In this document: positions 1-64,000 of the stretch, piece after piece
Position numbering within the stretch: position 1 is the stretch's first letter
Layout of the letters: every line of letters starts with the position of its first letter
From: Naegleria gruberi
Lineage: Eukaryota
Assembly (NCBI GenBank): GCA_000004985.1
Contig: GG738883.1
Length of the DNA: 64,000 nucleotides
Reading direction: 5' to 3' (one strand)
Program-made: the position numbers and the translations under genes
The notes under the pieces: generated by a model
Database searches by the model: none
What the model saw: the letters and a program-made list of their open reading frames with translations, nothing else
What the model was told of the DNA's origin: nothing

Positions 1-21
1 TCCATTGGCAAGTAGAAAAAA

Positions 22-2926
22 ATGAAGAGAAAGATAACCTCCATATCTACTTCTTCATCGCAACAAATGGAGGATGTTGTTGCAGCTACAGAATCATCAC
101 TGGAAAGTTTGAATAAGAAGATGAAACAATATTTGCAATCGGATAACAAGGTATTGGCAATTTCGGAAGTTATGGATGAAGTAAAGGAGAGTGAAGAATT
201 AATTATGATCGGAAAGGAGCAACAAGAAAATATGCCAAGTGATGACTCTCAAATTTCTATTGGATCCATTGGATCAATTTTGTTGGAGGATGAAAATTAT
301 ATTTCTGTAAAAGAGGATCAACCATACTCATCAACGGATTTCAATGATGAGAATGAAGAGGAAGTTGACCACATAAATACTATTCCTGTGGTAAATGTCA
401 AAATTAAAGAAATTAACAATGCTATGGATTTCTATGGACTACCACATTCGTGTGCTGAATTATTCAAAGAAGTCAAAGGTGTTCACAAGCTGTATGAATG
501 GCAAGAGCAGTTATTGAGTATGCCAGAACTCAGGATGGGTAAAAACGTACTGTACTCCCTTCCAACATCAGGTGGTAAAACCCTCATTGCAGAAATTCTC
601 ATGATTAGAACTTGTCAACTAATGAAAAAGAAATCCCTGTTCGTTTTGCCATATGTTTCAATATGTGAGGAAAAAACTACTACTATGGAGTTGATAAGCG
701 ACCAAATGAATTTCTTTGTTGAGGGATATTTTGCGTCTAAAGGTAAAATTCCAGTAGATCCTGGAAACCAACTCATTATTTGTACAATAGAAAAGGCAAA
801 CCTTATTTTGGATAATTTAATTCGAGAGGAAAGAATACATGAACTAGGATGTGTTGTTGTGGATGAACTTCACATGATTGGAGAAGGAGGAAGAGGACAA
901 CTTTTGGAACAATTAATATCAAAAATTTTATATATTCAAAGAGAAAAGAAAACTGTAGAAATTATTATAGACGACGAGTTAGAAAACACTACACAAACTA
1001 AGATAGAAAACATATCAATTCAATTAGTTGGCATGTCAGCCACTATTCCTAATCTCGAGCAAATAGCTCAATGGATGGATGCTGTATTATTTAAATCTGA
1101 TTTTAGACCTGTTCCTCTGAAGGAATTTTATTGTATTGGCGAGAATGTGTTTGATAAGGAGGGAAACACTGTTAGGACTCTCACCTCAATTCCTTCTGAA
1201 ATGGGAAAGGGTAAGAATGATCCTGATTTTATTACTTCTTTATGTTGTGAGGTCATTCCTGCCAAAAGTGCTCTGATATTCTGCCCAAGCAAACAATCGT
1301 GTGAAGATTGCGTAAAACATTTAACTTGTACATTACCACTTTCCAATGATTATGTCCATGAGAAGAAAGATTTAGTTGCTAACCTAAAGCTTATTGGTAC
1401 GAATGATACCAATTTATTTAATGGAATTATGTACGGAGTTGTCTATCATCATAGCTCTTTGACATCTGAGGAACGACAACTCATCGAGAATGCCTACAGA
1501 AACCATATTATTTGTGTAATTTGCTGTACAAGTACACTTGCAGCAGGTATTAACCTTCCAGCTGCAAGAGTGATCTTTAACACTCCGTATATTGGTTTCA
1601 AACAATTTTTAACAAAATCTAAATATATGCAAATGAGTGGCAGGTCAGGAAGAGCAGGTATTGACAGTTTTGGTGAGAGTTATCTTGGTAAGTTAATTTT
1701 TGAATCGGTCATCTAAGCATAATACCATAGTACTTCAGAAACAATATAAAACTCAAGTGGATGGCGGAAAGGATTTAATTGCCAAAAGACTTGAGAATGT
1801 AAATAGTTGTATTAATTTATCAGACACAGATTCTCTCAGTAGAATTTGCATGGAAATTATTTCTAGCAATCTAATTTCTTCAATGAATCAAATTGAGAAA
1901 TTTGTGGAATGTACATATTTTTCTTACCAAAATCCTTCTATGAAATCTAATTTGGTAGAAAAGTTAAACGAGGTCTCGCAACAATTGATAACAAACAATC
2001 TGTTGCAAGTATCACCAGAAAGTTTTAAATTTGAAATGACCTCACTAGGTATGGGAACGAGTAGAAGTGCTCTCACATTGAAAGAATCACTTGATCTTAC
2101 AGTAATATTACAACAAATTCAAGATGATGGAATAATAATTAGTGACGATTTACATATTCTGTACGTAATTGGTGTACCAATTGATGGAAATGGACTAATC
2201 GAGCCAAATTATGTCAAGTTGCTGAACTATTTGGAACAATGTGCAACACCACTAGAAAAAAAAATAATAGCTAGAATTGGCATTCCAGAAAATGCAATTC
2301 TTACAAAAGCAATGAACAAGTATTCAAAAATTAGTGATGCAGAACAATATACAATTAAGAGACTATACAATGCATTCATTATCAGAGATTTAATTAATGA
2401 GAGAACAAACTTTATTGACCATTGTGAAATTAAGGGAAGAGGAATGATACAACAATTAATGAGTCAAGCTTGTACCTTCTGTAGTATGGTCCAACAATTT
2501 TGTGAAACATTGGAATTTTGGCAAATTGCTAAAATTGCAAAGAAATATATTAGAAGAATCCAATACGGTGTCAAGTCAGACATAGTCGATTTGGTTCAAT
2601 TGGAAGGTGTCAAGAGAGCAGAAATTGCCAGAATTTTGAAAGAAAGCAGCTTGAGTTTAGAAATACTTTCCAAGCTTATTTCAGAATGTGAGGATGAAGA
2701 AATTCCACCCTCATTCCTAGAATTCGAAAATCCTCTTTCCCTTACTATTCACCAAAAATTACTTTCTCAAATACTTTCTCTTTCACATTGGAAAGAGGAA
2801 CAACGAACATTTATTCAAACATATTTCACAATTGAAAGGGTTGAAGCAATGGTTTACTCTGCCAAAAGAGAACTATCTAAAAAGGCCTTCTACCTTAGAC
2901 AAAAGGCCGATACATTGGACTATTGA
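22..2926 (+). CDS. HELQ/Hel308-like (POLQ-like) superfamily-2 DNA helicase. Two exons: 22..1687 and 1731..2926, with a 43-nt intron 1688..1730.
   Basis: Walker A LPTSGGKT, DExH box VVDELH, motif III SAT (GMSATIP) and helicase-C CTSTLAAGINLPA are present. The Hel308/POLQ-specific GVVYHHSSL (YHHAGL-type) motif is also present. The donor G|GTAAGT is at 1688 and the acceptor CATAG| at 1730. Splicing restores the frame (...GESYL-V-LQKQYK...) and joins the two track ORFs 22..1716 and 1700..2926. Confidence 0.85.
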
Positions 2927-3540
2927 GAGTATTTCCATTTGAAGTTTATTTTGAACGCGCGACTTGTGTAATAGTTGAGTATTGTGGACATCATCATATT
3001 AAATAGTTGAAATTGGCTGGAAGTAGGCTTACTTTCTGTGAACCAATAAATTAATAAAACAATCTTCTTCGGTGAAGTAAATTATCAACAAATAGAAATT
3101 CATGATGAAATTAATAGAGAGGAATTTTCCATTGAAGCTGAAGTGGGGTTGATGTTTTTTTTTGATCATCGATTTCGATTTTTGGCTGTTTCAATAACAA
3201 CAGGAGGGTTATTAATCTGACTCATTTCCCTCCAAAATCAGTTAACAAAAAAATTTAAAAAAAAGCATCAAATAATGGTTGTAAATGATGAATTTAAACT
3301 GATGCAATATTAAAAGATAATATTTCTCTCTCGCACTAGAAAAAGGAATTAAAAGGAAAAGCATTAAATATTGCTTACAAATAGTGGAAAATCATCAAAA
3401 CATGTGACGAATCTATTGCGGAAGATAACAACTCCACATTTTACCCGAAGGCAAAAACAAACAAACATGCCATGTTGAACTATTGCACAACCACAAGGTC
3501 TTCCCGTAGTGGCAATCGTATTGTGTTAGTCAACTAGAGA

Positions 3541-6500
3541 ATGTCAGACCATAAGTTGAAAAAAATGTTTGTTGGTAGCCCATGTCAATACCTCCTTATT
3601 GGGGTAATTGTTTTGCATGCATGCTTGTTTGCTTGTTGCTATCAACCACAGTATGACATGTCTGTTGTGGCAGGTGGTGGATCTTCAATAGGTGATGGAT
3701 TATTAGCAACACAAGCATTGTTATCAGTACCAAGTGGTGGAATTGTTTCAAATTCTGATATTATATTCTGTGATACTAATAATCATAGAATACGTAAGAT
3801 AGATGTGAATGGTATCATGTCAACTATTGCTGGTACTGGTGTTGCAAATTATTCTGGTAAGTTTATAGACTTCACATTGTTCAACAACTTTGGTCAACTC
3901 ACATGCATGTGCAATTCAAATAGGAGATGGAGGAGCCGCAGTTAATGCACAACTAAACTCACCTCAAGGAATTGGAATACTATCAACTGGTGCCATTGTA
4001 TTTTCAGATACATTAAACCACTGTATTAGAAAGATTGAAAATGGAATTATTTCAACATTAGCAGGTAATGGATCACCAGGATTGACAGGTAAGTTTTATA
4101 TGCATACACATGATCTTCTAAAAACCTTGTAGTAGTTGGATCAGCAATCAGTGCTCAATTAAACACACCAACTGCTCTAATTGTTGCAAGTAATGACATT
4201 TATTTTGCTGAAAGTGGAAACCATCTCATTAGAAGAATTAGTTCTTCTGGCATGTTAACAATCTACATTGGAGAGTCAAGTGGAACATCTGGTAGTTCTG
4301 ATACAGGTACAGCTGGAGCATCATTCAAAATGAATACACCAATGGGAATTGTTTTCCATGCAGGAAATTTATACTTTTCAGATTCCAAGAATTATAGAAT
4401 TTGTGTAACCTCTGGTGCATTGATTTCTGTTTTCAAAGCATCATTGACAAGTGAACCACTTGGATTAGCTAGTTATAATGGTAATCTGTATATTGCCATG
4501 AAGGGAAACAAGGTTTTACAAGCAAAGAATTCGAATACAATCATTGATTTTGCTGGAAGTGGAACGAGTGGATATTCAGGAGATGGAGGATTGGGTACAT
4601 CTGCTTTATTGAATGGTCCATCTGCTTTGGCTTTTGATTCGAGTGGAAATTTGCTCATTTCAGATTCTTTCAATAATAGAATTAGAAAAGTTGCAAATGG
4701 AACTATTTCAACTTTGGCTGGAAATAGCAATAGAAATTTTGGAAATGGTGTTTTGGGAACATTGGCTTCATTTTCCTCTCCAAATAGTGTTTATTATACA
4801 GGAAATGATGATTCAGCAGGTGGCATTTTGATTTCTGACACAAATAATCATGTTTTAAGAAGATTGAAAGATGGATACATTTATAATGTGATTGGAAATG
4901 TTGCAATTCCTGGAAACAACAATGGAAATGGAGTGAATGTCAATGATGCAACAGTGAATTCACCTCCATTTGTCATGAAGAGATTTGGTGATTTAATTTA
5001 CTTTTTAGATAATAATGGATGTGCATTGAGAAGAATTGAATCGAATAATGTTTTAACACTTGTGGTAGGAAGTTGCAATACTGCCAATCAAGATTATTTC
5101 CTTTCCAAATCATTTGACATTTCCAATGATGGAATTATTTATATTGCTGATTATTACAATAATAGAATTGCCAAGTTTGAGATTAATAATTCCACTTTGA
5201 CAACCCTTGTTGGACGTTCCTTAAAAGGATTCTTAGATGGAATTGGGTCGAATGCCTTACTCAACTATCCTGAAAGTCTTATTATTGGACCTGATAATAT
5301 GATTTACTTTTCAGATCGTGATAATAATGCAATTAGATCTGTGTCCACAAGTTCTGCTTTGGTTACAACTCTGGCCGGTGACAGATTTAATGGATTTCTT
5401 GGAGATGGTGGTCCAGCTAAATCATCAAGACTTGATTCACCAGGACCTATTCAGTTGACATTAGGTGGTGAGATAATTTTCATGGACAGAGGAAATCAAA
5501 GAATTAGAAAGATTACAAAATATGGAAATATTTTTACTATTTATGGAAATGGATCAACAAGTGTTTTTAAAGATGCTAATGGTTTAACACTTGGTGGAAG
5601 TGGTGAAATTTACATTGCAGATAGTGGAAACAATCTCATCAAAATGTTATCTGCTGCCAAATGTTCAAATGGAACTTTTTACAATTCTTCATCATTTGAA
5701 TGTCAATGTACAGCTGGTTTCTATGGAGAGAATTGCTTGGAATATGATTGCTCAGGAATCAATTGGAGAAACTCGTCCGTTTGTTCAGGAAGAGGTTCAT
5801 GTATTGCGAAAGAAAAGTGTTCTTGCTCTGCCAATTTCACAGGAAGTAATTGTGAAGAATACTATTGTTATGGAGTTAATTCAGTGAATAGCAGTGTTTG
5901 TTCATCCAATGGTCAATGCACAGCTCCAGATAATTGTACCTGTTCATTTGGAACATTTGGGTTGAATTGTGAAAATGCTTATTGTCAAGGAATTGTCTCT
6001 TGGAATGAAACTGTTTGTAATTCGAGAGGAAAATGCATTGGCTACAACAAGTGTACATGCAATAATGGATTTTATGGCAATAATTGTGAATTTTACAATT
6101 GTTTCGGAGTTAAAAACACTGACAGCTCAATATGTTCAGGAAATGGTATTTGTTCCAAAATTGATAATTGCACTTGTTTTGATGGATATTTTGGAAATAA
6201 CTGCTCTGATTTCAATTGTGTTGGAGAGCAGTATATTGGAAAGAACTTGTGTTTGAATAATGGCTCATGCACTGGTCCAGGTGATTGTAAATGTTTGCCT
6301 GAATGGGGTGGCAACATTTGTCAACATGTCAAATGTTTTAACAAGACAGCTGTCGATTCAAATGTTTGTTCATCACATGGTCAATGTTTGTCTTTTAATA
6401 ATTGTTCATGTGATCCAAGATGGATTGGCAGTGATTGTGGCGTGACCACTTGTTTTGGTCAATTATCAAATGATTCGAATAGAGTTTGTTCATCATATGG

Positions 6501-9500
6501 TCAATGTTTAAATCCAGATCAATGCTCTTGTAATAATGGATACAGAGGTGATGAATGTGAATATAGAGTGTGTTATGATTTAATTCACACAGATCCAAAT
6601 GTTTGCTCCTCACATGGTCAATGTGAATCACCAAATAATTGTAAATGTGAAAATGGTTTTGTTGGGGAGAATTGTCAATATCACCAAGTTTATTTAGACA
6701 TTTCAAATGCATTGATTTATTCATATTTTGATTCACTTTTAAATATTTCAACAACAATTGATGGAGGTGATCAAGTATTGTTGAGTAGTGAATGTCAAGA
6801 TTTATTCGAAAGTTCAGAATTGATCAAATTGGGAGAAGCTGATTTGATATCCTGTTATTGGACACCAAATTATTTCAAAATCAAATTGGGATATAATCAC
6901 ATGATTGAACATTTATCCACATTGAAACTGAATTCAAATTTCAATATTTCACTTCAAGTCAATTCAAATTCTTCTTTAATTTTACTCAATCAGCGAACAT
7001 TTTCCTCTTCAATGGATACTTTACTTTTATACATTCCATCCAATCAAGATTTTATCATCAAATCCAGCAGTGATGATTATTATCATACATTTAAGAAAGT
7101 TTCAAAAAGTTGGACATGTGAAAACTGTCCTCAGCCACTTGTCAATTATTTAACAAATTATGAAAATAAGAGTATGATTTTAATACCAACTTCATTGCTG
7201 AATAGCATTCCATTAGATTCTTCATATTCTAAAATTCTTTCACTTAAATATTCATCCATGAATTCAATTCAAAAATCATTGACATCAAGCGACAAGACAA
7301 GAATTGAATCTAATAAGAATTTACCTCCCTCTTTCACATGGCATGGGGATAATGTAAAGGATACACAATTTAAATGTGTTGGACATAATTGTATTATTGA
7401 AAGTTCATTGAATTCAATGAATAGTTCACTTTCATTTACATTCTCTGGATTTTTCAGTTTATTGAATTCACTCTTTTCACAAAAACAAATGTTTAGATTG
7501 GTAAATGTTTATAATAATGAATTGGTGGACAGTGAATATTCATCCAATGCACAAATAGTTGGATTTCAATTGAAAACCTATGTTTCCACTTCACTTTCTT
7601 ATTATTTCTCATATTCAACATTTGATAGATTGGATCATGTTTTGACAAATGTGAATAGAACTCTATCTCTTGATGATTCTAAATTTACAATTTCAATATT
7701 CAATCAAGATCCTTTCATTTCAAGTTTCACATTACCTGAATATTTCACATTCAATTACCAATTTTATCAAATTAATTCAATTGACAATAATTTAAGTAGT
7801 AGTGAAAAAACATTGAATATAGATGTTGAAAAATTGAATTTATCAGAAGGAATGTATTTAGTGAACTTGACACTAACAGTTTCCAAGTCATATGTCACAA
7901 TTCCATATTATTATTTTGGATTTATTCATTTTTATGCTCAATCAAATGTTCCAAAATTAACAATTGATCAATTACCTGCTATTTATCCTTCCAAAAAGGA
8001 TTTACATTTGAAAGTATTGATTCAATCATCAAGTGCAATTCAAAATTATAAATGGAAATTAAAAGAAGGTTTAGTGAAAGAAAGGAAAATAATTGGACAA
8101 TTTTTGGAAAGTTCACAATTTACTCAACTCACGTCTAATACATACAAGAGTGAAATTATAATTAATAGTCAATATTTATTGGAAGGTGAATTTATTTCAT
8201 TTGATTTTTCAGTTTCAAATATGAATGGAATGTCAAATGTTTCATTATCAACTAGAATTGATGAATCTCCAAGATTTTCATGTGAATATTTCAATTTAAA
8301 GAATGAATTTACAAATTATGCATTTGATTCACTTCTTTCCATTTCATGTTTCAATTTACCTGAAGAACCAATTTCAAGTTTTAATTTTGAATTTCATTCC
8401 ATTTATGGAAAGAGATTAAATATCATTTCCAATACATTGAAAAAGAATATCATTACAAGAATACCAATGTACTCATTTGAAGAAGGTAAAATCAATCTTG
8501 TTGTAAAATTAGTGAATAGATATGGCTCAGTTTCACAAATCTCAAAAACTATTTCAGTTTTACCTCCATTAACTATTTACAATTCACAAAATTCAATTCT
8601 ATCAAGATTTAATTATTTTAAACAATCTTTTTATAATTTGAAGTTGAATGAGCCATTGAGAATTGATACTGCTCATTCAATTTATTCCTTAATGAGTATT
8701 CTCATTCAGAACGAAACCATTTCGAATATAAAAGGACAATTAGTGAATGAATTAACAATGGATCAATTATCAACATTTAATTCATTGTTGAAAGATATGA
8801 TTAATCAATTGAAAAGTATTCAATCGTTGACATATAAGGTTGATGAAAAGATAATTCAATTGACACTTCCAATAATTTCACAAATTTATTCGATTCTGGA
8901 TAATTTATCATTGGATGAAAGTTGGATTTCAGATATTTCAAGTTGGCTTGATTGGATTTATTCTGGAATGTCAAATGCCAAACAATATTATTCAGAAATA
9001 TTATTAGAAACTGTACTTTCCACTGAACATTATTCAGAATTGAAAATTATTCAAAATATACTTTCAAAAAGATATTCTAATAGATTGGATAAACAAGAAT
9101 TAATTTCAAAATATAGAGCTCAATATTTAATGTTGACTAAACTGAACGAATCATCAGATGATTCATCTTTTGAAATTTATCAAATAGATATTGCTTCTCA
9201 ATTAAATGGCAAGTCAATTACAACAAACATCAATCAAGATATTCAAATTCAAGCCATACTTCCATCAGATTTAACAAGTCAAGTGTCAAATATTGAAGAT
9301 AATTCACAATTATTTTACTCTTCATCATTAATTTCAAATGACAAGACATTGAATAATATTTTAACAAATAGACCTATTTTGGAATTATCAATTTTTTCAA
9401 AAGATGGTTCATTGACAAGTGTGAATAATTTACAGAATCCAATTCAATTGAAATTCAAAAATTTATTTACAGATTACAAAATCTATACTAATTTATCATG

Positions 9501-10801
9501 TGTTTATTTTGATGCTTCATCAAATGGATGGTCAACCAATGGAATTACAGCCAAATCAACGATAATCAAACAAGAAAATGGAAAATTGTATTTTGAAATG
9601 GAATGTAACACAACTCACTTGTCTTTATTCTCAGTTCAAGAATATAATTTCATTTCAATTCCAGTTGTTATCAACTCAAGTCAACCTAGAAATGAAATAG
9701 ATACAAATTTAGGATTAATTCTTGGATTGGCACTTGGCATTTCTATTCCAGTTGTGTTAATGATAGTGTTTGTTATCATTATCATTGTGTTATCTGTATT
9801 TGTGTGGAAATTAAAAACTAAGAGAACACGATATGATATTGAAATGACAGGAACTGATTTTCCTGATTCGAGTATGTTCCTGACACCACTTGTTAGCGTT
9901 TCAGGAAGTTCAAATGAAAGTTTCAATCCACTTTCAAGATATTTAGATCTAGTTAGAATTGGTCAAGGAGCATTTGGCTCAGTTTTCAAAGCAATGGATT
10001 CAAAAACAAATACAATGAAAGCAATCAAAGTGATGAGATATCAAACCAATGAAGAATTGAATGGATTTATGAAAGAAGGAACTCAATTAATGAATGTCAG
10101 TCATCCAAATATTTTGAAAGTGAATGATTTCTTTATTAGTCAAGATAATTTATTGTGTATTGATATGGATTTTTATGAAAAGGGTGATTTGGTTCAATTG
10201 ACCAATGAATCTTTCATTTGCTCAGAGAAGATGTTGCTTCAAATTATTTATCAAATGTTAAATGCATTGAATTATATTCACAACTCAATGAAACTCATTC
10301 ACAGAGATATCAAACCATCAAATATTTTCATCAAATCAATCGATAATGATAATATTCAAATTGTAATTGCTGATTTTGGATTGGCAAGGGCAGATCAAGG
10401 TTCTGCTCACAAATCATATGCTGGAACTCCTTTATTTATGGTATGTTATTTATCAATACTTTGGCATGTCAATTCTAACATATATTACTGTTAACTTGGA
10501 GGAATTATAGTCACCTGAACTTGGATATGGCGGAAAGTATTATTTCAATACAGATATTTACAGTTTAGGAGTCACTCTTTATCAAATCATGACCAAAGAT
10601 ACTCAAACTTCAATTAGTCAACTATTAATCACAAAAGATAAACTTGAAGTGAATACAATTCTCAAACAAAAATTTGATGAGCGAAGAATTTACTCATCTG
10701 AAGTTATTGATTTGGTCATTTCAATGTTAGAAAAGGATTTGACAATCAGACCACAAGCAACAACTCTCCTTAGCAATCATCTTTTCAAATCATTCCAATA
10801 A
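3541..10801 (+). CDS. Giant single-pass receptor-like Ser/Thr protein kinase of about 2359 aa. Order of parts: signal peptide, multiple NHL repeats, about 10 tandem EGF/tenascin-type Cys repeats, a large extracellular region, a TM helix and an intracellular kinase. Exons are 3541..3856, 3924..4088, 4133..10440 and 10511..10801.
   Basis: The N-terminus MFVGSPCQYLLIGVIVLHACLFA is hydrophobic. Repeated NHL signatures have the form DTNNHRIRKI or SGNHLIRRI. EGF-like repeats of the form CxCxxGFxGxxC span about 5680-6690. The TM helix is LGLILGLALGISIPVVLMIVFVIIIIVLSVFVW (~9720-9810). Kinase motifs are GQGAFGSV, HRDIKPSN, DFGLAR and, after intron 3, SPELGYGGKYY...DIYSLG. The three introns have GTAAGT or GTATGT donors and TAG acceptors (3857..3923, 4089..4132, 10441..10510). 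Each restores the frame between track ORFs. Confidence 0.85.
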
Positions 10802-10836
10802 CAACAGTTATCATATTTCAGTCACTATTGAAAAAC

Positions 10837-13516
10837 TTAATTGTCATTACTTTTCTTCAACTCATTATTAACATCTTCAAGGCATTTTGTTGCCGAATGA
10901 TATTTACAATTAATCATGTCTTTCAAAACAGAACATAAACCTTCAATTTCTGTAAATGCAAAATGAGATTGCAAAATATCAACTTGCACAATGTGTGATG
11001 ACATTTTGTCGCATACAAGTCTTGAATGTCTCATCATCAGTTTAATTAAAACAACTGCCAGAGCATAAAGATCATGAGTAGGAGTAAATCTATAGTTGAT
11101 ATCTGTGGGGGTGTAGTCTGGTTTAAAATGTAAACAAGTTTTTGCATATTCAGAATTCATAATACTAGAATTATTCATGTCAATAATAACTGGTTCATTG
11201 TAATTTCTAAACATAATATTATTTACACTAATATCACAGTGAACGACATTATTGGAATGTAAACATTCAAGACCTTTCAAGCACCCAATGAAAACGTTTT
11301 GCAAGAAACACTCAAAGTTATTGCTATTGTAGGCATAGGTATGGTCAAAACAATCCAAAGGTTCCATTGCTGTAATTGTTATATTAGAACAATTCCATCC
11401 GGATACATCACTGATTCGGTTGCTAGTGTGTACATACTTATAAATACGACAAATATTTGGGTGTGAAATTGTTGTAACCAAGTTCATTGTATCAATTTTC
11501 TCTGACATTGTTTTTGAAAGTTTTACAAACACTTTCAATCCTGAATTTTTCATTAAGCCTGTTCCTATAATTTTCCTTTCATCAATTACTATATTATCAA
11601 AGTCAGATATGCCAGAACTATCTAATTGAATAACACCAGTGTTGTTAAATTCAGAATCCGTATTGTTTTCACTGCAGTTATTGTCGTTACTGTTAGTATT
11701 ATTGTCATCATTGTTATTGCTATTACTATTCAAATATTTCAATACCAAACAATATTTTGAAATCTTTTCAGTAATATAGTATAACTTGGAGTTAATTTTA
11801 AAAAGAATTAATACATCTGTCATATCTGAATGGGGATAATACAAAAGAGGGGTGTTGGACACAATGTATATCAGCCCTTGTTTGTTCCTTTTTACATGTG
11901 ATATTATGTCCATATTATTAACTATAGTTGGTTGTCTTGTTGATAGTACAAAAGAGAGTTTGTTTTGCAACCATTCTTTAACTGATTCAAACGTTGCAAA
12001 GTCTTGAATAACCAGAAATTGGAATGGATGTAACTCTTCCTTATAATCAGCAGTTAATATGTTTGTAATATCAATTCCGTCGTCATTAATATCGAAAGAC
12101 TTGGAAACTTTCAGCTCACAATGCGGGTTATTTAAATTCAAGTTGAACCAATATTTACAATTTTTGAATAAAGTAATCATAATCTCTGCAAGATCCTTTG
12201 GATTTGTAAAATCATACCACTCTGAAACATATAAATGGTATGCGGCTCTGCAGCTATTCTCTTTTGGTATAGAATTAGGGATGCATATAAGTCGAAGAAA
12301 GCAAAGTTTTGTGCCACCAGTCAAGGATCCATACATGTTAAGAACTGTATCAACTCCAAATTTATTGCGAAGCAATAACTCTTGGGACAATTCTGTTAGT
12401 GAGCTACGTAACAGTACTACAATTTTAATAAAGTCTGGATGATCGAACACCTTTGAATACTCATTTGGATTATATTCGGCATAAAAGCATCTCCATTCAT
12501 AATTTGGAAGAAAACTGTTTTGTAAGAATAATACTTTGTCTGGTTTAAAGTATGTTTGAGTGAAGTATCTTGTCACTCTAGTGTGGTTCGATAGTACTGT
12601 GTCTTTAATTTTACTAATAACAATGTTAAAGATGTTAAAAAATATCTTACCTGAATGAAGAAAGAACGTCATCAATGAAGTATGATTTTGTGAATGTCAA
12701 AAAGTTTTGGGAATTGATATTTAACTCGTTAGCTGAGAACATTTCCACAAGGACTTGTTTCAAGCAATCAATTGAATCATCTTGCTCAAGGTGAAGAGAA
12801 TTCATATCTTTCAAGCAAATAAGAGATGCAAGAAAGAACTTTTCCAAGTTTTTGTATCCAGCCCCCAATACCATATTATTTACAACCACCATATTCTTAT
12901 TGGCAGACTGAATATTTTGAGTAGTAATTCCAAGAGCTGTCAATACTATATATGAAAGAGAATAGTCAGAGAAAATCTTAACAGCCTCGCCCCAGTTCTC
13001 TTTTTTATCCTCTGGAACAACTAGGTCCTCTTTGTTATAGGCATTCACCTTATGAACTGATAAGATTTTTGGTGCTTTGAATGTTGGCAATATTGGAAGG
13101 GCTGAACGTGTATCCCTGTTGTAAAGAGAAGGCCAGAGAAATGTAGCATTGTTGTCTGTGATAAGGGCCCACACTGGCTCATTGTTTTCAAAGTTACTTT
13201 CTTCCTCAAATCCGGGAATAATGATTTTGTGCCTTTTTCTTCTTTTTCTTGTGTGTTTGCTTGGAATCAAAGTCTTTGGATCAAACGAATCATCCATCAC
13301 AGCTTCGGGAGTAACAGATGAATAACCTGTGTGGTAGTACACCACAGGGTCATCACTAGTTTCCATCATTACGACCAATTTTGTTGTTTCGTCCATGACA
13401 CTCACTATGGAAATTCCTAAAAACTCAAGCTTTTCCTTCAGAGCATCAATGCTAGGATAAAACTGAAGTGTGTACCAACAAATGTAAGCCTTACTTGGTG
13501 GATTTGGAGCAAACAT
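10837..13516 (-). CDS. Protein of about 880 aa with a C-terminal protein-kinase-like domain that is probably a pseudokinase. Exons are 12651..13516 and 10837..12613, with a 37-nt intron 12614..12650.
   Basis: The C-terminal region carries VHCDISVNNIMF, a catalytic-loop-like HxD...N, but no canonical DFG (IDMNNS instead) and a degenerate Gly-loop. The upstream ORF 12647..13516 ends in a TAA that lies inside a consensus donor CAG|GTAAGA. Splicing to TTATTAG| keeps the frame into ORF 10837..12675 (...DDVLSSF-S-KIKDTVLS...). The short intron length matches the other introns in the window. Confidence 0.6.
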
Positions 13517-13572
13517 GGTAGAAGCTTAAGGTGTTTTTATTTTATTTTTAAAAATCTTTGAGCGGGAAACCC

Positions 13573-15666
13573 TTATCTAAGAATGTTTGTTGTTGAAGAG
13601 CCTAGTAAATTTTCCAAGAAGGTTAATCTTGTTTTGATTTTGTGTAGGAGAGCATCTGCATTCTTTGGCTTTTCTTTTTCAATTTGAGCTTGTAATCCTC
13701 TATAGTTTTCTGTCACGTTGATTATTAAATCCTTAGTTACAATTGAGTTTTCCAATGCAAAGTCCTTGGCATTAATGAGTAAAAGTTTCATGTCCAATGA
13801 TTCAGGATGTTCTGATTCCAATTCTTGTAGATAAGGAATGGCATCTGAAGCAGATTTTGTGACAGTTCGTCCAGCAAGGTAAAATGATGTGCTATTAACA
13901 ATGTATGGATCAAATTCACACAAATGTCTTATGGAGAATAGAATATTGAAGGTTTCGGCAGTGGCTGCATGATTTCTCAAGTAAAAATTAGCTCTCATTC
14001 TTAAGAAAATACTTTGAGTAATAAGGTTACTCGTAATTCTAGGAGGACAATTTGTGAAAATTTCCTGAAGAGAATTCAACTGCTCAATAATTGCTGCGGC
14101 TGATTCTTGAACCTTAGGAAGAGTGTCTCTGGATTTAGAGTAGTAATCAATGTGCAAACTATGAATTGAAGCAAGTCGTAATGCAATAGGCATGAATGAA
14201 TAAGAGCTGGTTTTCCTCACGGAATATCTCTTCAACATCTTTTCCAATAGATTGCACAAGTTAATGCATTGAGTTAAACTATCTTCAAGTTTTGTTTTCA
14301 CTTGATTTTTCGTAACATCCTTAGTTAATAAGAACTTAACTCTCTTTTCTAGTGTAATAATATTAAAATATGTAATGTATGGATTGTTAGGATCAGTTTT
14401 TTGTAATTCAAAAAGTTGAGATTTGGTAATCTCGATTGTTTTTTCGTTTTTTCCATCAGAGTTCAAAATTATTTGACATAAATTCATACAAGATTTCAAA
14501 TTAAGAGGAATTCCTGTTCCAATATCATCAAAGACATTGTTATTCAGATGAGCTTTTTGGAATAAGGCCTGAGCATTATTAAGCATTTTGAGAAGTACGG
14601 TTTTTTCAGTATTATTATCGGTGGTCATAAGTGGTTCATTGAGCATAATAGTGTAGCAATACCCAGAGAAAAGTTCCTTGCTCAGTGTTATATTAGGATG
14701 AACATTTTCATTAACAACATTTGTGAAAAATAATAGAAATGCCTTTTGAATTTCCAAATCAATAATTGATGATTTGGCGATCAAATCAGAATAATCACTG
14801 GTCAATATGGAATGAACTGCTTTTTTCAAATCCATTTGTTGAATTTCAGTACTTTTTTCCGGCATTCCAAATCGTTCTGGATTAATCTTTTGAATAATTT
14901 CATTTAACAATTTGCTAACTTCAATTTCTTTCAATTTCTCAATCCATTCGCTCCATTCCTTAGTTTTAAAAGCCCATCCCTGAAGTAAAGACTGAACAAA
15001 CACAAGAGAAAAATTCAACATTTCATCACACAGTACATTATTTCCAGGAGCCATAATTCTATTCAACAAGAAAACTCCAGCTTTTTCCTGCTCATTACTA
15101 GCCAATAATTCCCTCACATATTCCAAATCCTTTCCCAACTCACGTCTCGACTTTTCCAATTGATTTTTATCCACAGCTTCCTGTTGCAATTTCCTACTCT
15201 TTTTCAATTGTTCTTCAATTTGCAATTTCATTTGTTGAATATTAAGCAAATTTTCCTCATGACTAATTTCCTTCCTAACAAAAACTCCACTCGTACGAAG
15301 ATTAGATTTGGATTTGATAGAAGTACTAGTAGTAGTGGCATTGCTTGTATTAGATGTAATTGATGAAGTATTAGTAGTAATATTAGGCTTGCTTAAATTA
15401 TTATTTGGAGAAGAGTTTCTATGGGATTTGAATGTTTTTAAATCATCAGCGAATTTTAATTTCAATTCCGATGAGTGATAATGTCTCATTCCATCACCAT
15501 CACCAACATTAAATATTAAACTAGTATTATTACATTTAATATTATTATTACTACTATGCTGATGAATATTATTGCTATAATTTAATATATAATTCCGAAA
15601 ATATGTTGCTGATTTCCTTGGTAAACGATGTGAAAGACTTCTCGAGGAGGAAATGGAGAGTTTCAT
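13573..15666 (-). CDS. Hypothetical alpha-helical protein of 697 aa with no recognisable domain.
   Basis: The ORF is long and uninterrupted. It has a low-complexity Ser/Asn-rich N-terminus and a central coiled-coil-like segment (QQMKLQIEEQLKKSRKLQQEAVDKNQLEKSRRELGKDLEY). No motif I recognise. Confidence 0.6.
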   Translation of the reverse strand: MKLSISSSRSLSHRLPRKSATYFRNYILNYSNNIHQHSSNNNIKCNNTSLIFNVGDGDGMRHYHSSELKLKFADDLKTFKSHRNSSPNNNLSKPNITTNTSSITSNTSNATTTSTSIKSKSNLRTSGVFVRKEISHEENLLNIQQMKLQIEEQLKKSRKLQQEAVDKNQLEKSRRELGKDLEYVRELLASNEQEKAGVFLLNRIMAPGNNVLCDEMLNFSLVFVQSLLQGWAFKTKEWSEWIEKLKEIEVSKLLNEIIQKINPERFGMPEKSTEIQQMDLKKAVHSILTSDYSDLIAKSSIIDLEIQKAFLLFFTNVVNENVHPNITLSKELFSGYCYTIMLNEPLMTTDNNTEKTVLLKMLNNAQALFQKAHLNNNVFDDIGTGIPLNLKSCMNLCQIILNSDGKNEKTIEITKSQLFELQKTDPNNPYITYFNIITLEKRVKFLLTKDVTKNQVKTKLEDSLTQCINLCNLLEKMLKRYSVRKTSSYSFMPIALRLASIHSLHIDYYSKSRDTLPKVQESAAAIIEQLNSLQEIFTNCPPRITSNLITQSIFLRMRANFYLRNHAATAETFNILFSIRHLCEFDPYIVNSTSFYLAGRTVTKSASDAIPYLQELESEHPESLDMKLLLINAKDFALENSIVTKDLIINVTENYRGLQAQIEKEKPKNADALLHKIKTRLTFLENLLGSSTTNILR

Positions 15667-16006
15667 CTCTAGATTTTTTTTTTTAATTTCAACAAATTTA
15701 AATTTCTTTAATATTTAAAATTATTTTAATATTTAATATTAATGGTTGTTGTATAGAACAGAGAATGTTGGACAAGGTCATGGATAAATGCAATTCTTAA
15801 ATCACCAAATTTAATACTGAATTACCATATTTATACAGTGATTGTCTTTGCATGGATTTGATTTGTCAGTCTCACCTAATAACCAAAGGCAATTACAAGA
15901 CATTAAAGTTGTTACAATTAAAAACATCATAAAAAAAGTATCTACAAGGCATCACAAGCCATACAATCATTTCGAATACTTTTCTAAAAGAATAATTTAC
16001 TTTCGG

Positions 16007-17677
16007 ATGGGAAATACACATCATCAGGGACTTGAAGAGGGTCATCATCACCGAAAATCACAACGTTCCTCTGATAATTCACCACTTTCCACTCATCAAA
16101 ATCCTTTCCATCATCGACACAGCACCAAAAGCAATCATTCGAATTATGAACAACAATTAGATACTGCCATAACACAATTAACCAATAATAATGGAACTCT
16201 GGATGAAAATAATCATCATCATTACCAACCTAATCATCAATTGGATGGTGAAATTCTTGTTGGTCTTCCAAATATAACTGCCTTTTCAGGAAAAGATGCA
16301 CTAGTGGTGGAAAATTCACTTGAAAAATTCAAAATCCTATTGTGTGGAAGTGGATCAAGTGGAAAAACCACATTTCTCAAAAGTATTGAATTGTACAAGA
16401 AGGGAGCATTTATGGAATCAGCTTACAAGAAGGGAATTATCTATTTTAATATTATTAGAGATTTGGGATTGATGTGTAAACAGTATTTGAGTGTGGCTAC
16501 AGAGTTTTTGAATTTCATTTCAGGTTTGAATGAGGAAAATTATGGAAAATCATTGAGTGATTTGAATGAAATGTTTCCTAGAGAATTGCCACGTGAAATT
16601 ACAGATTCGATGGATAGATTGATTAAGGTTGCGAGCTCAAAGAATTTTCTACATAGTTCAGCAAGTAGATCATCTTCAAAACAGTATAATCCTACATTTG
16701 ATACTTATTTTAATGAGCAAACATTTGAGGATATTGAATCATTGTGGAAATATAGACCTTTCAACTTATTTGCTCATTTTCACTTGACACATTCAAGTAT
16801 TCCAGAATTTTTGACACCTGTTTTAACTAAAATGGACACAATTCCAAACATTACGTTTGGAGAGAATGAATCCACTAATTATTCCAAGTTTATGCTCTCA
16901 TTGAGGAATAGTGATTTTGATGATTTAATTTACTTTTTAGATCGTAGACTCAATGAATTATATCCTCCTTATCAGTATGACCCCAATTGGGTTGATCTCT
17001 TACATAGAAGACAAAAAACAGTTGGATTTTATCATTTAAACTATGTGGAAGATGCCATTTCAGAGGAGGGCATGAGAGAAACGAGAAATTACATTTTTAT
17101 TGATACAGCTGGTCAAAGGTCAGAAAGAAAGAAGTGGTCAATCTGTTATCCAAACACATTTACACTCTTTTACTTTGTTTCATTGGCTGATATTAATTTA
17201 ACATTGTATGAATCGAATGTGGAGAATAGATTGTTGGATTCTTTGCATTTGTTTGAGCATGTTTGTCAGGAACCAGATCTCATTCAAACTCCAATTGTTC
17301 TCTTCTTTACAAAAACAGATATTCTCAAGAGGAAGATTAAAAATGGATTGAAACCTATTGAGCTATTTGAAAAGATTGAAAAGCTCTACTCACAACGATA
17401 TGAAGCAGCAACCATTGTTGACATGCCACCATCATCTGCAACTAATGATACTGAGAAGAATTCCGAACTTTCTCTCAATATTTCGTCTGGAAATCAAGCG
17501 AATCAAGTCGATGCTGAATTCAACCAATTCATTGAATATATTTCAGCCAAATTCAAGGAAAAACTGTTACCAACACAAACAATCACCATTTACACTCTCG
17601 ACTGCACTGAACCTACTCAATTCAAAACAACATTCAAGGAAATCATGCAAATGTTAAATAAAACTATCAAGGACTAA
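16007..17677 (+). CDS. Divergent heterotrimeric G-protein alpha subunit of about 556 aa.
   Basis: G1 is LLCGSGSSGKTT, G3 is FIDTAGQRSERKKW, G4 is FFTKTD (NKxD-like) and G5-like is TLDCTEP. A long His-rich N-terminal region precedes the GTPase core. Track ORF 15842 begins at a TTG; the first in-frame ATG is at 16007 (MGNTHHQ). Confidence 0.8.
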   Translation: MGNTHHQGLEEGHHHRKSQRSSDNSPLSTHQNPFHHRHSTKSNHSNYEQQLDTAITQLTNNNGTLDENNHHHYQPNHQLDGEILVGLPNITAFSGKDALVVENSLEKFKILLCGSGSSGKTTFLKSIELYKKGAFMESAYKKGIIYFNIIRDLGLMCKQYLSVATEFLNFISGLNEENYGKSLSDLNEMFPRELPREITDSMDRLIKVASSKNFLHSSASRSSSKQYNPTFDTYFNEQTFEDIESLWKYRPFNLFAHFHLTHSSIPEFLTPVLTKMDTIPNITFGENESTNYSKFMLSLRNSDFDDLIYFLDRRLNELYPPYQYDPNWVDLLHRRQKTVGFYHLNYVEDAISEEGMRETRNYIFIDTAGQRSERKKWSICYPNTFTLFYFVSLADINLTLYESNVENRLLDSLHLFEHVCQEPDLIQTPIVLFFTKTDILKRKIKNGLKPIELFEKIEKLYSQRYEAATIVDMPPSSATNDTEKNSELSLNISSGNQANQVDAEFNQFIEYISAKFKEKLLPTQTITIYTLDCTEPTQFKTTFKEIMQMLNKTIKD

Positions 17678-17678
17678 T

Positions 17679-18179
17679 TTATTCGTCATCATCTTCATCA
17701 CTTTCTTCCTCTTCAGAATCGGAGAAAGCTACTCTATTAGGATTTCCTTGAAACATTTCATCTTCCTCTTCATCATCAATATCCAAAACTTGTTGTTTAT
17801 CTTCTGTTGTTGTATTGTTATCATTATCAAATTCAGCTGGCCATTTTCCTTGTTTCTTCAATTCCTTTACTTGTTGAGCAACCAAAATATGATCAACAAA
17901 TCCTTTAATTTTACCCTTGTTCTGTTCGGAAAGATCAGTGCTAATAATCACAAAATCACCCTTCTTTACCCAAAGTAATTTATTAAACTTGGTCGGAAGG
18001 ATAACAAGTATTCTTTCTCTTGTTCCTGGATATTCTACTTCAATTTGGTTGGTTCCTCTTGTTGCGACAATTCTCACGATAGATTGACTATCAGTAATTT
18101 CTGGTGCTTCATCAAATAACGTATTTTGAATATTCTTTCTTACTCTACTCATCTTTTCATTTTTTTTATTCAATTTCAA
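17679..18179 (-). CDS. EIF1AD: EIF1AD-like S1/OB-fold RNA-binding protein (probable RNA-binding protein EIF1AD homolog).
   Basis: The segment IVRIVATRGTNQIEVEYPGTRERILVILPTKFNKLLWVKKGDFVIISTD...DHILVAQQVKELKKQGKWPAEF is collinear with human EIF1AD (RKNIWIKRGDFLIVDP...[21 protein letters not shown]). The acidic, Ser-rich C-terminal tail is also typical. Confidence 0.8.
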   Translation of the reverse strand: MKLNKKNEKMSRVRKNIQNTLFDEAPEITDSQSIVRIVATRGTNQIEVEYPGTRERILVILPTKFNKLLWVKKGDFVIISTDLSEQNKGKIKGFVDHILVAQQVKELKKQGKWPAEFDNDNNTTTEDKQQVLDIDDEEEDEMFQGNPNRVAFSDSEEEESDEDDDE

Positions 18180-18793
18180 AATTTCATCAAACTTTTCATC
18201 ACGGAATTGAATTTTAATAATTTAATTTAAATGATGAAGATAAATTGTGATATTGAAGATTAGATAGAGGTTTAAATGATCGGATAATATGATTGGGAAC
18301 ACACAGCAATGATGATGTTAGAGTCTGCAGATTCTTGTGTCAAGGAGTGTCAACATACACTCATAGCACAAGGAGTTTCTTTCTTCTTGACAATTTACAA
18401 TGACCAAACTACAGTTAATACTCTTGAATTGTTTGAACAAAACTATGTATTTTGTTTGCCATGTACTAATTGTTTAACTTTAAAAGAGTAAATAGCTCAG
18501 TTGACCACCCAAAATCACCAATAAATTTCGCTTTTCGCAAACTTTGAACCAACTCGAAATCCATAAAAATAAAGGTAAATTTTTGGGCGGGAGGAGTTCA
18601 ACTTACCAATTAGTCAATTCATCCAAAGTTGTGTGAACCAGGTCCTCAAGATTTTGTAATCCAAAACTATGAAGTTTTCTGATTGGATCTTCTTGGAATA
18701 GAGTTTGTTTTTAATGCGTGTTTGCATTGCAAAAAACGTACAAATAGTTTGTGTAGTTTTGTGTTCAGAGATTTCGATGACAAAAAAAACAAA

Positions 18794-20299
18794 ATGAAAC
18801 AACAAGTTTTATTAATGATGATTGGCATGTTTCTCATATTGAGTGCTGCTATTATTTCAGAAAGTTATGCCAAGATTAGTTTGGTTTCTGATATCAAGAC
18901 TAATCCTACTTCACCTGCCTGGCCACAAACTCTTCACGATGAATATCTTTCCAATAGAGTTCCATTCAATTATGCTCACAATAATTGGTATCAAACTATC
19001 AAAGTTTCCAACATGACTCTTTTCACACCAAAGGGAATGATTGACTCTTTCGCTGACCAAATGAAATTCATCTTACAAAGTCAACTCGACAATTCCCAAT
19101 TCTATCTTTCTCAAGTTGATTTAATGAGTGGTGCCATCCAATTGAGTGGATTGAAACCAAAGAATTTAATTCCAAAGAATTTACATTTGCCTTCATATTT
19201 CTTTGCAAGTGGTTCGATGGTTGGTGATAAGAATGGAAATATGTTCATGTTTGCTACCAATGATACTCTCCATTATGGAAGTACTTACAATTACTTGTTG
19301 GTTGTTCAAGCTAAGGAAAAGACAATTCAAGCTATTGCACTTTCTAATTTTGGTAATGTTATGGATTTTTACAAATTAGGAGGTTTACTAATTGATGAAG
19401 TTAATAATCATTTGATCATTTCTTCCAGTACTCACCTTATGGCAGTTGACTTGGAAACATTTACTATCAAATGGAAACAACAACTTCGTGTTTTCAAATC
19501 TCAAGCCGTTGCCGTAACTGGAAATATCATTTCCATCAATAACAATAATGGAAATGTAATCTTGTTTGTTGCAACTGTCAACTCAATCTTTAAAATTCAT
19601 TCACAGGATGGTTTGGTTCTTGCAATTACTCATTTAAATCAACCAGAATTTGAAAATGGTGAAGCAGGAATTGGCTCTATCACTTCATTAGATGGCATGG
19701 ACTTGTTGGCAGTTGTCATGAATGGTGAGGCTTCATATTCTTCATCTGTTTACTTTGTTAATATGGAAAATCAACAATATTCTCTTTCAATGATTCAAGA
19801 ATCGAATACTAGATATTTGGCTTATTCTTGCTTCTCTCCAACTAGTTTCACTCATCAAGACAGGTCAACTAATGGTGTTGAAATGGTTAGAGTAACATTT
19901 GCTTGTCAATCATCATGGTTTTCAACTAAGAATTCATTGGTTTTGGTTAGTGCCACAGCAAATGTAACTTCTGATTTTATGGGATCAAAGTTTACCACTC
20001 CTTCTATTGATTACTACTCTGAATTGGTTTCTAATACTAATATGAATCATTTTTGGATTGGTGCTGCAAGCGATAAGAGAGATTTAATTTCCTATTTCGA
20101 TATCAAAACACATGCATTAATTGCTTCCAATATTCAAGATAAGATTCGTCAAGTCGTTCATATGGATCTTTCATATGCTGCTGAATTGTGGGATAGTAGC
20201 TCAATTTGTCATTCCTTTACTGCTTCCAATGATAGATTGTATTCTTGCTGTCTTGTTAAAGATCAATTAGTGTGCAGATCAGTACAATATTTGAACTAA
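18794..20299 (+). CDS. Hypothetical secreted protein of about 501 aa.
   Basis: The A-rich start context is AAAAAAAACAAAATG. The signal peptide is MKQQVLLMMIGMFLILSAAIISESYA. The C-terminus is Cys-containing (YSCCLVKDQLVCRS). No domain I recognise. The track ORF start 18683 lies upstream of the likely ATG. Confidence 0.6.
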   Translation: MKQQVLLMMIGMFLILSAAIISESYAKISLVSDIKTNPTSPAWPQTLHDEYLSNRVPFNYAHNNWYQTIKVSNMTLFTPKGMIDSFADQMKFILQSQLDNSQFYLSQVDLMSGAIQLSGLKPKNLIPKNLHLPSYFFASGSMVGDKNGNMFMFATNDTLHYGSTYNYLLVVQAKEKTIQAIALSNFGNVMDFYKLGGLLIDEVNNHLIISSSTHLMAVDLETFTIKWKQQLRVFKSQAVAVTGNIISINNNNGNVILFVATVNSIFKIHSQDGLVLAITHLNQPEFENGEAGIGSITSLDGMDLLAVVMNGEASYSSSVYFVNMENQQYSLSMIQESNTRYLAYSCFSPTSFTHQDRSTNGVEMVRVTFACQSSWFSTKNSLVLVSATANVTSDFMGSKFTTPSIDYYSELVSNTNMNHFWIGAASDKRDLISYFDIKTHALIASNIQDKIRQVVHMDLSYAAELWDSSSICHSFTASNDRLYSCCLVKDQLVCRSVQYLN

Positions 20300-20343
20300 A
20301 GCTTACTCTCAATAAACTTATCAACTTTTGAAGAAGATCATCT

Positions 20344-20838
20344 TTATTTAAAATTTACATTGCCTTGCTTTACATCTGATGATCTTCCATCCACTTGGCC
20401 ACTCTTGGTAACCAAAACATCGCCACTTTTTACAGAGCTACTGTTTTGATTGACTGTTCCATCATAGTTTAACAAAAGAGAGCCATCTCTAACATCAGAA
20501 CTTCTCTTGTCCACATTTGTTTCAATCAAATCATCTCTTGTTTGTCCCAATGCTCCAGCAGAGGAATAGTCATAAGGGTAATTTTGATTCTTGTCATATC
20601 TATTCTGTTTTGCTTGAAGAGCTTGAAGGTTTTTTGAATCATAGGTTCCTCCTGCAGCCAATGGCTTGGCATGATCAACATCCCAACCCATGGGAGAGAT
20701 CATGCCATAGGAGGGTCCATACAAGACGTTTCCAACCGCGTCCTCTCGGTAGAGGTTTGGATCTTTAGTTGGAATTGTGGATCCTTTTTCCCAAGCATTT
20801 TCTTTCTCAGCATCAGTAAAGTTACGTCTTTCTGTCAT
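20344..20838 (-). CDS. HNH/His-Me-finger nuclease-like domain protein of 164 aa with a C-terminal SSDV-type repeat tail.
   Basis: FTDAEKENAWEKG...GWDVDHAKPLAAGGTYDSKNLQALQAKQNRYDKNQ matches the HNH core. The core consensus is W...G-x-C-x-C, then DHIxPxSxGG, then NLQxLCxxCNxxKG. Here the zinc-ligand Cys positions are replaced (A/Q), while the catalytic His of DH and the Asn are retained. The C-terminus has RSSDV/KSGDV/RSSDV short repeats. Confidence 0.6.
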   Translation of the reverse strand: MTERRNFTDAEKENAWEKGSTIPTKDPNLYREDAVGNVLYGPSYGMISPMGWDVDHAKPLAAGGTYDSKNLQALQAKQNRYDKNQNYPYDYSSAGALGQTRDDLIETNVDKRSSDVRDGSLLLNYDGTVNQNSSSVKSGDVLVTKSGQVDGRSSDVKQGNVNFK

Positions 20839-21267
20839 TTTTTGTTTTTAAGGTGAATGAAATTGCATTGACCTTTTTGTAGAGTTATCGTTTACTAATT
20901 CCCAACCCAAAACTGATACAATCCATACCAGGAAATTGCCAGTTGAGGATTAGCTTTAATAGAAATTGTTTGAATTGAGTAAAACTCGATATTTAGTATT
21001 GAAGTGACATTTCCCAAGTTCAATCTATAATTGTCATAATTGTTCTGTTTGGATTATCATCTAAGTTTCATCACAACAAGCAAAGCTATCAAATTATTCA
21101 AAAATCAAAAGACAACATCTCAACCAAACAAAGAGCTGCATTCTGCAAGACAATAGTGATGATAATGGAATTGAGGAATACTCTAGAATACTATTGATAG
21201 AATCACAATATCCTCACATTAGACAAAACACATCATACATTTTGAGTACCTTGTCACAAGTAATAGT

Positions 21268-22248
21268 TCAATAGTACACCTGTCTATTACTTTCATCCCA
21301 CATATATGGTTTTAATAACTGTTCTGCCTTGTCTGGAAACTCTATAAACTCTTCTTTGAAATTTTCGTAATTAGAAAATAATTCAGAATTGAGAGCGTGT
21401 AGAATATCGAATGTAATTGAGATATTGAGGTCAAGCATTCCAGATTCAGTTAGCAATATTGGACAATTTGTTATTTTGGAAACAGTATCCATACGTTTTC
21501 CATAGCAAAAACCATAAAACAAACACCATCTCCATGGTACTTCTAACATGCGATTCGAATCCCTCATTAAAAGCTCCATAGTTGTTAAACAGATTTCAAA
21601 AGTATAATGAAATTTGCTTGGATTGACTAAATCTCTCTTTTTCGAATTGTTAAATAGTGGAACCCTTACATCCTTTACTCCATAATAGGTTAAAACTTTA
21701 ACATGAGGAAAATTGGTTGCGAGTAATTTCTTGTACCTTTCTATTTGAGAAACTAAAACCACAACCAGAATAGGTTGAGAATTATTACTCTCCATTAAAT
21801 AGTTAATCATTGAGAGTATAATTTCATCTCGATCAGCATGACATCTCAAATATGAATTAGCCTTTTTGTGATATTGATCAATTAACCATTCAGTAATTAA
21901 ATCAACTTCCTTTTTTTCTGAATTAATTATTTTCTTCTTGGTTTTCAAATATGAACCACGATATTGAATCGGAATTGTTATTTCTTCCGAGGAGGTGGTT
22001 GAACATTGTCTTTTAATAACTTGCTGAATATTCATAACGTATTCTTCAATTTTATGATCGGAATCAAGGCTTTCATTTAAATATTCCCAACTCTTTGATT
22101 TATCATCCCATTCAATATAATATACCAGTGATTGTTTAGAATTATCCTCATCATCCATAATAATACCATGATCTAATATTTTGAAAATCTTCCTTCCTCC
22201 ATTTAACGACATTTTTTTCAAACTTGGAAAATTGAAAAATTGTAACAA
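21268..22248 (-). CDS. Chromodomain protein carrying a degenerate, truncated SNF2-family ATPase N-lobe. A CHD-like remnant of 326 aa.
   Basis: The chromo-like segment is LVYYIEWDDKSKSWEYLNESL. It is followed by SNF2_N-like motifs (PILVVVLVSQIERYKKLLATNFPHVKVLTYYG; YTFEICLTTMELLMRDSNRMLEVPWRWCLF). The DEAH box is replaced by YGFCYG. The ORF ends before the helicase C-lobe. Confidence 0.55.
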   Translation of the reverse strand: MLQFFNFPSLKKMSLNGGRKIFKILDHGIIMDDEDNSKQSLVYYIEWDDKSKSWEYLNESLDSDHKIEEYVMNIQQVIKRQCSTTSSEEITIPIQYRGSYLKTKKKIINSEKKEVDLITEWLIDQYHKKANSYLRCHADRDEIILSMINYLMESNNSQPILVVVLVSQIERYKKLLATNFPHVKVLTYYGVKDVRVPLFNNSKKRDLVNPSKFHYTFEICLTTMELLMRDSNRMLEVPWRWCLFYGFCYGKRMDTVSKITNCPILLTESGMLDLNISITFDILHALNSELFSNYENFKEEFIEFPDKAEQLLKPYMWDESNRQVYY

Positions 22249-22411
22249 ATAAAATCAATGAAATTACATGTGTTTCATAGTGAAATACTGTTCCTGGAGT
22301 AATGCATGGAACAATTTAATACACTCTAATCCATGTAACCTTCCAACCCTTTACAACTTCCACCTATGTTCCGACTATTCCACTCAGCGAATCAAAAAAC
22401 AATCAAAAAAA

Positions 22412-23398
22412 ATGCAACCAAATCATTATGGGGGTTACCCTGCTGGTGGTCATCAACAGCAACCAATGATGATGTACGGAAATAATACTCAAAACCTTTC
22501 TTTATCATCGGGAGGTGTTACTCTTACGATGAGTGGTAATAATAATACACCAGGGATTGTTGGTGGAGTTCCAATTATGTATCAACAACAAATGATGATG
22601 AGTCCACTTCTTCCGTATAATTTGAAAGGAGAAGTTGTGATCAAGCTTCAAAATCCATTTTCAATTAAATTGTTACCAAAATCTAATACTTTGGTGATGG
22701 TTGATGGAAATATAGGTCGTGTTGTGATGAAGGATGCAACTACTGGTATTATTAAAGAAGATTTCTCAGTTACATCTGGATGTGTTAAAGGAATTGGGGT
22801 TGATCCAACAGATGATAGTTTTTATATAATTTCAGGAAAATTCTTGATAAAATATGATTATCGTGGAGTTTATCTTGGAAAATTTGCAAAGAAAATGAAT
22901 TTGAACAATCCATATGGTTGTACTGTTGATGATACTGGAAATGTCTATATCACAGATTTGAATGATTGTAAAATTGTTGTTCTCTCACGTGAAGAGCAAC
23001 TTGTAAATAAGATTGAATTTAACAAACCATACGATATAGTATTTGATAATGTGAATAAGCTCCTAATTGTGACAGATCAACAAAAGGATTGTGTTAGAAT
23101 TTTAGCAAAGAGTGGTCAAGAAATTAGAAAGATTGGAGACAAGGGTAACGCCAAAGGTCAATTCAGTTCACCAAGTGGTGTTTGTGTGGATGGAAATTCT
23201 CAAATTTTCGTAGCAGATTATGGAAATCATCGTGTACAAATGTTTGACATTAATGGAAGATTTTTAAATTCATTTGGAACAAAGGGCAATACAGATTCAC
23301 ATTTTGATTTACCAAGATCTCTATGTGTGGATATGAATGGAAATTTATATGTAGCAGAGTATGGTAATTCACGTGTACAAGTATTCAAAAAGTTGTAA
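22412..23398 (+). CDS. NHL-repeat (six-bladed beta-propeller) protein of about 328 aa.
   Basis: The start context is AAAAAAAATG. The N-terminus is Gln/Met-rich. Repeated NHL signatures are GQFSSPSGVCVDGNSQIFVADYGNHRVQMFD and LPRSLCVDMNGNLYVAEYGNSRVQVF. Confidence 0.85.
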   Translation: MQPNHYGGYPAGGHQQQPMMMYGNNTQNLSLSSGGVTLTMSGNNNTPGIVGGVPIMYQQQMMMSPLLPYNLKGEVVIKLQNPFSIKLLPKSNTLVMVDGNIGRVVMKDATTGIIKEDFSVTSGCVKGIGVDPTDDSFYIISGKFLIKYDYRGVYLGKFAKKMNLNNPYGCTVDDTGNVYITDLNDCKIVVLSREEQLVNKIEFNKPYDIVFDNVNKLLIVTDQQKDCVRILAKSGQEIRKIGDKGNAKGQFSSPSGVCVDGNSQIFVADYGNHRVQMFDINGRFLNSFGTKGNTDSHFDLPRSLCVDMNGNLYVAEYGNSRVQVFKKL

Positions 23399-23757
23399 TT
23401 AAGATTAAACGATTTTTCTCCATATTGAATATTTCATTACATACAAGAGAGAAGTGTTGTGGAATAGTAGTAGTAATTCATACAACCAACAGAAAAGAGC
23501 GCTTAACTCTGTAACAAACATCAATTCCACAACATATCAGTTCTCAATAATGTGTTACACACATTTTCAATATTGGAAATGATCTGTGTCCAACCAATAA
23601 AATCATATCAACATCTCAAAAATCTTTGAAAATCACCAACACAATGCAAGCTTAATAAATTGTTACACACAACACCAAACTACACTGAACACTCAATGAA
23701 CATTCTCCAATTTCCAAAACATTTAAATAGATCTTTGTAAATTACAATTTTTAAAAA

Positions 23758-23907
23758 ATGTATCAACAACAACAACCTTATTATCATCCATCACAACAAC
23801 AACGACAACAACCGAATTTACCCATCGGATCAGTATCACACCAGCAAATAACTGTACAGAATAATTTTCAACCAAACATGTATCCTCCACATCCTCAACA
23901 ACAATAT

Positions 23908-23938
<31 letters not shown>

Positions 23939-25251
23939 ATAATCCATATGGATCATCATCTGCTCCTCCATTGGTGATGAATCAACAACAGCAACCACCT
24001 ACTTATGGACAGCCTATGAATCAACAACAACAACAACCACCGATGCATCATCAACCGAATTATGGACAAGTTGTGCAACCAACAACATCGGGTGGATCGA
24101 TTACAGTTTCTACTACACAACAACATCCACATTCATTCTATTATCCATATTATTCATATCAGACAACTACTAATACTAACATTCCAATTCATGGACAACC
24201 ACAACAAGGATCAGTCCCACCACCACAACAACAACATGTACAACAACCGTATGGTCAACCACAACCACCAATGAATCCACCAAGTACTAATATTCAACCT
24301 ATGAATCCTTATGGTCAACCAATGATGACTCCACCACCTGTTGTGAATAGTTCACCATTAACTGTTGCCTCAGTCCAAACTAGTATTACATTCAGTAATA
24401 CTACTACTCCAACTCCAACACACAACAGTATTAAATATCAAATTAACCCACCTCTCCACATTGCTCCACATTATTCATTGAGAGGAGAATTGGTATTAAA
24501 AACACAACATCCATTCTGTGTGAGAGCTATGCATCATTCACCAACAATTATTATTGCTGATTCGAATACTAGCAAAATTACCTTGTTGGATAGTTCAAGT
24601 GGGATGGTAAGAGAAACCTTCGATGTTACCACAGGATGTGTTGGAGGTGTTGGAGTTGATCCAATGGATGACAGTTTTTATATTGTTTCTGGACAGAAAA
24701 TTCTAAAATATGGAGCTAATGGAGTTCATTTGGGAACTTTTGGAGAGAATTTCAATTTGAAAAAGCCATACGGTCTAACAGTCGACGATCAAGGGTTTGT
24801 CTATATCTGTGATCTTCATCAACATATTTTTGTAATGACTCGTGAAGGAATCATGGTCAGATACATCTCAGTAGAGAAGCCTTATGATATTTTCTTTGAT
24901 AAATTAAATCAAACTCTTGTAGTGACTGACCAAGATAAGGATTGTGTAAGAGTTTTAACTAAAGAAGGTCTGAAAATTAGAAAAATTGGTGGAAAGGGAA
25001 ATGCTAAAGGTCAATTCATTTCACCAAGTGGAGTTTGTGTAAATGCAGGTAGTAACATTATTGTTGCAGATTATGGAAATCATAGAGTGCAAGTATTTGA
25101 TTGTATGGGAAGATTCCTCTATTCTATGGGAAATAAGGGAAAATTAGAATCAGAATTTGATTTACCAAGATCAGTATGCACTGATATTAATGGAAATTTA
25201 TTTGTTGCTGAATATGGAAACTCTAGAGTTCAAATATTCAGGAAAATGTAA
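23758..25251 (+). CDS. NHL-repeat protein of 497 aa with a long poly-Q, Pro-rich N-terminal low-complexity region. Tandem paralog of 22412..23398.
   Basis: The first ~230 aa are Q/P-rich, including a (CAA)n run at ~23895-23940. The C-terminal ~270 aa are collinear with the upstream NHL gene (GQFISPSGVCVNAGSNIIVADYGNHRVQVFD; LPRSVCTDINGNLFVAEYGNSRVQIF). Confidence 0.85.
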
Positions 25252-25435
25252 ATAAACTTCTCTTTGCCCAGATAGATTGTAATGAACATTTTATAGAATT
25301 TAGATGCCTACGAAAGAGATTGTATCACTTATCGTATGGAAAGTTGTTGTTTGCTATTCTAATAAATTCCTTAAATCAATTTAGTATTAGCCAATAACAC
25401 TAATAAAAATAATAACTTTAAGGATAGGAATGTAA

Positions 25436-25499
25436 AGCAAATTGGAAGCGCGATGGGCTCATAACCCATAGGTCCTAGGATCGAAACCTAGATTTGCTA
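25436..25499 (+). pseudogene. Initiator tRNA-Met (CAU) copy with an 8-nt deletion that removes the 5' D-stem/loop. Probably a pseudogene.
   Basis: Apart from the loss of CGCAGCGG after position 9, it matches the intact copy at 37830..37901. The anticodon arm ATGGG-CTCATAA-CCCAT and the T-arm CTAGG-ATCGAAA-CCTAG are intact. Without the D-arm a cloverleaf cannot form. Confidence 0.7.
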
Positions 25500-25604
25500 A
25501 TCATTTTACAATTTTGGCATTGAAACAATCTATTAATAAATTTAGTGAACTAAGGCAAAAACAAACCAATATTAATTTAAAAGGAATTAATTTAAAAAGG
25601 AAAT

Positions 25605-25676
25605 GGGGACCAGTGGGAATCGAACCCACGGCCTCTCGCACCCAAAGCGAGAATCATACCACTAGACCATGGTCCC
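25605..25676 (-). tRNA. tRNA-Pro (UGG)
   Basis: The reverse complement is GGGACCATGGTCTAGTGGTATGATTCTCGCTTTGGGTGCGAGAGGCCGTGGGTTCGATTCCCACTGGTCCCC. It closely matches eukaryotic tRNA-Pro(TGG). The anticodon loop is TTTGGGT, the T-loop is TTCGATT and the acceptor stem has 7 bp. Confidence 0.9.
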
Positions 25677-26217
25677 TTATATTGAATGAATAATATTAAA
25701 AAAAATTGATGTCTAGAACTTTGGCGCATTTGATTGAATTTACTATTGTAATATTCCATTCTTTGAAAATCTTGTAATGGGCTTCTTTCTTCATCAAAAA
25801 AAAACAAGAGAAGCACATAGATTTCAGATGCTGATTCTTCATCAAACAGATTATCCTCTGATTCAGATTTTGATTCATCATTATCACAAAGGCCTCACCT
25901 TCAAAAATATCTTGAAAAAGTGTCTCACCAGAAAAAGATACCATTACTACATTCCATCAAGCTTAAGGATTATGTTTTCAAATCCAAAAATGATTCTTCT
26001 TCTTTCTCGAAGATTTCCAATTCAACCAAGAGGGTATTTGTAAATTGAAGATCTTAATGGATACATTCATTTTTAGAAAGTATGTCGATTAGTTCTGAAT
26101 AAAATTGAATTGTTATTACAACAGACTTCTATGTAGGGCGCCCATTGTTTGAATTATTATTCACATACTACAAAGAACACAAAGTGTCAAGGTTTTTTAA
26201 CAAAAGTCTGCCATAAT

Positions 26218-27165
26218 TTATTCATCGAATGGATCTTCTACTCTCGCACTAGTGAGCTCTAATAATTGATTCATATCTTCTCTCAATACTCTTGTTCTTT
26301 CCTCATCCAAGTTCAACGTTTCACTTGAGAACAATCCAAAGAATTCATAAACTCGAGGTAATATTTCACCTCTTCTGAATTTCGAACTTCCAAATAATCT
26401 ACATCTTGGATGATTACAAGTTTTCAAATCAATGATATCTTCAAATGACCATTCAGTTGGTTTTCCTTCATAAGTTTTAAATTTTTCCTCAATCATCATA
26501 CATAATTGATGTGTATAATCACAAAATGTATCATAATCTACAATAATTTCATGGAAATAGAGTCTATATCCTGATTTGTATTTGGCTGTAGTTGTAACAG
26601 CATCTTCCCATTTTCCATGACATTGTGTCAATACCATTGAAATATCTTTTTTAGGAAAATATTGTTTTGTAAATTGCATAATACTATCAACCCATCCCAA
26701 TTCCACAATATCACATGGTTTTTCAATTTCCACTTTCAAATCAATATCAACATATAATCTAAATGCATGTTTAGTTCTCATTTCCTCAATGTACATTTTA
26801 GATTTATCAAGTATTGTCTTCTTCCAAGCACTCAAATATTCATTATACATTTGTTGAGATCTGAAAATGATGTGATAATGTCCTCCTCGTTGTGACACAT
26901 GTGTTGGATGTTCTAAACATAAAACTAAATTCTTTTCATTGTGTTTCAAGAGCCATTTCTCTAATTCGTCTTGTGGTTTATAATCCTCGATGCATTTTCT
27001 TGCTTTTACTTGTGAAAAGACGACACCATATTCTCCAATCTTGGAATTACTATTGGATGATGTTGAATTTCCTTTAATTTCGGAATATCTTTTCACATTG
27101 GGTGAAATTTTTGTAATTGATTCCAGTGATGATCCGGACTGCTGACTATGTTTCTTTGGTGCCAT
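26218..27165 (-). CDS. Hypothetical protein of 315 aa with an HUH-like motif and a DxD motif. Possibly a Rep/primase-like nucleotidyl-transfer enzyme; speculative.
   Basis: The ORF is uninterrupted. Motifs present are GGHYHIIF (His-hydrophobic-His-hydrophobic x3), FRLYVDIDLKVE (hhhDhD), TQCHG, IIVDYD and paired Cys (CNHPRC; FCDYTHQLC). The motif order resembles archaeo-eukaryotic primase or rolling-circle Rep catalytic cores, but I cannot assign a family from sequence alone. Confidence 0.45.
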   Translation of the reverse strand: MAPKKHSQQSGSSLESITKISPNVKRYSEIKGNSTSSNSNSKIGEYGVVFSQVKARKCIEDYKPQDELEKWLLKHNEKNLVLCLEHPTHVSQRGGHYHIIFRSQQMYNEYLSAWKKTILDKSKMYIEEMRTKHAFRLYVDIDLKVEIEKPCDIVELGWVDSIMQFTKQYFPKKDISMVLTQCHGKWEDAVTTTAKYKSGYRLYFHEIIVDYDTFCDYTHQLCMMIEEKFKTYEGKPTEWSFEDIIDLKTCNHPRCRLFGSSKFRRGEILPRVYEFFGLFSSETLNLDEERTRVLREDMNQLLELTSARVEDPFDE

Positions 27166-27341
27166 TATAAAGTTATTATTAAATATAATTGTTAATATCT
27201 TGAATTGATTATTTTTTTTTAATTGATTTGAAATTCATCAATTTACATCAAATTTGAACTTTATTTATAGTTTTAAAGTTCAATCTCAAAATTTAAAGGT
27301 TGTTGTTGGTTTGTACAATTTTTACAAAGTTGTAAAAAGTT

Positions 27342-29327
27342 TTAAAGGGTTATTGCCGATGGGATAAAACGTCTAAATGGTTCATAGAAACAGCTCTGAT
27401 ATGTTTCGCTACCCTTAGTGAACTCGTCTTGTCCATAAATTGGTTTTGAATTGCTAGTGATTGGTTGTGGAGATGGGTGGAAATGATTATTTTCTTGTTT
27501 CTTTCTCAAAATTTGGACAATCATTATTTCGTAAACTACTGTAAAATCAGATAGTTTCTTAACTCGCTTTGCTAGAATATCTTTGTTTGGATTTTGTCTG
27601 CTTTTAGGTGATACAAACAGGTGTCTTCGTTCTCCCAGAGACATTTGGCAAAGATGTTTCTCGATATCTGGATTTACTTGACCTTTACCAATAGTAAATT
27701 GAAGTAAATCTGGAACTACTTCAATATCTTTGGCAACAGAATCAAATATAATGCTAACTGTTGATGTAGAGCTGGATGTACCACCTCCTCTTCCTGAAGA
27801 GTCAGTAGACCAGTTGTCTTCAGCATCTTCTGGATCGTGATTTGTTATTGGTGGCAGAGCAGATGAATTAGAGGAATAGAGAGATAGGTCATCTTCACTT
27901 CTTTGCGAAAGTGTCAGTCTAGAATCAGTGCAAGTGGTTGCAAAACTCAGTTCTGAAAATGAACTTGCTACAGATGCTCTACTATCATAAACTTCGCTAT
28001 TATTTGTGCTGGTGGAAGTTATTTCGTCTTCCGAATCCACATCAGATTTTCTTTGTTTTAACAAGAACTTGTTATTGGCATGTGACAACCAATTTTCAAA
28101 ATCAGTATAACTATTTGATGGTGGTTTGACAATGTACAAATCCTTGTCATCATCGAACCCTTCTTCTCCTTCTTCATCATCGCTTGTATCATATGAAACA
28201 CTACAGTGTTTGTTTGTTTCAATAGATTTATAAGTCTTATCCACAATGGTATCATTCAATAGCTTTGCAACATAATGTACAGAAATAGAATCCCCAATTT
28301 GAGGTCTATTTGTTTCGTCTCCCTTTTGCAATATTTTCGAATAAGTTCCATTATTTAGAGCTCTAACAGCACAATTACATTCAAATTTGTGTTTTGGCCA
28401 ATCCGATACTTGATGTTCTTTACAACAATATCTAACTTCTCTACATAAGCTGCAAGTTTTAAGTTGTAATCTTCCTGAATCCAATGATTTGTTAGATAAT
28501 TTACAATATTTACAAAACAAAAATCTTTCCATTTCCTTGCCACTTGTTTTTCTAGTGAGTTTCTTTTTCGAGTTTGAAACTGATGATAATTTAGTGGCAT
28601 ATAACATGTCAATCTTGGAATCTTTAGTTGAAATTCCAAAACCTGAAACTAATTTTCTGGCATGAGTAATGGTGTCAACCGTAGTCGAAGATGATGATTT
28701 TCTCTTTCCATTTGTTTCGGTTTGTTGATTATTAGATTTCATATTTGCTAAACTATAAGGATCAACTTGTTTCGTATTATTATTATTATTATTTTGACAG
28801 GTATTAAATTCTTCCTGTTCTTCGGTAGTAGTTGTACTAGTAATAGTCTTTGCTTCAAATTCACTTCTCTCCTGCTGAAGATGATGATGATGCTGACTTC
28901 CTTCCTTCGTCGTCAGATGAGCGGAATTAGAGAAGAAACTGCTCTGCTCTGCTTTTTGCTGAGTTATTGTTGTTGTCGAAGAAAGGTTTGCGTGTCTGAG
29001 AAAGGCTTTGGAGCGAAATTTTTTAGTGCTGTTTGATTCGTAATGTTGGTGTTGGTGTTGGTGGTGTGCGACATTAACGCCATCATCATCATTGTTATTA
29101 TCAGAAATTTTCATTGGTTTGAGTGGATCATTGTTTTGATAGTTGTCTTGATTTGGATTGATAATTGGTTCTGTCAGGTATTCTTCGTCTTCTTGTTGGT
29201 TAGTGGTGGTGTTTTTGTGATTATTGGATGTTAGAGGAGTTTGTTCTTCTTGAGGTGAAGATGAAGGAAATTGTTGTTGTCCTGAGAGAAGTAACGGATT
29301 GATTTGAATCATTGGTGAAGTGGCCAT
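27342..29327 (-). CDS. MYND-type zinc-finger protein of 661 aa with a C-terminal FKBP-type peptidyl-prolyl isomerase-like domain that is split by a low-complexity insertion.
   Basis: The MYND finger is CKYCK...CSLCREVRYCCKEHQVSDWPKHKFEC. The FKBP-like halves are IGDSISVHYVAKLLNDTIVD and, after an acidic insert, FTIGKGQVNPDIEKHLCQMSLGERRHLFVSPK (compare the FKBP motifs GKGQVIKAWD and GE...L.I.P). His/Gln and Asn/Thr runs are also present. Confidence 0.65.
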   Translation of the reverse strand: MATSPMIQINPLLLSGQQQFPSSSPQEEQTPLTSNNHKNTTTNQQEDEEYLTEPIINPNQDNYQNNDPLKPMKISDNNNDDDGVNVAHHQHQHQHYESNSTKKFRSKAFLRHANLSSTTTITQQKAEQSSFFSNSAHLTTKEGSQHHHHLQQERSEFEAKTITSTTTTEEQEEFNTCQNNNNNNTKQVDPYSLANMKSNNQQTETNGKRKSSSSTTVDTITHARKLVSGFGISTKDSKIDMLYATKLSSVSNSKKKLTRKTSGKEMERFLFCKYCKLSNKSLDSGRLQLKTCSLCREVRYCCKEHQVSDWPKHKFECNCAVRALNNGTYSKILQKGDETNRPQIGDSISVHYVAKLLNDTIVDKTYKSIETNKHCSVSYDTSDDEEGEEGFDDDKDLYIVKPPSNSYTDFENWLSHANNKFLLKQRKSDVDSEDEITSTSTNNSEVYDSRASVASSFSELSFATTCTDSRLTLSQRSEDDLSLYSSNSSALPPITNHDPEDAEDNWSTDSSGRGGGTSSSTSTVSIIFDSVAKDIEVVPDLLQFTIGKGQVNPDIEKHLCQMSLGERRHLFVSPKSRQNPNKDILAKRVKKLSDFTVVYEIMIVQILRKKQENNHFHPSPQPITSNSKPIYGQDEFTKGSETYQSCFYEPFRRFIPSAITL

Positions 29328-29805
29328 TATGTTGATTCAAGGAAGGTAGATAATTATAATAGAGGATTTTTCTTTTGCATGGCCCCTTGCATGCTGTTGG
29401 CATTGATTTCGTCAACATTAGTTGATGCGATTCAAGGTTAATAAGAGCGAAAAAGCATATAATAAGGTGTGAACGAAATTTAACTTCTTTAAAAAGCTTT
29501 AAAGAAAAGAATCAGCAGGCTTGTGATGGTTGTTATTTCTATTTTCTCAGAATTTCACAACCTAATGGACCATTTTACAATATTTAATAAACATGTATCT
29601 GTTCATTCGAAAGAATATTATTCTTTACAACAAGTTTAACCAATGCATATCACTATTTTCCTTGAAAACAAAGTTTCCACCAATATCAATATTAATTGAC
29701 TTTTGATGAATAATTCAATTCTTAATATTTCTTTAAATTTTAAATTAATAAAAAGTTTTTAACTTTCCTTGATTTAATAAATAATTATAGTTTATTACTG
29801 GACAA

Positions 29806-32800
29806 TTACCAAAATGCACACCAACCGATGTACATTTGACATAAATTAGAGTTAGATGTTGCTTGCTCAATTAAGAGTTCAACTTGTTCAGAACAATTCA
29901 AAGTGTGAGGCTCATCTTCAATTTGGTCATCCTCATCTTCATCAACAAAATCTCTGCCCAAAAGCTTGCTTTCAATTCTTGAACTGACAGATAAAGCTCT
30001 TTGGTTGAGAGCTTCTGGTTGTTTGAGTGATTCTTCTTCAGTTTCATCACTTTGCAATGATCTTCGGAGATTCTTCTCACGAAGTGATCTAGAAGGATAA
30101 TGTACACTATCGTGGTCGGTGTAAGATGAAACAGTTTGAGGAGAACCTTCATTATTTGACCTGAGTCCCATATCAGAGTCTTGTTGCATATTATTTGCAA
30201 TATTTTGCATGGAAGATTCTTGAGTATTGTCTTCATCATTTTGAGTTTCAAGCAAACGCCAATTGATCAAAGGATCGTGGACGAAAGCTTCTAACATGGC
30301 CATAACAGAATCCTTATTTTCTCTTAACACTCTCATGACACTTTCACAAGTAGATTTGAATGTTCCTTCAATACCACAAACCTCCATAGCATTAATGAGC
30401 ATTCTTGTAAGTCTGAAAGGAACCTTTTCAGGGAACTTATCTCTGTGCATAGCAACTTCGAAACAGTCACCAAAGTCAATGTGAACAATTTTACCAGTTG
30501 ACTTTTCCAACATCAAGTTACTAGGGTGTCTGTCACCAAGACCAAGAATATAACCAACAATAGACATAACAGCCAATGAACGGGTATAGTTAGTTCTTCT
30601 TTCAAGCCAGACTTCAGAGTTTCTACTCTTGAGCCACAATACTTTGTACAAATCTTGTCCTGTGGTATTTTCAAGAGCGTATTCAAACACTTCAATCTTT
30701 TGCATTAAAGTTAAATTTTCATAATCAAAAGCGACTTGTTGCATGAGTCTATGTTCAATGTTCAAGAGTACATTTCTGCTATCCCTGAATTCCTTGATAA
30801 GAGCGTGAAGAGTATCACAATTGTCAACCCAACCAATCAAACCAGCATTAGAGCTGAGTGGAATAACAGCATATCTCTTAATACTAAGATCACGAGTAGA
30901 TGTTTCAGGATCATTCTTCAGCAAGGTGTTAACCAAACCGAAGAGTTGCATTACTCTTTCGTCTTGTCTTAAATCTTCGTGACCCTTCAACAAGAATTGA
31001 TACTCGTTACCGTCACTACCGAAAATCTTGAGTTTTCTTGGTCTTTGTTTGGAAGATATAACTCTCAATTGACGAGCAAAGTTAGCAATTCTAATAACTG
31101 GTTGTCCACTCTTGTAAGTACCAGGAATGGCAAGTTCTAAATCATTAGCTTCCAATAATTTTGGAGAAACAATTTGCAATTCAAGCTTCATCATGTGTGG
31201 AAGTTGCTTATCAATTCTTCTAAATACATGATAGTACAGGTCCCAAGCTTGAGAAAGTTCCTTTTCTTTCTTTGTTCTTTGATACTTTTTACAGAATTCC
31301 CAAGCATCCTGGAGGTCTCTACCGAAACCTTGTGCAAAAGCGATTTCGCTCAAAGTCTCTGGATTTTGAATCATTTCATGCAATGGCTTCAAGGTATTTA
31401 ACATGCCAGGGACGTTGTGTTCGCCAAAGTACAATCTAGATGCTTCTTGAAGTCCTTCATGCCACAATTCGTTCCACAAAATTGCAACTCTAATCAACTC
31501 ATGACTGACCATAAGAGCTTGTTCGGCAAGAACTGGGTTATTTTGTCTCATGTAATTAAGCAAGGATTCAGCAGCCTTCTTTCTTGACAAAGATTGAGAG
31601 TATGAACAAACTGTTAATGGATAAACCAAAGCTTGAGGATGTACTTTGCCAACCTTGGACAAAAGCTTGTGGATCAATTTACGAACAGGACCCACATGGG
31701 AGTTAACACGAGCAATAATTTGCGGAATAACTTCGAGCCATGTATCAATTGAAACAGTATTAAAACCATCAACCAGAGTCTTTTCAATTTCTTTCATAGC
31801 ACCATGTTTGAACCACAATGTAAGTAAACGTAAAATATCTTGCAAGCTTGAGTTTCTATCTGGACTGAGATTAATAGAATTGAAAAAGCCAGTAAGAGCA
31901 GAGATGAGATAAATAGTCATAGCTTCCATATTTCTTGAAGAAGGTTGAGACTTCTTTTCAAAGTGAGAAACAACTTCAGAGTTGAGAAGAGCCCATTCGT
32001 GCCAAGCTTTGTACCATTCCTTATCGAAATCTGTGGCAGCCTTGAAATGAGAAAGAATTTGTGGTAATTTGCTCTCTTCTAATCCACCATGTTGTCTGTA
32101 AATAACCTTTTGCCATTGTCCCAATGTAAGGAATGCTCTAGCTTTAAGTTGGTTATCACATTGAATGTTGTATACAAATTGGTTCATTAATTCATAAGCT
32201 CTCATTTGCTTTCCTTCAACCCACATGTGTTTGAAATATTCATATGAAATCTTTGGATGTACTTCTGGAGAAATGAGAAGCTTTTCTGGTTCTTCACTCA
32301 ATGAAATTCCATCAACTAATTTTTGAAGAATCTTTTCACTCATTCTAATCTTGTTAGACTTTCTGCAAATAGAAGCAAACTTCAACCATGTCGAAAGATC
32401 TTGTCTTTCAGGAATTACTAATTTTCTAACTGAGAGAATGTTTTGCCAATGTTCAACATTTCTCTTACAACCATGAAGTCTGTCAATCCATATTTGGTGA
32501 GTAAGAGCTTTGGTTTCTTCATCTTCAGCCTTTTGATATCTAATAATTTCTTCCATTTCAGACAATTGTTGGACGGTAACAATAATATCATAGGCTCTAT
32601 TGTAACTTTCACCAACAAGTGCTGCAAGTTCGGTATCCAAAACTTTACGAGTCTTATCAATCAAAACCTCTGCATTATGATGATCCTTTTGGTGAATAGC
32701 CAAAATTGCTCTAAAGAAAGCACCTTCACTTGTATCTTCGCTGAGAATGTTAACATAATTTCTCATGCTTTCCCATTCTCCCAAGTTCCAAGCAGCATGA

Positions 32801-35800
32801 GCTGCCATTGGTGCCATTTCTTCTTTGATAGTATCACTGAAAGTGTTCCATGATTCTTGGCAAAGCTTGAAAAGCTTTTCCCATTCGCCAATAGCCTTCA
32901 AACATCTCATCTTACCTAGAGTTAGGCTTTGGTCATATGGATTTTGCTTTTGTTTGATACTGTAGGCGTCATAAGCTTCCTTCCATCTTTGAAGTTTTTC
33001 ATACCACGATTCTTTGAGTTCAATACTGTGATTCTTTTGAGCATATTTAAGAATACCCATAGCGGCTTCATGTTGTTGGAGTTGGTTATTGATACTAATC
33101 AAATCTTCAATGAGAGCACTTGGATTTTGTTGGAATTCAATTTCCTTATAGTGCAATGCCTTGGCAAAACATTGACATTTTTCAGCCAAAGCACCAAGAG
33201 CACTTATAGCAATAGGAAGTGGATTTTCATCATGTTCCATAAATTCTGCCAAGTTCAAAAGTGTTTGCAAAACTTCAGGAGGTAAATCAGGGGAAGAGAA
33301 TGCCATCTCCAAAGCACGCACAACTTCATTTTGTGCCTTATCATCAAGTTCAGACCAACAGCTGACAAAACCAGCATTAAATAATTCTCTAGTAAGTGGA
33401 TGATAGACTTGAGCTAATGCTGAACATGAACGTAATGCAGGAGAAGGAGATTCTTTCAAAAGTTCAACTGAAAAACCTCTATTCCATTCAATCCAATCGT
33501 CCTTGGTTGCTCTCTGGGATGCTTCCCATGCCTTTCTCAAACTATTTTGGTTGATAACCATTTTCTTGACCTCTGTCATTGAGTCTTCTCCATTAGAATT
33601 ACTAACTTCATCTTCATCATCAGGCATATTAGGAAGTGGAAGTCCCTTCAACAAGTGGAATATGAATTCATTATACTTTTGATGTGTGATATTATATTGA
33701 GTTAACACTTTAGTAACCATTGGAATGAAAATAGAAAAGTCGCTTCCCAATTGGTGAATAATATTGCAGAGAGTATCCATAGCTTCTTGTCTAATTTCAT
33801 TGTTTGGTATTTTGAGAACTCTAGAAAGTGGATGAATAATTCTTGAAGAATATTCTGAGAAGTTCAAGATTCTACTCAATTTACCAATACATCTAATAGC
33901 CTCTCTCTTAAGAGAAATATTAGCCAATGGAGCTTCGAACAATTTAACCACTGTTGGAATAACGAGATATAAATATTCTTCTAAATGTCTACCAAAAACA
34001 ATAAGTGCATGAAGTGCTTTCTTTGCTGGTTTAAATTGTTGAGGAGTTTGAAGAACGCTCAATATTTGAGGGATAACATCAGGAAGGTTTGGTTTGAATT
34101 GCTCATTAAGTGCTGTACAAATTTCCTCTTCTAGTGAAATAATTTGTTCCTTGAAATCAGTATCAGAAGAACTCATATCCCAGAACTCGTGGATAAGTAG
34201 GAAAATCTCGTCTAAATAGTTTCTGATATGCTGCTTAACAATAGAAACTAGCAAACTTAATTGTTGGAAAACAGTATTACGAATATTAGGTTCACAATTT
34301 CTAATCAAGTTCAAGAAAGGAGGCATAACTTGAGGTAAGAAAGGAACACATTTCATATTTAAACTGGTAAAGATAAACATGACTGCTTGGATGGCGTTAA
34401 GATGGTGAATGGCAAGAGAAGGATCAGTCAAAATTCTAATAAGAGCATTAAATGCAACTGTAGGATAGTATTCTTCAGAAGAAGGGCTTAAACCTGGAAT
34501 AATGTCGCTGCTGTCGTTAGTTTCCTTTGCTGATTCCAATTGGAGCTTGTGTTGATATGGATCAATAGCACCAATAATACCAAGAACTTTGATTATTTCT
34601 CTTCTTGTGGTCCATTCTTCTTCCGACTTTAAAATAGCTAATAAAAGTGTCAGTAAATTAGGATACTTGATATAGGGAGTGATTACATAACCAGTGCTGG
34701 CAACTATTTGTCCTAAAGTCTTTACAGCCATAGCTCTCTTTGCTGAAGAACTTTGATCTTGTAAAGTTTCAATTACAGAAGGCAAAAGATCATCAATAAA
34801 ATCAGCAATATCCATTCCACCAACTTCTGCAAGTTTACCTGTTGTATCCAATACACAAGAGGCTACATTTGGATTATTGTCCTTGATTCTTTCCATTAAA
34901 ACTTTCAATACGCTCGAAACATATGGTTTTATCAATCTAGGAGCTGCAACTATTAAATGACCAAGCATTCTAGCGCTTTCTTCCTTGCTTCTAGAGTCTT
35001 GACTATATTCAAGTTCAGTCAAAAGTTGGAGAAGAGCCTTTCTTAAAGATGGAAGAACAAATGCAGGATTTCTAATGCTCAATCTTCCAATAACAGAAAT
35101 AGCAACCTCTCTAATTTCGAAAAATTCATCATTAAGAGCAATAAATAAGGATCTCAAATTATCTGATAATGCCAAATAATGATCAAACTTTGGATCTAAA
35201 GAAGATAAAACAGCAAATCTAATTGTGTAGTCTGTATCTGTAATACCAACAATTAAAAGTTTTGCTAAAACATCACCAACAACAGAACCAAAATGACCTT
35301 TAACTGGTGGTTTTCCTTGACTGACAAGAAGTCTGCAACATGTTTTAGCAGCCTCTTTTCTAACAGAAGGTATATCATCATCCAAATATTTTACAACACA
35401 ATCATGTACAAAATCTATCAAGTTGTGTCCCTTGACATTGAAACTTCCCAAAGTTTTAAGAGCAAAAACTATTGTTGGTGTACTATAAAGTGTAGATTCA
35501 ATATGTGGAGCAAATTGGGTTGGAGGTGTGACTGGATTAAGGGTATTAAATGGTTGTCTAGCCAAAATTTGAGAAATTGTGTCCAAAACTCTCTTTTGAA
35601 TAGGTTGTAAGAGTGCAGGGATTTCTTTGGAGATAATTGTAAGGGATTGGATAAGTGTTGTGGTTAAGCCACCAGCAAACATGGAAGGAAGTAAATGTAA
35701 AATACGGAGAGAAACTGTATCACCAACAGCTTTTGAAATATCACTAATACATGTTAAAGATTCCTCGCAAAAGTTCTTCTTTTTGATTTTAAGACCCCAT

Positions 35801-36948
35801 TCTGTTATTATGTTGAAAATGTCATCCACATATTTCTTGATAGGTTGTCCAACACGTGTTGTTAATTCACCAAGAGCAAGAAATGATGAAGGTCTTTCGA
35901 ACCCGTTTTTGATAGCTTCTAATATCAAATTAATTGATCTATGTAAGTATTTCTCATTAAATCTTTCTCCGTAAAACTTTGCCAATACGGGTATAAGCTC
36001 AATGACAGTTCTTCTGACCATTTTATCTTTATGTGAGTGGAATCCAAGAACTGTATTACAGATGGCATCAAATTCATCTTTCAAGACATTTCCTGCAAAT
36101 CCTAATAATTCACCAATGGCAAGTAAAGCTCCGTGAACAACATCAGATTTAGCATTCTTAAAGTTGATATTTGTCTGATTATAAATATCTTGATACCAAA
36201 TATTACGGAAATTTGTTGGACGTTCTGATATTAAACCAAGAACAGCATGAAGTGCTTGCACTGAACCAATTCTAACACTTACGTTTGGATCAGTGAGTCC
36301 ATTCCAAATCACACTCAAAAAGCTTTGTACATGTCCATAAAATAGTGTAGGAGCATTTTCAGCAAGTTCTTTTAGAATAAACACTGCTGCATATCGTTTT
36401 CCGTCATCATTTTTCTTGTTGTTATTGTTATCACTTTCCAACCATTCCAAAGCTCTCTTAATTTCAAATTCAACCCATTCTGCTGTTAAAGTTTTAGATT
36501 CACTTGCTCTGGCTAATTTACCAAAAGTTTTGGCAACCATTAACACTATCTGAGACTCGTTAGATGGATTTGCTACTATATTCCTAAGACATTGATAAAA
36601 TCGAGTTTTGTTAATTTTCCTTTGATCATCGTATCTAACATCAATTAAAACGTCGATTAATACGATGGCAGCAATACGGTCATTTGTTTCTCTAGAGCTT
36701 GAAAACTCTACAATTTTACTATGGTAAATATCATCTATAAACTTGATAAAGTTGTCAGCTGAATATTCACGATATATTTTCTCAACCTATTATCATCAAG
36801 ATATTGTGTTTAATGTTTATAATATTATTTAGTTTGATGAACAACAATAAAAACATACCTGTGTTTTGAACAATTGAACCCCAATGTTCCTTTGTTCCTC
36901 GTTCTTGCTTGTTATATTTGAAAATATTTCTACCAATTCACTACTCAT
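29806..36948 (-). CDS. TOR: TOR (target of rapamycin) phosphatidylinositol-kinase-related kinase of about 2356 aa. Exons are 36859..36948 and 29806..36786, with a 72-nt intron 36787..36858.
   Basis: HEAT repeats, FAT, FRB ([21 protein letters not shown]), the PIKK catalytic core (GLGDRHPSNLML...HIDFGDCFE) and a C-terminal FATC ending ...CQMYIGWCAFW are all present. Track ORF 29806..36546 starts at an internal GTG and lacks the first ~110 residues. The added 30-codon exon 1 is MSSELVEIFSNITSKNEEQRNIGVQLFKTQ, with donor CAG|GTATGT and acceptor ATAATAG|. Together with the in-frame upstream portion of exon 2 it aligns to the mTOR N-terminus (FASGLKSRNEETR...ANERKGGILAIASLIGV). Confidence 0.95.
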
Positions 36949-37652
36949 TCTTTAATAATTTAGTGGTGATCATCAACTAAGAGTGATTTTTCTATACAAT
37001 ATTATTTACTATTCGTCGTGATGTGTGTTATTGTTGTATTTACTATAAAGGATTATTAGTAATAGCAAAATAATTTTACAGCAACAATAAATTACTACCC
37101 AAGAGAGGATTTCGAAGATGATGATGCTGGGTTGTTGCTGTAATTGTAGAAATTTTGCTTTTTTTTAAAAATAAATAAAAATCCATTACGTTAATTGAGA
37201 GGCGATTGGTGATGAATTATTTACTTCATCCTTCCTATCTGGAAGTTTTGTAAGAAATATTAAACGTTGTTTATGTTTGAATTGTCGAACCAATTTATTA
37301 GGAACAATTTCCTGTTAATGGCATCGTGAACCTGGAATGTAATGGTGCAACAATAAAACCAAAGGAATAAATAACTAAAATGAAAGAACTCAAAAATTTG
37401 AATAACATCTCCTCTCATTACCGCCTTAGAAGTAAATTATTCTTCATAATAAAACTCCTCTGAATCTGAACCTTTAATCTGGGATAACATAATCTATGAT
37501 AAGTAATATTGAAATGATTGTAGAATTATCAATATATTGACACTACTCAAAAGTAGAATATGGTATGATTCTTTTCAATTAATCCTTGCAAACAGATATT
37601 AAACAACTATGCAGTAGACATCTATTTTAAATATTATTCATTTTCAATATAA

Positions 37653-37724
37653 GGGACCATGGTCTAGTGGTATGATTCTCGCTTTGGGTGCGAGAGGCCG
37701 TGGGTTCGATTCCCACTGGTCCCC
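37653..37724 (+). tRNA. tRNA-Pro (UGG)
   Basis: The sequence is GGGACCATGGTCTAGTGGTATGATTCTCGCTTTGGGTGCGAGAGGCCGTGGGTTCGATTCCCACTGGTCCCC. It is the same gene as the minus-strand copy at 25605..25676. Confidence 0.9.
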
Positions 37725-37829
37725 ATTTCCTTTTTAAATTAATCCCATTTAAATTAGTATTGGTTTGTTTTTGCCTTAGTGCACTAAATTTATTAATAGA
37801 CTGTTTCAATTCCAAAATTGTAAAATGAT

Positions 37830-37901
37830 TAGCAAATCTAGGTTTCGATCCTAGGACCTATGGGTTATGAGCCCATCGCGCTTCCGCTGCGCCAATTTGC
37901 T
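37830..37901 (-). tRNA. Initiator tRNA-Met (CAU), intact.
   Basis: The reverse complement is AGCAAATTGGCGCAGCGGAAGCGCGATGGGCTCATAACCCATAGGTCCTAGGATCGAAACCTAGATTTGCTA. Eukaryotic initiator hallmarks are present: A1:U72, three consecutive G:C pairs in the anticodon stem, and A54 and A60 in the T-loop (ATCGAAA). It is near-identical to human tRNAi-Met across the D-arm, anticodon loop and T-loop. Confidence 0.9.
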
Positions 37902-38138
37902 TTACATTACTACAAAGTTATTATTTTTATTAATGTTATTGGCCAAGTGAACTTATAAACACAAATAATTGTTATTTAAGGAATTTATTAGAATAGCAAA
38001 CAACAAGTTTCAATACGGTAAGTGATACAATCTCTTTCGTAGGGATCCAAATTGAGTGTGCTAACTCAGATGGACCACCTTTGAGAACTTATAATAATTT
38101 ATGAGCTTGGCCTCTTGCATTCCATGATTATGTTTCAG

Positions 38139-38685
38139 CAGGTGTCATTGATTATGTTTTCAATGATGTTTTTGACAGTTTGACAGATATTGTTGATCCA
38201 GCTAATTGTGTTAGATTGCAAACTTTTCCAAGGTATCAACTACTTTCTATGGGTGATGAATTCTTTGCTCCGTAAGTTTTCTTACAAAATTTCATTATTT
38301 AATCTCACCTTCCTTAATGTATAGGGATCTTAATGCACTTTCCTATTCAAAGATTAAGGATGAAAAGTATGTTCGTTTCCTTCCAAACACTGCTCACTAC
38401 ATGTTCAACACTGATGTTCTTACTGTTCTTGGAACATTCTACATTTCCAGATTGAATAATGCAATTCTTCCAAAGTACAATTTCTCTCATGAATATGTGA
38501 ATGCAGGTGTTGTCATTTATGTTTCAGTTAGTAATGGAATTAAGCCATCCAGTGTTAAAGTTTGGAACGCCACCAATCCATTTGCACACGATTTCAGAAC
38601 TTCCACCATTGGATCCAATGTTTGGCAAAATCAAACCTTAATTGAAACTCAACCACTCGTGACTGGAAACGAATCAGCTGAATAA
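38139..38685 (+). CDS. 3' portion (two exons, 38139..38271 and 38325..38685) of a gene encoding a possible PhoPQ-activated-pathogenicity-related (PqaA-like) secreted protein. The 5' exons were not identified.
   Basis: The 53-nt intron 38272..38324 has a GTAAGT donor and TATAG acceptor and joins ...MGDEFFAP to DLNALSYSKIKDEKYVRFLPNTAHYMFNTD... in frame. The acceptor TGTTTCAG at 38131-38138 precedes the first exon, which implies an upstream exon. The ORF is closed upstream at the inverted-repeat boundary. The family assignment is from memory of the PqaA-like C-terminal region and is uncertain. Confidence 0.4.
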
Positions 38686-38955
38686 TCCTTTTCATCGAAA
38701 TTGGTTTGTATAGTCCTTGTAAATGATTGAAGGGAGTGTTAAAACATTGTAGATTTGATTTGGATGAGGATCTTAGGAGAAAACTGCATAAATTTGTATT
38801 AATTGCTGCAGTTTCTATGTGGGATTTGGATGAGAACCGAAATTTAAAATTGGAATACCCGATAGAGAGTTGGCATTCAAAAACTAAAATGACACCCATA
38901 CTTGCAAAGTCAACATATTGATAACCACCTATGAATGGTGCTTGATAAAACTCTT

Positions 38956-39189
38956 TCAATAATTCTCTCCTCTTAAACACTGATTAAAATTGTGCAATAA
39001 CATTTCCTCTCTCATAACCCTTGCATCAATTTTAAATAGTTTACAAATAGTGTCATTGTAAATTGTCTTATCAAAATAATCTGCTCTCAACATTTCTGCA
39101 AAATATTTGCTAGATCTCTCCATAATGGCAATACTGGGCAGTGGTAAGGTAATATCGGGTGAGTGGTAAACATCAGAAAGTGATGACAT
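38956..39189 (-). CDS. Small ORF of 77 aa with weak BTB/POZ-like N-terminal similarity. Possibly a fragment.
   Basis: ITLPLPSIAIMERSSKYFAEMLRADYFD resembles the BTB core (VTL...AHRAVLAARSPYFRAMF). It is short with no clear splice continuation. Confidence 0.2.
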   Translation of the reverse strand: MSSLSDVYHSPDITLPLPSIAIMERSSKYFAEMLRADYFDKTIYNDTICKLFKIDARVMREEMLLHNFNQCLRGENY

Positions 39190-39438
39190 TTTTTTAAAGA
39201 TATTTAATTTATTTAATATTCACCATCTCCTTAACACCCACGAAATGCTTGGTGATATTCTCCTTACCAGGTAAGTAATTTTTACCAATCACTTTCATAT
39301 TACTCCACAGAGAGGCCATTAAATAAACGAATCTTTACAAAGTAAGGCAGCCTTAAATATCAACAAAGAATCTTAGTTAGTCTAAAGATTTGGTCTCAGG
39401 CTGTTATTGATATAAGACATCTAATAAAGTTTCTCGTT

Positions 39439-39927
39439 TTATTCTACGCTAATAGGACCAATATTAAGTAATGTTAATTGTTTCATTTCACTTATGTATT
39501 TGGATCCTTCTGCACCAATTTGATTTCTACCAATATTAAGTAATGTTAATTGTTTCATTTCACTTATGAATTTGGCTCCTTCATCACCAATTTGATTTCT
39601 ACCAATATAAAGTGATGTTAATTGTTTCATTTCACTTATGAATTTGGCTCCTTCATCACCAATTTGATTGCCATCAATATTAAGTGATGTTAATTGTTTC
39701 ATTTCACTTATGAATTTAACTGTATCTGGAGAGTTAAGCAACTTATTAGAAAACTTAATGTTTACAATACTATTCATGAATTGACTTTTCATTAACAATT
39801 CAATTCTATTTTCTGTAAATTGTTTTTTAAATTGAATAACAAGTTTTGAACGTTCCTTGATCACATTAAACCATTGTTTTGAAATTAAAGAACAATTATT
39901 CAAAATAAACCACGAATCATCAATCAT
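39439..39927 (-). CDS. RNI-type leucine-rich-repeat protein of at least 162 aa, built from tandem 24-aa LRR units. The N-terminus may be incomplete.
   Basis: Four near-identical units ISEMKQLTSL(N/Y)IG(R/G)NQIGDEGAKF are encoded by a 72-bp DNA tandem repeat. Confidence 0.6.
   Translation of the reverse strand: MIDDSWFILNNCSLISKQWFNVIKERSKLVIQFKKQFTENRIELLMKSQFMNSIVNIKFSNKLLNSPDTVKFISEMKQLTSLNIDGNQIGDEGAKFISEMKQLTSLYIGRNQIGDEGAKFISEMKQLTLLNIGRNQIGAEGSKYISEMKQLTLLNIGPISVE
39459..39720. repeat. 72-bp tandem repeat (about 3.6 units) encoding the LRR units of gene 39439..39927.
   Basis: The unit CAATATTAAGTAATGTTAATTGTTTCATTTCACTTATG(T/A)ATTTGG(A/C)TCCTTC(T/A)(G/T)CACCAATTTGATTTCTAC repeats at ~90% identity between units. 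Confidence 0.85.
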
Positions 39928-40932
39928 GCAAATAATTTCAAAACAAACATCATCCGAAAATATAATATTCTCTATTAATTAGCAATTCATTTCATTAATT
40001 ATTATTATTATGAAAACAACCCTTCGAGAAAATACCAACCTTCTACAGGTTTTACCTCCATCACGATGATAATAATGATAGCAGGAATATTGGTAGTTTT
40101 TTCTGATAGAATATCGCAAACAATTCTTAATGTTCCATCATGTTCGCACAAATTAAAAGAATCAACAAATCAATAAGAATGGGCTTGTTCTGTAAAGTAT
40201 TTTTTTCAAAGTCAATACAGTAATTAATATTTTATGACAGAGTAATAATATTAATTACTTACTGTGATAGATAATATCAATTACCAATATTTGCCAAATT
40301 TCCTTGGTCTAGCAATAAATGTGTGTGATTCTTCTTCTAATAACTGTTGAATAACATCAGTTTTATCAACATGCCGTTCTTGATAATAGCAGAAAAGTTG
40401 TTGTCATCTTGATGTCTTCATTAATTATTGTACTCTCAATTTTCTGTATTTTTCTAACAATTGTTCTTCTGGTTTGGATAGGGATGGTTCTGCTATTTCC
40501 TCTTCTTCATTATTCGCTCTCTTCATTTTTTTAACAATATTTATCACAGTTTATTTTGGTTCTGATTTGTGGAAGCTTAATACATAAACTAAGGGTGTTA
40601 TCATTATCACAATTCACAATTCAAAGTTGAAAAGTGATAGGGAAATTGTGGCGAAGGCCTTCGCTCAGAACCTACTTCTCTGATATTTGCTTAAGAGCAT
40701 TTGATGCATGTTGTCATAATTTGAATGACATTTGGCGTCCAATGTGTAAAAGCTAGTACAGCTACATTGAAGAAACAACAGAGGAAGCAGGTACATTAGC
40801 TCGAATTGTAATTGGAAATTGAGAATTGAAATTCCATTTGCTTGTGAATTTTCTGCATTACCAGATTCAAAGAAATTTAAAACAATATCCAAATCCTTTA
40901 TTATTCAACATTAAGATTTTAAAATATTGATT

Positions 40933-41051
40933 GGCTACGGCCATATCACGATTCATGCACCTCATCCCGTCCGATTTGAGAAGTTAAGCATCGTCGAGCC
41001 ACATCAGTACTGAGGTTGGAGACAACTTGGGAACCTGTGGTGCTGTAGTCT
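40933..41051 (+). rRNA. 5S ribosomal RNA
   Basis: GGCTACGGCCATATCACGATTCATGCACCTCATCCCGTCCGATTTGAGAAGTTAAGCATCGTCGAGCC...TGGGAACCTGTGGTGCTGTAGTC matches the eukaryotic 5S consensus. Shared elements are CCCGTCCGAT, GAAGTTAAGC, AGTACT, GGGAGAC/GGAGACA, TGGGAA and GGTGCTGTAG. The 5' and 3' ends pair to form helix I. A TTTT Pol III terminator follows immediately. Confidence 0.9.
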
Positions 41052-41259
41052 TTTGCTTATTGGTTTTTCTGTTGAGGTAGTAGAAATTGAAAATTAAAGT
41101 TGTGTTATCCTGAGCTCTTCTCAATGTATTATCCTCTGTGCTACTCTGGGAGATTCTCCAACAACTACCTTAACAACCTTTCTTTTTGTAAACTGTGTGT
41201 TTACCAATATTGTTGAATATTCGCCCGATTGGTAAGTGTTTTGAACTTACAAAAAAAAA

Positions 41260-42324
41260 ATGCGACTATCAAATATCTTTCAAATTTTGCCTCACGATTT
41301 AATCAAAGAAATTCTCAGCCACATCAATTGTGTCGAACTAATATTCTCGCTCACACAAGTGTCTCGATATTGGAGAAGTGTTTGTCATGAATTTATGTGG
41401 CAACACTATCAAGAAACAAATTATTTAAGGCCTCCTCCTCCTCCGAAGAATCTAGATTCGTCATTTGAATTTCTCTACTCACCAGAAGGAAGAAAATTCA
41501 CCAAATATTTGCTCCGAAAACAAGTTTATGAATTTTCGAGTAAATTACAGAATAGTATTGAAAAAGGAAGTGATTCCTTCTCAAAAATGATTTTGTTGAA
41601 AGAGGAGTGGGTTGATGAAGAATTGAAAATTCTCAAGGGATACTTTAGACAATATTTTGATTTACAAGAATTGAAAACTGAAACGATTTCACGAGGATCG
41701 AATAGTTTTATTGGAAATACGTTTTCTTTTATTGGATCTTTCTTTTCAAGTAAATCAAAATCAACGAATAGCTTATCAAATTCAACAGTATCTCACAAAG
41801 ATGAAAACTATCTCACAAAGATACTTTTGGATGGTGAATCTGGAAGTGGAAAGACTTCACTACTCAATTGTGTCTTTTATAATTCACCTGTTGTTCCAAA
41901 TGCTTACGTTCCTTGCATGGGTGAAATGCCCATTAAAAATTATCAATTTGGAAACACAGCAAGAGTCAAAATTCAAATTTGGGATCTTCCAGGAAATACT
42001 CGTTTTAGAAGTATTTCTACATCCTATCATAGAGGAGCCACATTTTTTTTACTATTTGTTGATCCTTATTCAATTGATTACAATAGCTCACTAAAAGAAA
42101 AGCTGGAATATATGAAGAGTTATCTACCTGGAAAGGAAGTAATTTTCATTACAACAAAGAAAGATCGTACCAATGAGAAAAGATACTTTTCGAATGAACA
42201 AGCAGATCAGTTTGCTTTCGAAAATTTTGGTGGAATTCATTTAGATATTACCAATACTCAATTGGATGAACCAAAAACTATTGTATTATATTGTGCACTA
42301 CTCAAATATTTACTTTCTCCTTAA
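41260..42324 (+). CDS. F-box protein fused to a C-terminal Ras-superfamily (Rab-like) small GTPase domain, 354 aa.
   Basis: The F-box is LPHDLIKEILSHINCVELIFSLTQVSRYWRSV. The GTPase has G1 GESGSGKT, G3 WDLPGN and G4 TTKKD, with a Rab-like layout. The start context is AAAAAAAAAATG. Confidence 0.75.
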   Translation: MRLSNIFQILPHDLIKEILSHINCVELIFSLTQVSRYWRSVCHEFMWQHYQETNYLRPPPPPKNLDSSFEFLYSPEGRKFTKYLLRKQVYEFSSKLQNSIEKGSDSFSKMILLKEEWVDEELKILKGYFRQYFDLQELKTETISRGSNSFIGNTFSFIGSFFSSKSKSTNSLSNSTVSHKDENYLTKILLDGESGSGKTSLLNCVFYNSPVVPNAYVPCMGEMPIKNYQFGNTARVKIQIWDLPGNTRFRSISTSYHRGATFFLLFVDPYSIDYNSSLKEKLEYMKSYLPGKEVIFITTKKDRTNEKRYFSNEQADQFAFENFGGIHLDITNTQLDEPKTIVLYCALLKYLLSP

Positions 42325-42379
42325 ACATTCCAATACTATTATTTAACAAAAACAAATTCGTTTTTCATTAAAGAAAAAA

Positions 42380-43705
42380 ATGTCGCTAACTAAACTGGCA
42401 AATGATGAATGGTTTGAAATTGCTCAATATTTATCTCCGTGTGATCTTTACAGAGTTTCACAAATTAGTCAACAATTTTATAATGAATATTTCTCTAATC
42501 AACAAGATTCGTTTTCTTTCCGATGGTTTCCACAAATGATTTGTAAAAAAGTAATTGATCAGGTGGAGAGGAGTTTTTGCCTTCTGAGCGATCAAGAAAA
42601 TTCGCTTTATCAAAAAATTATAAAAGACGAAACCTTTATATCCAGAGCAGAATGGAAACAATTATTGAAAATTTATTTAAAATCAAGTTATTTAAAAGTC
42701 ATGATGTGGAATATTACAAGGGATGATGGCGATTTTCTAGTTTATTTTCCATCGAGATTAGTTAATCATGATTGTGAAATTCTTTCAAGAAAATTATTCT
42801 TGAAATCGAATAATGATGAATACAGAGATGAGGATGAAATGATCTTGATTCATGGATACAAACAGGGAACAGACAATTTAATAATATTTTCAAAAGAATT
42901 GGTTGATAAGACAAGACAAGTTAACGAAACAATTCACATTTCTCAAATCATTGATTTAAAACTAGCTCATTTAGATTCTTCACACAGTATTTTACGAAAG
43001 ATATTATTGAAGATGTGGGAAAACTCTCCTCACAAGAGGTTGTATCAGTCATTGGATATGATCGTAAAGCAGGAAATTACCTATCCTAATAAGAAATTAA
43101 CTTTTCAAGTTATGCAATTGAATAGAATGCAAAAGAAGATAGTTTTAGATTTTCCAGAAGTAGGACTCCACTCAGCACAAGTCAACCTTCAGGTTAGACC
43201 ATTCAAAATCAGCTATGTATTTTCAAATCAAAGTCTGTGGATCTCATTTAAAATCTTAATCAGAGAATTGATAATTGTTGCCATGATGCTCATTTACATT
43301 TGGTTTAGAACTAAATTATCTTGGAATGGAAATTCTTATTCATGGTTCGAATGTACTATTCGATCTATTCAGGCTCTTTATGTGAATTCTGATTTTTCCT
43401 TCCTTTCAGTGATACAAATGATATTCTACGCCATGGTTTATTTGTTCATTTTTATTTTCGGAGGAAAATATGAACGTGCAATCTCTACAATTAGTATGGG
43501 GTATTTTTTCATAGCTCAGGCACATCTTGGACTATTGGAGGAATCACAATCTAACATTGTACAAGTTGTGAATGCTTCGTTTGAGCTTATTCATATTACA
43601 CATTTGGCTAAATTGCTGGTACAAAACATACAGGGAGGGATAGTTAAAAGATGCAGGTTTTGGATCAAGTCTGTTTTGGATAAATTTTGGCATGCATCTG
43701 AATAG
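42380..43705 (+). CDS. F-box-like protein of 441 aa with a hydrophobic, probably transmembrane, C-terminal region.
   Basis: The N-terminus WFEIAQYLSPCDLYRVSQISQQF is F-box-like. C-terminal hydrophobic helices are IIVAMMLIYIWF and MIFYAMVYLFIFIFGG. Confidence 0.55.
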   Translation: MSLTKLANDEWFEIAQYLSPCDLYRVSQISQQFYNEYFSNQQDSFSFRWFPQMICKKVIDQVERSFCLLSDQENSLYQKIIKDETFISRAEWKQLLKIYLKSSYLKVMMWNITRDDGDFLVYFPSRLVNHDCEILSRKLFLKSNNDEYRDEDEMILIHGYKQGTDNLIIFSKELVDKTRQVNETIHISQIIDLKLAHLDSSHSILRKILLKMWENSPHKRLYQSLDMIVKQEITYPNKKLTFQVMQLNRMQKKIVLDFPEVGLHSAQVNLQVRPFKISYVFSNQSLWISFKILIRELIIVAMMLIYIWFRTKLSWNGNSYSWFECTIRSIQALYVNSDFSFLSVIQMIFYAMVYLFIFIFGGKYERAISTISMGYFFIAQAHLGLLEESQSNIVQVVNASFELIHITHLAKLLVQNIQGGIVKRCRFWIKSVLDKFWHASE

Positions 43706-43756
43706 GTCAATAGTTCCAAAAGGTATTCATTTATGTCTCCAATAAATTCCATATTA

Positions 43757-44997
43757 TTAATTCTTAGCATTCAACATTTTGATTGCTTCATTGAAATATT
43801 CTGGAGTTTCAGATGTAAATTCCAAATATTTTCCAGTTTTTGGATGTTTAAAACCCAAATATGAAGCATGCAAGAATTGTCCCTTCTCAGTTGCAAACTT
43901 TTCAAATCCTTCCTCTTGTTTGGATTGCTTTTTTTTCTTAGTCTTTTTACTAGCTTTGAATCGAGGGTTATAGAGGGCATCTCCTACAAGTGGTCTATTA
44001 AGGTGGGCCATTGATACTCTAATTTGGTGAGTTCCTTTGAAATAATTGTTAATTAAACATTTCTCAAATACTTACTTCCAGTTAAAAGTTTACATCTCAC
44101 AAGTGTTAAAACTTTACAACCAGTTAAATTATTGACTGGGAAGGTTTTTTGCTCCTTATATTCAGTAATACTGAGTTTGGCACCAGTTTCTAGTGCATTG
44201 TTAGTTACCTCTCTCTTGGATGGCATGGAGTGATGTCTCTTTATGTAAATTTCAATTCTTCCTTCTGATTGGTTCAATTCATTTTCTACAAGGGCTTGGT
44301 AGTATCTGGTTATTTTATCTTCATTATTTTCATCTCCTACATTCTTATTTTCGAATAATTTCTTCAATGCCAAATGAGTTTCATCATCTTTGGCAACAAC
44401 CATAATTCCACTAGTGTCTCTATCCAATCTGTGAACAATACCAGGTCTGTAATGTTCTTCACAGCTTCCACAAGTAGATAATTTTCCATTTGTGTGGAAT
44501 AAGAGAGCATTCACCAAAGTTCCAGTAGTATTTCTTGGTTTTGGTTTTAAAGAAGGATGCACTGTCATGAATTTAGGCTTATCCAAAACAATGAGAAAAT
44601 CATCTTCAAACAGAATGTTGAGAGGAATGTTTTCTGGCATGATTGCATCACTTGTAGTTGATGAGGAAGCAGCATTTTCCTCTGTAGTATTACTGGCTAC
44701 TGATAATTGTTCAGAACTTGATGATTCCGAAGAGGCTGTTGTTGTCTTTTCCTTTCTTTCCTTCACAATAACCACATCACCATGTCGTAATTTGAGAGCA
44801 GGCTTATTAGTCTCCTCATCATTATATAAAAATCTGTACTTTGAATTTTCTCCATTTGAATATTGAATTGTCTTTCCGAGTGATGATTTTGAAACTTGTC
44901 TCTCCTTGAAGAAACAATCAAATAGAAAGACATCGAGTCTTTCCTTGTGGTAATCAACAGAAACAGTCAAACTTGCAATCTGCTCAAAAGAAGACAT
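43757..44997 (-). CDS. RluA-family pseudouridine synthase of about 399 aa. Exons are 44076..44997 and 43757..44034, with a 41-nt intron 44035..44075.
   Basis: The catalytic motif is HRLDRDTSGIMVVAK. Splicing (donor GGAA|GTAAGT, acceptor TTCAAAG|) yields [26 protein letters not shown]. This reconstitutes the conserved GRTHQIRVH...HPLVGD motif, which is otherwise split between two track ORFs. There is an S4-like N-terminal region. Confidence 0.9.
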
Positions 44998-46277
44998 TTT
45001 TTAATATTATTGCAAATCAAATTCAAACTTTATTTGCAATAAAAAATTGTGCAAGAAGTTGTTGTTAATAATTAGTAATTGTTTTTGGATGGAAAGAGGA
45101 TGGATCCTTCTTGCTGTAAAAATGTAAGATTGGGGCGGATTAGTATTTACATTGGTTTGGATTGATAAGAAAAAGTCTCATCAATATTGTACATGGGCTC
45201 ATTATTATTACAAGGAAAAATAGTATTACAATTTGTTGTCAGTCACAGTCTACTACACACATATTTACAAGTTATTCATCTTGACCAAAAAGTTCTTCAA
45301 AAAGCCTGTTTGTGGAGAACTAAGAGAACTTCCACTGTTACTTCTTTGTCTAGAATCAGTTGAGAAGACCTTTTCATATTGACCAAGGCATGGATTATAT
45401 TCCATCTTATAGTTAGGAATGGACTTGACAACAGATGAGGAAACGTTATTGGTGTTCATTGTTAGGGTTTGATGTTGTTGTATTTGTTTTAAGTTTGATT
45501 ACTTGTTGGTGGGAAATTGTGTGACATCATAAGGCATCAAGAAAATTCAGTTAGAATCATCGCATATTTTTAGAATGGAAATTTTCCGTAATTTGACGAG
45601 ATAAGTCTTGCAAAGATTGGACGGTTGCATGTGAATCGACAATTACAAAGACCTTTTTGTAACTCACAGACCAGTTCCTTGAGGAAATTTTTTGTTGTAT
45701 GAAGCCAAGTTGTTTGAGGAAGAGCTCTTCCTCAAACCGCTTAATCGAATTGTTGGAATTTTTAATAAGGTGACCTTTGGATGCGAAATTATTAAGAAAA
45801 TTTATTTATAGAGTTGATGAGGTGGCGACTAAAGTTATTAATTGCTTGAGAGTAACAATTTAGATCCTTAGAGGAGTTTACAATCATTTCTTTTTTAAAA
45901 TTAGAGGTGGTGTGCTGATAGTACCAATTATGTGATAATGCTAATATAATTTTTATTTTGAAAGAGATTGAATTTCACTTTATCTCCAAATAATTACAAA
46001 ATTGGAATATTACATGCTGTGAAAATTAGTGAAAGAGGAGATTCCAATGCTTGCATGTGTGAAAACACAACTTCAACTGTAATAGAAACTCTTAATATTT
46101 AATTACAAGATCGCTCCACCTTAACTTGACAGATTTTTATAACTCTATCACCACTAGCATATTATGAAATGATCCACTGGACCGTTTTGATATTTTCAAA
46201 TGAATGATAATGGGTGTGGATATTGATGCCCTGTTAAGGGGTGCACTTTAAATTTCTCATCACAAAAATTTGTCATC

Positions 46278-47912
46278 ATGAAATTGGAACGTTTCTTATT
46301 GCTTGGTGTTACCATGTGGATGGTTGTGGCCATGCTATGGAACGGAAAGATCAACCCAACATGTTCAACAAGTGTATCCTCTCCTGTTCTCTTGATGGTT
46401 AACGCTCAGCAAGACCTTTCCCTTGAAGATTTTGAACAGTTAATCAAGAAGACCTTGAGAAAGGACTGCCCACATTTAAAGAAAGCTGTTAAGGATGGAT
46501 GGAGTGTATGTGATAAGGAGTATGGTGAGTTGGATTTAGCTGGTAAGGCATCTTCCTCTGAAGTGGACATGTCCCTCATTAGGAGTGGATATGGCTACTC
46601 TCCTGTTGAACATGAGATCAAGTTACAAGTATTAGAGTCAGCCAATGCATCAATCATTGATCCACCAATGGTTGAGACTAAGGAAATGCATTTTAGCAAG
46701 GTGAGAGATTTCTACAACCATGTCTATAACATGAATTCCACAAGTCATGTTGCAGTTTTGTACTCTGACACTTTGGAAAATGCCAAACAAACATTCACCA
46801 CTCTTTTCAAATCAAAAACTGATATTCATGCTGTAGATACCAAATATGCTCACTACTCTGTCAAGACCACTAAACAATTACAATTCACCACTAGTTTTCA
46901 AACAATTTTACAAAAACTACCAATGAGTTACCATTCAAAAATTTATGAAAGATTTATCAATATATTTGGAAGTCAAGTAATGACTAGTGTCTTATACGGA
47001 GGATTGGTAGGTCAAACCAGTATCATCAAGTCATGCTATTCAAGTGAAAGTGCAGTTAAATATTCGCAAGCAAGATTACAAAAATTAATGACTGGAACCT
47101 CAGATGTTGACATTCCAAATACCTTCTTGAAATATTCCAAGATTATTTCGAGTGATATCATTGGAGGAAATCCAGAAATTTCCTCAATCAAAAAGAGAGT
47201 TTCAACATTCCCAAAAAATAGTTCACCAATCAAATTCCAAACTGTTCCAATTTGGAAATTAATTCCTGAGGAAAATTATCAAAGAGAACATTTAAAGACT
47301 GCCTATGACAATTTAATGACCAAATCCGCCAACAAATTTGAGAAATTGATTTCAGATATTGAAAATCTCAAGTTGAAACAAAGTGGAGCAGCAATTCCTG
47401 CAAAATTATTCTATTCTCAAAGTGAATGTGGATTCAATTTTGCTAAAGATCGTTGTTATGGAAAACGTAAGACTTCATGTAAAGGTAATAAGCGTTCTGC
47501 ATGTACTGGGCTTGTCAATAAGAAATCTGACATTCATATCGTAAGAGGAGCTCCATCTAAGGTAATTGACAAACTCTGTCCATTTGAATATAGAATGACA
47601 ATCTTCCCTACAGATGTTTATGGTTGCAGATCTGCAGCTGTCAGATTATTTGTCTCAAGAAATTGGCAGGATGAAATTCAAGTGTCAGTTGTCTATTCTT
47701 TCATTGATGACAATTACAAACTTGTTGAACAAGTTGTCTATGTCTCACCACCACAAAAACAAGGTGGATGTATTCAAGTTTCTACTAGCAATTTCAATAA
47801 TGAAGAATTGAGCACTTCTTTGAAGGGTTTGAAATGGAGATTGTGTACTAATTGCATGCCAATGATTGGTAAGGATCATTCATTAAAATGCGGATGTCCA
47901 TATCTTGTTTAG
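46278..47912 (+). CDS. Secreted MACPF-domain (membrane-attack-complex/perforin) protein of 544 aa with a Cys-rich C-terminal domain.
   Basis: The N-terminus LLLGVTMWMVVAMLW is hydrophobic. The MACPF signature is FGSQVMTSVLYGGLVGQ, compared with (Y/F)G(T/S)H(F/Y)..S...GG. The C-terminal region is Cys-rich (CGFNFAKDRCYGKRKTSCKGNKRSAC...). Confidence 0.7.
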   Translation: MKLERFLLLGVTMWMVVAMLWNGKINPTCSTSVSSPVLLMVNAQQDLSLEDFEQLIKKTLRKDCPHLKKAVKDGWSVCDKEYGELDLAGKASSSEVDMSLIRSGYGYSPVEHEIKLQVLESANASIIDPPMVETKEMHFSKVRDFYNHVYNMNSTSHVAVLYSDTLENAKQTFTTLFKSKTDIHAVDTKYAHYSVKTTKQLQFTTSFQTILQKLPMSYHSKIYERFINIFGSQVMTSVLYGGLVGQTSIIKSCYSSESAVKYSQARLQKLMTGTSDVDIPNTFLKYSKIISSDIIGGNPEISSIKKRVSTFPKNSSPIKFQTVPIWKLIPEENYQREHLKTAYDNLMTKSANKFEKLISDIENLKLKQSGAAIPAKLFYSQSECGFNFAKDRCYGKRKTSCKGNKRSACTGLVNKKSDIHIVRGAPSKVIDKLCPFEYRMTIFPTDVYGCRSAAVRLFVSRNWQDEIQVSVVYSFIDDNYKLVEQVVYVSPPQKQGGCIQVSTSNFNNEELSTSLKGLKWRLCTNCMPMIGKDHSLKCGCPYLV

Positions 47913-48002
47913 ATTTTTGATTTAGTGTGAAATAAACTTTTTCAATACTACTAACGTATAAAATTTCTCATAATAAATTTCGATTAAAACTTTACAAAAA
48001 AA

Positions 48003-49209
48003 ATGCAAGATGATGATTGCTGCGTCCTCAATCTCGATTTCTCCATTGCTAGTCAATTATTAAAAAATTCATTTAAACAATGCTACAAAAATTCAACAAT
48101 AATTATGGATATAGGAAGTTGTGAAGCAAAGATTGGATTTTCACAAAATCCTGCTGATCCGATAATATTTCCATCAGTATACGGCAATGCGCGATATAAA
48201 TTTTCATTGATGTCTATATTCAATGATGTTGAAGTGGGAGAAAGAGCTCTGCAAAGAAAAGGAGTCTTGTCTTTAAGGTATCCAATGATGGCTAATGGAA
48301 GAACAAGTGATTGGGTTGGAGTGCAAAGGATTTATGATCACTCGTTTGAATTATTGGAATTGGTGGATGTGGATGAGAGATTTATGGTTTTATTGAGCGA
48401 AAATAATGCAACTGGAAATCAATCAAATGTTGTGGAGGAAAGAAAGCAAAAGGCAGAGTATTTGTTTGAAAAAGAGGCCGTGATGAAGATTGGAATGATC
48501 AATCAGACGATAATGACACTTGTGTCTTATGGGTTATATACTGGAACAGTTCTACATTCAGGGAATATCCAATCTTTGGCCATGTGTATTGAAAATTGTA
48601 AATTGGTTTCAGAGATGGAATCTTGTGTTCATAATCAACTTTTGGAAATAGGAGGACATCAAATGACATTGGATTTAGAAGATTTATTTAGAAGAAATGG
48701 TATTACATTAGGACATCACACCAATACCATTTGTACTGAGGTTAAGGAAACTCTATGTAGGGTTAAAATTCCAACACGAACAGTTCAGGATAGAAAATTT
48801 GAGCTTCCAGATGGATCTGATCTGATGATCGAAGGGGAATGGTTGGAACAAATTACAGAAAAATTATTTCATTCAGGTTCATATTGTGTGGAATCATTGA
48901 TCACGAACGCCAAGGCCACACTTTTACAAGAATATTGTGTTGGGAGGTGGAAATTGTCTATTTCCAGGATTTAGGGAACGTTTGCAAATTGAGCTAGATG
49001 CTATAGTATCGTCCCAATATCGCAGCTGTTTGAATGTACTTCCATTTTTGGAAGGGAAGAAAACAGAATATAAGGGAGGTCGTATTCTTTCAGAATTGTC
49101 AACAGTTCAAAAAGGAGCAATGATATCCAAGTCGCAATTTGAAGAACTTGGTTCGTCTATTTTCCACAGATTCCAATCATTCGAAAGGCCAATTTGCGAA
49201 TTTTATTAG
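48003..49209 (+). CDS. Divergent actin-related protein with an apparent +1/-1 frameshift near 48898-48915 that separates the last ~90 codons.
   Basis: The N-terminus IIMDIGSCEAKIGFSQNPADPIIFPSVYG matches actin D-N-G-S-G...FPS. Further actin-like segments are GVLSLRYPMMANGRTSDW, GTVLHSGNIQS and FELPDGSDLMIEGEW. The segment ...SLITNA (frame A) must shift to RPHFYKNIVLGGGNCLFPGFRERLQIE... (frame B, matching actin [20 protein letters not shown]). A TGA precedes frame B at 48898 and frame A terminates at 48972-48974. No intron-sized GT..AG is available at the junction. Confidence 0.6.
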
Positions 49210-49365
49210 ACGAAACAGTGCTGTTGATTCAAATCTGTTGTTTGTTCAAACTTTTACATAAAATATTAAGCACAAAAACCAGCTCAATTAAGGTTCCTTT
49301 AATAGAAACCAAACAGTCTATTCACTAAACAAAACTAACCCTATTCATCATACTCTATTGTGAAA

Positions 49366-49436
49366 TCGGGTGTGGTATAGTGGTAGCATTCCAGACTGTC
49401 ACTCTGGCGACCCGGGTTCAATTCCCGGCACTCGAG
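49366..49436 (+). tRNA. tRNA-Asp (GUC)
   Basis: The sequence is TCGGGTGTGGTATAGTGGTAGCATTCCAGACTGTCACTCTGGCGACCCGGGTTCAATTCCCGGCACTCGAG. The anticodon loop is CTGTCAC, the T-loop is TTCAATT and the acceptor has 7 bp with one G-U pair. It resembles eukaryotic tRNA-Asp. Confidence 0.85.
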
Positions 49437-49948
49437 TAATAATTTTATATTTTCTAGTTCAATAGTCATTATTTGTTCAATTTTCATTTTATGTTAGTTT
49501 AGATATTTTACTTCAATATTGCGTTTTTATTTTTTTAAAATTTCTTCTACTTCCATTTTTAGAAGCCTCTGTTTGGATTAAAACTAATATTTTTTTTCCA
49601 AAAATATCCAAAAGAAAGATTGCTTCTTTCTTCCTTATTTCTATTAATGAATAATGGTTCCATGCTCTCATAGATCAATTTTGACTCTATCTTTAATATT
49701 TGAGTTTTAATTTTGTCATAATATGAAGAAATAGATCTTTATTCAACAACTTATGGCTCACTTTCAATTGAAAATTCAGAAGAACAATGATAGATTTGAA
49801 TTTTTGTTTTGTAAAAATTTCATCAAGGCCAAAATTGAACATAATGAGGATGTATTAATCAAATCGTAGTGATTGTGGATGGAGTGCGTTTGAATTCAGA
49901 ATCATTAATCTTCTTCATCAAACAATAAGAAGCAATTCAATAAAAAAA

Positions 49949-50365
49949 ATGGAAGACTTTGATGATTTGATGGACCAAGTTATTCACTTGGAACGTAATT
50001 TATATGAAAATGCCAAGGAATTAGGAAAGAATCATGGAGAACAAGCAGCAAGAGATGAAGGGTTTGAATTTGGAGTTGGTTATGGAAGAAAGGCTGGTTT
50101 GGAAATTGGAGAAGTTATCGGATTGTGTATTTACATTAAATCACATATTACTGATGTTGATGAAAAGACAAAGGAGAGAATTATTCATACAATTCAACAA
50201 ATAGAAAAGATTATTACTTTGGATATTAATTGGTCAAATCCATCAAAAAATGATTTGGAAGAAATTGTAGAAAATTTAAGAAATAAGAAAAAGTTACTTG
50301 AAATTAGATCTAAACAAGTTATTGGAAAAGTAATTGTTACACAAAAGCAAGATTATTCATTTTAA
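49949..50365 (+). CDS. Yae1/LTO1-family protein (deca-GX3 motif, Fe-S delivery adaptor for ABCE1/Rli1), 138 aa.
   Basis: The N-terminus MEDFDDLMDQV is acidic. The deca-GX3 motif is GFEFGVGYGRKAGLEIGEVIG, with Gly every fourth residue. The start context is AAAAAAAATG. Confidence 0.7.
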   Translation: MEDFDDLMDQVIHLERNLYENAKELGKNHGEQAARDEGFEFGVGYGRKAGLEIGEVIGLCIYIKSHITDVDEKTKERIIHTIQQIEKIITLDINWSNPSKNDLEEIVENLRNKKKLLEIRSKQVIGKVIVTQKQDYSF

Positions 50366-50676
50366 TCATCATGTGTTAATGATACATCGTTTGGAGGATA
50401 ATCAGTATATGGAGTATTTGATTCAGTTGGTTCCTTATTTAATAACAAGTGATAATCATAAGTATCATTTCCAAATCTAAGAAGTTTTTTCAGTGTTGTT
50501 AATTGATAAACTGAGCATGATAAGAATGGAACACAACAAAATACTGTAGCCAATGAAGATAAAACAATACTGATAATATATGCATATTTCTTTACACTTG
50601 ATTCGTGTGTTTCATCAGGTGTGTTAAAGTTTGGATTTGAGACAAGAGATCCAATGGTTAATCCTATATTTTTCAT
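50362..50676 (-). CDS. Small predicted membrane protein of 104 aa.
   Basis: The hydrophobic segment is YIISIVLSSLATVFCCVPFLSCSV. Its stop codon overlaps the stop of the convergent Yae1-like gene by 2 nt. Support is weak. Confidence 0.3.
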   Translation of the reverse strand: MKNIGLTIGSLVSNPNFNTPDETHESSVKKYAYIISIVLSSLATVFCCVPFLSCSVYQLTTLKKLLRFGNDTYDYHLLLNKEPTESNTPYTDYPPNDVSLTHDD

Positions 50677-50830
50677 TATCTATATATCAATTTGATTTCC
50701 AATCAATAAAAACTCACCAATTCTATAATATATTCAATTAATGTTCATTTTGTTTCAAATCATTTTCATAAAACACATGATGATGATTTGAATTCATACT
50801 TCATAAGAATTTAAATTATTAATTAGTAAA

Positions 50831-51220
50831 TTACCTCAAAATAGCCATCAAAAGACACAGAGAAACAAAAACAACCCAAGAAACACTCAATACATATCTC
50901 CTCTTAACATTGGCCAACATGACAGAACTCACAATAGCCAACACTCCAGCAACCACCAATAATATCCCAATAACATAGTCCAAAGCAATGGCCGGAATTG
51001 AAAATGATCCTTCCAAAATTGTGGCAAAATAACCAGTCTTTGTGTGAGTGATGAGGAGAGAGGAGGCAAAAATAATACAAGCAACACCGAACATGATCAT
51101 AATTATACCTCCAATCAGTGAGAGGTTTCTTGATTGTTGTACACGATGAGATAACTTTTGTGACTCATTTTCTGTTGCAGCCATTTTTTTAATTGAAAAT
51201 GACTTGATAAGTGACATCAA
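50831..51220 (-). CDS. Predicted four-transmembrane-helix small membrane protein of 129 aa.
   Basis: The hydrophobic helices are LSLIGGIIMIMFGVACIIFASSLLI, IPAIALDYVIGILLVVAGVLAIV, SSVML and VLSVSWVVFVSLCLLMAIL. The terminal TAA lies within a GAG|GTAATT donor-like context, so a downstream exon cannot be excluded. I found no consistent acceptor. Confidence 0.45.
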   Translation of the reverse strand: MMSLIKSFSIKKMAATENESQKLSHRVQQSRNLSLIGGIIMIMFGVACIIFASSLLITHTKTGYFATILEGSFSIPAIALDYVIGILLVVAGVLAIVSSVMLANVKRRYVLSVSWVVFVSLCLLMAILR

Positions 51221-51324
51221 TAGTTTTCAAAGAGAGCTTTTTGTTTCGTACAGTGCATCAGCAGTGCAGTGAATAAAGAGGGAAAATATTTATTATGTAT
51301 TCCTATTTGAAAAAGTTTACATAT

Positions 51325-51987
51325 TTATTCTGATTCAACACCTAATGTTGGTAGTTGAACGACTAATTCGCCTACCGATTTAGAGTCAATCTTAATATTC
51401 TTTACAGAGTTAATAGTTAGATCCGTTATTCTTTTAATTAATTGGATATCTTCATCGTCTGGTGTTCTGCTGTTAGTTTCATCATTGTTTGAACAATCTT
51501 TGATCAACTGTTCAATAACCGATTGATTTTCAATTATATTTGATGTAGGTAATGTGAATAAATTGGATTGTTTAAGAATAGTTTCAACGGTTTTCATCCT
51601 CTCTTCATTTTCAGGTTCGTCTTCTTCTCCGTAATTATTTTCATAATTTAAATCTCCACCTCCTACAAGTAAACTTGGACTACTGCTCACATAGATAAAC
51701 TTTTTACCAGTCTTGTTAAGAATTTTATCGAACATTTCTCTCTCCTTCATACGTAGATCGGTCCAACTTTCAGCCACAGACTTTGCAACAGCTCCATCTT
51801 CACCCTCTACAAGATGAGGTTTTGTTAAAAGTGGATTTGAATGTATATTGTTTTGATTTCCATTATTATTTGTTGTATTTGTTGTTGTTGCTCCTCCACT
51901 ATTATTTCCACCCGATGATGATGGAACAGTCTTTTCTCTGGTTTTTGTTGAATTTACGTCTTGTTGTTTACTTTGGTCACAGCCCAT
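51325..51987 (-). CDS. Hypothetical protein of 220 aa with an N-terminal MGCxxS dual-acylation (myristoyl/palmitoyl) motif.
   Basis: MGCDQSK has Gly2, Cys3 and Ser6. A low-complexity Asn/Thr-rich region follows. No domain I recognise. Confidence 0.55.
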   Translation of the reverse strand: MGCDQSKQQDVNSTKTREKTVPSSSGGNNSGGATTTNTTNNNGNQNNIHSNPLLTKPHLVEGEDGAVAKSVAESWTDLRMKEREMFDKILNKTGKKFIYVSSSPSLLVGGGDLNYENNYGEEDEPENEERMKTVETILKQSNLFTLPTSNIIENQSVIEQLIKDCSNNDETNSRTPDDEDIQLIKRITDLTINSVKNIKIDSKSVGELVVQLPTLGVESE

Positions 51988-52172
51988 TTTTTATGTTGTG
52001 ATTCTTTGAGAGGATATTTTTAGGCTTTGAAAAAAATATCAAATTATTACAAGTTATTACTCAGCGAATTTATTAAAGATTTGGAAAGGATTTTAAATCT
52101 ATTATCTCATATATAGTTGATTATAGATAAATAGATTCCGAGTGTAGTGAACAAAATATTAATATTTTAAAA

Positions 52173-54578
52173 ATGTTAACAGACTTTGAAATCAATGATG
52201 AGAATAATCATCAGGACGATCAGGGCTATGATGAAATTATTGGAGGAGAAGATCATCATGTTCGTAATAGTAACGAAACAAAATTTGATAATTTACCGGA
52301 GGAAGTAATTGCAAATATTTGTTCATGTTTTATGAGAAATTCAACAACAAATTTAGCAGAAAGAAAAGGACAACAGGATTTTTCTGAAAATTCATTGTTT
52401 GAGTATGAAGATTTTCATACTGTCAATATTGATGATTTAATAGATATTTATCCATTATCGTTACTTAATAGAACTATTAGAAACAAAATTTTAAATAATA
52501 ATCATTTGTGGAATGAACAAATGATTGTTGATCTGAGTGAATTTTCAAAATCAACCAAATTATTTAAATATATGAATAAGATTAATGATTGGAATTATAG
52601 TTCATCTGATGATGATCTAATTGTAACAGTAGAAAGAGAAAGACTAAATATTGCTTTGAACTTTCTTTCATGTCTTGGTTTATCTGAATATATTAAAAAG
52701 TTAAAAGTTAGTTGCATATTGAAAGAAGTTGGGTTGAAGGAATCCATTTCATGGTCAAAACTCATTATTCACTCATTCCCTAATCTAACAGATATCATCT
52801 ATTACAGCCTCACTGATAGAAATGTTGTTAAGAGGTACGAATCCTTAGATTGTACTCAGGGAAAATGGCAAAATTTGAGCTCAATAACTGTTTATTTTGA
52901 TTTTACGTCATTATTATCTTTAATAGAAAACCACAAATCTACTATCAAGTCTATTGCTTTTTCTCCAAAAATGTCAGATAGGAAATCAACAGAAGAACTC
53001 TTAAAAAATCCCAAGATACTGGAAAATGTACAGAACATTATTATTAGTATGAAGTTTGATTCTGCAATGATGGAATCTAACAAAAATTATATGGAAAAGT
53101 TTGGTGCATTAAACATAGATTGTTCTGCTTTAGATATAGAGCGTTGGATTCCAAAACTGACACACCTTAAAAAGTTGGTGTTGGAAGGAATATACAATCC
53201 AAATTTTAAAATTGAAAACGTTAATTTCACAAATTTAACTGAGCTAGTGATATGTTTAGCTAATCAATCGGAATTAGCTTTCAACAATGTTCAAGCTCCA
53301 GAATTGCAAGAGCTTAGCATTTCTAATGCATCAATAGAAGCATCAACAGAGCCATTTAAAAATTTGCGATCATTGAAATTTCAAACTTGTAATTATGATC
53401 AAAATTTTTGGATCAAATCTCACCCTACACTCATGTACTTTAGCTTGTTTTTTCCAGAGTTTAAAGACACTATGTATAATCGCTCATTTTCATTGACTGA
53501 CAATCAAAGCTTACTTGTTATTTTACTTACCTCACTGGAATCTGTCTCTATAACTAACATCAACCCTTCTTGCAAATTATATATTGAAAAATGTCAATCA
53601 ATTCAGATTAATACTAGTAAGATATCTGAAATTTATATACAGAGCTATTCTACTGCTAGCGATATAAATATCAAAGGAGATCACTGTTCAAAACTTCATC
53701 TTCCAAAAGGTATTGAAAAATGTAAAATAGATTTGAATTCAATTAGTGAGATGAACTGTTATTATCAAGATAATTATTCTAAAATATTACCTCTTAGAGC
53801 ACATAACATTTCGTTAGAAACATTGCATATATCCTGCTTTAACATTCCTATTTTTATTAAGGAATTCTTAACATCCTTTAAATATATTGGAACTTGTAAA
53901 TGTGTTATCAGTCATGATCATACATACTCAAAAGTATACAAAAACATTAGTCCAAGCTCTAATCTTGATACTGACATGTCTAGTGTTGAGAAAATAATTA
54001 CTCATGGAGATATATCACTTCATACACATTTGACAAATAGCACCTCCTTACATACAATAATATCTGGAAGCAAATTAATCTGTTCTCCCAATACCACCTA
54101 CTTGAGCACTTCACTCACTCATTTGGAAACAAGTATTCAAAACTTTTCTTCACAATTTGACCTCCCTAATTTGAAAAATTTAATAATTTCTCATTCTGCA
54201 GATATAGAAATTGATCTTTCTCAATATCCACATCTAGAAGATTTTTCAATTTCTCATTCTAAGAATGTAAAAATTCGAAATACATCCAAGAGTATGGAGA
54301 AAATGAAATTTTTCCTATTGGAGGGTATTAATTCTCTTTCAATCAGTATTGATAATGTACAAGCCCCAAATATCCGAGAAGCCATCATTCACTCAATCAA
54401 AAGCATTGAACCTGGTACTGAGCCAATATTCACTTTATCTCATAGCCCAAAGATGCTCTTTTACTATGTTTCATTTGTGTGGAAACCAGCTTTTAAACCA
54501 AACCCACCTCGTACACATCAAGAAACTTTTGTAACGCCAATACCTAACGAAAACACCAGAAATTGTGAAATATTATAA
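52173..54578 (+). CDS. Large hypothetical protein of 801 aa with an F-box-like N-terminal motif and LRR-like repeats.
   Basis: The N-terminal motif is NLPEEVIANICSCF. The downstream region is leucine-rich and repetitive (NLTELVICLANQSELAFNNVQAPELQELSISNASIE...). The start context is AAAAATG. Confidence 0.55.
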   Translation: MLTDFEINDENNHQDDQGYDEIIGGEDHHVRNSNETKFDNLPEEVIANICSCFMRNSTTNLAERKGQQDFSENSLFEYEDFHTVNIDDLIDIYPLSLLNRTIRNKILNNNHLWNEQMIVDLSEFSKSTKLFKYMNKINDWNYSSSDDDLIVTVERERLNIALNFLSCLGLSEYIKKLKVSCILKEVGLKESISWSKLIIHSFPNLTDIIYYSLTDRNVVKRYESLDCTQGKWQNLSSITVYFDFTSLLSLIENHKSTIKSIAFSPKMSDRKSTEELLKNPKILENVQNIIISMKFDSAMMESNKNYMEKFGALNIDCSALDIERWIPKLTHLKKLVLEGIYNPNFKIENVNFTNLTELVICLANQSELAFNNVQAPELQELSISNASIEASTEPFKNLRSLKFQTCNYDQNFWIKSHPTLMYFSLFFPEFKDTMYNRSFSLTDNQSLLVILLTSLESVSITNINPSCKLYIEKCQSIQINTSKISEIYIQSYSTASDINIKGDHCSKLHLPKGIEKCKIDLNSISEMNCYYQDNYSKILPLRAHNISLETLHISCFNIPIFIKEFLTSFKYIGTCKCVISHDHTYSKVYKNISPSSNLDTDMSSVEKIITHGDISLHTHLTNSTSLHTIISGSKLICSPNTTYLSTSLTHLETSIQNFSSQFDLPNLKNLIISHSADIEIDLSQYPHLEDFSISHSKNVKIRNTSKSMEKMKFFLLEGINSLSISIDNVQAPNIREAIIHSIKSIEPGTEPIFTLSHSPKMLFYYVSFVWKPAFKPNPPRTHQETFVTPIPNENTRNCEIL

Positions 54579-54649
54579 CAATTTCTGGTGTGAAATATTA
54601 GAAACTTTGGATAACTTTTTTTCATTGAATCTGTGGCCAATTAATTGTG

Positions 54650-56089
54650 TTACTCCTCATTCATAGAAATTTCTAAAAACCTCGTTCCATTAAAATCTTT
54701 AATTGTTTCAATAACAATCTTATCTATTGGATCTGATAATAGCAATACTTCTAACCCTTTCTTGGAATACTGTTCAATAAGTACTTCATTAATATTGGTT
54801 TCAATGCTTAGCAAAAAGTAAATGAATGTTTGTCCCTCCATCATTCTTGAACAATAATCCCTCAAACTCGACCACTCCGTCCTTTTGCAATTCGAGTGAA
54901 ATCTCAAAAGGTCTGTCAGAAGTAATCTATTTGAATCATCTAAAATCACTCCCATCTTGATTTTCCTTCCAAAATTTTGGTAGAAGTTCTTATAATCATC
55001 CTTATTTTCAGCAAGTCTTTCAAACATTTGCAATGTTGCCCTTGTCACACGTTTCCTTATTACTTTTAAAATTTTGTTTTCAGAAAATTGATATAAATTA
55101 AGAGGTAAATCTTCCGAATCTACCAATACTCTCATGAAATCCAAATAGTCTGGTACAATATATTTGCAATTATCCATTATAAACGTGCTTCTTATGTACA
55201 GATGACTGACAAGCTCATAATTAAAATGGGCCACCTTTGGAATAAACAATAGTAATTTGAATTCAAGAATTCCTTCAACTCTGTAATGAGACATGGTCAA
55301 GTAATCTTCCCAATCATTTGACATTTCCTTATAGAACTGTAAATATTCACTTTTTGAAATTTTTTCAGGATCTCTTGTCCACAAGGGCTGATCTTTGTTC
55401 AAAAACTCACATTTCTGTTCATTATTTTCATCCAGAGTCTGTAGTAACACTGGATATCTAATTGGTTTGGAAAGAACAGTCAGATACATCTTGAGAAATG
55501 AATTATCCAACAATACAAGTGAATCCTCATTCAAATATAGTGTTACTCTTGTTCCTCTTGTCAATTGTTCAGAACTTGTGTCACTTGCTACTTTGAAAAC
55601 TCCATCTCCACTCGATTTCCAAATAAATTGCTCATTTCCATGCATTTTAGATGAAACCACCACTTTTTCAGCAATCATAAATGCTAAATTAAATCCAAAA
55701 CAATTTCCAAACCGTTCCATTACACTACTTTTATCACCTTGTTTCAATAATTCAACATATAATTTCACTCTCTTACTCAAAGAACCTCCTAAATTCAACA
55801 CAAGATCATTCCTTGACATTCCAAATCCTGAATCAATAATACTCAATGATTTACTCTCCAAATCAGGAATTATTTTAATGAATAGTTGAGGTTCACTCAA
55901 CAAGACAGAAGAATCCGATAGACTTGCATATTTAATTCTATCCAAAGCATCAGAAGAGTTGGAAATTAGTGATTTGAGAATAGTTTGCAAGTTATTGGAA
56001 GGAGGAATTTGTTTCAATAATTTGATTAATTCTGCAATTTCCTCTTGAAATAAGAAAGTATCTTCCGATATCTGATGATCTGAAGCCAT
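54650..56089 (-). CDS. HSP90-family paralog (N-terminal GHKL ATPase-like domain plus middle domain) of about 479 aa. It lacks the charged linker tail, the C-terminal dimerisation domain and the MEEVD motif.
   Basis: DTFLFQEEIAELIKLL...LISNSSDALDRIKY, IIDSGFGMS, the middle-domain segments HYRVEGILEFKLLLFIPKVAHF and NKILKVIRKRVTRATLQMFERLAENKDDYKNFYQNFGRKIKMGV, and LEVLLLSDPIDKIVIETIKDF all align collinearly to HSP90. The position equivalent to the catalytic Glu in RELISNSSDALDK is Ser (KSLISN). The glycine-rich lid GQFGVGFYS is degenerate (GNCFGFNLA). The start is taken at MASDH (AAAAAAATGGCT). Confidence 0.8.
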   Translation of the reverse strand: MASDHQISEDTFLFQEEIAELIKLLKQIPPSNNLQTILKSLISNSSDALDRIKYASLSDSSVLLSEPQLFIKIIPDLESKSLSIIDSGFGMSRNDLVLNLGGSLSKRVKLYVELLKQGDKSSVMERFGNCFGFNLAFMIAEKVVVSSKMHGNEQFIWKSSGDGVFKVASDTSSEQLTRGTRVTLYLNEDSLVLLDNSFLKMYLTVLSKPIRYPVLLQTLDENNEQKCEFLNKDQPLWTRDPEKISKSEYLQFYKEMSNDWEDYLTMSHYRVEGILEFKLLLFIPKVAHFNYELVSHLYIRSTFIMDNCKYIVPDYLDFMRVLVDSEDLPLNLYQFSENKILKVIRKRVTRATLQMFERLAENKDDYKNFYQNFGRKIKMGVILDDSNRLLLTDLLRFHSNCKRTEWSSLRDYCSRMMEGQTFIYFLLSIETNINEVLIEQYSKKGLEVLLLSDPIDKIVIETIKDFNGTRFLEISMNEE

Positions 56090-56573
56090 TTTTTTAATAT
56101 ATTGTAATGGATAATATTTTGTAAACAACATGCAGGAAAAATAGCGTTGGTCTGATGAAAATTAAATTGTCATCAACACAATTTCTTATGGAAAGACACC
56201 ATACAATAAAAGTAAGTTGTAGGTTCAATTACTGGTCCTAACAAGGATTTTTCTTCAGCTAAAACACTCAAAAAAATACAACAAATTCACTTCTAAAAAA
56301 AACCTCCATCGGTACGGTTTTGGCTTTTTTCGTTCTCTTCATCACAAAGTTAAACCGTTGTTGTGTATTTTAAAAAGGCTTTGCAGAATAAGAAATAACA
56401 TCGGCCCACAACATCAACATCTTCAACAACAACAACAACAAAATTTAAAAACACAACAGGTGATAGATTTCTACCTGATACAATCTAGGCTATTAACTGA
56501 TTCATCATCAATTTGATCAAAATACTTTTCAACAATACAATTTCACGGATATGATAAAAACAAAACAATCACA

Positions 56574-57941
56574 ATGAATACTCAACTCTCCAATAATAAC
56601 CAATCCTCTTCCTCTGAACCCCACGAAATTTCAACTCACAAACAAAATGATGAAGCAAACAATATTCCAGTTGACGTTGCTTCTGGTGATCCTAATTCCC
56701 AATCATGGGTGAATTTACAACAACAGTTCATGGGAAATCCACATTACATGCCACCAAATATGACACCACAACAATACTATTATATGACTCTGTGGTTAAT
56801 GCAACAAAACGGAGGCAAGGATGATCCCAATAAGAAGAAAACAGACAATCCATCAATAATAGATCCATCAGGTGCTGCTCCAAACGGAGAAGCTGAAAAT
56901 CCATTAGGTATCTACCCACCACAAGTATATTTCCCATTTCCTGGCAACAATCCACCAAATAATTCACAAATTCCATCCCTAAATGTTGTTCAATCACAAG
57001 AAGACACAAACATTTCACAAGAAGCTGCAACACAAGAAAAGAAAACTAAAAGAAGAACAAAAGCCGCATCAACAACTCCTAAATCTTCAACTAAAAAACG
57101 AAAAAACACAAAGGAAGCAACAACTCCTGTTGAAGAAAGTTCTAACACACCAGATACACCAAAGAAAAAAAAGAAAAAGGAAACAACTTCTTCAAATGCA
57201 GGATCTAGTAGTAGAGGATCGAGAGGAGGACTTAGACATTTTAGTTTTAAAGTTTGCGAACTTGTTCAAAGAAAGAAAACAACTACAATTAATGATGTTG
57301 CTGATGAACTGGTTCAAGCAGAACTTCAAGATGAAGACAGTAAATCTGATGACAAGAACATTAGACGACGTGTTTATGATGCTCTCAACGTTTTAATGGC
57401 TTTAAATATTATTTCAAAAGATAAGAAAGAGATTAAGTGGAAGGGTTTACCTGTAGATTCACAAAAAGAATGTGAAGCATTGAATCAAATCAAATTACAA
57501 CGTTTAGAAATGATTCAAAAAAAAACTCAACAATTACAAGAACTTGAAAAACAACATCGATCATTATCAAGTTTATGTCAAAGAAATTCAAGCATGAATT
57601 TTGCAGAATCTAAGAGGATTGAATTACCTTTTATTATTGTTCATACATCAAAATCAACACAAATTGAATGCGAAATGGATGAAAATAGGTCTGAGGTATT
57701 TTTCAATTTCGACAAGCCTTTCGAAATTCATGATGATAATGAGATTTTATATAGGTTAAATCTAGGTTCAGATCAAAATCAATCTTCAAATCAACCAAGT
57801 GAGTCGAATAATATGAACATTTCAACATCAGGTCAAGCAGAAGATGACTTCTTTTCATTGGAACAACCCACAAACACTTCCTCTCCAAAAAAACCTTCTA
57901 ATAGCACTTCAAACAATGAAAAAGATATGGACACTCAATAA
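56574..57941 (+). CDS. Transcription factor DP (E2F dimerisation partner) homolog, 455 aa.
   Basis: The DNA-binding/dimerisation region [31 protein letters not shown]...[33 protein letters not shown] is highly similar to TFDP1 ([30 protein letters not shown]...[32 protein letters not shown]). Confidence 0.85.
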   Translation: [455 protein letters not shown]

Positions 57942-57955
57942 ACTTGTACATTTTG

Positions 57956-59371
57956 TTATTTATTGTTGCTTAGTAGATGCATTACTTCAGACAGAACTCT
58001 TCTTGTTTTTTCATTCGCCATAAAAGCCTCATTATAATCTGATTCAATTTGATTTAGTTCCATTTCTAGAGAAGCAATTAATTTCTTCTGATCTTCTATC
58101 CTTACAACAAGATCCTGCTTAGTCTTTCGTTCGGTTTCAATCTTTTTCTTAATGTCTGAAATTGAGCTTGGGGGAGAACTCGAGGGAGAAGGCTCCTTCA
58201 CTTTGTCAAATGAAAATTTGTAAAAATCCACATCTGGCCTTCTGAAAAATATCGTGTATTTGATTTCTGATTCCTCATTGAAATCCAACCAATCAACCAG
58301 ATATTTTTTGATATTGTTTCCAATTAGAATGAGTATCGATGCTCCATGCAGAGTGGAGTTTGTTTTTTGGGAGTGGGGATCAAAAATTACATGCACTATT
58401 TCTCCATATTCTTGGTCTAGAATTGAGTATATTAGCTTAGTAAATGTGTTCTGTTGGAGTAATAATATACAACTCCTTCGTTTCGTTTCCAAAACTCGAT
58501 CAACCTTGGAAGAAAGACTTGTGAGCTCTCTAAGAGTAATTGCAGCTGCGGCTTGAAGATCCAATAATTTGTTTAACCTATCGTTCATTCGCAACATGTG
58601 CTCTGCATCAAGAATTCCCTGTTGGGGATCTTGAAAAGCTCCAAGTTGTAGAACGTTGTCAATCAAAGAGTTGGTAATTTTTGATGGTTCTAGCACTCTG
58701 TAAAGCAATTGTGCACCCATTTCAAGGCAAGTCGGCAGTGATGATGTACTCACCCCAAATGTTTGATAATCATTTTCACTAGCGATTAATAAACACTTCT
58801 CGATGTACTTATAATTTTTCCTATACATGGTTTCGAATTCAAATTTCTTGATTGACCTAAGTGGTGATTCCCTCTCTGTTGTTGATTGTCTCGAATATTG
58901 TTTATCATTAATTTGATTCCTATCAATTGAATAATCATATGATCCGTAAGGGCTTCCACTTTTACTATAATTTCTTGATGGATCTGAAGGAGAGAAGGAT
59001 CTGGTTGGCGTTGAAAATCGAACTGAGGGTTCTCTTGGAGGAGATTTAATAAGTTCATTGCTAAGTGACCTACGCTTTGCATCCGAAGAAGATGGTTTTT
59101 GAGGAGGAGAAGCAATAGGTGAATTAAAATTTCTGAAAGGACCATCCGAAGGAAATATTGTTGAGTCTCCATATGATCTTCTGTGGGATTGTTTTGATGT
59201 TGTAGTTATCGATGAAGATACTGGAGTATATTTTGAATAAGTTAATGAGTTTGAATTTCCATAGACATGTTGTTGCTGTTGCTGATCAAAGTGATGGTCA
59301 TACTTTGGTCGTTGAGACATTTTATTCACTTTATTTTTTTGTAGAAAGTTTGGCGGGAAATCATTCTTCAT
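57956..59371 (-). CDS. Hypothetical protein of 471 aa with a Ser/Pro-rich N-terminal half and a C-terminal coiled coil.
   Basis: The ORF is uninterrupted. The central conserved-looking block is LRELTSLSSKVDRVLETKRRSCILLLQQNTFTKLIYSILDQEYGEIVHVIFDP. The C-terminal heptad-like segment is DLVVRIEDQKKLIASLEMELNQIESDYNEAF. No family assigned. Confidence 0.55.
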   Translation of the reverse strand: MKNDFPPNFLQKNKVNKMSQRPKYDHHFDQQQQQHVYGNSNSLTYSKYTPVSSSITTTSKQSHRRSYGDSTIFPSDGPFRNFNSPIASPPQKPSSSDAKRRSLSNELIKSPPREPSVRFSTPTRSFSPSDPSRNYSKSGSPYGSYDYSIDRNQINDKQYSRQSTTERESPLRSIKKFEFETMYRKNYKYIEKCLLIASENDYQTFGVSTSSLPTCLEMGAQLLYRVLEPSKITNSLIDNVLQLGAFQDPQQGILDAEHMLRMNDRLNKLLDLQAAAAITLRELTSLSSKVDRVLETKRRSCILLLQQNTFTKLIYSILDQEYGEIVHVIFDPHSQKTNSTLHGASILILIGNNIKKYLVDWLDFNEESEIKYTIFFRRPDVDFYKFSFDKVKEPSPSSSPPSSISDIKKKIETERKTKQDLVVRIEDQKKLIASLEMELNQIESDYNEAFMANEKTRRVLSEVMHLLSNNK

Positions 59372-59484
59372 TCTTTTCTTCTAACAGAATTTAAATCTGA
59401 TGAATTTTCTTATCGCTCTCTAATCACTATTCAACTTAGCTAAAAACTAGGAAACGCGCTAGGAAGCATGCTGATAATTACCAA

Positions 59485-61437
59485 TTATTTTGATGGTTCC
59501 TTATCATCCTTCTTATCCTTCTTATCTCCTAAATCAATTTCATCATCACTACTGTGTTTAGTCGAAACTGTCCTTGCAGACATGCTATCTGATACAACCA
59601 TATGGTTTGAATTATTTGGAGGTAAAGTCAGATTTGGAAAACTCTTTTCTCCTGCTTGTTCCTTCTTATCTTCCTTCTTTTCTTCCTCTACTCTAGCAGA
59701 GCTTTGATTGTCATTGGAATTGCTTGTAGAAGCCACACTAATATCGCTTCTTGTTTTTCCTTGAGCTGAAAGAGGTTTAATCAACTTCATGATCGATTTA
59801 ACTTTAGTTTGAACTCGGGTTTTTGTAACAGTTGTTTTTTGGTTGGCTTGGGTTCTCTTCTCAGCTTCTTCCTGAATTTTCTTTTTGGCCTCAGGGAATC
59901 TTGCAAGCACATTGTCGAAATCCTCCTTATACAAAACGAACACTTCACAAATTTCTTTTGCTCTCACAGAAGCCATTCTCTTGGAGTTGGAAATTAAGGC
60001 TACCTCTCCAAAGAAAGAACCAGAGGTAAGAGTGGCCCAAATTTGACCTTGAGGGCCGACAATTTCAACTGTTCCTTTACCAAGGAAAAACATTTCTCTA
60101 CCAACCTCACCAAACTGCATCGCATAGTAATTTTCCAAAATGATTGTGTGGTTCAAGTAAAGACAAATTTCTTGAATGAATAATTCTTCCATATCTTTCA
60201 TGAAAGGGACTTTCTTTACAAGGTCTTTGTGCAAAAATTGAGAAACTTTTCTCTTTGTCTCAAGTTCCAAGTCTTCCAAGATATCCTCATCAGATTTTAG
60301 TTCTCTGTTAGCTCTCTGAATGATACCTAAAAAGTTACGAGAGTCAACAATTAGTTTAGTATTGACCTTTCTAAATTTCAAATAACCTGAAATGTCATCC
60401 AATTTTCTGTTAAACTTAGAACTCTGTTGATTCATTTGGTTTACAAGATTCGACACGACACCAACAATGCCGGCAAAGAACAGTACTCCAAAAATGGCAT
60501 TCAAAATGGAGTAGAGGGCACCAAGCTCATCTTGAGGGACGTCAGTTGCGAAACCCACAAGGAAGACAGTAGCAAAGTAAAAACTTCCTACATATTGCTT
60601 CACTCTTGTAACAAAGTTATAAGAAGCAATATCAGAAGATAGGTTCATAAACACTAAGTATTTCAAATTATCTGTTGTGTCCATCTGAATTAAAATATTA
60701 CCATATTCATGATACTGATTAAGGTTCCAAAAATATAGGCATGAAAACCAGTGAATAATAACACTGAGATAAATAATAGACTTGACAATACGTAAATAGA
60801 TGGGGTTAAGCCTACTCTTCGATTCTACAGTTTGATAATAGTCACCCAATCTGAGACTAATAACAGGAATAATTCTAAACAATCTAAATGCTGGATGATT
60901 GAGTAAAAACCAATCATATAATGTACAATACGAGAGAATATCTATTAACAACAATTTCCAGTAAGAAAGCAATCTTCCAAGTCTCTTTTTTTCAGGATCT
61001 GCTCCAACCATCTTTGGCTCCAAAAGGTGAGCTATCACATTGGTGATAGCCAAAACATCCGCAACAATATTCAAAACCAAAAATCCAACATGTGTATATT
61101 CTTCAAAACAAGCAAGGTAAGGTGCAATAATAGCATTATACAAAATTACTATTGTCATAATAAAATCCAAAACTATTCTAATATTGCTGTCAGGCATGAT
61201 GTAAAAGGATGTTGTTATGTTTTTTATCCTCATCGGAATAGAAACATGTTCTTTTTGACTCTCCTTATCTGCCAGTTTTACATCAACGTGACTTGATGAT
61301 GCTGGAGAATCTGGTTTTACTCTTCGTTTTCCTCTCTGAAAGAATTTACTCAGGAACATTTCAGTTATTTTTTTTATAGTTACCAGTAGCATGTTTGGCG
61401 GGAAAATATGAACATTGAGATGCTCAATGATTGGCAT
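59485..61437 (-). CDS. Cyclic-nucleotide-binding-domain ion channel (six-TM ion-transport domain plus C-terminal CNBD), 650 aa.
   Basis: The multi-TM core contains the pore-loop-like FYFATVFLVGFATDVP. The CNBD is FGEVGREMFFLGKGTVEIVGPQGQ...GSFFGEVALISNSKRMASVRAKE, with the FGE and R-x-A-(S/T)-V-R-A signatures of cNMP-binding domains. The C-terminus is Lys/Glu-rich. Confidence 0.8.
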   Translation of the reverse strand: MPIIEHLNVHIFPPNMLLVTIKKITEMFLSKFFQRGKRRVKPDSPASSSHVDVKLADKESQKEHVSIPMRIKNITTSFYIMPDSNIRIVLDFIMTIVILYNAIIAPYLACFEEYTHVGFLVLNIVADVLAITNVIAHLLEPKMVGADPEKKRLGRLLSYWKLLLIDILSYCTLYDWFLLNHPAFRLFRIIPVISLRLGDYYQTVESKSRLNPIYLRIVKSIIYLSVIIHWFSCLYFWNLNQYHEYGNILIQMDTTDNLKYLVFMNLSSDIASYNFVTRVKQYVGSFYFATVFLVGFATDVPQDELGALYSILNAIFGVLFFAGIVGVVSNLVNQMNQQSSKFNRKLDDISGYLKFRKVNTKLIVDSRNFLGIIQRANRELKSDEDILEDLELETKRKVSQFLHKDLVKKVPFMKDMEELFIQEICLYLNHTIILENYYAMQFGEVGREMFFLGKGTVEIVGPQGQIWATLTSGSFFGEVALISNSKRMASVRAKEICEVFVLYKEDFDNVLARFPEAKKKIQEEAEKRTQANQKTTVTKTRVQTKVKSIMKLIKPLSAQGKTRSDISVASTSNSNDNQSSARVEEEKKEDKKEQAGEKSFPNLTLPPNNSNHMVVSDSMSARTVSTKHSSDDEIDLGDKKDKKDDKEPSK

Positions 61438-61816
61438 TGAAATTAAGAGTTCTTATTTGAACATTTTAAGTGCTTCTCGAGTAATTAAAATCTAGTGATG
61501 TTATTAGCTCACTTTTTTGATAGTCACGTCAAAGTTGGTATTGAATTTATTCTGGTTATAAGAATTACAACAAACCTAAAGCTTTACACTCAAAAAAATG
61601 TAGGTTTGATAATCATCTTAATTCTCTATTAAGTTTTGAAAGAATCTATGCAAGTAAATAGTGGAAGGCACAAATTTAGAATTGTCACCAAAGAATATTG
61701 AAAAATATTTTCCAACGTCATACCTTCTGCCTTGTTCATCTTCTCTGAGAATTTGTTTTCTCAGCACAGAAACTTCTCCGCAATATTCATAGCCTGAGCA
61801 ACACCATAGAAAAAAT

Positions 61817-64000
61817 ATGAACAATCGACAACTTCCCTCCAATTTTAACTTTTACGGGGAGACAACAACAGACTATCCCTCTGATTTTAATATGACAACA
61901 AATTTATTTGATGATTTTCTTGCTTCTTTAACTGAAACACATCTACTCACGGATAGTAATGTAAATACAAACAATAGCATGCTCCTTCCGCATAATGTAT
62001 CTTCTAATTTAATACCAACAACATCATCAACAAGTACATCATCATCGTCGACAATGTTGCCACCAATAACGGCACAAGATCTAACCGGTACTACATCTTC
62101 ACAAAACGATTCAAATTCTGGTCAACTTGTTACAAACGTTTCTCTAATTACAAATAATCAAAAATATCCATCAGGAATAATTCAAGATAATGTACATTTG
62201 TTTTTTGGTTCTCATGGTTCTTCAGATACATATAAATTGGAAGTTCAGGTAACGCCAATTGTTGATCAAATGATAATGAGTAATCAAACTAAACTTGTCA
62301 TACAAGTTAAAAGAGAAAATAGCAAGGAACTTTTGAAGAAGGCTCGTTGGGTATTGTCTTTGGAGAATAGAAAAGAAGAATGTATTTATCTCGTTCAAAA
62401 TAATAATTTTCCAAAAACAAGAAGAGGAAGAGGTATTAACGAATCTTGTTTATTTGCCTTCTCTCTGGAAAATTTACAAAATGTTCCTGAACAATTATTT
62501 CCAACATTTAAATTTCAATTTTACTCCAAGCTCATACCAGGAAGTTTCCCAACAGATTCGTTCACTGTTCCACCATCAACACAACTTTCTAGGCCAGAAG
62601 TATCCACATCCTCATCATCACCACCTACACAACAAATCATTTCCAATCCACCTATGATAGTAATGGAACAACCAAAACCTGTTATGAATAATATTCTCTT
62701 CCCAGCTTCTGCCTTTAATCAGTCAACCCAATCCTTTGATCCTATGTCACTTTTTAACTCTCTTACCGAACAATCCCAACAACAATCAGATGATCTAATT
62801 TATCAATCTTCAGGAAAAAAGAGGAAAAAGATAGAAATCTTTGAACCAAAGTTATTCTCAATCAATCCAATGTATGGAACTATTGGAAGCACTGTTGTTT
62901 TATTGGGCAATTTTAACGTTTTAAGTGAAAAAGCAGTCAAGGTCCATTTTGATCAAGTTGTTGTTGAGCATCCACATGCCGTTACGCCAAATACTATTGT
63001 TTGTACTGCTCCTGATCATGAAGATGGTAACTCTTTTGTTCAAGTTGTAGAAGAATTTGAACACTTCCAAATGAAAACTGAGCACAAAATTTTCAGATAT
63101 ATTTCACAAAGCTTCCAAATGGGTATCAACCAACTCGTCTTTAATTCAGGCCCAAGACCTTACCAATCACCACCTTCATATCTTTCTCCTGGAGCTCCAA
63201 ACACTGACTCATCTTCTAGTTCTAACTCTTATAACTCAGGGCAAATGTTTTATGATAGTCTTAGACAAAATAATTTACATAGAGCAGCTTATGATGGTGA
63301 TTTGAGGGCTGTTGTTTCAATTCTTGAAAGCAGATCATGTGATCCATTTGAATTGGACAATTTTAAGAGAAGTCCATTCCACATTGCTTGTGCTATGGGT
63401 CACTTATCAGTTGTTCAAGCATTATGGACTCATATTGTTGATATTCTTCCTGAAGAAGAGGATGAAGATGAAGACGTACTTGCATCTGTTCTCTTATATC
63501 AACAGGATAGTTTCTCAATGACACCTCTCGATTTAGCTTCAAAGATTATAGACGACAATGAACATGATGTTATTTTCTTCCTTAAAGACAAATTAGTCAC
63601 CTATCCAAACTTGAATACAAAGCTAGGTAATGGTGATCTAGTTCTAGTAGAAAACGAGGTACACGAACGTAAACTAAATCAATTGAAGCACTTATTCCCA
63701 TCCTTTGACGATTTCTTCATTAGAGAAATTCTTGAGAGATGTGGTTGGAGTGAGACAGAAGCTGCTGCTTTGGTTTTATGCCAACAATTTGAATCCAATA
63801 TCTGTGCCAAATCATCTATGACTTCTAAGGAAGTTTTCATGGTAATAGAGAAACAAAAGGCCATCAATCAACTCATTGATTTTATGAACATGTCTCCCTT
63901 CTCAACACTTTTAGCAAACAAACTTTCTAGATTCTTTGATCCAGAGAAGCATTTCGAAAATTATGAAAAGGAAATCAAACACAAGTTTTCTAAAAAGATT
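61817..64000 (+). CDS. IPT/TIG domain, ankyrin-repeat and CUE-domain protein, 5'-complete and 3'-truncated by the window (more than 727 aa). It has an NF-kappaB/CAMTA-like arrangement of IPT + ANK.
   Basis: The open frame runs from the ATG at 61817 to the window end without a stop, and is not in the ORF track because it has no stop. The IPT/TIG region is INPMYGTIGSTVVLLGNFNVLSEKAVKVHFDQVVVEHPHAVTPNTIVCTAP. Ankyrin repeats include NLHRAAYDGDLRAVVSIL, SPFHIACAMGHLSVVQAL and MTPLDLAS. The CUE-like region is LNQLKHLFPSFDDFFIREILERCGWSETEAAALVL. Confidence 0.7.
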   Translation, partial: MNNRQLPSNFNFYGETTTDYPSDFNMTTNLFDDFLASLTETHLLTDSNVNTNNSMLLPHNVSSNLIPTTSSTSTSSSSTMLPPITAQDLTGTTSSQNDSNSGQLVTNVSLITNNQKYPSGIIQDNVHLFFGSHGSSDTYKLEVQVTPIVDQMIMSNQTKLVIQVKRENSKELLKKARWVLSLENRKEECIYLVQNNNFPKTRRGRGINESCLFAFSLENLQNVPEQLFPTFKFQFYSKLIPGSFPTDSFTVPPSTQLSRPEVSTSSSSPPTQQIISNPPMIVMEQPKPVMNNILFPASAFNQSTQSFDPMSLFNSLTEQSQQQSDDLIYQSSGKKRKKIEIFEPKLFSINPMYGTIGSTVVLLGNFNVLSEKAVKVHFDQVVVEHPHAVTPNTIVCTAPDHEDGNSFVQVVEEFEHFQMKTEHKIFRYISQSFQMGINQLVFNSGPRPYQSPPSYLSPGAPNTDSSSSSNSYNSGQMFYDSLRQNNLHRAAYDGDLRAVVSILESRSCDPFELDNFKRSPFHIACAMGHLSVVQALWTHIVDILPEEEDEDEDVLASVLLYQQDSFSMTPLDLASKIIDDNEHDVIFFLKDKLVTYPNLNTKLGNGDLVLVENEVHERKLNQLKHLFPSFDDFFIREILERCGWSETEAAALVLCQQFESNICAKSSMTSKEVFMVIEKQKAINQLIDFMNMSPFSTLLANKLSRFFDPEKHFENYEKEIKHKFSKKI

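Follow-up and report, generated by a model that had tools for sequence, protein, structure and literature searches.

Positions 3541-10801 of the window (the whole 64,000-nucleotide stretch of Naegleria gruberi contig GG738883.1 that was analysed) carry a gene for a putative adhesion or ligand receptor kinase, whose ectodomain would be held by an autoproteolytic GAIN hinge. We put the probability of this reading, in which cleavage and signalling are predicted steps, at about 65%. Adhesion GPCRs and polycystin-1 are defined by their GAIN domains, which are at the centre of present research on mechanosensation. What these domains do is generally put down to a tethered agonist that acts on a 7TM bundle. 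To our knowledge, this type of domain has so far been described on animal adhesion GPCRs and polycystins and never on a kinase. If a GAIN domain with a conserved cleavage site stands in front of a single transmembrane (TM) helix and a kinase in a lineage this remote from animals, the GAIN hinge is able to drive a different output. Such a Naegleria GAIN-kinase would also offer a simple system for what GAIN cleavage does alone.

Judged from reading frames and splice signals, 3541-10801 on the plus strand is one four-exon N. gruberi gene (Table 1). The predicted product after removal of the three introns is 2358 aa plus stop, in agreement with the single gene of about 2359 aa with three short introns given in the first-pass annotation; all introns are GT..AG. 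The frame is maintained only with removal of all three. Excision of intron 1 joins ...NYSG to DGGAAVNAQLNSPQG, which restores an NHL repeat alignable with that of paralog P0002, and its retention brings a stop at 3945. Retained intron 2 brings a stop at 4132; the frame is kept with either acceptor and the public model of the gene, P0001, takes 4135. Splicing of intron 3 joins GTPLFM to SPELGYGGKYYF..., identical to P0002, which is annotated with a matching spliced C-terminus. Exon 3 by itself forms an ORF of 2080 codons (chance probability ~1e-70 at the local base composition). Within this one uninterrupted 6.3-kb exon lies everything from the third NHL blade to the DFG/GTPLFM part of the kinase, with the EGF array, middle region, GAIN domain and TM helix in between. 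P0001, which starts at Met9, reads through intron 3 and has its kinase cut off early. Paralog model P0003 reads through at the same point and also terminates early. The public gene models of these two, among the paralogs examined, are wrong at this same intron, and the first-pass model is better than the public one because the read-through truncates the public kinase. Antisense ORFs inside the gene are all of 120 aa or less and were regarded as chance.

Table 1. Coordinates of the gene, its exons and introns, and the predicted regions of its product in the window.
Feature	Position	Strand	Residues (aa)	Remarks
Exon 1	3541-3856	+		
Start codon and N-terminal hydrophobic leader	3541..3639	+	1-33	Kyte-Doolittle peak aa 9-27
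NHL repeat region	3658..5649	+	40-665	~12 blades; spans introns 1 and 2
Intron 1	3857..3923	+		67 nt, GTAAGT..TAG
Exon 2	3924-4088	+		
Intron 2	4089..4135	+		47 nt, GTAAGT..TAG; 44 nt with acceptor at 4132
Exon 3	4136-10440	+		start 4133 with alternative acceptor
Teneurin-type EGF array	5656..6675	+	668-1007	
Uncharacterised ectodomain region	6679..8529	+	1009-1625	8 Cys
GAIN subdomain A	8530..9138	+	1626-1828	all-helical
GAIN subdomain B with GPS motif	9169..9642	+	1839-1996	beta sandwich
Predicted autoproteolysis site	9616..9624	+	1988-1990	His1988-Leu1989↓Ser1990
Single TM helix	9709..9807	+	2019-2051	top hydropathy of protein, 3.4 over 19 aa
Ser/Thr protein kinase domain	9949..10783	+	2099-2353	split by intron 3
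Intron 3	10441..10510	+		70 nt, GTATGT..TAG; between kinase subdomains VII and VIII
Exon 4	10511-10801	+		
Stop codon TAA	10799..10801	+		after ...LFKSFQ; same terminal residues in paralog P0002

The claimed order of leader, NHL, EGF, further ectodomain, TM helix and kinase was recovered, and a HMMER/Pfam scan found all three of the NHL, EGF and kinase domains. Leader and TM helix were called by a Kyte-Doolittle hydropathy scan, in which the whole protein possesses two hydrophobic segments only, aa 9-33 in the leader and aa 2019-2051 in the TM helix. On its hydropathy the leader is a probable signal peptide. A comparable leader, with FQPSYN after it, is present in paralog P0002. The TM helix is directly followed by KLKTKRTR, and a type I receptor topology is plausible from the predicted segments.

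The NHL region shows 11 blade signatures with a period of 45-58 aa and a further degenerate blade within a gap of 94 aa, which upholds the earlier mention of many NHL repeats. It probably folds as two six-bladed beta-propellers, as suggested by this repeat count. Pfam matches were NHL (1.3e-23) and TEN_NHL (4e-27). Against PDB the best sequence matches of the protein were a 'Teneurin-like protein' (2e-50) and teneurins 2-4; for the NHL region they included the former, the NHL of teneurin-2/4 and the sensor domain of PknD (1rwi, 2e-6). Bacterial NHL proteins gave high scores, but only through repeat-number effects at ~30% identity; these scores were not taken to speak for horizontal transfer, and a bacterial origin of the region was rejected. 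The EGF array is composed of one partial and eight complete six-Cys repeats of 39-40 aa each, so the array itself stood while the earlier count of about ten did not. It matched EGF_TEN (7.5e-25), EGF_2 (1.3e-24) and EGF_Teneurin (4e-22) in Pfam and the EGF region of teneurin-2/3 in PDB (~1e-15). From the former description 'teneurin or tenascin-like', the teneurin likeness was retained on both Pfam and PDB matches, and tenascin identity was rejected as Pfam gave no FN3 or fibrinogen match.

Beyond the EGF array the ectodomain has ~990 aa more, of which ~620 aa are lineage-specific and are followed by the GAIN domain. This stretch had been described as ~1000 aa of Ser/Asn-rich sequence. Its place in the ectodomain was correct, but it is no featureless spacer: the paralogs share it (40% identity and conserved Cys in the case of P0003) and its last ~370 aa represent the GAIN domain with GPS motif. 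The GAIN domain, overlooked at that stage, is what most sets the protein apart. For the middle region (aa 1009-1625) there was no Pfam match at E<=10, REJ module included, the HMMER filters losing most matches above ~0.1. No internal repeats were found in it by blastp or hhalign self-comparison, and a profile of the entire 988-aa stretch after the EGF array had no match in PDB. An exhaustive profile search found middle-region homologs only in Naegleria and in unlabelled metagenome fragments. A word-index search with the stretch alone returned zero matches, self included, and was apparently swamped by Ser/Asn-rich sequences.

Profile matches and a structure model identify the last ~370 aa of the ectodomain (aa 1626-1996) as a GAIN domain with a GPS motif. 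The GPS layout in subdomain B is C1949..W1959..G1963..C1984-NTT-HL↓SLFSVQE, the arrow marking the predicted cleavage point. The Pfam GPS model (PF01825) scored 21.7 bits (E 3e-4) on this segment against a gathering score of 22.5, and 12 of the 13 family members matched it at E<0.1 (best 1.3e-7). PDB matches to GAIN domains came only from the 13-sequence profile of the last ~195 aa. This family profile matched 17 chains, 16 from adhesion GPCRs and the exception from Apaf-1 (E 1.0), with ADGRL3 at the top (1.3e-6). Eight adhesion-GPCR chains matched at E<0.001 over ~100 residues, the alignment ending at HLT↓xF. An AF2 model of the GAIN region from an 11-sequence MSA reached pLDDT 82.8 and pTM 0.81; from the single sequence without MSA, pLDDT was 41.7 and the model unusable. 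In the model a helical half is followed by a beta half with 11 strands, the two-subdomain arrangement of GAIN, and HLS lies in the hairpin turn that links the final two strands (E359-368 and E373-378). A Foldseek search of PDB with this model gave no GAIN match (best E 1.9e-3, TM 0.15).

The 13-sequence alignment has just six invariant columns, and three of them are H, L and the +3 Phe of the predicted site; the paralogs are only 23-40% identical with most of the domain variable. Invariance of H-L-[S/T] and Phe in an otherwise variable domain suggests a constraint on the catalytic site and not on the fold alone. HL↓S is the cleaved sequence of EMR2/CD97. Many true GAIN domains, including that of BAI3 and other adhesion GPCRs, stay uncleaved despite their GPS, so cleavage is not readable from sequence. 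The Naegleria GPS has one of the two canonical Cys pairs (C1949, C1984) and one of the two Trp (W1959). The metagenomic relatives P0132 and P0133 retain four GPS Cys, and P0133 both Trp as well.

The intracellular part is composed of a conserved juxtamembrane segment followed by the kinase. As the first-pass annotation stated, a single TM helix and a full HRD/DFG kinase are present. The sequence possesses a complete Ser/Thr kinase domain with all catalytic motifs (GQGAFG 2103, AIK 2123, HRDIKPSN 2216, DFG 2240, SPE 2263); HRDIKPSN is a Ser/Thr-type catalytic loop. Pfam Pkinase matched at 7.4e-51 (173.5 bits against a cut-off of 31.7) over profile positions 4-262 of 263. The nearest PDB chains were SLK/STE20-like, CaMK1 and NEK1 kinases (~1e-28 to 1e-25). 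The kinase belongs to a Naegleria-specific clade, with 55-72% identity within the genus and ~33% to anything else.

The family was found only in Naegleria, with four kinase-bearing paralogs in N. gruberi and one in N. fowleri. In the proposal to look for orthologs in related amoebae, the word 'amoebae' is only loosely right, the organism being a heterolobosean. Besides the window protein, the architecture is present in three further N. gruberi paralogs and in P0137 of N. fowleri. Shorter kinase-less NHL-EGF-GPS-TM forms also occur in the Naegleria family, and N. gruberi has kinase-only annotated proteins, 55-72% identical, whose start coincides exactly with the juxtamembrane motif. In paralog P0136 the kinase is degenerate (a pseudokinase), hence catalysis is not essential in every member. 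Surface receptors and adhesion factors of Naegleria are poorly known, and the presence of P0137 in the pathogen N. fowleri gives the family a practical side. A previous Naegleria search was limited to ectodomain-plus-7TM proteins (Herman et al., bioRxiv 10.1101/2020.01.16.908186). In the literature no paper was found on the window protein or its architecture, on a GAIN-kinase fusion, or joining Naegleria with a GAIN domain, an NHL repeat, or GPS and adhesion GPCR.

In the proposed mechanism, the GAIN domain would undergo self-cleavage at the Leu1989-Ser1990 bond as the protein matures, in the manner of adhesion GPCRs and polycystin-1. Ser1990 is 29 residues from the TM start at 2019, placing the predicted site just N-terminal of the first TM. 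The large adhesive N-terminal fragment would stay bound, without a covalent link, to the membrane-anchored fragment by clamping onto the latter's last beta strand (SLFSVQE...). Binding of a ligand, a surface or another cell by the NHL/EGF module may then pull or rearrange the GAIN hinge, and the TM-kinase fragment could thereby change its oligomeric state or conformation and turn on Ser/Thr phosphorylation. Signal transfer through the single TM helix is speculative. As there is no 7TM bundle, any role of the exposed strand has to be other than that of a tethered agonist in adhesion GPCRs. It is conceivable, though we consider it doubtful, that release of the 215-kDa NHL/EGF fragment by force or ligand activates the anchored kinase stub, for example via oligomerisation. 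This would be a 7TM-independent and possibly ancestral form of GAIN mechanosignalling in a discoban, and if true, the GAIN hinge would be a general 'shed-to-signal' device from before holozoans put it on GPCRs.

The same domains might build a conventional adhesion or ligand receptor kinase, with the GAIN-like domain as a structural stalk that stays uncleaved and with signalling by ligand-induced clustering alone, the mode of other single-pass receptor kinases. We regard this as rather unlikely, though a serious candidate. The divergent GPS, under the Pfam cut-off and with one Cys pair instead of two, is consistent with it, as is the Foldseek search without GAIN match. Several animal GAIN domains are also naturally uncleaved, that of BAI3 being an example (Arac 2012, PMC3321182). 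However, the invariance of H-L-[S/T] and Phe across such diverged paralogs, P0135 excepted, speaks against a mere stalk. In P0135 the HL has been lost (YSLER).

Two further explanations concern the gene itself and not the hinge. The long ORF could be an annotation fusion that joins a kinase to an independent adhesion protein, either secreted or anchored. The kinase-only and kinase-less proteins of N. gruberi hint at this, as both halves exist, or are annotated, separately elsewhere. Yet the GAIN domain, the TM helix and most of the kinase are situated in a single exon with 2080 codons free of stops, and the fused order is kept in four N. gruberi paralogs and in N. fowleri. There is also no in-frame Met with a plausible leader near the TM boundary, although an internal promoter might exist. 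On balance, two products are very improbable. Even less probable is a pseudogene, i.e. a decaying or non-functional member of the multigene family, as the truncated public model and at least one pseudokinase in the family could hint. The truncation is an annotation error resulting from intron 3 not being removed, and canonical splicing gives 2358 open codons with intact catalytic motifs and an exon 4 close to P0002. A single intact gene whose product would be cleaved at the GAIN hinge is the reading preferred here.

Among known systems, adhesion GPCRs (latrophilin/ADGRL, BAI/ADGRB, CD97/ADGRE5, GPR56/ADGRG1) also have a large modular adhesive ectodomain followed by GAIN, with the GPS (HL↓S/T-x-F) directly ahead of the first TM as in the Naegleria protein. 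By structure and by profile, aa 1626-1996 match the GAIN domains of these receptors best. The post-cleavage strand, SLFSVQE here and TSFAVID in the short Naegleria forms, resembles TxFAVLM, the tethered-agonist consensus of adhesion GPCRs (PMC12716839). In contrast to these receptors, the Naegleria protein has one TM instead of seven, no G-protein-coupling module, a fused Ser/Thr kinase as output, a bigger helical subdomain A and, in the GPS, a single Cys pair and a single Trp. Adhesion GPCR identity was rejected, as the GPS is followed by one hydrophobic segment only (aa 2019-2051) and then the kinase. The GAIN-7TM module reportedly arose in stem holozoans (PMC12716839), and Naegleria is a heterolobosean. 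Polycystin-1 and sea-urchin REJ proteins carry GAIN/GPS outside GPCRs, after a long poorly conserved extracellular region as here, showing that GAIN is able to serve other membrane anchors. The Naegleria protein differs from polycystin-1 in having one TM segment instead of 11 and a kinase output, not a channel complex. Polycystin-1/REJ identity was rejected on the lack of a REJ match in the middle region at E<=10 and the one TM helix; PLAT and PKD had no Pfam match at E<=0.1 in the whole protein.

The NHL propeller and eight-repeat EGF array are closest to teneurins and the 'teneurin-like protein' (PDB 9ifo/9pt5). Teneurins are type II proteins with the order EGF, NHL, YD shell and toxin domain, without kinase or GAIN, whereas the Naegleria protein is type I and NHL precedes EGF. 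Teneurin identity was rejected, as only EGF and NHL match, in reversed order and with type I topology; no YD/RHS (YD-shell) or Tox-GHH model was among the Pfam matches. Mycobacterium tuberculosis PknD is also a single-pass Ser/Thr kinase with an extracellular NHL propeller sensor. The architecture had been called unusual; for an NHL-propeller sensor kinase PknD is a precedent. PknD is bacterial and of opposite orientation (kinase N-terminal, sensor C-terminal), with one propeller and without EGF or GAIN. Plant RLKs, TGF-beta receptors and Entamoeba TMKs share the type I layout of ectodomain, TM and cytoplasmic ePK, but their ectodomains are unrelated to that of the Naegleria protein, and we know of none with a GAIN domain. 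The Naegleria kinase is nearer to STE20/CaMK/NEK-like kinases than to TKL.

The ORF listing resolves the receptor kinase gene into three consecutive open reading frames and a fourth one, and its frame is kept only when all three introns are removed. The resulting CDS of 7077 nt encodes 2358 aa, close to the 2359 aa estimated in the first-pass annotation. Exon 3 alone contains 2080 open codons (chance probability near 1e-70 at local base composition). Removal of intron 1 restores an NHL repeat, and kinase subdomain VIII (GTPLFM|SPELGYGG) is regained when intron 3 is spliced out. The top database match is P0001, an N. gruberi "predicted protein" of 2271 aa with 99% identity, which starts at Met9, retains intron 3 and ends with ...GTPLFMVCYLSILWHVNSNIYYC, missing the last third of the kinase. 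In the paralog P0002 (74% identity) the annotated C-terminus, ...LFKSFQ, is exactly the derived spliced one, and the paralog P0003 (44%) is, like P0001, modelled with intron 3 unspliced (...GTPIFM|VSFF...). The position of intron 3 is therefore conserved in the three paralogs, and the public models of P0001 and P0003 terminate early by intron 3 read-through and lack kinase subdomains VIII-XI. The gene is thus already present in the databases as an unnamed and partly mis-modelled protein. The single gene with three short introns proposed earlier was borne out, and the splicing of P0002 together with the read-through shared by P0001 and P0003 makes that model better than the public one.

Features of the receptor kinase gene and of other genes in the window
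Feature	Position	Strand	Description
Receptor kinase gene	3541-10801	+	spliced CDS
ORFs of the gene	3541-3945, 3890-4132, 4252-10494, 10589-10801	+
Intron 1	3857-3923	+	67 nt, donor GTAAGT, acceptor TAG
Intron 2	4089-4135 (alternative acceptor 4132)	+	47 nt, donor GTAAGT, acceptor TAG
Intron 3	10441-10510	+	70 nt, donor GTATGT, acceptor TAG
POLQ/HELQ-like helicase	22-2926	+	DEAD, Helicase_C, HTH_61, POLQ_helical
Convergent kinase-like gene	10837-12675	-	Pkinase 4.7e-14
mTOR gene	29806-36546	-	2246-aa ORF; mTOR_dom, FAT, FRB, PI3_PI4_kinase, FATC

Pfam search of the product matched NHL, EGF and kinase domains in one protein, as had been predicted. NHL (1e-23) and teneurin-type NHL (4e-27) models were found along with the teneurin-type EGF models EGF_TEN (7.5e-25), EGF_2 and EGF_Teneurin, and with Pkinase (7e-51) at aa 2099-2353. 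Eleven NHL blade signatures at 45-58-aa spacing and one degenerate blade within a 94-aa gap give about 12 blades, which probably form two six-bladed propellers. The EGF array, expected to have about ten tandem repeats, is composed of one partial repeat followed by eight complete 39-40-aa six-Cys repeats. In PDB, a "Teneurin-like protein" (2e-50) and teneurins 2-4 were matched by the NHL and EGF part, and PknD of M. tuberculosis was also matched through its NHL sensor. The whole protein has only two hydrophobic segments, the N-terminal leader and aa 2019-2051. The latter is the one TM helix anticipated before a complete kinase, and KLKTKRTR directly C-terminal to it is consistent with type I topology. 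The kinase possesses GQGAFG, AIK, HRDIKPSN, DFG and SPE motifs, and its closest solved structures are SLK/STE20-like, CaMK1 and NEK1 (about 1e-28 to 1e-25). Its clade in the databases is formed by Naegleria proteins only, with 55-72% identity, while the next relatives show about 33%.

The segment C-terminal to the EGF array, about 990 aa up to the membrane (aa 1009-1996), is rich in Ser, Leu, Ile and Asn. The first-pass annotation described it as Ser/Asn-rich extracellular sequence; the composition holds, but the segment is no mere linker, as it aligns end to end with paralogs (84% and 40% identity, Cys conserved) and contains a predicted GAIN domain. The sequence N-terminal to the TM helix, C-VYFDASSNGW-STNG-...-YFEMEC-NTT-HL-S-LFSVQE, resembles the GPCR proteolysis site (GPS), and Pfam GPS scored 21.7 bits (E 3e-4) against a slightly higher cut-off of 22.5 bits. 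When 1.84 billion representative proteins were searched exhaustively (HMMER) with a paralog profile, only 17 matched. Among them were one additional full-length receptor each from N. gruberi and N. fowleri, and several NHL-EGF-GPS-TM proteins of about 1000 aa lacking the kinase (N. gruberi, N. lovaniensis), one of which is already named "GAIN-B domain-containing protein" in UniProt; the rest were the query paralogs and unlabelled fragments. In the 13-sequence juxtamembrane alignment, all members except one matched Pfam GPS (best 1.3e-7), and six columns are invariant: two Cys, one Gly and, at the cleavage site, H, L and F. The alignment profile matched 17 chains among all PDB sequences, 16 of them adhesion-GPCR (ADGRL3 at 1.3e-6, ADGRF1, ADGRG3, ADGRG1, ADGRG6, ADGRE5, ADGRD1, BAI3 and ADGRB2), with E<0.001 for half of these 16; the sole other chain was Apaf-1 (E 1.0). 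The alignments span about 100 residues and stop exactly at HLT|xF. AlphaFold2 modelling of aa 1619-1999, run on an alignment of 11 family sequences (pLDDT 82.8, pTM 0.81), predicted that residues 8-210 form a helical half and that eleven beta strands come after it, with HLS at the turn that links the final two strands. Remaining matches of the region were helical repeat proteins, presumably matched by the helical half alone. Two results speak against a GAIN assignment: Foldseek with this model gave no meaningful match in PDB, and the Naegleria motif has only one of the two Cys pairs and one of the two Trp of the canonical GPS. We conclude that aa 1626-1996 form a divergent but genuine GAIN domain. 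Pfam, PDB-sequence and internal-repeat searches gave no signal in aa 1009-1625 (about 620 aa).

N. fowleri and four N. gruberi paralogs share the type I head-GAIN-TM-kinase arrangement. Elsewhere in the N. gruberi genome, P0136/P0121 shows NHL-EGF-GAIN-TM architecture with a degenerate kinase, in which HGN replaces HRD, GSGRTF replaces GxGxxG and the GTP..PE motif is absent; it looks like a receptor pseudokinase. The proteins P0126-P0134 (N. gruberi, N. lovaniensis; about 1000-1400 aa) combine NHL repeats and a few EGF repeats with a single TM helix and a short tail, and possess only the beta subdomain/GPS (consensus C.Y.D...W..dG...C.T.HLTSFAVID), without helical GAIN subdomain A or kinase. 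Two unlabelled JGI metagenome fragments, P0132 and P0133, are the only GPS-region relatives without a Naegleria label. The four Cys of the canonical GPS are retained in both, and in P0133 the two Trp as well, which hints that the reduced motif of Naegleria is connected to the classical motif. Several annotated N. gruberi kinase-only proteins (P0141-P0147, 190-290 aa) show 55-72% identity to the kinase domain of the receptor and may be truncated models of additional receptors. The four full-domain models, P0141 and P0143-P0145, start just before the conserved juxtamembrane motif (S/P)RY..(R/K)IGQG.FGSV.

Taken together, sequence and modelling show that the predicted product is a type I membrane protein. 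Its adhesive head is teneurin-like, its GAIN domain lies 29 residues from the membrane, and its Ser/Thr kinase, on the cytoplasmic side, is intact. The interest of the protein rests on a putative cleavage-and-signalling mechanism. If it behaves like its counterparts in adhesion GPCRs and polycystin-1 (Arac et al. 2012, PMC3321182), the GAIN domain would cleave itself at Leu1989|Ser1990. The head of about 215 kDa would then stay non-covalently on the SLFSVQE strand of a TM-kinase stub of about 42 kDa. When the NHL/EGF head meets a ligand, a surface or a cell, this contact would act on the GAIN hinge and alter kinase activity. A single TM helix offers no tethered-agonist pocket, so the coupling step must differ from that of adhesion GPCRs; our guess for it is oligomerisation of the stub once the head is released. 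The main argument for cleavage is that H-L-[S/T]-x-F is strictly conserved among otherwise divergent paralogs; this is no proof because GAIN domains that stay uncleaved exist. The main rival is a receptor kinase activated by clustering that would be conventional but for its GAIN stalk, which stays uncleaved. That ectodomain and kinase are separate genes is very unlikely, since a single exon encodes GAIN, TM and the greater part of the kinase.

The cleavable receptor kinase proposed here would work in the manner of adhesion-type receptors that have a GAIN hinge. The 7TM that defines adhesion GPCRs is absent, however, and no REJ, PLAT or multi-pass region as in polycystins was found. Earlier likened to both teneurin and tenascin, the protein shares with teneurins only the NHL and EGF modules, in reversed order and opposite topology, and no tenascin-specific feature was found. 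The architecture was also called unusual; NHL-propeller sensor kinases are already known from bacterial PknD, in opposite orientation, but the combination of these known kinds of domains, above all GAIN before a single-pass kinase, appears undescribed in the literature searched. Fusions of GAIN with a kinase may also occur elsewhere. Our search found no paper on the Naegleria GAIN receptor kinase, and a Naegleria comparative study searched adhesion receptors of ectodomain-plus-7TM type only (bioRxiv 10.1101/2020.01.16.908186). The earlier observation is confirmed and its interpretation partly supported. The GAIN-7TM module is reported to have arisen in stem holozoans and GAIN itself is older (PMC12716839), being reported in Dictyostelium and Tetrahymena (PMC3321182). 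GAIN-1TM-kinase in a heterolobosean fits this order and adds a new domain partner.

The flanking genes are unrelated to the receptor kinase. The upstream helicase is divided between overlapping ORFs 22-1716 and 1700-2926, indicating an intron or frame change near 1700. The divergent kinase-like gene downstream is convergent, with stop codons 36 nt apart. By eye and unaligned, it shows no canonical HRD/DFG, having VVHCDISVNN and IIDMNNSS near the expected places, and its product may be a pseudokinase. The mTOR gene of the window is likewise unrelated.

What the first reader, a model, noticed from the sequence alone, without database searches (positions are those of the whole stretch)
25299..38044. 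Inverted ~430-bp tRNAi-Met/tRNA-Pro repeats bracket an 11.9-kb, all-minus-strand block containing TOR
The two repeat copies (25299-25715 and 37605-38044) are reverse complements at roughly 90% identity. Each has initiator tRNA-Met and tRNA-Pro(UGG) pointing away from each other. All three genes in between (26218-27165, the MYND-FKBP gene and TOR) are on the minus strand, while the nearest genes outside on both sides are on the plus strand. This is the pattern expected if homologous recombination between the inverted copies has inverted the segment, or can still do so. The outer edge of copy B abuts a gene (38139-38685) whose 5' part is missing, which suggests the duplication disrupted it. One tRNAi-Met copy is damaged (see next finding).
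Basis: seen in the sequence. Interest (0 to 1): 0.7.

Follow-up and report, generated by a model that had tools for sequence, protein, structure and literature searches.

The report
Inverted tRNA-pair duplication flanking Naegleria TOR
In the amoeba Naegleria gruberi, a ~430-bp piece carrying two tRNA genes has been copied in reverse orientation on either side of the TOR kinase gene; the repeat is real, but relatives give no sign that the 12-kb block between the copies was ever flipped, so this is an ordinary small segmental duplication.

Summary
The window is Naegleria gruberi NEG-M: its TOR ORF is 100% identical to EFC41913.1.

**Observation: real.** Copy A (25298-25715) and copy B (37611-38053) are reverse complements. 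They are 92.5% identical over aligned bases and 86% if the four indels are counted. Three details of the finding need correcting:
- In each copy, tRNAi-Met and tRNA-Pro(UGG) converge; they do not diverge.
- Copy B ends at 38053, not 38044.
- The abutting "gene" is a PhoPQ-related pseudogene. It lacks about 59% of its domain and carries an in-frame TGA.

**Inversion reading: not supported.**
- N. fowleri, N. lovaniensis, an unnamed Naegleria-like species and Willaertia magna have no tRNA gene within the sequence held around TOR (10 kb each side, less for the unnamed species).
- N. fowleri and N. lovaniensis share the present gene order NHL–MYND/FKBP–TOR.
- Willaertia shares TOR's present orientation relative to a pseudouridine-synthase gene that lies outside copy B.
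- Three-gene strand runs occur elsewhere in the window without repeats.

**Gene disruption: supported.** Homology to PhoPQ-related proteins begins within about 35 nt of the repeat edge, and the 5' part is absent from all 64 kb.

**Best reading:** a gruberi-lineage inverted segmental duplication of a Pol III gene pair, with both copies kept under selection until a recent 8-nt deletion disabled the tRNAi-Met in copy A. Interest is low.

The parts
25298..25715 (.). Repeat copy A (418 nt), reverse complement of copy B
25436..25499 (+). tRNAi-Met pseudogene: identical to the copy B gene except for an 8-nt deletion (GGCGCAGC) that removes the A box and the 5' side of the D arm
   Evidence: ARAGORN misses it. 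Rfam scores it 43.9 bits against 64 for copy B. The alignment shows the deletion. The cloverleaf is lost in the minimum-free-energy fold.
25605..25676 (-). tRNA-Pro(UGG), intact and identical to the copy B gene
26218..27165 (-). Prim-pol (PPL4 / AEP) gene, a conserved heterolobosean family
   Evidence: Pfam PF18188, E 5.5e-71. Homologs occur in N. lovaniensis and Willaertia.
27342..29327 (-). MYND-finger / FKBP-domain gene
   Evidence: Pfam. Orthologous to the TOR neighbour in N. fowleri and N. lovaniensis.
29806..37002 (-). TOR kinase gene (main ORF 29806-36546; 5' exon similarity reaches about 37002)
   Evidence: Pfam. 100% identical to N. gruberi EFC41913.1. 5' exon matches.
37611..38053 (.). 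Repeat copy B (443 nt)
37653..37724 (+). tRNA-Pro(UGG), intact
37830..37901 (-). tRNAi-Met, intact, with initiator hallmarks (A1:U72, GGG/CCC anticodon stem, A54, A60)
   Evidence: The hallmarks are read from the sequence.
38036..38685 (+). PhoPQ-related pseudogene remnant: only Pfam positions 216-367 of 367, in-frame TGA at 38102-38104, intron about 38273-38324. Annotated in N. gruberi as a 122-aa predicted protein.
43766..44997 (-). Pseudouridine synthase (RluA-type) gene outside copy B, used as the synteny anchor with Willaertia
   Evidence: 51-61% amino-acid identity to the gene upstream of Willaertia TOR. Pfam PF00849.
22268..25251 (+). Two tandem NHL-repeat genes outside copy A, both homologous to the single NHL gene near TOR in N. 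fowleri and N. lovaniensis

Best explanation
This is a segmental duplication specific to the N. gruberi lineage. A unit of about 430 bp, holding a convergent pair of RNA polymerase III genes (initiator tRNA-Met and tRNA-Pro(UGG)), was copied in inverted orientation 11.9 kb from the original. The two copies now bracket the prim-pol, MYND/FKBP and TOR genes.

The rearrangement that set the copy B outer junction also removed the first ~59% of a PhoPQ-related gene (inferred). What remains of that gene is a pseudogene.

Both copies stayed functional for most of the time since duplication. Their tRNA parts carry no substitutions, while the surrounding DNA has drifted by 6-12%. A recent 8-nt deletion of the A box and D arm then disabled the tRNAi-Met of copy A (the timing is inferred).

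The block between the copies has not undergone a net inversion. Its gene order and TOR's orientation toward the outside flank match those in other genera and species. The copies could serve as substrates for rare homologous exchange, but nothing here shows that this happens.
For: - **Repeat anatomy:** limits, identity and indels.
- **Selection on the tRNA parts:** 0 of 136 aligned tRNA positions differ, against 31 of 278 non-tRNA positions (Fisher p = 3.6e-6). At the spacer's divergence, zero changes in the 64 surviving nt of the copy A tRNAi-Met has probability about 0.02. This points to a recent deletion or to gene conversion.
- **Lineage-specific:** no tRNA gene was found in the sequence held around TOR in N. 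lovaniensis, N. fowleri or either Willaertia locus (10 kb each side), nor on the roughly 10-kb contigs of the unnamed Naegleria-like species (for the shared layout of its two contigs L007 and L098).
- **Gene order:** N. fowleri and N. lovaniensis share the unsigned order NHL–MYND/FKBP–TOR.
- **Orientation:** Willaertia shares the upstream, same-strand pseudouridine synthase–TOR arrangement, and in the window that gene lies outside copy B.
- **Pseudogene:** PhoPQ-related similarity starts at the repeat edge and the 5' part is absent from the window.
- **Not an artefact:** no assembly gaps, and the copies are diverged.
Against: - Inverted duplications of this size and identity are what staggered-break inversions leave behind. 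Drosophila values are median 321 bp and 88 ± 5% identity (PMC1885836).
- Yeast inversions of 1-30 kb are flanked by tRNA genes (PMC3302566).
- The outgroups are very distant. Synteny is almost gone, and the signed arrangement already differs from N. fowleri by at least two reversals. An inversion that happened to restore an older orientation cannot be excluded.
- Which copy is the parent is unresolved.
- Other copies of the unit elsewhere in the N. gruberi genome could not be searched for.
Confidence: 0.55

Rival explanations
1. The block was inverted in the N. gruberi lineage, and the repeat is either the by-product of that inversion or its cause. In the by-product version, staggered breaks at one breakpoint were filled in and rejoined, which duplicated the tRNA unit in inverted orientation at both ends; the other, simple break fell inside the PhoPQ-related gene. 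In the cause version, homologous exchange between pre-existing inverted tRNA units flipped the segment.
For: - Repeat size (418-443 bp) and identity (92.5%) fall within the range reported for inversion-linked duplications, and in 12 of 18 Drosophila cases only one breakpoint region is duplicated.
- A gene is broken exactly at one repeat edge.
- Yeast inversions are flanked by tRNA genes.
- Identical runs of 101 and 74 nt are shared by the copies.
Against: - The pre-inversion order would be NHL–TOR–MYND/FKBP, with TOR on the opposite strand to the pseudouridine-synthase gene. N. fowleri and N. lovaniensis match the present order, and Willaertia matches the present orientation.
- If copy A were the original and the simple break fell in the PhoPQ-related gene, the gene's 5' part should sit just inside copy A (25716-26217). 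No trace of it exists there or anywhere in the window.
- The strand pattern is not unusual for this genome.
Confidence: 0.22
2. The two units are simply two members of a larger dispersed family of tRNAi-Met/tRNA-Pro units in the N. gruberi genome. Their inverted placement around TOR is coincidental, and the PhoPQ-related gene was truncated by an unrelated event.
For: - Pol III genes are clustered in this region: a 5S rRNA gene at 40933-41051 and tRNA-Asp at 49366.
- Rearrangement is very frequent around TOR in this genus.
Against: - The similarity extends about 140 nt beyond the tRNA genes on the outer side and covers the whole spacer, as expected for a single local copying event.
- The pseudogene breakpoint coincides with the repeat edge to within about 35 nt.
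- The rest of the genome could not be searched.
Confidence: 0.15
3. The repeat is an assembly artefact, caused by a duplicated or misoriented contig end.
For: None found. The only consideration is that the assembly is an older Sanger whole-genome shotgun (own knowledge).
Against: - The window contains no N.
- The copies differ by 31 substitutions and by four indels (8, 2 and 3 nt, plus a 19-22-nt gapped, poorly alignable stretch in the outer flank).
- Each copy has unique flanks on both sides.
Confidence: 0.02

Closest known systems
Inversion-associated inverted duplications (staggered-break model; Ranz et al. 2007, PMC1885836)
   Same: Inverted duplication of a few hundred bp of non-repetitive sequence bracketing a multi-gene segment. 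Only one breakpoint region is duplicated, one copy is degenerating, and identity is about 90%.
   Different: Outgroup comparison here does not show the bracketed segment to be inverted. The expected displaced half of the broken gene is missing.
Small inversions flanked by tRNA genes in Saccharomyces sensu stricto (summarised in PMC3302566; attribution to Kellis et al. 2003 is from my own knowledge)
   Same: tRNA genes in opposite orientation at both ends of a 1-30 kb segment.
   Different: In yeast the inversion is documented between species. Here only the flanking tRNA units are seen. The homology here also extends beyond the tRNA genes, so these are copies of one locus and not merely two members of a tRNA family.
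Ordinary tRNA gene duplication followed by pseudogenisation
   Same: Redundant copies, with one losing its internal promoter and cloverleaf through a small deletion.
   Different: The copy is inverted and 12 kb away rather than tandem, and its edge coincides with a truncated protein-coding gene.
tDNA chromatin barriers / insulators (TFIIIC-bound tRNA genes in yeast and mammals; own knowledge)
   Same: Intact tRNA genes with B-box sequences lie on both sides of a gene block.
   Different: There is no evidence of barrier function. Relatives manage the same genes without flanking tRNA genes.

Membership tests
Eukaryotic initiator tRNA-Met | CAU anticodon, A1:U72, three G:C pairs closing the anticodon stem, A54 and A60 in the T loop, and a cloverleaf fold | tested here: met
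   Copy B (37830-37901): AGCAAAT...ATTTGCTA acceptor, GGG/CCC stem, T loop ATCGAAA. ARAGORN and Rfam (64 bits) detect it and the fold is a cloverleaf.
Eukaryotic initiator tRNA-Met | Intact D arm and A-box internal promoter (tested on copy A) | tested here: not met
   An 8-nt deletion, GGCGCAGC. ARAGORN finds nothing, Rfam gives 43.9 bits, and there is no cloverleaf.
Repeat-mediated (NAHR) inversion | Inverted homologous sequences at both ends of the segment | tested here: met
Repeat-mediated (NAHR) inversion | The segment is inverted relative to the ancestral or outgroup arrangement | tested here: not met
   The present order matches N. fowleri and N. lovaniensis, and the present TOR orientation relative to the pseudouridine-synthase gene matches Willaertia. 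The outgroups are distant, so this is parsimony, not proof.
Repeat-mediated (NAHR) inversion | Both orientations are present in reads or populations | not testable with these tools
   N. gruberi proteins are not on record in the contig index. The metagenome scans found nothing Naegleria-like.
Staggered-break inversion with inverted duplication | The duplicated sequence is single-copy or absent at the locus in relatives | tested here: met
   No tRNA gene in the sequence held around TOR in four other species.
Staggered-break inversion with inverted duplication | The two halves of a gene cut by the simple break lie at opposite ends of the inverted segment | tested here: not met
   The profile search of all six frames finds PhoPQ-related similarity only at 38036-38652.
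PhoPQ_related (PF10142) protein | A full-length domain with an open reading frame | tested here: not met
   Only profile positions 216-367 of 367 are present, with an in-frame TGA at 38102-38104.
tDNA insulator | TFIIIC-dependent barrier activity | not testable with these tools
   Only B-box-like sequences can be read (GGTTCGATTCC in tRNA-Pro).

The most novel reading that the evidence does not exclude
The inverted tRNA units are a live recombination substrate or a functional boundary. In the first version, the TOR block flips between two orientations in N. gruberi populations without harming any gene. In the second, the paired Pol III genes act as chromatin barriers that isolate the TOR–FKBP block.
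Probability: 0.05. Interest if true: 0.55.

Novelty: new member of a known kind. Interest (0 to 1): 0.2.

Why it matters
This adds little beyond annotation of the N. gruberi genome:
- It flags one tRNAi-Met copy as a pseudogene.
- It identifies a 122-aa "predicted protein" as the remnant of a PhoPQ-related gene.
- It documents a young inverted duplication in a genus whose gene order around TOR is extremely fluid.

If a closer relative or long reads later showed the block in both orientations, this would be a clean, small example of tRNA-flanked inversion outside fungi.

Tried and rejected
- **Looking for other assemblies of the same locus.** Exact-protein look-ups of the N. gruberi TOR and prim-pol proteins are not on record, so no second assembly or read-derived contig of this locus could be examined.
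- **Metagenome scans.** The tRNAi-Met 3' half including the acceptor stem gave 0 hits. The T-arm alone gave 89 hits, and every match listed covered only the tRNA itself. Those examined were long tandem tRNA arrays from aquatic metagenomes, with nothing Naegleria-like and no match to the spacer.
- **Context of the closest full-length PhoPQ-related protein** (P0128, a 4.5-kb metagenome contig): no shared neighbours.
- **N. lovaniensis prim-pol ortholog locus.** I checked whether a tRNA pair sits next to it, which would have marked copy A as the parent. There are no tRNA genes and no shared neighbours.
- **Second Willaertia anchor.** The 376-aa gene between the pseudouridine synthase and TOR in Willaertia is not similar to the window's 441-aa gene.
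- **Viral or mobile-element origin of the prim-pol gene:** rejected. It is a conserved heterolobosean family.
- **Literature.** A search for Naegleria tRNA-associated inversions returned only mitochondrial and unrelated papers.
Full report
**Source of the window.** The sequence is eukaryotic, about 33% G+C and intron-poor. The 2,246-codon ORF at 29806-36546(-) is a TOR kinase by Pfam: FAT, FRB, PI3/4-kinase and FATC domains. It is 100% identical over 2,244 residues to Naegleria gruberi EFC41913.1. The window is therefore from the N. gruberi NEG-M assembly, on a scaffold of 371,401 bp. It contains no N.

**The observation.**
- An inverted repeat is present, seen as two ungapped arms: 25444-25686 / 37643-37885 (243 nt, 98%) and 25297-25376 / 37974-38053 (80 nt, 94%).
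- A global alignment puts the limits at A = 25298-25715 and B = 37611-38053. It has 383 matches, 31 mismatches and 33 gap columns. The gaps are an 8-nt deletion in the copy A tRNAi-Met, small indels of 2 and 3 nt in the inner flank, and a 19-22-nt gapped, poorly alignable stretch in the outer flank. Identity is 92.5% ungapped and 85.7% gapped.
- The only other inverted repeat of at least 40 nt in the 64 kb is a 41-nt, 71% AT-rich match.
- ARAGORN and Rfam find tRNA-Pro(UGG) in both copies, identical in sequence, and tRNA-Met(CAT) in copy B. The copy A Met is seen only by Rfam, at a reduced score.
- The Met gene has the initiator hallmarks, read directly from the sequence: A1:U72, GGG/CCC in the anticodon stem, and A54/A60 in the T loop.
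- Copy A lacks GGCGCAGC. This removes the A box and the 5' side of the D arm and abolishes the cloverleaf.

**Corrections to the finding.**
- The two tRNA genes of each copy converge, 3' ends facing across a 105-nt spacer with T-runs after each gene. They do not diverge.
- Copy B ends at 38053, not 38044.

**What lies between and outside the copies.**
- Between the copies, all on the minus strand: a prim-pol (PPL4/AEP) gene, a MYND-finger/FKBP-domain gene, and TOR.
- Left of copy A: two tandem NHL-repeat genes on the plus strand.
- Right of copy B: the remnant of a PhoPQ-related gene.
  - A profile built from 56 full-length homologs matches only 38036-38272 and 38323-38652 in any frame of the window.
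  - Pfam aligns the conceptual spliced product to positions 216-367 of 367.
  - The frame contains a TGA at 38102-38104, at a position where the closest full-length homolog has Cys.
  - About 59% of the domain is missing. The similarity begins 18 nt inside to 34 nt outside the repeat edge.
  - The N. gruberi annotation calls the last exon a 122-aa predicted protein.
The coincidence of the two breakpoints supports a single rearrangement.

**Selection on the copies.** None of the 136 aligned tRNA positions differs, against 31 of 278 non-tRNA positions (p = 3.6e-6). At the spacer's 5.7% divergence, the chance of no change in the 64 surviving nt of the copy A tRNAi-Met is about 0.02. Either the 8-nt deletion is recent or the copies exchange sequence. 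I favour a recent deletion, but this is inference.

**Was the block inverted?**

*Strand pattern.* Among 25 ORFs of at least 200 codons there are 14 strand runs. They include another minus-strand trio (10837-15666) flanked by plus-strand ORFs with no inverted repeat.

*Relatives.*
- N. lovaniensis (L001) and N. fowleri (L003, L006) have NHL(-), a roughly 160-aa gene(-), MYND/FKBP(-), TOR(+), Ank(-), SCI1(+).
- An unnamed Naegleria-like species (L007, L098) has PLDc(-), a 97-aa gene(-), TOR(+), SCI1(+).
- Willaertia magna (L004) has pseudouridine synthase(+), a 376-aa gene(-), TOR(+), RhoGAP(+).
- No tRNA gene was found in any of the loci scanned: L001-L007, which hold 10 kb on each side of TOR in the named species and about 10 kb in all for the unnamed species. 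L098 was not scanned separately but matches L007 almost throughout.

*What the comparison shows.*
- The window shares the unsigned order NHL–MYND/FKBP–TOR with N. fowleri and N. lovaniensis.
- Its pseudouridine-synthase gene (43766-44997, minus strand, outside copy B) is 51-61% identical in protein to the Willaertia gene. In both genomes it lies upstream of TOR on TOR's strand.
- Flipping the block between A and B would give NHL–TOR–MYND/FKBP and put TOR on the opposite strand to the synthase gene. Neither state is seen in any species.
- The signed differences from N. fowleri (NHL and TOR each reversed relative to MYND/FKBP) need at least two reversals, and none of them uses A and B as its two breakpoints.
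- By parsimony the present orientation is ancestral.

*Caveat.* These outgroups are distant and almost all other synteny is lost, so an inversion that restored an older orientation cannot be excluded.

**Mechanism.**
- Best reading, about 0.55: a local inverted segmental duplication of the Pol III gene pair in the gruberi lineage. The rearrangement that set the copy B outer junction also deleted the 5' part of the PhoPQ-related gene. Both copies were then maintained, and the tRNAi-Met in copy A was lost recently.
- Main rival, about 0.22: an inversion coupled to duplication by staggered breaks, or exchange between pre-existing repeats. Size and identity fit the Drosophila data: median 321 bp, 88 ± 5% identity, and often only one breakpoint region duplicated (PMC1885836). 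Yeast inversions are flanked by tRNA genes (PMC3302566). If copy A were the original and the simple break fell in the gene, the displaced 5' half should lie just inside copy A, and it does not. The outgroup arrangements also disagree with any net inversion.
- The copies share identical runs of 101 and 74 nt, so rare homologous exchange remains physically possible. It would harm no gene. It cannot be tested here.

**Limits.**
- No second N. gruberi-lineage sequence could be reached.
- The parent copy is unresolved.
- The rest of the genome could not be searched for further copies of the unit.

**Verdict.** The repeat is real and its description is mostly accurate. It is an ordinary kind of event. 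The inversion reading is not supported, and the gene-disruption reading is supported.

Noticed in passing
window 27342-29327 and 29806-37002; L001 7566-17230; L003 7356-17231: A MYND/FKBP-domain gene is TOR's immediate neighbour in N. gruberi, N. fowleri and N. lovaniensis, but at opposite ends of TOR. In gruberi it is tandem at the 3' end; in the other two it is divergent at the 5' end. The linkage of an FKBP-domain gene to TOR survives although the geometry has changed.
   Followed up: partly
L001 and L002 (N. lovaniensis PYSW02000024.1, 357625-364854 and 438380-445507): N. lovaniensis has two TOR paralogs (92% and 83% identical to the window's TOR) about 74 kb apart in inverted orientation on one contig. 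Willaertia magna also has two. No second N. gruberi TOR appeared among the 120 best hits.
   Followed up: no
window 40933-41051 (+), 49366-49436 (+): A 5S rRNA gene (Rfam, 100 bits) and a tRNA-Asp(GUC) gene lie within 12 kb of copy B. This gives a loose cluster of Pol III genes to the right of TOR.
   Followed up: no
window 26218-27165 (-): The gene next to copy A encodes an archaeo-eukaryotic primase-type prim-pol (Pfam PPL4, E 5.5e-71, plus the C962R-like AEP domain). It is a conserved heterolobosean family with several paralogs, some fused to PF04457 (labelled MJ1316 in one hit's source name). The N. lovaniensis ortholog is on the same contig as TOR but about 340 kb away.
   Followed up: partly
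window 22268-23398 and 23758-25251 (+): Two tandem NHL-repeat genes with Q/P-rich N-termini both match the single NHL gene near TOR in N. fowleri and N. lovaniensis. This is a second local duplication in the same neighbourhood.
   Followed up: partly
window 39457-39717: Three copies of a 72-nt-period direct repeat (91-100% identical) inside the LRR gene 39439-39927. They encode repeated 'QIGDEGAKFISEMKQLTSL' leucine-rich units.
   Followed up: no
L009, L016, L024, L094 and other metagenome loci: Aquatic metagenome contigs that share the tRNAi-Met T-arm carry long arrays of dozens of closely spaced tRNA genes, up to about 100 on a 14.8-kb contig and mostly on one strand. They are unrelated to Naegleria.
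   Followed up: no

What the first reader, a model, noticed from the sequence alone, without database searches (positions are those of the whole stretch)
41260..42324. F-box fused to a Rab-like small GTPase, within a local cluster of F-box/LRR genes
An N-terminal F-box precedes a complete G1-G4 GTPase core (GESGSGKT, WDLPGN, TKKD). An F-box-GTPase fusion would tether a small GTPase module to an SCF ubiquitin ligase, which is an uncommon domain combination. It sits next to a second F-box gene (42380-43705) and an LRR gene (39439-39927). A further F-box/LRR-like gene lies at 52173-54578. This suggests a locally expanded substrate-adaptor family.
Basis: partly seen in the sequence, partly recalled or inferred. 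Interest (0 to 1): 0.55.

Follow-up and report, generated by a model that had tools for sequence, protein, structure and literature searches.

The report
Known Naegleria F-box–Rab-like GTPase gene
The gene is a real fusion of an F-box (a ubiquitin-ligase docking motif) and a divergent Rab-like GTPase in the amoeba Naegleria gruberi, but this exact gene and its family were already published in 2021, so it is not a discovery.

Summary
The window is Naegleria gruberi nuclear DNA. ORF 41260-42324 (+) encodes 354 aa in four parts:
- F-box, aa ~5-52. It passes Pfam's cut-offs, and a family profile matches only F-box proteins in the PDB.
- Family-specific helical linker, aa ~66-131.
- Disordered Ser-rich stretch, aa ~137-179.
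- Rab-like G domain, aa 183-354. All best PDB matches by sequence, and nearly all by fold, are Rabs.

The G domain is atypical. It keeps the P-loop, DxxG and TKKD. The switch-I Thr is Cys, the catalytic Gln is Asn, the G5 motif is replaced and there is no prenylation cysteine.

The NCBI model XP_002674580.1 starts at Met110 and lacks the F-box. Herman et al. 2021 (BMC Biol 19:142, Table S8) list exactly this 354-aa corrected sequence as "Rab" with an extra F-box domain. They describe Naegleria-specific F-box–Rab-like subgroups and propose GTPase-dependent ubiquitination.

I found about 16 related clusters. All the named ones are from N. gruberi, N. fowleri or N. lovaniensis.

The "local F-box/LRR cluster" is not supported. 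One neighbour has only a sub-threshold F-box, one is a plain LRR gene, and one has no detectable domain. None is a paralog.

Verdict: real, already known, function untested.

The parts
41260..42324 (+). Complete single-exon coding sequence, 354 aa plus stop, of the F-box–Rab-like GTPase. It is the corrected form of XP_002674580.1.
   Evidence: ORF list. 100% identity to P0001 / XP_002674580.1 over aa 110-354. The identical 354-aa sequence appears in Herman et al. 2021, Table S8. Full-length alignment to paralog P0002.
41272..41415 (+). F-box, aa ~5-52: IFQILPHDLIKEIL..VELIFSLTQVSRYWRSVC.
   Evidence: PF00646 26.0 bits and PF12937 25.2 bits, both above cut-off. The family profile hits only F-box proteins in the PDB, with FBXL17 best at E = 1e-4. 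P11, V34 and W38 are invariant in 13 members. Predicted helices at 4-9, 12-19, 24-29 and 36-53.
41455..41652 (+). Family-specific conserved helical linker, aa ~66-131, with motifs GRKFTKYLLRKQVYE and WVDEELKILKGYF.
   Evidence: Conserved blocks in alignment A2. The linker HMM hits only family members among 164 retrieved proteins and only this gene in the window. Predicted helices at 66-72, 75-103 and 116-131, with pLDDT up to about 90. No PDB sequence match beyond the F-box.
41587..41589 (+). Met110, the start codon used by the truncated public gene model XP_002674580.1. That model therefore lacks the F-box.
   Evidence: P0001 is 245 aa and begins MILLKEEW.
41668..41796 (+). Low-complexity Ser/Asn-rich, predicted disordered spacer, aa ~137-179. 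It contains the conserved FSFIGSFFSS motif.
   Evidence: pLDDT below 50 over residues 137-179. Length varies among family members.
41806..42321 (+). Rab-like G domain, aa 183-354, ending directly after helix alpha-5 with no hypervariable tail and no prenylation cysteines.
   Evidence: Roc and Ras Pfam hits. All 60 PDB sequence hits shown are Rabs, with Rab3A best at E = 5.4e-15. Foldseek top hits are nearly all Rabs, TM-score on target 0.68-0.83. The C-terminus reads LLKYLLSP.
41833..41856 (+). G1 / P-loop, GESGSGKT.
   Evidence: Sequence. GK[ST] is kept in 11 of 13 family members.
41914..41916 (+). Cys219 at the position of the switch-I (G2) threonine.
   Evidence: HMMER alignment to Rab3A. 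The family column reads T x7, S x3, C (this gene), N and A.
41980..41997 (+). G3 / switch II, WDLPGN. DxxG is kept and the catalytic Gln is replaced by Asn246.
   Evidence: Sequence. No family member has Gln at this position; most have Pro, as in WDQCGPERF.
42154..42165 (+). G4, TKKD (the guanine-specificity motif [NT]KxD).
   Evidence: Sequence. D302 is invariant in 13 members.

Best explanation
Shown. This is a Naegleria gruberi gene for a four-part protein: an F-box, a family-specific helical linker, a disordered spacer and a divergent Rab-like G domain. It belongs to a multigene family found so far only in Naegleria species and a few unnamed environmental sequences. The published re-annotation of Naegleria Ras-superfamily genes already lists it as Rab + F-box.

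Inferred mechanism. The F-box docks the protein onto Skp1, and through Skp1 onto a Cul1-Rbx1 (SCF) ubiquitin ligase. The Rab-like domain sits where other F-box proteins carry their WD40, LRR or Kelch substrate-binding domain. It would therefore act as the partner- or substrate-recognition module, binding targets through its switch surfaces in a way that depends on the bound nucleotide. This is 'GTPase-dependent ubiquitination'.

The domain keeps the P-loop, DxxG and [NT]KxD, so it probably still binds guanine nucleotide. The whole family lacks the catalytic Gln, and this copy also lacks the switch-I Thr. It is therefore probably a very slow GTPase that stays mostly in one nucleotide state, rather than a fast-cycling switch. 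It has no prenylation site and is probably cytosolic, not membrane-anchored like true Rabs.
For: Published listing of exactly this sequence as Rab + F-box, and the 'GTPase-dependent ubiquitination' proposal, come from PMC8296547 Additional files 4 and 10.

Family distribution. Hits matching over their full length, or carrying the same N-terminal module, in the 1.84-billion-protein library are N. gruberi, N. fowleri, N. lovaniensis or unnamed metagenome proteins.

The F-box is under selection. It is conserved in all 13 aligned members, which are only 24-56% identical overall, and it is independently above Pfam cut-off in 7 of 9 relatives.

Nucleotide-binding motifs are retained and the catalytic Gln is absent family-wide.

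Domain order matches canonical F-box proteins, with the F-box N-terminal and the recognition domain C-terminal. This point rests on established knowledge of SCF adaptors.
Against: No experiment bears on Skp1 binding, nucleotide binding or substrates. The only paper on the family says no specific functional prediction is possible.

This copy's Cys219 and Asn246 and its degenerate switch I (MGEMP instead of IGVDF) may mean that the nucleotide switch no longer works.

Several family members have lost DxxG altogether (P0021, P0046, P0047). Nucleotide dependence is therefore not universal in the family.

The published account notes birth-and-death evolution with pseudogenes in these clades, although this gene is not flagged as a pseudogene.
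Confidence: 0.45

Rival explanations
1. The F-box makes the GTPase itself the regulated object. It brings the protein to SCF so that it is rapidly turned over by self-ubiquitination. The Rab-like domain meanwhile signals to its own effectors independently of ubiquitination of third parties.
For: This role was suggested for the F-box of the trypanosome FYVE–F-box–GTPase protein TbFRP, which is rapidly processed and whose level depends on cell density (PMC3593210). F-box proteins are commonly self-ubiquitinated (general knowledge).
Against: It does not explain why the F-box has been fused again and again to different GTPase families in Naegleria (Rab, Rho, Ran, G-alpha). It does not explain why a conserved 70-residue helical linker is kept between the two domains.
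Confidence: 0.2
2. A nucleotide-independent pseudo-GTPase scaffold, or a paralog decaying in a birth-and-death family. The G domain is only a structural binding module, or is losing function, and no GTP switch operates.
For: Cys replaces the switch-I Thr, Asn replaces the catalytic Gln, and the RabF1 and G5 motifs are degenerate. The G domain of this copy is slightly more diverged from outgroup members (38-41% identity) than those of its closest paralogs (43-49%). Other family members have lost DxxG. The published account reports pseudogenisation in these clades.
Against: The ORF is intact over 354 codons. The P-loop, DxxG and TKKD are intact. The gene is not flagged as a pseudogene in Table S8. 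The whole length is 51-57% identical to paralog P0002, depending on the method, with long invariant blocks.
Confidence: 0.2
3. A Skp1-dependent but SCF-independent trafficking factor, analogous to yeast Rcy1. The F-box only recruits Skp1 as a partner and no ubiquitin ligase is assembled.
For: The G domain is Rab-like, so a membrane-traffic role is conceivable. A precedent exists for non-SCF Skp1–F-box complexes in recycling (own knowledge of Rcy1, not checked here).
Against: There is no prenylation motif or other membrane-targeting element. There is no sequence similarity to Rcy1-type domains.
Confidence: 0.1
4. Annotation artefact. The F-box and the GTPase are two separate genes, or the F-box resemblance is chance and the true product is the 245-aa public model.
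For: The public NCBI/JGI model starts at Met110.
Against: No stop codon interrupts 41260-42324. The region upstream of Met110 is conserved in every paralog and ortholog, including models annotated full-length in N. gruberi, N. fowleri and N. lovaniensis. The F-box is supported by Pfam and by the profile search of the PDB. The expert re-annotation extended the model.
Confidence: 0.03

Closest known systems
Naegleria-specific F-box–Rab-like GTPase subgroups (Herman et al. 2021, BMC Biol 19:142, Additional files 4 and 10)
   Same: This gene is a listed member. The identical 354-aa sequence is entered as 'Rab', corrected model XP_002674580.1*, additional domain F-box. It shares the F-box, the linker motifs, the WDxxG[PN] switch II, the ITNT motif and the LLKYLL C-terminus with its paralogs.
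   Different: Nothing at the family level. This copy belongs to a subgroup without the CaaX prenylation motif that one of the three subgroups carries. It is the only aligned member with Cys at the switch-I Thr position.
TbFRP / FRP (FYVE–F-box–Ras-like GTPase of Euglenozoa; PMC3593210)
   Same: A central or N-terminal F-box is followed by a C-terminal Rab-related GTPase domain. It occurs in the sister lineage of Heterolobosea within Discoba. Its F-box also has no known function.
   Different: FRP has an N-terminal PI3P-binding FYVE domain, and this protein has none. The FRP authors found no N. gruberi ortholog. No FYVE-bearing protein appears among the 150 best hits of the family profile. Common origin was not demonstrated and not directly tested.
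Rab40 (Rab GTPase with C-terminal SOCS box that recruits ElonginB/C–Cullin5). From own knowledge, not checked here.
   Same: The same logic applies: a Rab-type G domain is hard-wired to a cullin-RING ligase docking motif, so that the GTPase acts as the substrate receptor.
   Different: The docking motif differs (SOCS box with Cul5, versus F-box with Skp1/Cul1). The order is reversed, with the motif C-terminal in Rab40. Rab40 is prenylated and keeps canonical catalytic residues. There is no homology outside the G domain (no SOCS hit).
RhoBTB (Rho GTPase fused to BTB domains that bind Cullin3). Named as present in Naegleria.
   Same: An atypical, probably GTPase-deficient small G domain is fused to a cullin-adaptor module.
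   Different: It uses BTB with Cul3 rather than F-box with Cul1. It is a Rho-family rather than Rab-family G domain. It is a much larger protein.

Membership tests
F-box proteins (Pfam PF00646 / PF12937) | A ~40-50 aa motif scoring above the curated Pfam cut-off. | tested here: met
   PF00646 26.0 bits (cut-off 20.5) and PF12937 25.2 bits (cut-off 24.3), at aa 8-49. Seven of nine relatives also pass.
F-box proteins (Pfam PF00646 / PF12937) | Similarity to F-boxes of structurally solved Skp1-bound proteins, and a helical fold. | tested here: met
   The family N-terminal profile hits 17 PDB sequences, all F-box proteins (FBXL17, FBXO6, FBH1, FBXO44, FBXW7, Skp2 and others), at profile positions 6-57. 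The AlphaFold model shows four short helices over aa 4-53.
F-box proteins (Pfam PF00646 / PF12937) | Physical binding to Skp1. | not testable with these tools
   Needs pull-down, yeast two-hybrid or a co-folding prediction with N. gruberi Skp1.
Rab family of small GTPases | Ras-superfamily G-domain fold with G1 (GxxxxGK[ST]), G3 (DxxG) and G4 ([NT]KxD). | tested here: met
   GESGSGKT, WDLPG and TKKD are present. Ras and Roc Pfam hits. Foldseek TM-score on target 0.68-0.83.
Rab family of small GTPases | Closest relatives among small GTPases are Rabs, and the Rab-family (RabF) motifs are present. | tested here: inconclusive
   All 60 PDB sequence hits shown are Rabs. KIQIWD, RFRSIS and YHRGA resemble RabF2-F4. 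RabF1 (IGVDF) is MGEMP here and RabF5 is weak, by my reading. The Pfam Ras score is only 46 bits. No phylogeny was run here; the published one places these genes as divergent Rab-like clades.
Rab family of small GTPases | C-terminal prenylatable cysteine motif (CC, CXC or CaaX) after a hypervariable tail. | tested here: not met
   The protein ends ...YCALLKYLLSP directly after the last helix, with no terminal Cys motif.
Rab family of small GTPases | Catalytic Gln after DxxG and switch-I Thr. | tested here: not met
   Asn246 and Cys219. Gln is absent in all 13 family members.
Naegleria F-box–Rab-like family (Herman et al. 2021) | Conserved N-terminal extension (F-box plus linker) upstream of a divergent Rab-like domain, and presence in the published gene list. 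| tested here: met
   Alignment A2. N-terminal HMMs are specific to the family. The exact sequence is in Table S8.
FRP (Euglenozoan FYVE–F-box–GTPase) | N-terminal FYVE domain. | tested here: not met
   No FYVE hit in Pfam at E <= 1. The protein starts with the F-box at residue 5.
FRP (Euglenozoan FYVE–F-box–GTPase) | Orthology of the F-box–GTPase portion to Tb927.7.3790. | not tested
Indirect points: the FRP authors found no N. gruberi ortholog, and no FYVE motif occurs in the top 150 profile hits.
Roco proteins (Roc-COR) | A COR domain immediately after the Roc GTPase domain. | tested here: not met
   The protein ends with the G domain and has no COR hit. The Roc hit is generic small-GTPase similarity. 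The published survey says Naegleria lacks Roco proteins.

The most novel reading that the evidence does not exclude
The Rab-like domain is a true nucleotide-gated degron receptor. SCF would then ubiquitinate a target only when the receptor is GTP-bound or only when it is GDP-bound. That would be the first F-box protein whose substrate-recognition domain is a small GTPase, and one representative of a Naegleria-wide strategy also seen with Rho, Ran and G-alpha. This idea was already voiced as a possibility in the 2021 supplement, so only an experimental demonstration would be new. A second, less likely reading is shared ancestry with euglenozoan FRP, which would date F-box–GTPase fusions to the common ancestor of Discoba.
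Probability: 0.3. Interest if true: 0.6.

Novelty: already known. Interest (0 to 1): 0.25.

Why it matters
If the inferred mechanism is right, Naegleria couples small-GTPase switching directly to SCF ubiquitin ligases. This parallels animal Rab40–Cul5 and RhoBTB–Cul3, but it arose independently and has expanded greatly. That is of interest for the evolution of GTPase and ubiquitin signalling and for the cell biology of a genus that includes a lethal pathogen.

For this scan the practical value is small. The architecture, the corrected gene model and the hypothesis are already in the literature. The one useful reminder is that the public RefSeq and UniProt entry (XP_002674580.1 / D2VN08) is still the truncated, F-box-less model.

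Tried and rejected
- The word-indexed homolog search found only 3 and then 6 hits and missed most paralogs. The exhaustive HMMER search was needed.
- The look-up of the paralog P0002's genomic locus returned nothing. I therefore could not compute dN/dS between paralogs.
- Roco membership, suggested by the top Pfam hit 'Roc', was rejected. There is no COR domain and all closest structures are Rabs.
- Local tandem expansion was rejected. BLASTP between the adjacent genes gives E = 0.21. The family-specific F-box and linker HMMs hit only this gene in a six-frame scan of the window.
- The gene at 52173-54578 as an F-box/LRR protein is not supported. It has no Pfam hit, even on its N-terminal fragment, and no PDB hit. 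The only sign is a 10-bit match of LPEEVIANICSCF to the family F-box HMM.
- An F-box upstream of the LRR ORF was sought. The stop-to-stop extension (39442-39978, - strand) shows an F-box-like tail by eye but no Pfam F-box.
- A link to euglenozoan FRP could not be tested directly because no TbFRP sequence was available. No FYVE-bearing protein occurs among the top 150 hits.
- A nested F-box in the window's G-alpha gene (15842-17677) was looked for, because the 2021 paper reports such cases. None was found at E <= 0.01.

Full report
**What is there**

ORF listing shows one uninterrupted reading frame of 354 codons at 41260-42324 on the + strand. The window is AT-rich, about 33% GC. Its genes include a TOR-like kinase (my reading of the translation, not scanned), a G-alpha subunit and dispersed tRNA and 5S rRNA genes. 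The best database match to the ORF is 100% identical to 'rab family small GTPase [Naegleria gruberi]', XP_002674580.1 / EFC41836.1 / D2VN08. The window is therefore N. gruberi nuclear DNA. That public model is only 245 aa. It begins at Met110 of the ORF and lacks the N-terminal 109 residues.

**Checking the observation**

Pfam finds an F-box at aa 9-43 (PF00646, 26.0 bits, cut-off 20.5) and an F-box-like domain at aa 8-49 (PF12937, 25.2 bits, cut-off 24.3). It finds a small-GTPase domain at aa 187-321 (Roc 48.3 bits, Ras 46.4 bits).

The F-box assignment does not rest on one marginal score:
- A second N. gruberi protein, P0002 (XP_002671413.1, 388 aa), aligns from residue 1 to the C-terminus. 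Identity is 57% in the MAFFT alignment (51% by BLASTP), and the F-box contains long invariant blocks.
- In a 13-member alignment, P11, V34 and W38 of the F-box are invariant.
- Seven of nine relatives pass a Pfam F-box cut-off on their own.
- A profile of the N-terminal halves matches 17 PDB sequences. All are F-box proteins (FBXL17, FBXO6, FBH1, FBXO44, FBXW7, Skp2, KDM2B, FBXO2, FBXO42, GID2), and all match at the F-box position.

The G domain is Rab-like. All 60 PDB sequence hits shown are Rabs, with Rab3A best at E = 5.4e-15. An AlphaFold model (mean pLDDT 73.6, pTM 0.77) superposes on Rab structures with TM-scores on the target of 0.68-0.83.

The core is not 'complete', however:
- Aligned to Rab3A, the switch-I Thr is Cys219.
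- The residue after DxxG is Asn246 instead of the catalytic Gln.
- The G5 SAK motif is replaced by ITNT.
- The protein ends at ...LLKYLLSP with no prenylatable cysteines.

**Anatomy**

| Region | Residues | Evidence |
|---|---|---|
| F-box helices | 4-53 | |
| Helical linker with motifs GRKFTKYLLRKQVYE and WVDEELKILKGYF, conserved across the family, pLDDT up to about 90 | 66-131 | |
| Ser/Asn-rich spacer, variable length, predicted disordered | 137-179 | |
| G domain | 183-354 | |

The linker has no sequence relative in the PDB. It is specific to this family.

**Relatives**

An exhaustive HMMER search of 1.84 billion representative proteins, using a profile of the two N. gruberi sequences, returned a set of hits that match over their full length or carry the same N-terminal module. 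Those that carry names are:
- N. gruberi: XP_002677004.1, XP_002676638.1, XP_002675157.1, XP_002680716.1, and a 'predicted protein' (P0046).
- N. fowleri: XP_044563075.1.
- N. lovaniensis: XP_044550302.1 and XP_044544311.1.

The rest are unnamed metagenome proteins. Every other high-scoring hit that I retrieved and read was an ordinary Rab or a tandem multi-Rab protein. None of the remaining hits carries the N-terminal module or a FYVE motif.

Family-wide features:
- The P-loop (11 of 13 members) and [NT]KxD (11 of 13) are kept.
- The switch-I Thr is present in 7 of 13.
- No member has the catalytic Gln; most have Pro, as in WDQCGPERF.
- Three or four members have lost DxxG.

This gene's G domain is slightly more diverged from outgroup members than those of its closest paralogs, at 38-41% identity against 43-49%.

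**Already published**

A full-text search led to Herman et al. 2021, BMC Biol 19:142 (PMC8296547). Its Additional file 10 (Table S8, N. gruberi sheet) contains exactly the 354-aa sequence MRLSNIFQ...YLLSP. The entry reads annotation 'Rab', ID 'XP_002674580.1*' (manually corrected model), additional domain 'F-box'. It is not flagged as a pseudogene, and no ortholog outside Heterolobosea is recorded. The paralogs I found are in the same table.

[quoted passage not shown] Each has a conserved N-terminal extension identifiable as an F-box. One subgroup carries a CaaX motif. The authors report signs of birth-and-death evolution. [quoted passage not shown] They also state that no specific function can be predicted. 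No later paper on the topic turned up. The finding is therefore correct but already known, down to the corrected gene model.

**The 'local cluster' claim**

- The adjacent gene 42380-43705 has an F-box-like N-terminus below threshold, at 13.9 bits on the whole protein and 18.7 bits on the fragment, against a cut-off of 20.5. It has no significant similarity to the target gene.
- The gene at 39439-39927 (-) is a small LRR_6 protein without a detectable F-box.
- The gene at 52173-54578 has no Pfam or PDB match at all.
- HMMs built from this family's F-box and linker hit only the target gene in a six-frame scan of the window.

There is no local expansion. The real expansion is spread over other scaffolds.

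**How it most likely works (inference)**

The layout is that of a canonical SCF adaptor, with the F-box at the N-terminus and a recognition domain at the C-terminus. The most economical model is this. The F-box binds Skp1 within Skp1-Cul1-Rbx1. The Rab-like domain recruits the target through its switch surfaces, depending on the bound nucleotide.

Retention of G1, G3 and G4 argues for nucleotide binding. Family-wide loss of the catalytic Gln argues for very slow hydrolysis. This copy's Cys219 weakens the case for a working switch in this particular paralog. The lack of a lipid anchor argues for a soluble protein.

Rival explanations are:
- SCF-mediated self-turnover of a signalling GTPase, as suggested for TbFRP.
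- A nucleotide-independent pseudo-GTPase scaffold, or a decaying paralog.
- A Skp1-only, non-SCF role like yeast Rcy1 (own knowledge).
- An annotation artefact, which the conservation data essentially exclude.

**Comparison with known systems**

It is a member of the published Naegleria F-box–Rab-like family. It resembles euglenozoan FRP (FYVE–F-box–GTPase) in domain order. It lacks the FYVE domain, and the FRP authors found no Naegleria ortholog, so homology remains untested. It works like Rab40 (SOCS box with Cul5) and RhoBTB (BTB with Cul3) in principle, without being related to them outside the G domain. It fails two defining Rab features, prenylation and the catalytic Gln, so 'Rab-like' is the right label.

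**Verdict**

The gene is real and correctly read by the first stage in its main point. The 'complete core' is overstated and the 'local cluster' is wrong. The feature is already described in the literature and functionally uncharacterised.

Noticed in passing
window 40933-41051 (+): A complete 5S rRNA gene (Rfam RF00001, 100 bits) lies 209 bp upstream of the F-box–Rab start codon. It is a dispersed 5S copy between protein-coding genes.
   Followed up: no
window 41587 (Met110 of the ORF): The public RefSeq/UniProt model XP_002674580.1 / D2VN08 is truncated to 245 aa and lacks the F-box. The correction exists only in a paper's supplementary table.
   Followed up: yes
window 42380-43705 (+): The neighbouring 441-aa protein has a borderline N-terminal F-box (18.7 bits on the fragment, cut-off 20.5). 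By eye, its C-terminal third is hydrophobic and looks like transmembrane segments. Its only PDB hit is a weak match to a membrane subunit. An F-box fused to a membrane region would be unusual if real.
   Followed up: partly
window 52173-54578 (+): This 801-aa ORF has no Pfam and no PDB sequence match. Its only signal is a 10-bit match of LPEEVIANICSCF to the family F-box HMM. By eye, the repetitive Leu/Ile-rich C-terminal part may be a very divergent LRR-like solenoid.
   Followed up: partly
window 39439-39978 (-): A small LRR_6 protein has near-identical 24-residue repeats (GDEGAKFISEMKQLTSL). The in-frame sequence just upstream of its first Met (FSDDVCFEIIC...SLISKQWFNVI) looks like the remnant of an F-box. 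No ATG precedes it, so there may be an upstream exon, or the gene may be truncated.
   Followed up: partly
window 15842-17677 (+): A 611-aa G-alpha subunit (PF00503, 187 bits) has a ~160-aa N-terminal extension. About 130 extra residues lie within the matched region. No nested F-box was detected at E <= 0.01, unlike some Naegleria G-alpha genes reported in the 2021 paper.
   Followed up: partly
window 48003-48974 and 48937-49209 (+): Two overlapping ORFs in different frames together look, by eye, like one actin-related protein. This suggests a short intron or a frameshift between them. No domain search was run on them.
   Followed up: no
window 25436-25676, 37653-37901 and 49366-49436: There are five tRNA genes. 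Two pairs sit on opposite strands: the 25436/25605 pair convergent, the 37653/37830 pair also convergent, each pair about 100 bp apart.
   Followed up: no

What the first reader, a model, noticed from the sequence alone, without database searches (positions are those of the whole stretch)
54650..56089. Truncated HSP90-like paralog with Ser in place of the catalytic Glu and no C-terminal dimerisation domain
The protein aligns collinearly to the HSP90 N-terminal and middle domains but stops after the middle domain, with no CTD and no MEEVD. The ATP-hydrolysis Glu (RELISNSSDALDK) is replaced by Ser and the Gly-rich lid is degenerate, while the ATP-binding Asp (IIDSGFGMS) and Asn are kept. This predicts an ATP-binding but hydrolysis-deficient, possibly monomeric, HSP90-like pseudo-chaperone. 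That would be an unusual divergent paralog rather than a housekeeping HSP90.
Basis: partly seen in the sequence, partly recalled or inferred. Interest (0 to 1): 0.6.

Follow-up and report, generated by a model that had tools for sequence, protein, structure and literature searches.

The report
CTD-less, ATPase-dead HSP90 paralog (Naegleria)
This is a real but odd extra copy of the HSP90 chaperone gene in the amoeba Naegleria gruberi: it keeps the first two domains, has lost the dimerising tail and the residues needed to burn ATP, has no counterpart in any other sequenced organism, and has not been studied.

Summary
Window 54650-56089 (minus strand) is one uninterrupted 479-codon ORF, identical to the Naegleria gruberi model NAEGRDRAFT_44674 ("predicted protein"). 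It aligns collinearly with the HSP90 N-terminal and middle domains and stops at the M/C boundary. No C-terminal domain is coded anywhere in the 64 kb. The catalytic Glu is Ser.

The tools add further losses. The middle-domain catalytic Arg is Gln, beside a 2-residue deletion. The lid's phosphate-binding glycines are disrupted. The charged linker is absent. The adenine-pocket residues are kept. Of 19 lost family-invariant residues, 13 lie in the ATPase segments (p = 3.5e-4).

It is not random decay. Neutral drift to the same divergence gave at least 9 stop codons in all 300 simulations, and the real substitutions are conservative.

It is an orphan. No specific relative exists in two very large protein libraries, and it is absent from the syntenic N. 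lovaniensis locus. A canonical 707-aa HSP90 ending MEDVD sits on another scaffold.

Best reading: a selected, probably monomeric, hydrolysis-dead HSP90-like pseudo-chaperone. Expression and function are untested. Moderate interest.

The parts
54650..56089 (-). Complete CDS of the HSP90-like paralog (479 aa plus TAA). It is a single exon and equals N. gruberi NAEGRDRAFT_44674 / XP_002674661.
   Evidence: ORF list. 100% identity to P0001. Pfam HSP90 6.7e-79.
56090..56131 (-). In-frame upstream extension from an earlier ATG (14 codons, MLFTKYYPLQYIKK). It is probably 5' UTR, because the HSP90 alignment and the annotated model start at the second ATG.
55433..56065 (-). N-terminal GHKL/Bergerat nucleotide-binding domain (aa 9-219). 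The predicted fold is confident (pLDDT mostly 80-95).
   Evidence: PDB alignment. AlphaFold model. Foldseek.
55970..55972 (-). Codon TCA = Ser40, at the position of the catalytic Glu (yeast E33 / human E47). The neighbouring Arg (yeast R32) is Lys.
55685..55789 (-). Degenerate ATP lid (aa 101-135). Replacements in yeast numbering: K98->S, S99->K, G100->R, T101->V, G118->E, Y125->N. There is also a 2-residue insertion (NC) inside GxxGxG.
55403..55432 (-). Remnant of the charged linker (about 10 residues, against about 60 in the canonical N. gruberi HSP90).
   Evidence: Pairwise alignment.
54671..55402 (-). Middle domain (aa 230-473). The distal half is predicted confidently (pLDDT 85-93). The first alpha-beta-alpha subdomain (aa 230-340) is predicted poorly.
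   Evidence: Pfam HSP90 match 237-490 in 493-aa numbering..
55076..55111 (-). Middle-domain catalytic loop, DLPLNLYQ--FSEN against DLPLNISREHLQQN. The catalytic Arg (yeast R380) is Gln334 (CAA, 55088-55090). There is a 2-residue deletion, and yeast Q384 is Ser.
54650..54652 (-). TAA stop codon at the M/C domain boundary, followed by a second in-frame TAA two codons later. No HSP90-like sequence follows in any frame.
54579..54649 (.). 71-nt spacer to the convergent 801-aa ORF (52173-54578, +). A 14-nt perfect inverted repeat (54553-54566 / 54578-54591) lies at its far end.
56132..56573 (.). Divergent intergenic region shared with the E2F/DP transcription-factor gene (56574-57941, +). It is the presumed promoter. 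No heat-shock-element-like GAAnnTTCnnGAA site (<=1 mismatch) occurs here.

Best explanation
This is a genuine single-exon protein-coding gene of Naegleria gruberi. It descends from a cytosolic-type (HSP90A-like) HSP90 and has become an N+M-only pseudo-ATPase.

Shown:
- It keeps the GHKL nucleotide-binding fold and the middle domain.
- It lacks the charged linker, the whole C-terminal dimerisation domain and the MEEVD tail.
- It has lost the catalytic Glu, the neighbouring Arg, the M-domain catalytic Arg and Gln, and the phosphate-binding lid glycines.
- It keeps the adenine-pocket residues (yeast N37, D40, D79, G83, M84, N92, F124, T171).
- Its divergence took place under protein-level purifying selection.

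Inferred from established HSP90 biochemistry (my own knowledge): E33A binds but does not hydrolyse ATP, R380A cripples ATPase, and removing the CTD abolishes constitutive dimerisation and most ATPase activity. On that basis the product cannot run the ATP-driven clamp cycle. It is most likely monomeric, and TPR co-chaperones cannot recruit it.

The most likely way it works is as an ATP-independent binding module. It would act as a holdase or decoy that uses the conserved distal middle-domain surfaces, such as the intact NKILKVIRK helix and the Trp of NDWED, to bind clients or co-chaperones of the Aha1 type without processing them. That last functional step is speculative.
For: Family and extent:
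- Pfam, PDB and Foldseek all identify HSP90 NTD plus MD only.
- There is no CTD anywhere in the window by tblastn or by a profile HMM with positive controls.

Targeted loss of the ATPase machinery:
- 71 columns in N+M are >=93% conserved across 88 HSP90-family proteins. The paralog keeps 52 of them.
- 13 of the 19 losses lie in three segments defined beforehand: the catalytic helix, the lid and the M catalytic loop (Fisher p=3.5e-4).

Selection:
- 300 neutral-drift simulations to the same identity gave a mean of 19 stop codons and a minimum of 9. The observed number is 0.
- The mean BLOSUM62 score of mismatches is +0.15, against -0.62 +/- 0.12 under neutrality.

Native gene and origin:
- GC, GC3 and codon usage match the neighbouring genes.
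- It is of cytosolic type: 47-48% identity to cytosolic HSP90s, against 36-37% to Grp94 and 34-37% to the HtpG/TRAP1-like set.
- A canonical HSP90 is present elsewhere in the genome (P0068).

Fold: the NTD and the distal MD are predicted confidently.
Against: - No expression, proteomic or literature evidence for this gene was found.
- No ortholog exists in N. fowleri, N. lovaniensis, Willaertia or any other source. Selection therefore cannot be measured by dN/dS, and the gene is evidently dispensable for other Naegleria species.
- The first MD subdomain, including the catalytic loop and the shortened amphipathic loop, is predicted with low confidence (pLDDT 35-58). It may be partly unfolded.
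- An intact ORF does not exclude very recent inactivation, for example a dead promoter.
- Retention of the adenine pocket may reflect fold constraints rather than ligand binding.
Confidence: 0.62

Rival explanations
1. It is a non-functional relic: a duplicated or acquired HSP90 copy that lost its 3' part and its catalytic residues and is no longer expressed or useful. It would be an unprocessed pseudogene that happens still to be open.
For: - It is a singleton with no ortholog anywhere.
- It is absent from the syntenic N. lovaniensis locus.
- Several hallmark residues are lost, and the predicted structure is weak for aa 230-340.
- No heat-shock-element-like site lies upstream.
- Truncated HSP90 ORFs regarded as products of nonsense mutations are documented in Trichomonas vaginalis (PMC5973626).
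- Degenerate HSP90 copies occur sporadically in other eukaryotes.
Against: - At this level of divergence, neutral evolution always produced stop codons: at least 9 in each of 300 simulations. It also produced far less conservative replacements than observed, about 6.7 SD apart.
- 73% of the family-invariant residues are kept, and the losses are concentrated in the ATPase machinery rather than spread evenly.
- Unlike the T. vaginalis cases, no homologous CTD-coding remnant follows the stop.
- Codon usage is normal.
Confidence: 0.22
2. It is the N-terminal half of a split HSP90 gene. Its transcript would be joined to a separately encoded CTD by cis- or trans-splicing, as for Giardia HspN/HspC.
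For: - Giardia provides a precedent (PMC4006730, PMC8494341).
- A GT dinucleotide overlaps the stop codon (GA|GTAACA, 54650-54655).
- The ORF ends exactly at a domain boundary.
Against: - There is no CTD-like coding sequence in the 54.6 kb downstream or the 7.9 kb upstream, in any frame.
- The genome already has a complete canonical HSP90 (P0068).
- This copy has dead catalytic residues, so restoring a CTD would not restore a working chaperone.
- A GT at a given site is expected by chance.
- The public gene model is single-exon.
- I could not search the rest of the N. gruberi genome for an orphan CTD gene.
Confidence: 0.03
3. This rival concerns origin and is compatible with the best explanation. 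The gene would not be a recent duplicate of the Naegleria housekeeping HSP90. It would be either an old paralog lost in the other heteroloboseans or a copy taken from another eukaryote.
For: - At 11 columns where N. gruberi, N. fowleri and Willaertia canonical HSP90s share a lineage-specific residue, the paralog has the heterolobosean state once, the pan-eukaryotic majority state six times, and neither four times.
- Its identity to Naegleria HSP90 (44-45%) is no higher than to plant or algal HSP90s (up to 47%).
- It occupies a position where N. lovaniensis has two unrelated genes.
Against: - Composition and codon usage are fully native.
- No donor lineage stands out.
- Neighbour-joining placement is dominated by long-branch attraction.
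- The sample is small (11 columns).
Confidence: 0.5

Closest known systems
Canonical cytosolic HSP90 (HSP90A family: yeast Hsp82, human HSP90-alpha/beta, N. gruberi NAEGRDRAFT_52089)
   Same: - The NTD (GHKL fold) and MD are collinear, at 44-47% identity.
- The adenine-pocket residues are kept.
- The DSEDLPLN motif, the NKILKVIRK helix and the NDWED Trp are kept.
   Different: - No charged linker, no CTD and no MEEVD.
- Catalytic Glu->Ser.
- M-domain Arg->Gln with a 2-residue deletion.
- The lid GxxGxG is disrupted.
- A 7-residue deletion in the MD amphipathic loop.
- Its terminal branch is about 35 times the median for cytosolic HSP90s in the NJ tree (0.59 against 0.016).
Truncated cytosolic HSP90 ORFs of Trichomonas vaginalis (PMC5973626)
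   Same: They are extra cytosolic-type HSP90 copies in a protist genome that would encode the NTD plus some or all of the MD only.
   Different: According to that paper, the T. vaginalis copies are the products of nonsense mutations. The C-terminal halves are still present downstream and are annotated as separate genes. Here no CTD remnant exists, the copy is extremely divergent, and the catalytic residues specifically are lost.
Giardia lamblia split HSP90 (HspN/HspC, trans-spliced)
   Same: It is an ORF encoding only an N-terminal part of HSP90.
   Different: In Giardia the two halves together make the only, catalytically competent HSP90. Here a full-length HSP90 exists elsewhere, this copy is catalytically dead, and it ends at the domain boundary with its own stop codon.
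Other degenerate HSP90 paralogs found here (metagenomic P0290; Bolivina argentea P0244)
   Same: - P0290 also has Ser at the catalytic-Glu position, a degenerate lid, no catalytic Arg and no charged linker.
- P0244 lacks the Arg and ends at the same M/C boundary.
   Different: - There is no specific relationship. The fraction of shared derived states is 0.20-0.22, the same as for any pair of divergent copies.
- P0290 keeps a CTD.
- These are independent degenerations.
Engineered Hsp90 N-M fragments and E33A / R380A mutants (laboratory constructs; from my own knowledge of the Hsp90 literature)
   Same: The domain content and the predicted biochemistry match: nucleotide binding without hydrolysis, no constitutive dimer, and residual binding of Aha1 and clients through the MD.
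   Different: Those are artificial constructs. This is a natural gene that combines all three lesions.

Membership tests
HSP90 family (Pfam PF00183 plus GHKL HATPase_c) | Significant match to the HSP90 family profile | tested here: met
   PF00183 scores 266.6 bits against a gathering threshold of 24.4, covering profile positions 75-340 of 518 only. phmmer against Hsp90-alpha gives 2e-109.
HSP90 family (Pfam PF00183 plus GHKL HATPase_c) | GHKL N-terminal domain with motif I (ExxxN), motif II (DxGxG) and motif III (GxxGxG) | tested here: not met
   The fold is present. Motif I is SxxxN (Glu lost). Motif II, DSGFG, is kept. Motif III is ExxG-NC-xG, with the first Gly lost and an insertion. HATPase_c scores 20.7 bits, below its 26.4 threshold.
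HSP90 family (Pfam PF00183 plus GHKL HATPase_c) | Middle domain with a catalytic-loop Arg (yeast R380) that completes the ATPase site | tested here: not met
   The MD is present. Arg->Gln334, with a 2-residue deletion and Q384->Ser.
HSP90 family (Pfam PF00183 plus GHKL HATPase_c) | C-terminal dimerisation domain | tested here: not met
   The ORF stops at the M/C boundary. The CTD HMM and tblastn are negative over the whole window, with positive controls.
Cytosolic HSP90A subfamily | Closest to cytosolic HSP90 rather than Grp94, TRAP1 or HtpG | tested here: met
   370 bits to HSP90-alpha, against 276 for Grp94, 266 for HtpG and 159 for TRAP1. Identity is 47-48%, against 36-37% and 34-37%.
Cytosolic HSP90A subfamily | C-terminal MEEVD motif for TPR co-chaperones, and a charged linker | tested here: not met
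   The protein ends ...LEISMNEE. The linker is reduced to about 10 residues.
Pseudoenzyme (catalytically dead paralog kept by selection) | Loss of catalytic residues with retention of the fold | tested here: met
Pseudoenzyme (catalytically dead paralog kept by selection) | Evidence of purifying selection on the protein | tested here: inconclusive
   The neutral simulations argue strongly for past selection. No ortholog or population data exist for a dN/dS test.
Pseudoenzyme (catalytically dead paralog kept by selection) | Expressed protein that lacks the activity | not testable with these tools
   No transcript or proteome data were accessible. No literature mentions the gene.
Split / trans-spliced HSP90 (Giardia type) | A separate CTD-encoding ORF, and no full-length HSP90 gene in the genome | tested here: not met
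   A full-length canonical HSP90 (P0068) exists. No CTD ORF lies in the window. The rest of the genome was not searchable.
Nonsense-truncated HSP90 pseudogene (T. vaginalis type) | Homologous CTD-coding sequence continues after the premature stop | tested here: not met
   Nothing HSP90-like follows the stop in any frame.

The most novel reading that the evidence does not exclude
NAEGRDRAFT_44674 is an expressed, selected 'pseudo-HSP90'. It would be a natural monomeric N+M module that still binds adenine nucleotides or another small ligand but cannot hydrolyse ATP. It would tune the canonical HSP90 cycle by sequestering clients or MD-binding co-chaperones of the Aha1 type. That would make it the first natural regulator of the HSP90 system built from HSP90 itself. 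The independent Glu->Ser change in an unrelated metagenomic paralog (P0290) hints that such dead HSP90s are a recurrent evolutionary solution.
Probability: 0.2. Interest if true: 0.6.

Novelty: new variant of a known kind. Interest (0 to 1): 0.38.

Why it matters
HSP90 is usually described as an obligate dimeric, ATP-driven clamp. I found no report of a catalytically dead or dimerisation-less paralog of it in the literature searched here. Such dead paralogs are well known for kinases, phosphatases and other enzyme families (my own knowledge).

If this gene is expressed, it is a naturally occurring version of the laboratory N-M / E33A / R380A constructs. It would test directly which HSP90 functions survive without ATP hydrolysis and without dimerisation, for example client holding, co-chaperone binding and nucleotide sensing. 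It would also be an example of a chaperone paralog recruited as a regulator or decoy.

If it is not expressed, it is simply a lineage-specific relic. The main practical value would then be for annotation: it should not be counted as a functional HSP90 or as a drug target in Naegleria surveys.

Tried and rejected
1. Downstream or other exon supplying a CTD. tblastn with three canonical HSP90s and a CTD profile HMM over 1741 six-frame segments found nothing. Rejected within the window.

2. Catalytic Glu at a shifted position. The helix aligns without gaps. Rejected.

3. Orthologs elsewhere. None was found by any of these:
- the word-indexed search of 5.8 billion proteins;
- the exhaustive HMMER search of 1.84 billion cluster representatives;
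- the metagenome contig scan;
- the viral contig scan.
The best non-self hit, P0241, is a partial but otherwise canonical Oikopleura HSP90.

4. Synteny. The DP-neighbour ortholog led to the N. lovaniensis locus L001. The flanking genes are collinear, but there is no HSP90-like sequence there.

5. A clade of dead HSP90s. Neighbour-joining paired the query with P0290 in 90 of 100 bootstraps. The count of shared derived states showed no excess over other divergent pairs. Rejected as long-branch attraction.

6. Heat-shock element upstream. None was found at <=1 mismatch. This is weak evidence, because Naegleria promoter elements are not known to me.

7. Recent foreign origin judged by composition. 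GC3 and codon usage are ordinary.

8. Literature. Nothing was found for the locus tag or accessions. The N. gruberi 'HSP90' used in an RT-qPCR study is a different gene, XM_002682845. Searches for pseudo-ATPase HSP90 paralogs gave nothing relevant.

9. My first alignment script timed out. It was rerun with faster settings.
Full report
**What is there**

Window 54650-56131 on the minus strand is one uninterrupted ORF of 493 codons from the first ATG. They match exactly the public gene model P0001 = XP_002674661 / EFC41917 / NAEGRDRAFT_44674, a 479-aa 'predicted protein' of Naegleria gruberi on a 371-kb scaffold. The window is therefore nuclear DNA of the heterolobosean amoeboflagellate N. gruberi. 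Residue numbers below use the 479-aa model unless stated.

**Check of the observation**

Family and extent:
- Pfam reports HSP90 (PF00183) at 6.7e-79, but only for profile positions 75-340 of 518. HATPase_c scores 20.7 bits, below its gathering threshold of 26.4.
- phmmer against all PDB sequences puts human HSP90-alpha and -beta first (about 1e-109). Grp94 (276 bits), HtpG (266) and TRAP1 (159) follow.
- The alignment runs from Hsp90-alpha residue 17 to 544, which is the NTD plus the whole MD. The charged linker is skipped, and the ORF ends 5 residues later.

- LKSLISNSSDALD faces LRELISNSSDALD, so the catalytic Glu (human E47, yeast E33) is Ser40. Its codon is TCA at 55970-55972.
- The Mg-binding Asn and the adenine-binding Asp (IIDSGFGMS) are retained.
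- GQFGVGFYS has become ERFGNCFGFNL.

**Additional defects**

- The middle-domain catalytic loop reads DLPLNLYQ--FSENK against DLPLNISREHLQQNK. The catalytic Arg (yeast R380, human R400) is Gln334 (CAA, 55088-55090). Two residues are deleted, and yeast Q384 is Ser.
- The Arg next to the catalytic Glu (yeast R32) is Lys.
- The lid residues K98, S99, G100, T101 and G118 (yeast numbering) are all replaced.
- Seven residues of the MD amphipathic loop are deleted.
- About 50 residues of charged linker are missing.

I aligned 88 HSP90-family proteins: cytosolic, Grp94 and a mixed set of 600-700-aa sequences that includes HtpG- and TRAP1-like proteins. In the N+M region, 71 columns are at least 93% conserved. 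The paralog keeps 52 of them. Thirteen of the 19 losses fall in three segments defined beforehand: the catalytic helix, the lid and the M catalytic loop. Elsewhere 6 of 47 are lost (Fisher one-sided p = 3.5e-4).

The adenine-pocket residues are all intact (yeast N37, D40, A41, D79, G83, M84, N92, F124, T171). The decay is therefore aimed at hydrolysis and phosphate gripping, not at the fold or the adenine pocket.

**Is a CTD supplied from elsewhere?**

- After the TAA at 54650-54652 a second in-frame TAA follows two codons later. The translation beyond it is unrelated to HSP90.
- tblastn with the canonical HSP90s of N. gruberi, N. fowleri and Willaertia magna finds only this locus in the whole window at E<=10.
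- A profile HMM of the CTD, searched with filters off against all 1741 six-frame segments of 20 aa or more, gives a best E of 1.9. The same HMM recovers the very divergent CTDs of two control proteins at 1.9e-23 and 7.4e-39.
- The neighbouring 801-aa ORF (52173-54578, +) is convergent, 71 nt away, and has its own ortholog in N. lovaniensis.
- A GT dinucleotide overlaps the stop codon, but nothing is available for it to splice to.

A cis-spliced CTD exon within 54.6 kb is excluded. A Giardia-style trans-spliced partner (PMC4006730, PMC8494341) cannot be excluded formally, because I could not search the rest of the genome. It is unlikely, because N. gruberi already has a complete canonical HSP90 (P0068, 707 aa, ending MEDVD, on another scaffold) and because this copy is catalytically dead.

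**Real gene or decaying relic?**

No ortholog is available, so dN/dS cannot be computed. As a substitute I simulated neutral drift. The starting point was the canonical N. gruberi sequence at the aligned positions, back-translated with local codon usage. It was mutated until amino-acid identity fell to the observed 46%.
- All 300 replicates acquired stop codons (mean 19, minimum 9). The real ORF has none.
- The mean BLOSUM62 score of the mismatched positions is +0.15 for the real protein, against -0.62 +/- 0.12 in the simulations.

The divergence therefore took place under selection for a folded protein. GC, GC3 and codon usage are indistinguishable from those of the neighbouring genes.

AlphaFold2, run with a 51-sequence alignment, gives mean pLDDT 77. 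The NTD and the distal half of the MD are confident (80-95). Residues 230-340 are poor (35-58). These form the first MD subdomain, which carries the altered catalytic loop and the shortened amphipathic loop. Foldseek retrieves Hsp90 structures at 1e-43.

**Distribution and origin**

- In a search of 5.8 billion proteins, nothing exceeded 44% BLASTP identity. All hits are ordinary cytosolic HSP90s.
- An exhaustive HMMER pass over 1.84 billion cluster representatives gave no specific relative. The top non-self hit, P0241, is a partial but otherwise canonical Oikopleura HSP90.
- Metagenome and viral contig scans found nothing.
- The adjacent E2F/DP gene (56574-57941) has 63-64% identical orthologs in N. 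lovaniensis and N. fowleri.
- In the N. lovaniensis locus the flanking genes are collinear with the window. Between the LRR-like gene and DP it carries a PAS-guanylate cyclase and a Y_phosphatase2 gene, and no HSP90-like sequence.

The paralog is thus restricted, as far as current data go, to N. gruberi. It does not look like a recent copy of the housekeeping gene.
- At 11 columns where the three heterolobosean canonical HSP90s share a lineage-specific residue, it has that residue once, the pan-eukaryotic state six times, and neither four times.
- In the 51-sequence alignment it is no closer to Naegleria HSP90 (44-45%) than to plant or algal HSP90s (up to 47%).

An old paralog lost elsewhere and a copy acquired from another eukaryote both remain possible.

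Neighbour-joining paired it with P0290, a metagenomic HSP90-like protein that strikingly also has Ser at the catalytic-Glu position, a degenerate lid and no catalytic Arg. The two share derived states no more often (0.20) than any other pair of divergent copies does (0.08-0.24). I therefore treat the pairing as long-branch attraction and the Glu->Ser change as convergent.

**How it most likely works**

The following rests on established HSP90 biochemistry, from my own knowledge of the field:
- E33A binds ATP but cannot hydrolyse it.
- R380 of the M-domain loop contacts the gamma-phosphate.
- Lid closure and N-terminal dimerisation need ATP.
- The CTD provides the constitutive dimer.
- MEEVD recruits TPR co-chaperones.

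On that basis this protein cannot run the ATP-driven clamp cycle. It is most probably monomeric and is invisible to Hop- or PP5-type co-chaperones.

What it keeps is the adenine pocket and the conserved surfaces of the MD. Examples are the NKILKVIRK helix, which contains the Aha1-contacting residues of yeast Hsp82, and the Trp of NDWED in the client-binding patch.

My best guess is an ATP-independent binding module. It would act as a holdase, or as a decoy for clients or MD-binding co-chaperones. The domain content, the residue losses and the past selection are shown. Monomer status, nucleotide binding and the decoy role are inferred.

The main rival is a relic that is no longer expressed (about 0.2). 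It is supported by the orphan status, the weakly predicted MD subdomain, the lack of an HSE-like site upstream and the complete absence of literature or expression data.

**Comparison with known cases**

It belongs to the HSP90 superfamily by homology and is of cytosolic type. It fails three defining functional features of an HSP90 chaperone: the catalytic Glu, the catalytic Arg and the CTD. It should not be annotated as a functional HSP90.
- The truncated HSP90 ORFs of Trichomonas vaginalis (PMC5973626) are nonsense-interrupted copies whose C-terminal halves still lie downstream. That is not so here.
- Giardia's HspN is half of the only HSP90 in that organism. That is not so here.
- Other degenerate HSP90 copies exist sporadically: Bolivina, Flectonema, Reticulomyxa, Juncus, Cuscuta and metagenomic P0290. 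None is related to this one.

I found no paper describing a natural CTD-less, catalytically dead HSP90.

**Verdict**

This is a new variant of a known kind: a lineage-specific pseudo-ATPase derivative of HSP90. Interest is moderate (0.38). It is unusual and cheap to test, but it is confined to one species and has no evidence of expression.

Noticed in passing
window 48003-48974 (+): A 323-aa ORF matches only the first half of the Pfam Actin profile (positions 3-194 of 410, E=7.9e-27). It could be another truncated paralog of a housekeeping family, or an intron-split gene.
   Followed up: no
window 46278-47912 (+): A 544-aa ORF carries a MAC/perforin (MACPF) domain (E=5.7e-13).
   Followed up: no
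window 54553-54566 / 54578-54591: A 14-nt perfect inverted repeat (ACACCAGAAATTGT / ACAATTTCTGGTGT) straddles the stop codon of the 801-aa ORF, in the short gap between the two convergent genes. It may be a shared 3'-end or termination hairpin.
   Followed up: partly
window 54579-56573 compared with L001 6742-9586 (N. lovaniensis): This is a synteny break. Between the LRR-like gene and the DP gene, N. lovaniensis has a PAS-guanylate cyclase and a Y_phosphatase2 gene, whereas N. gruberi has the HSP90-like gene. L001 15297-17396 (a 563-aa gene) also has no counterpart in the window.
   Followed up: partly
protein P0290 (metagenome; not in the window): This is an unrelated HSP90-like protein of 613 aa. 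It also has Ser at the catalytic-Glu position (FFRSLISDASNALD), N37->D, a degenerate lid and no catalytic Arg, but it keeps a divergent CTD. It appears to be an independent, convergent ATPase-dead HSP90.
   Followed up: partly
window 52173-54578 (+): An 801-aa ORF has no Pfam hit, but to my eye its sequence looks repetitive and leucine-rich. It is conserved in N. lovaniensis (L001 about 4650-6500), where the gene model (291 aa, 5461-6503) seems to cover only part of the homologous region.
   Followed up: no
window 54001-56000: This 2-kb bin has the strongest negative GC skew in the window (-0.255). It coincides with the minus-strand HSP90-like CDS and is probably just a coding-strand purine bias.
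   Followed up: no
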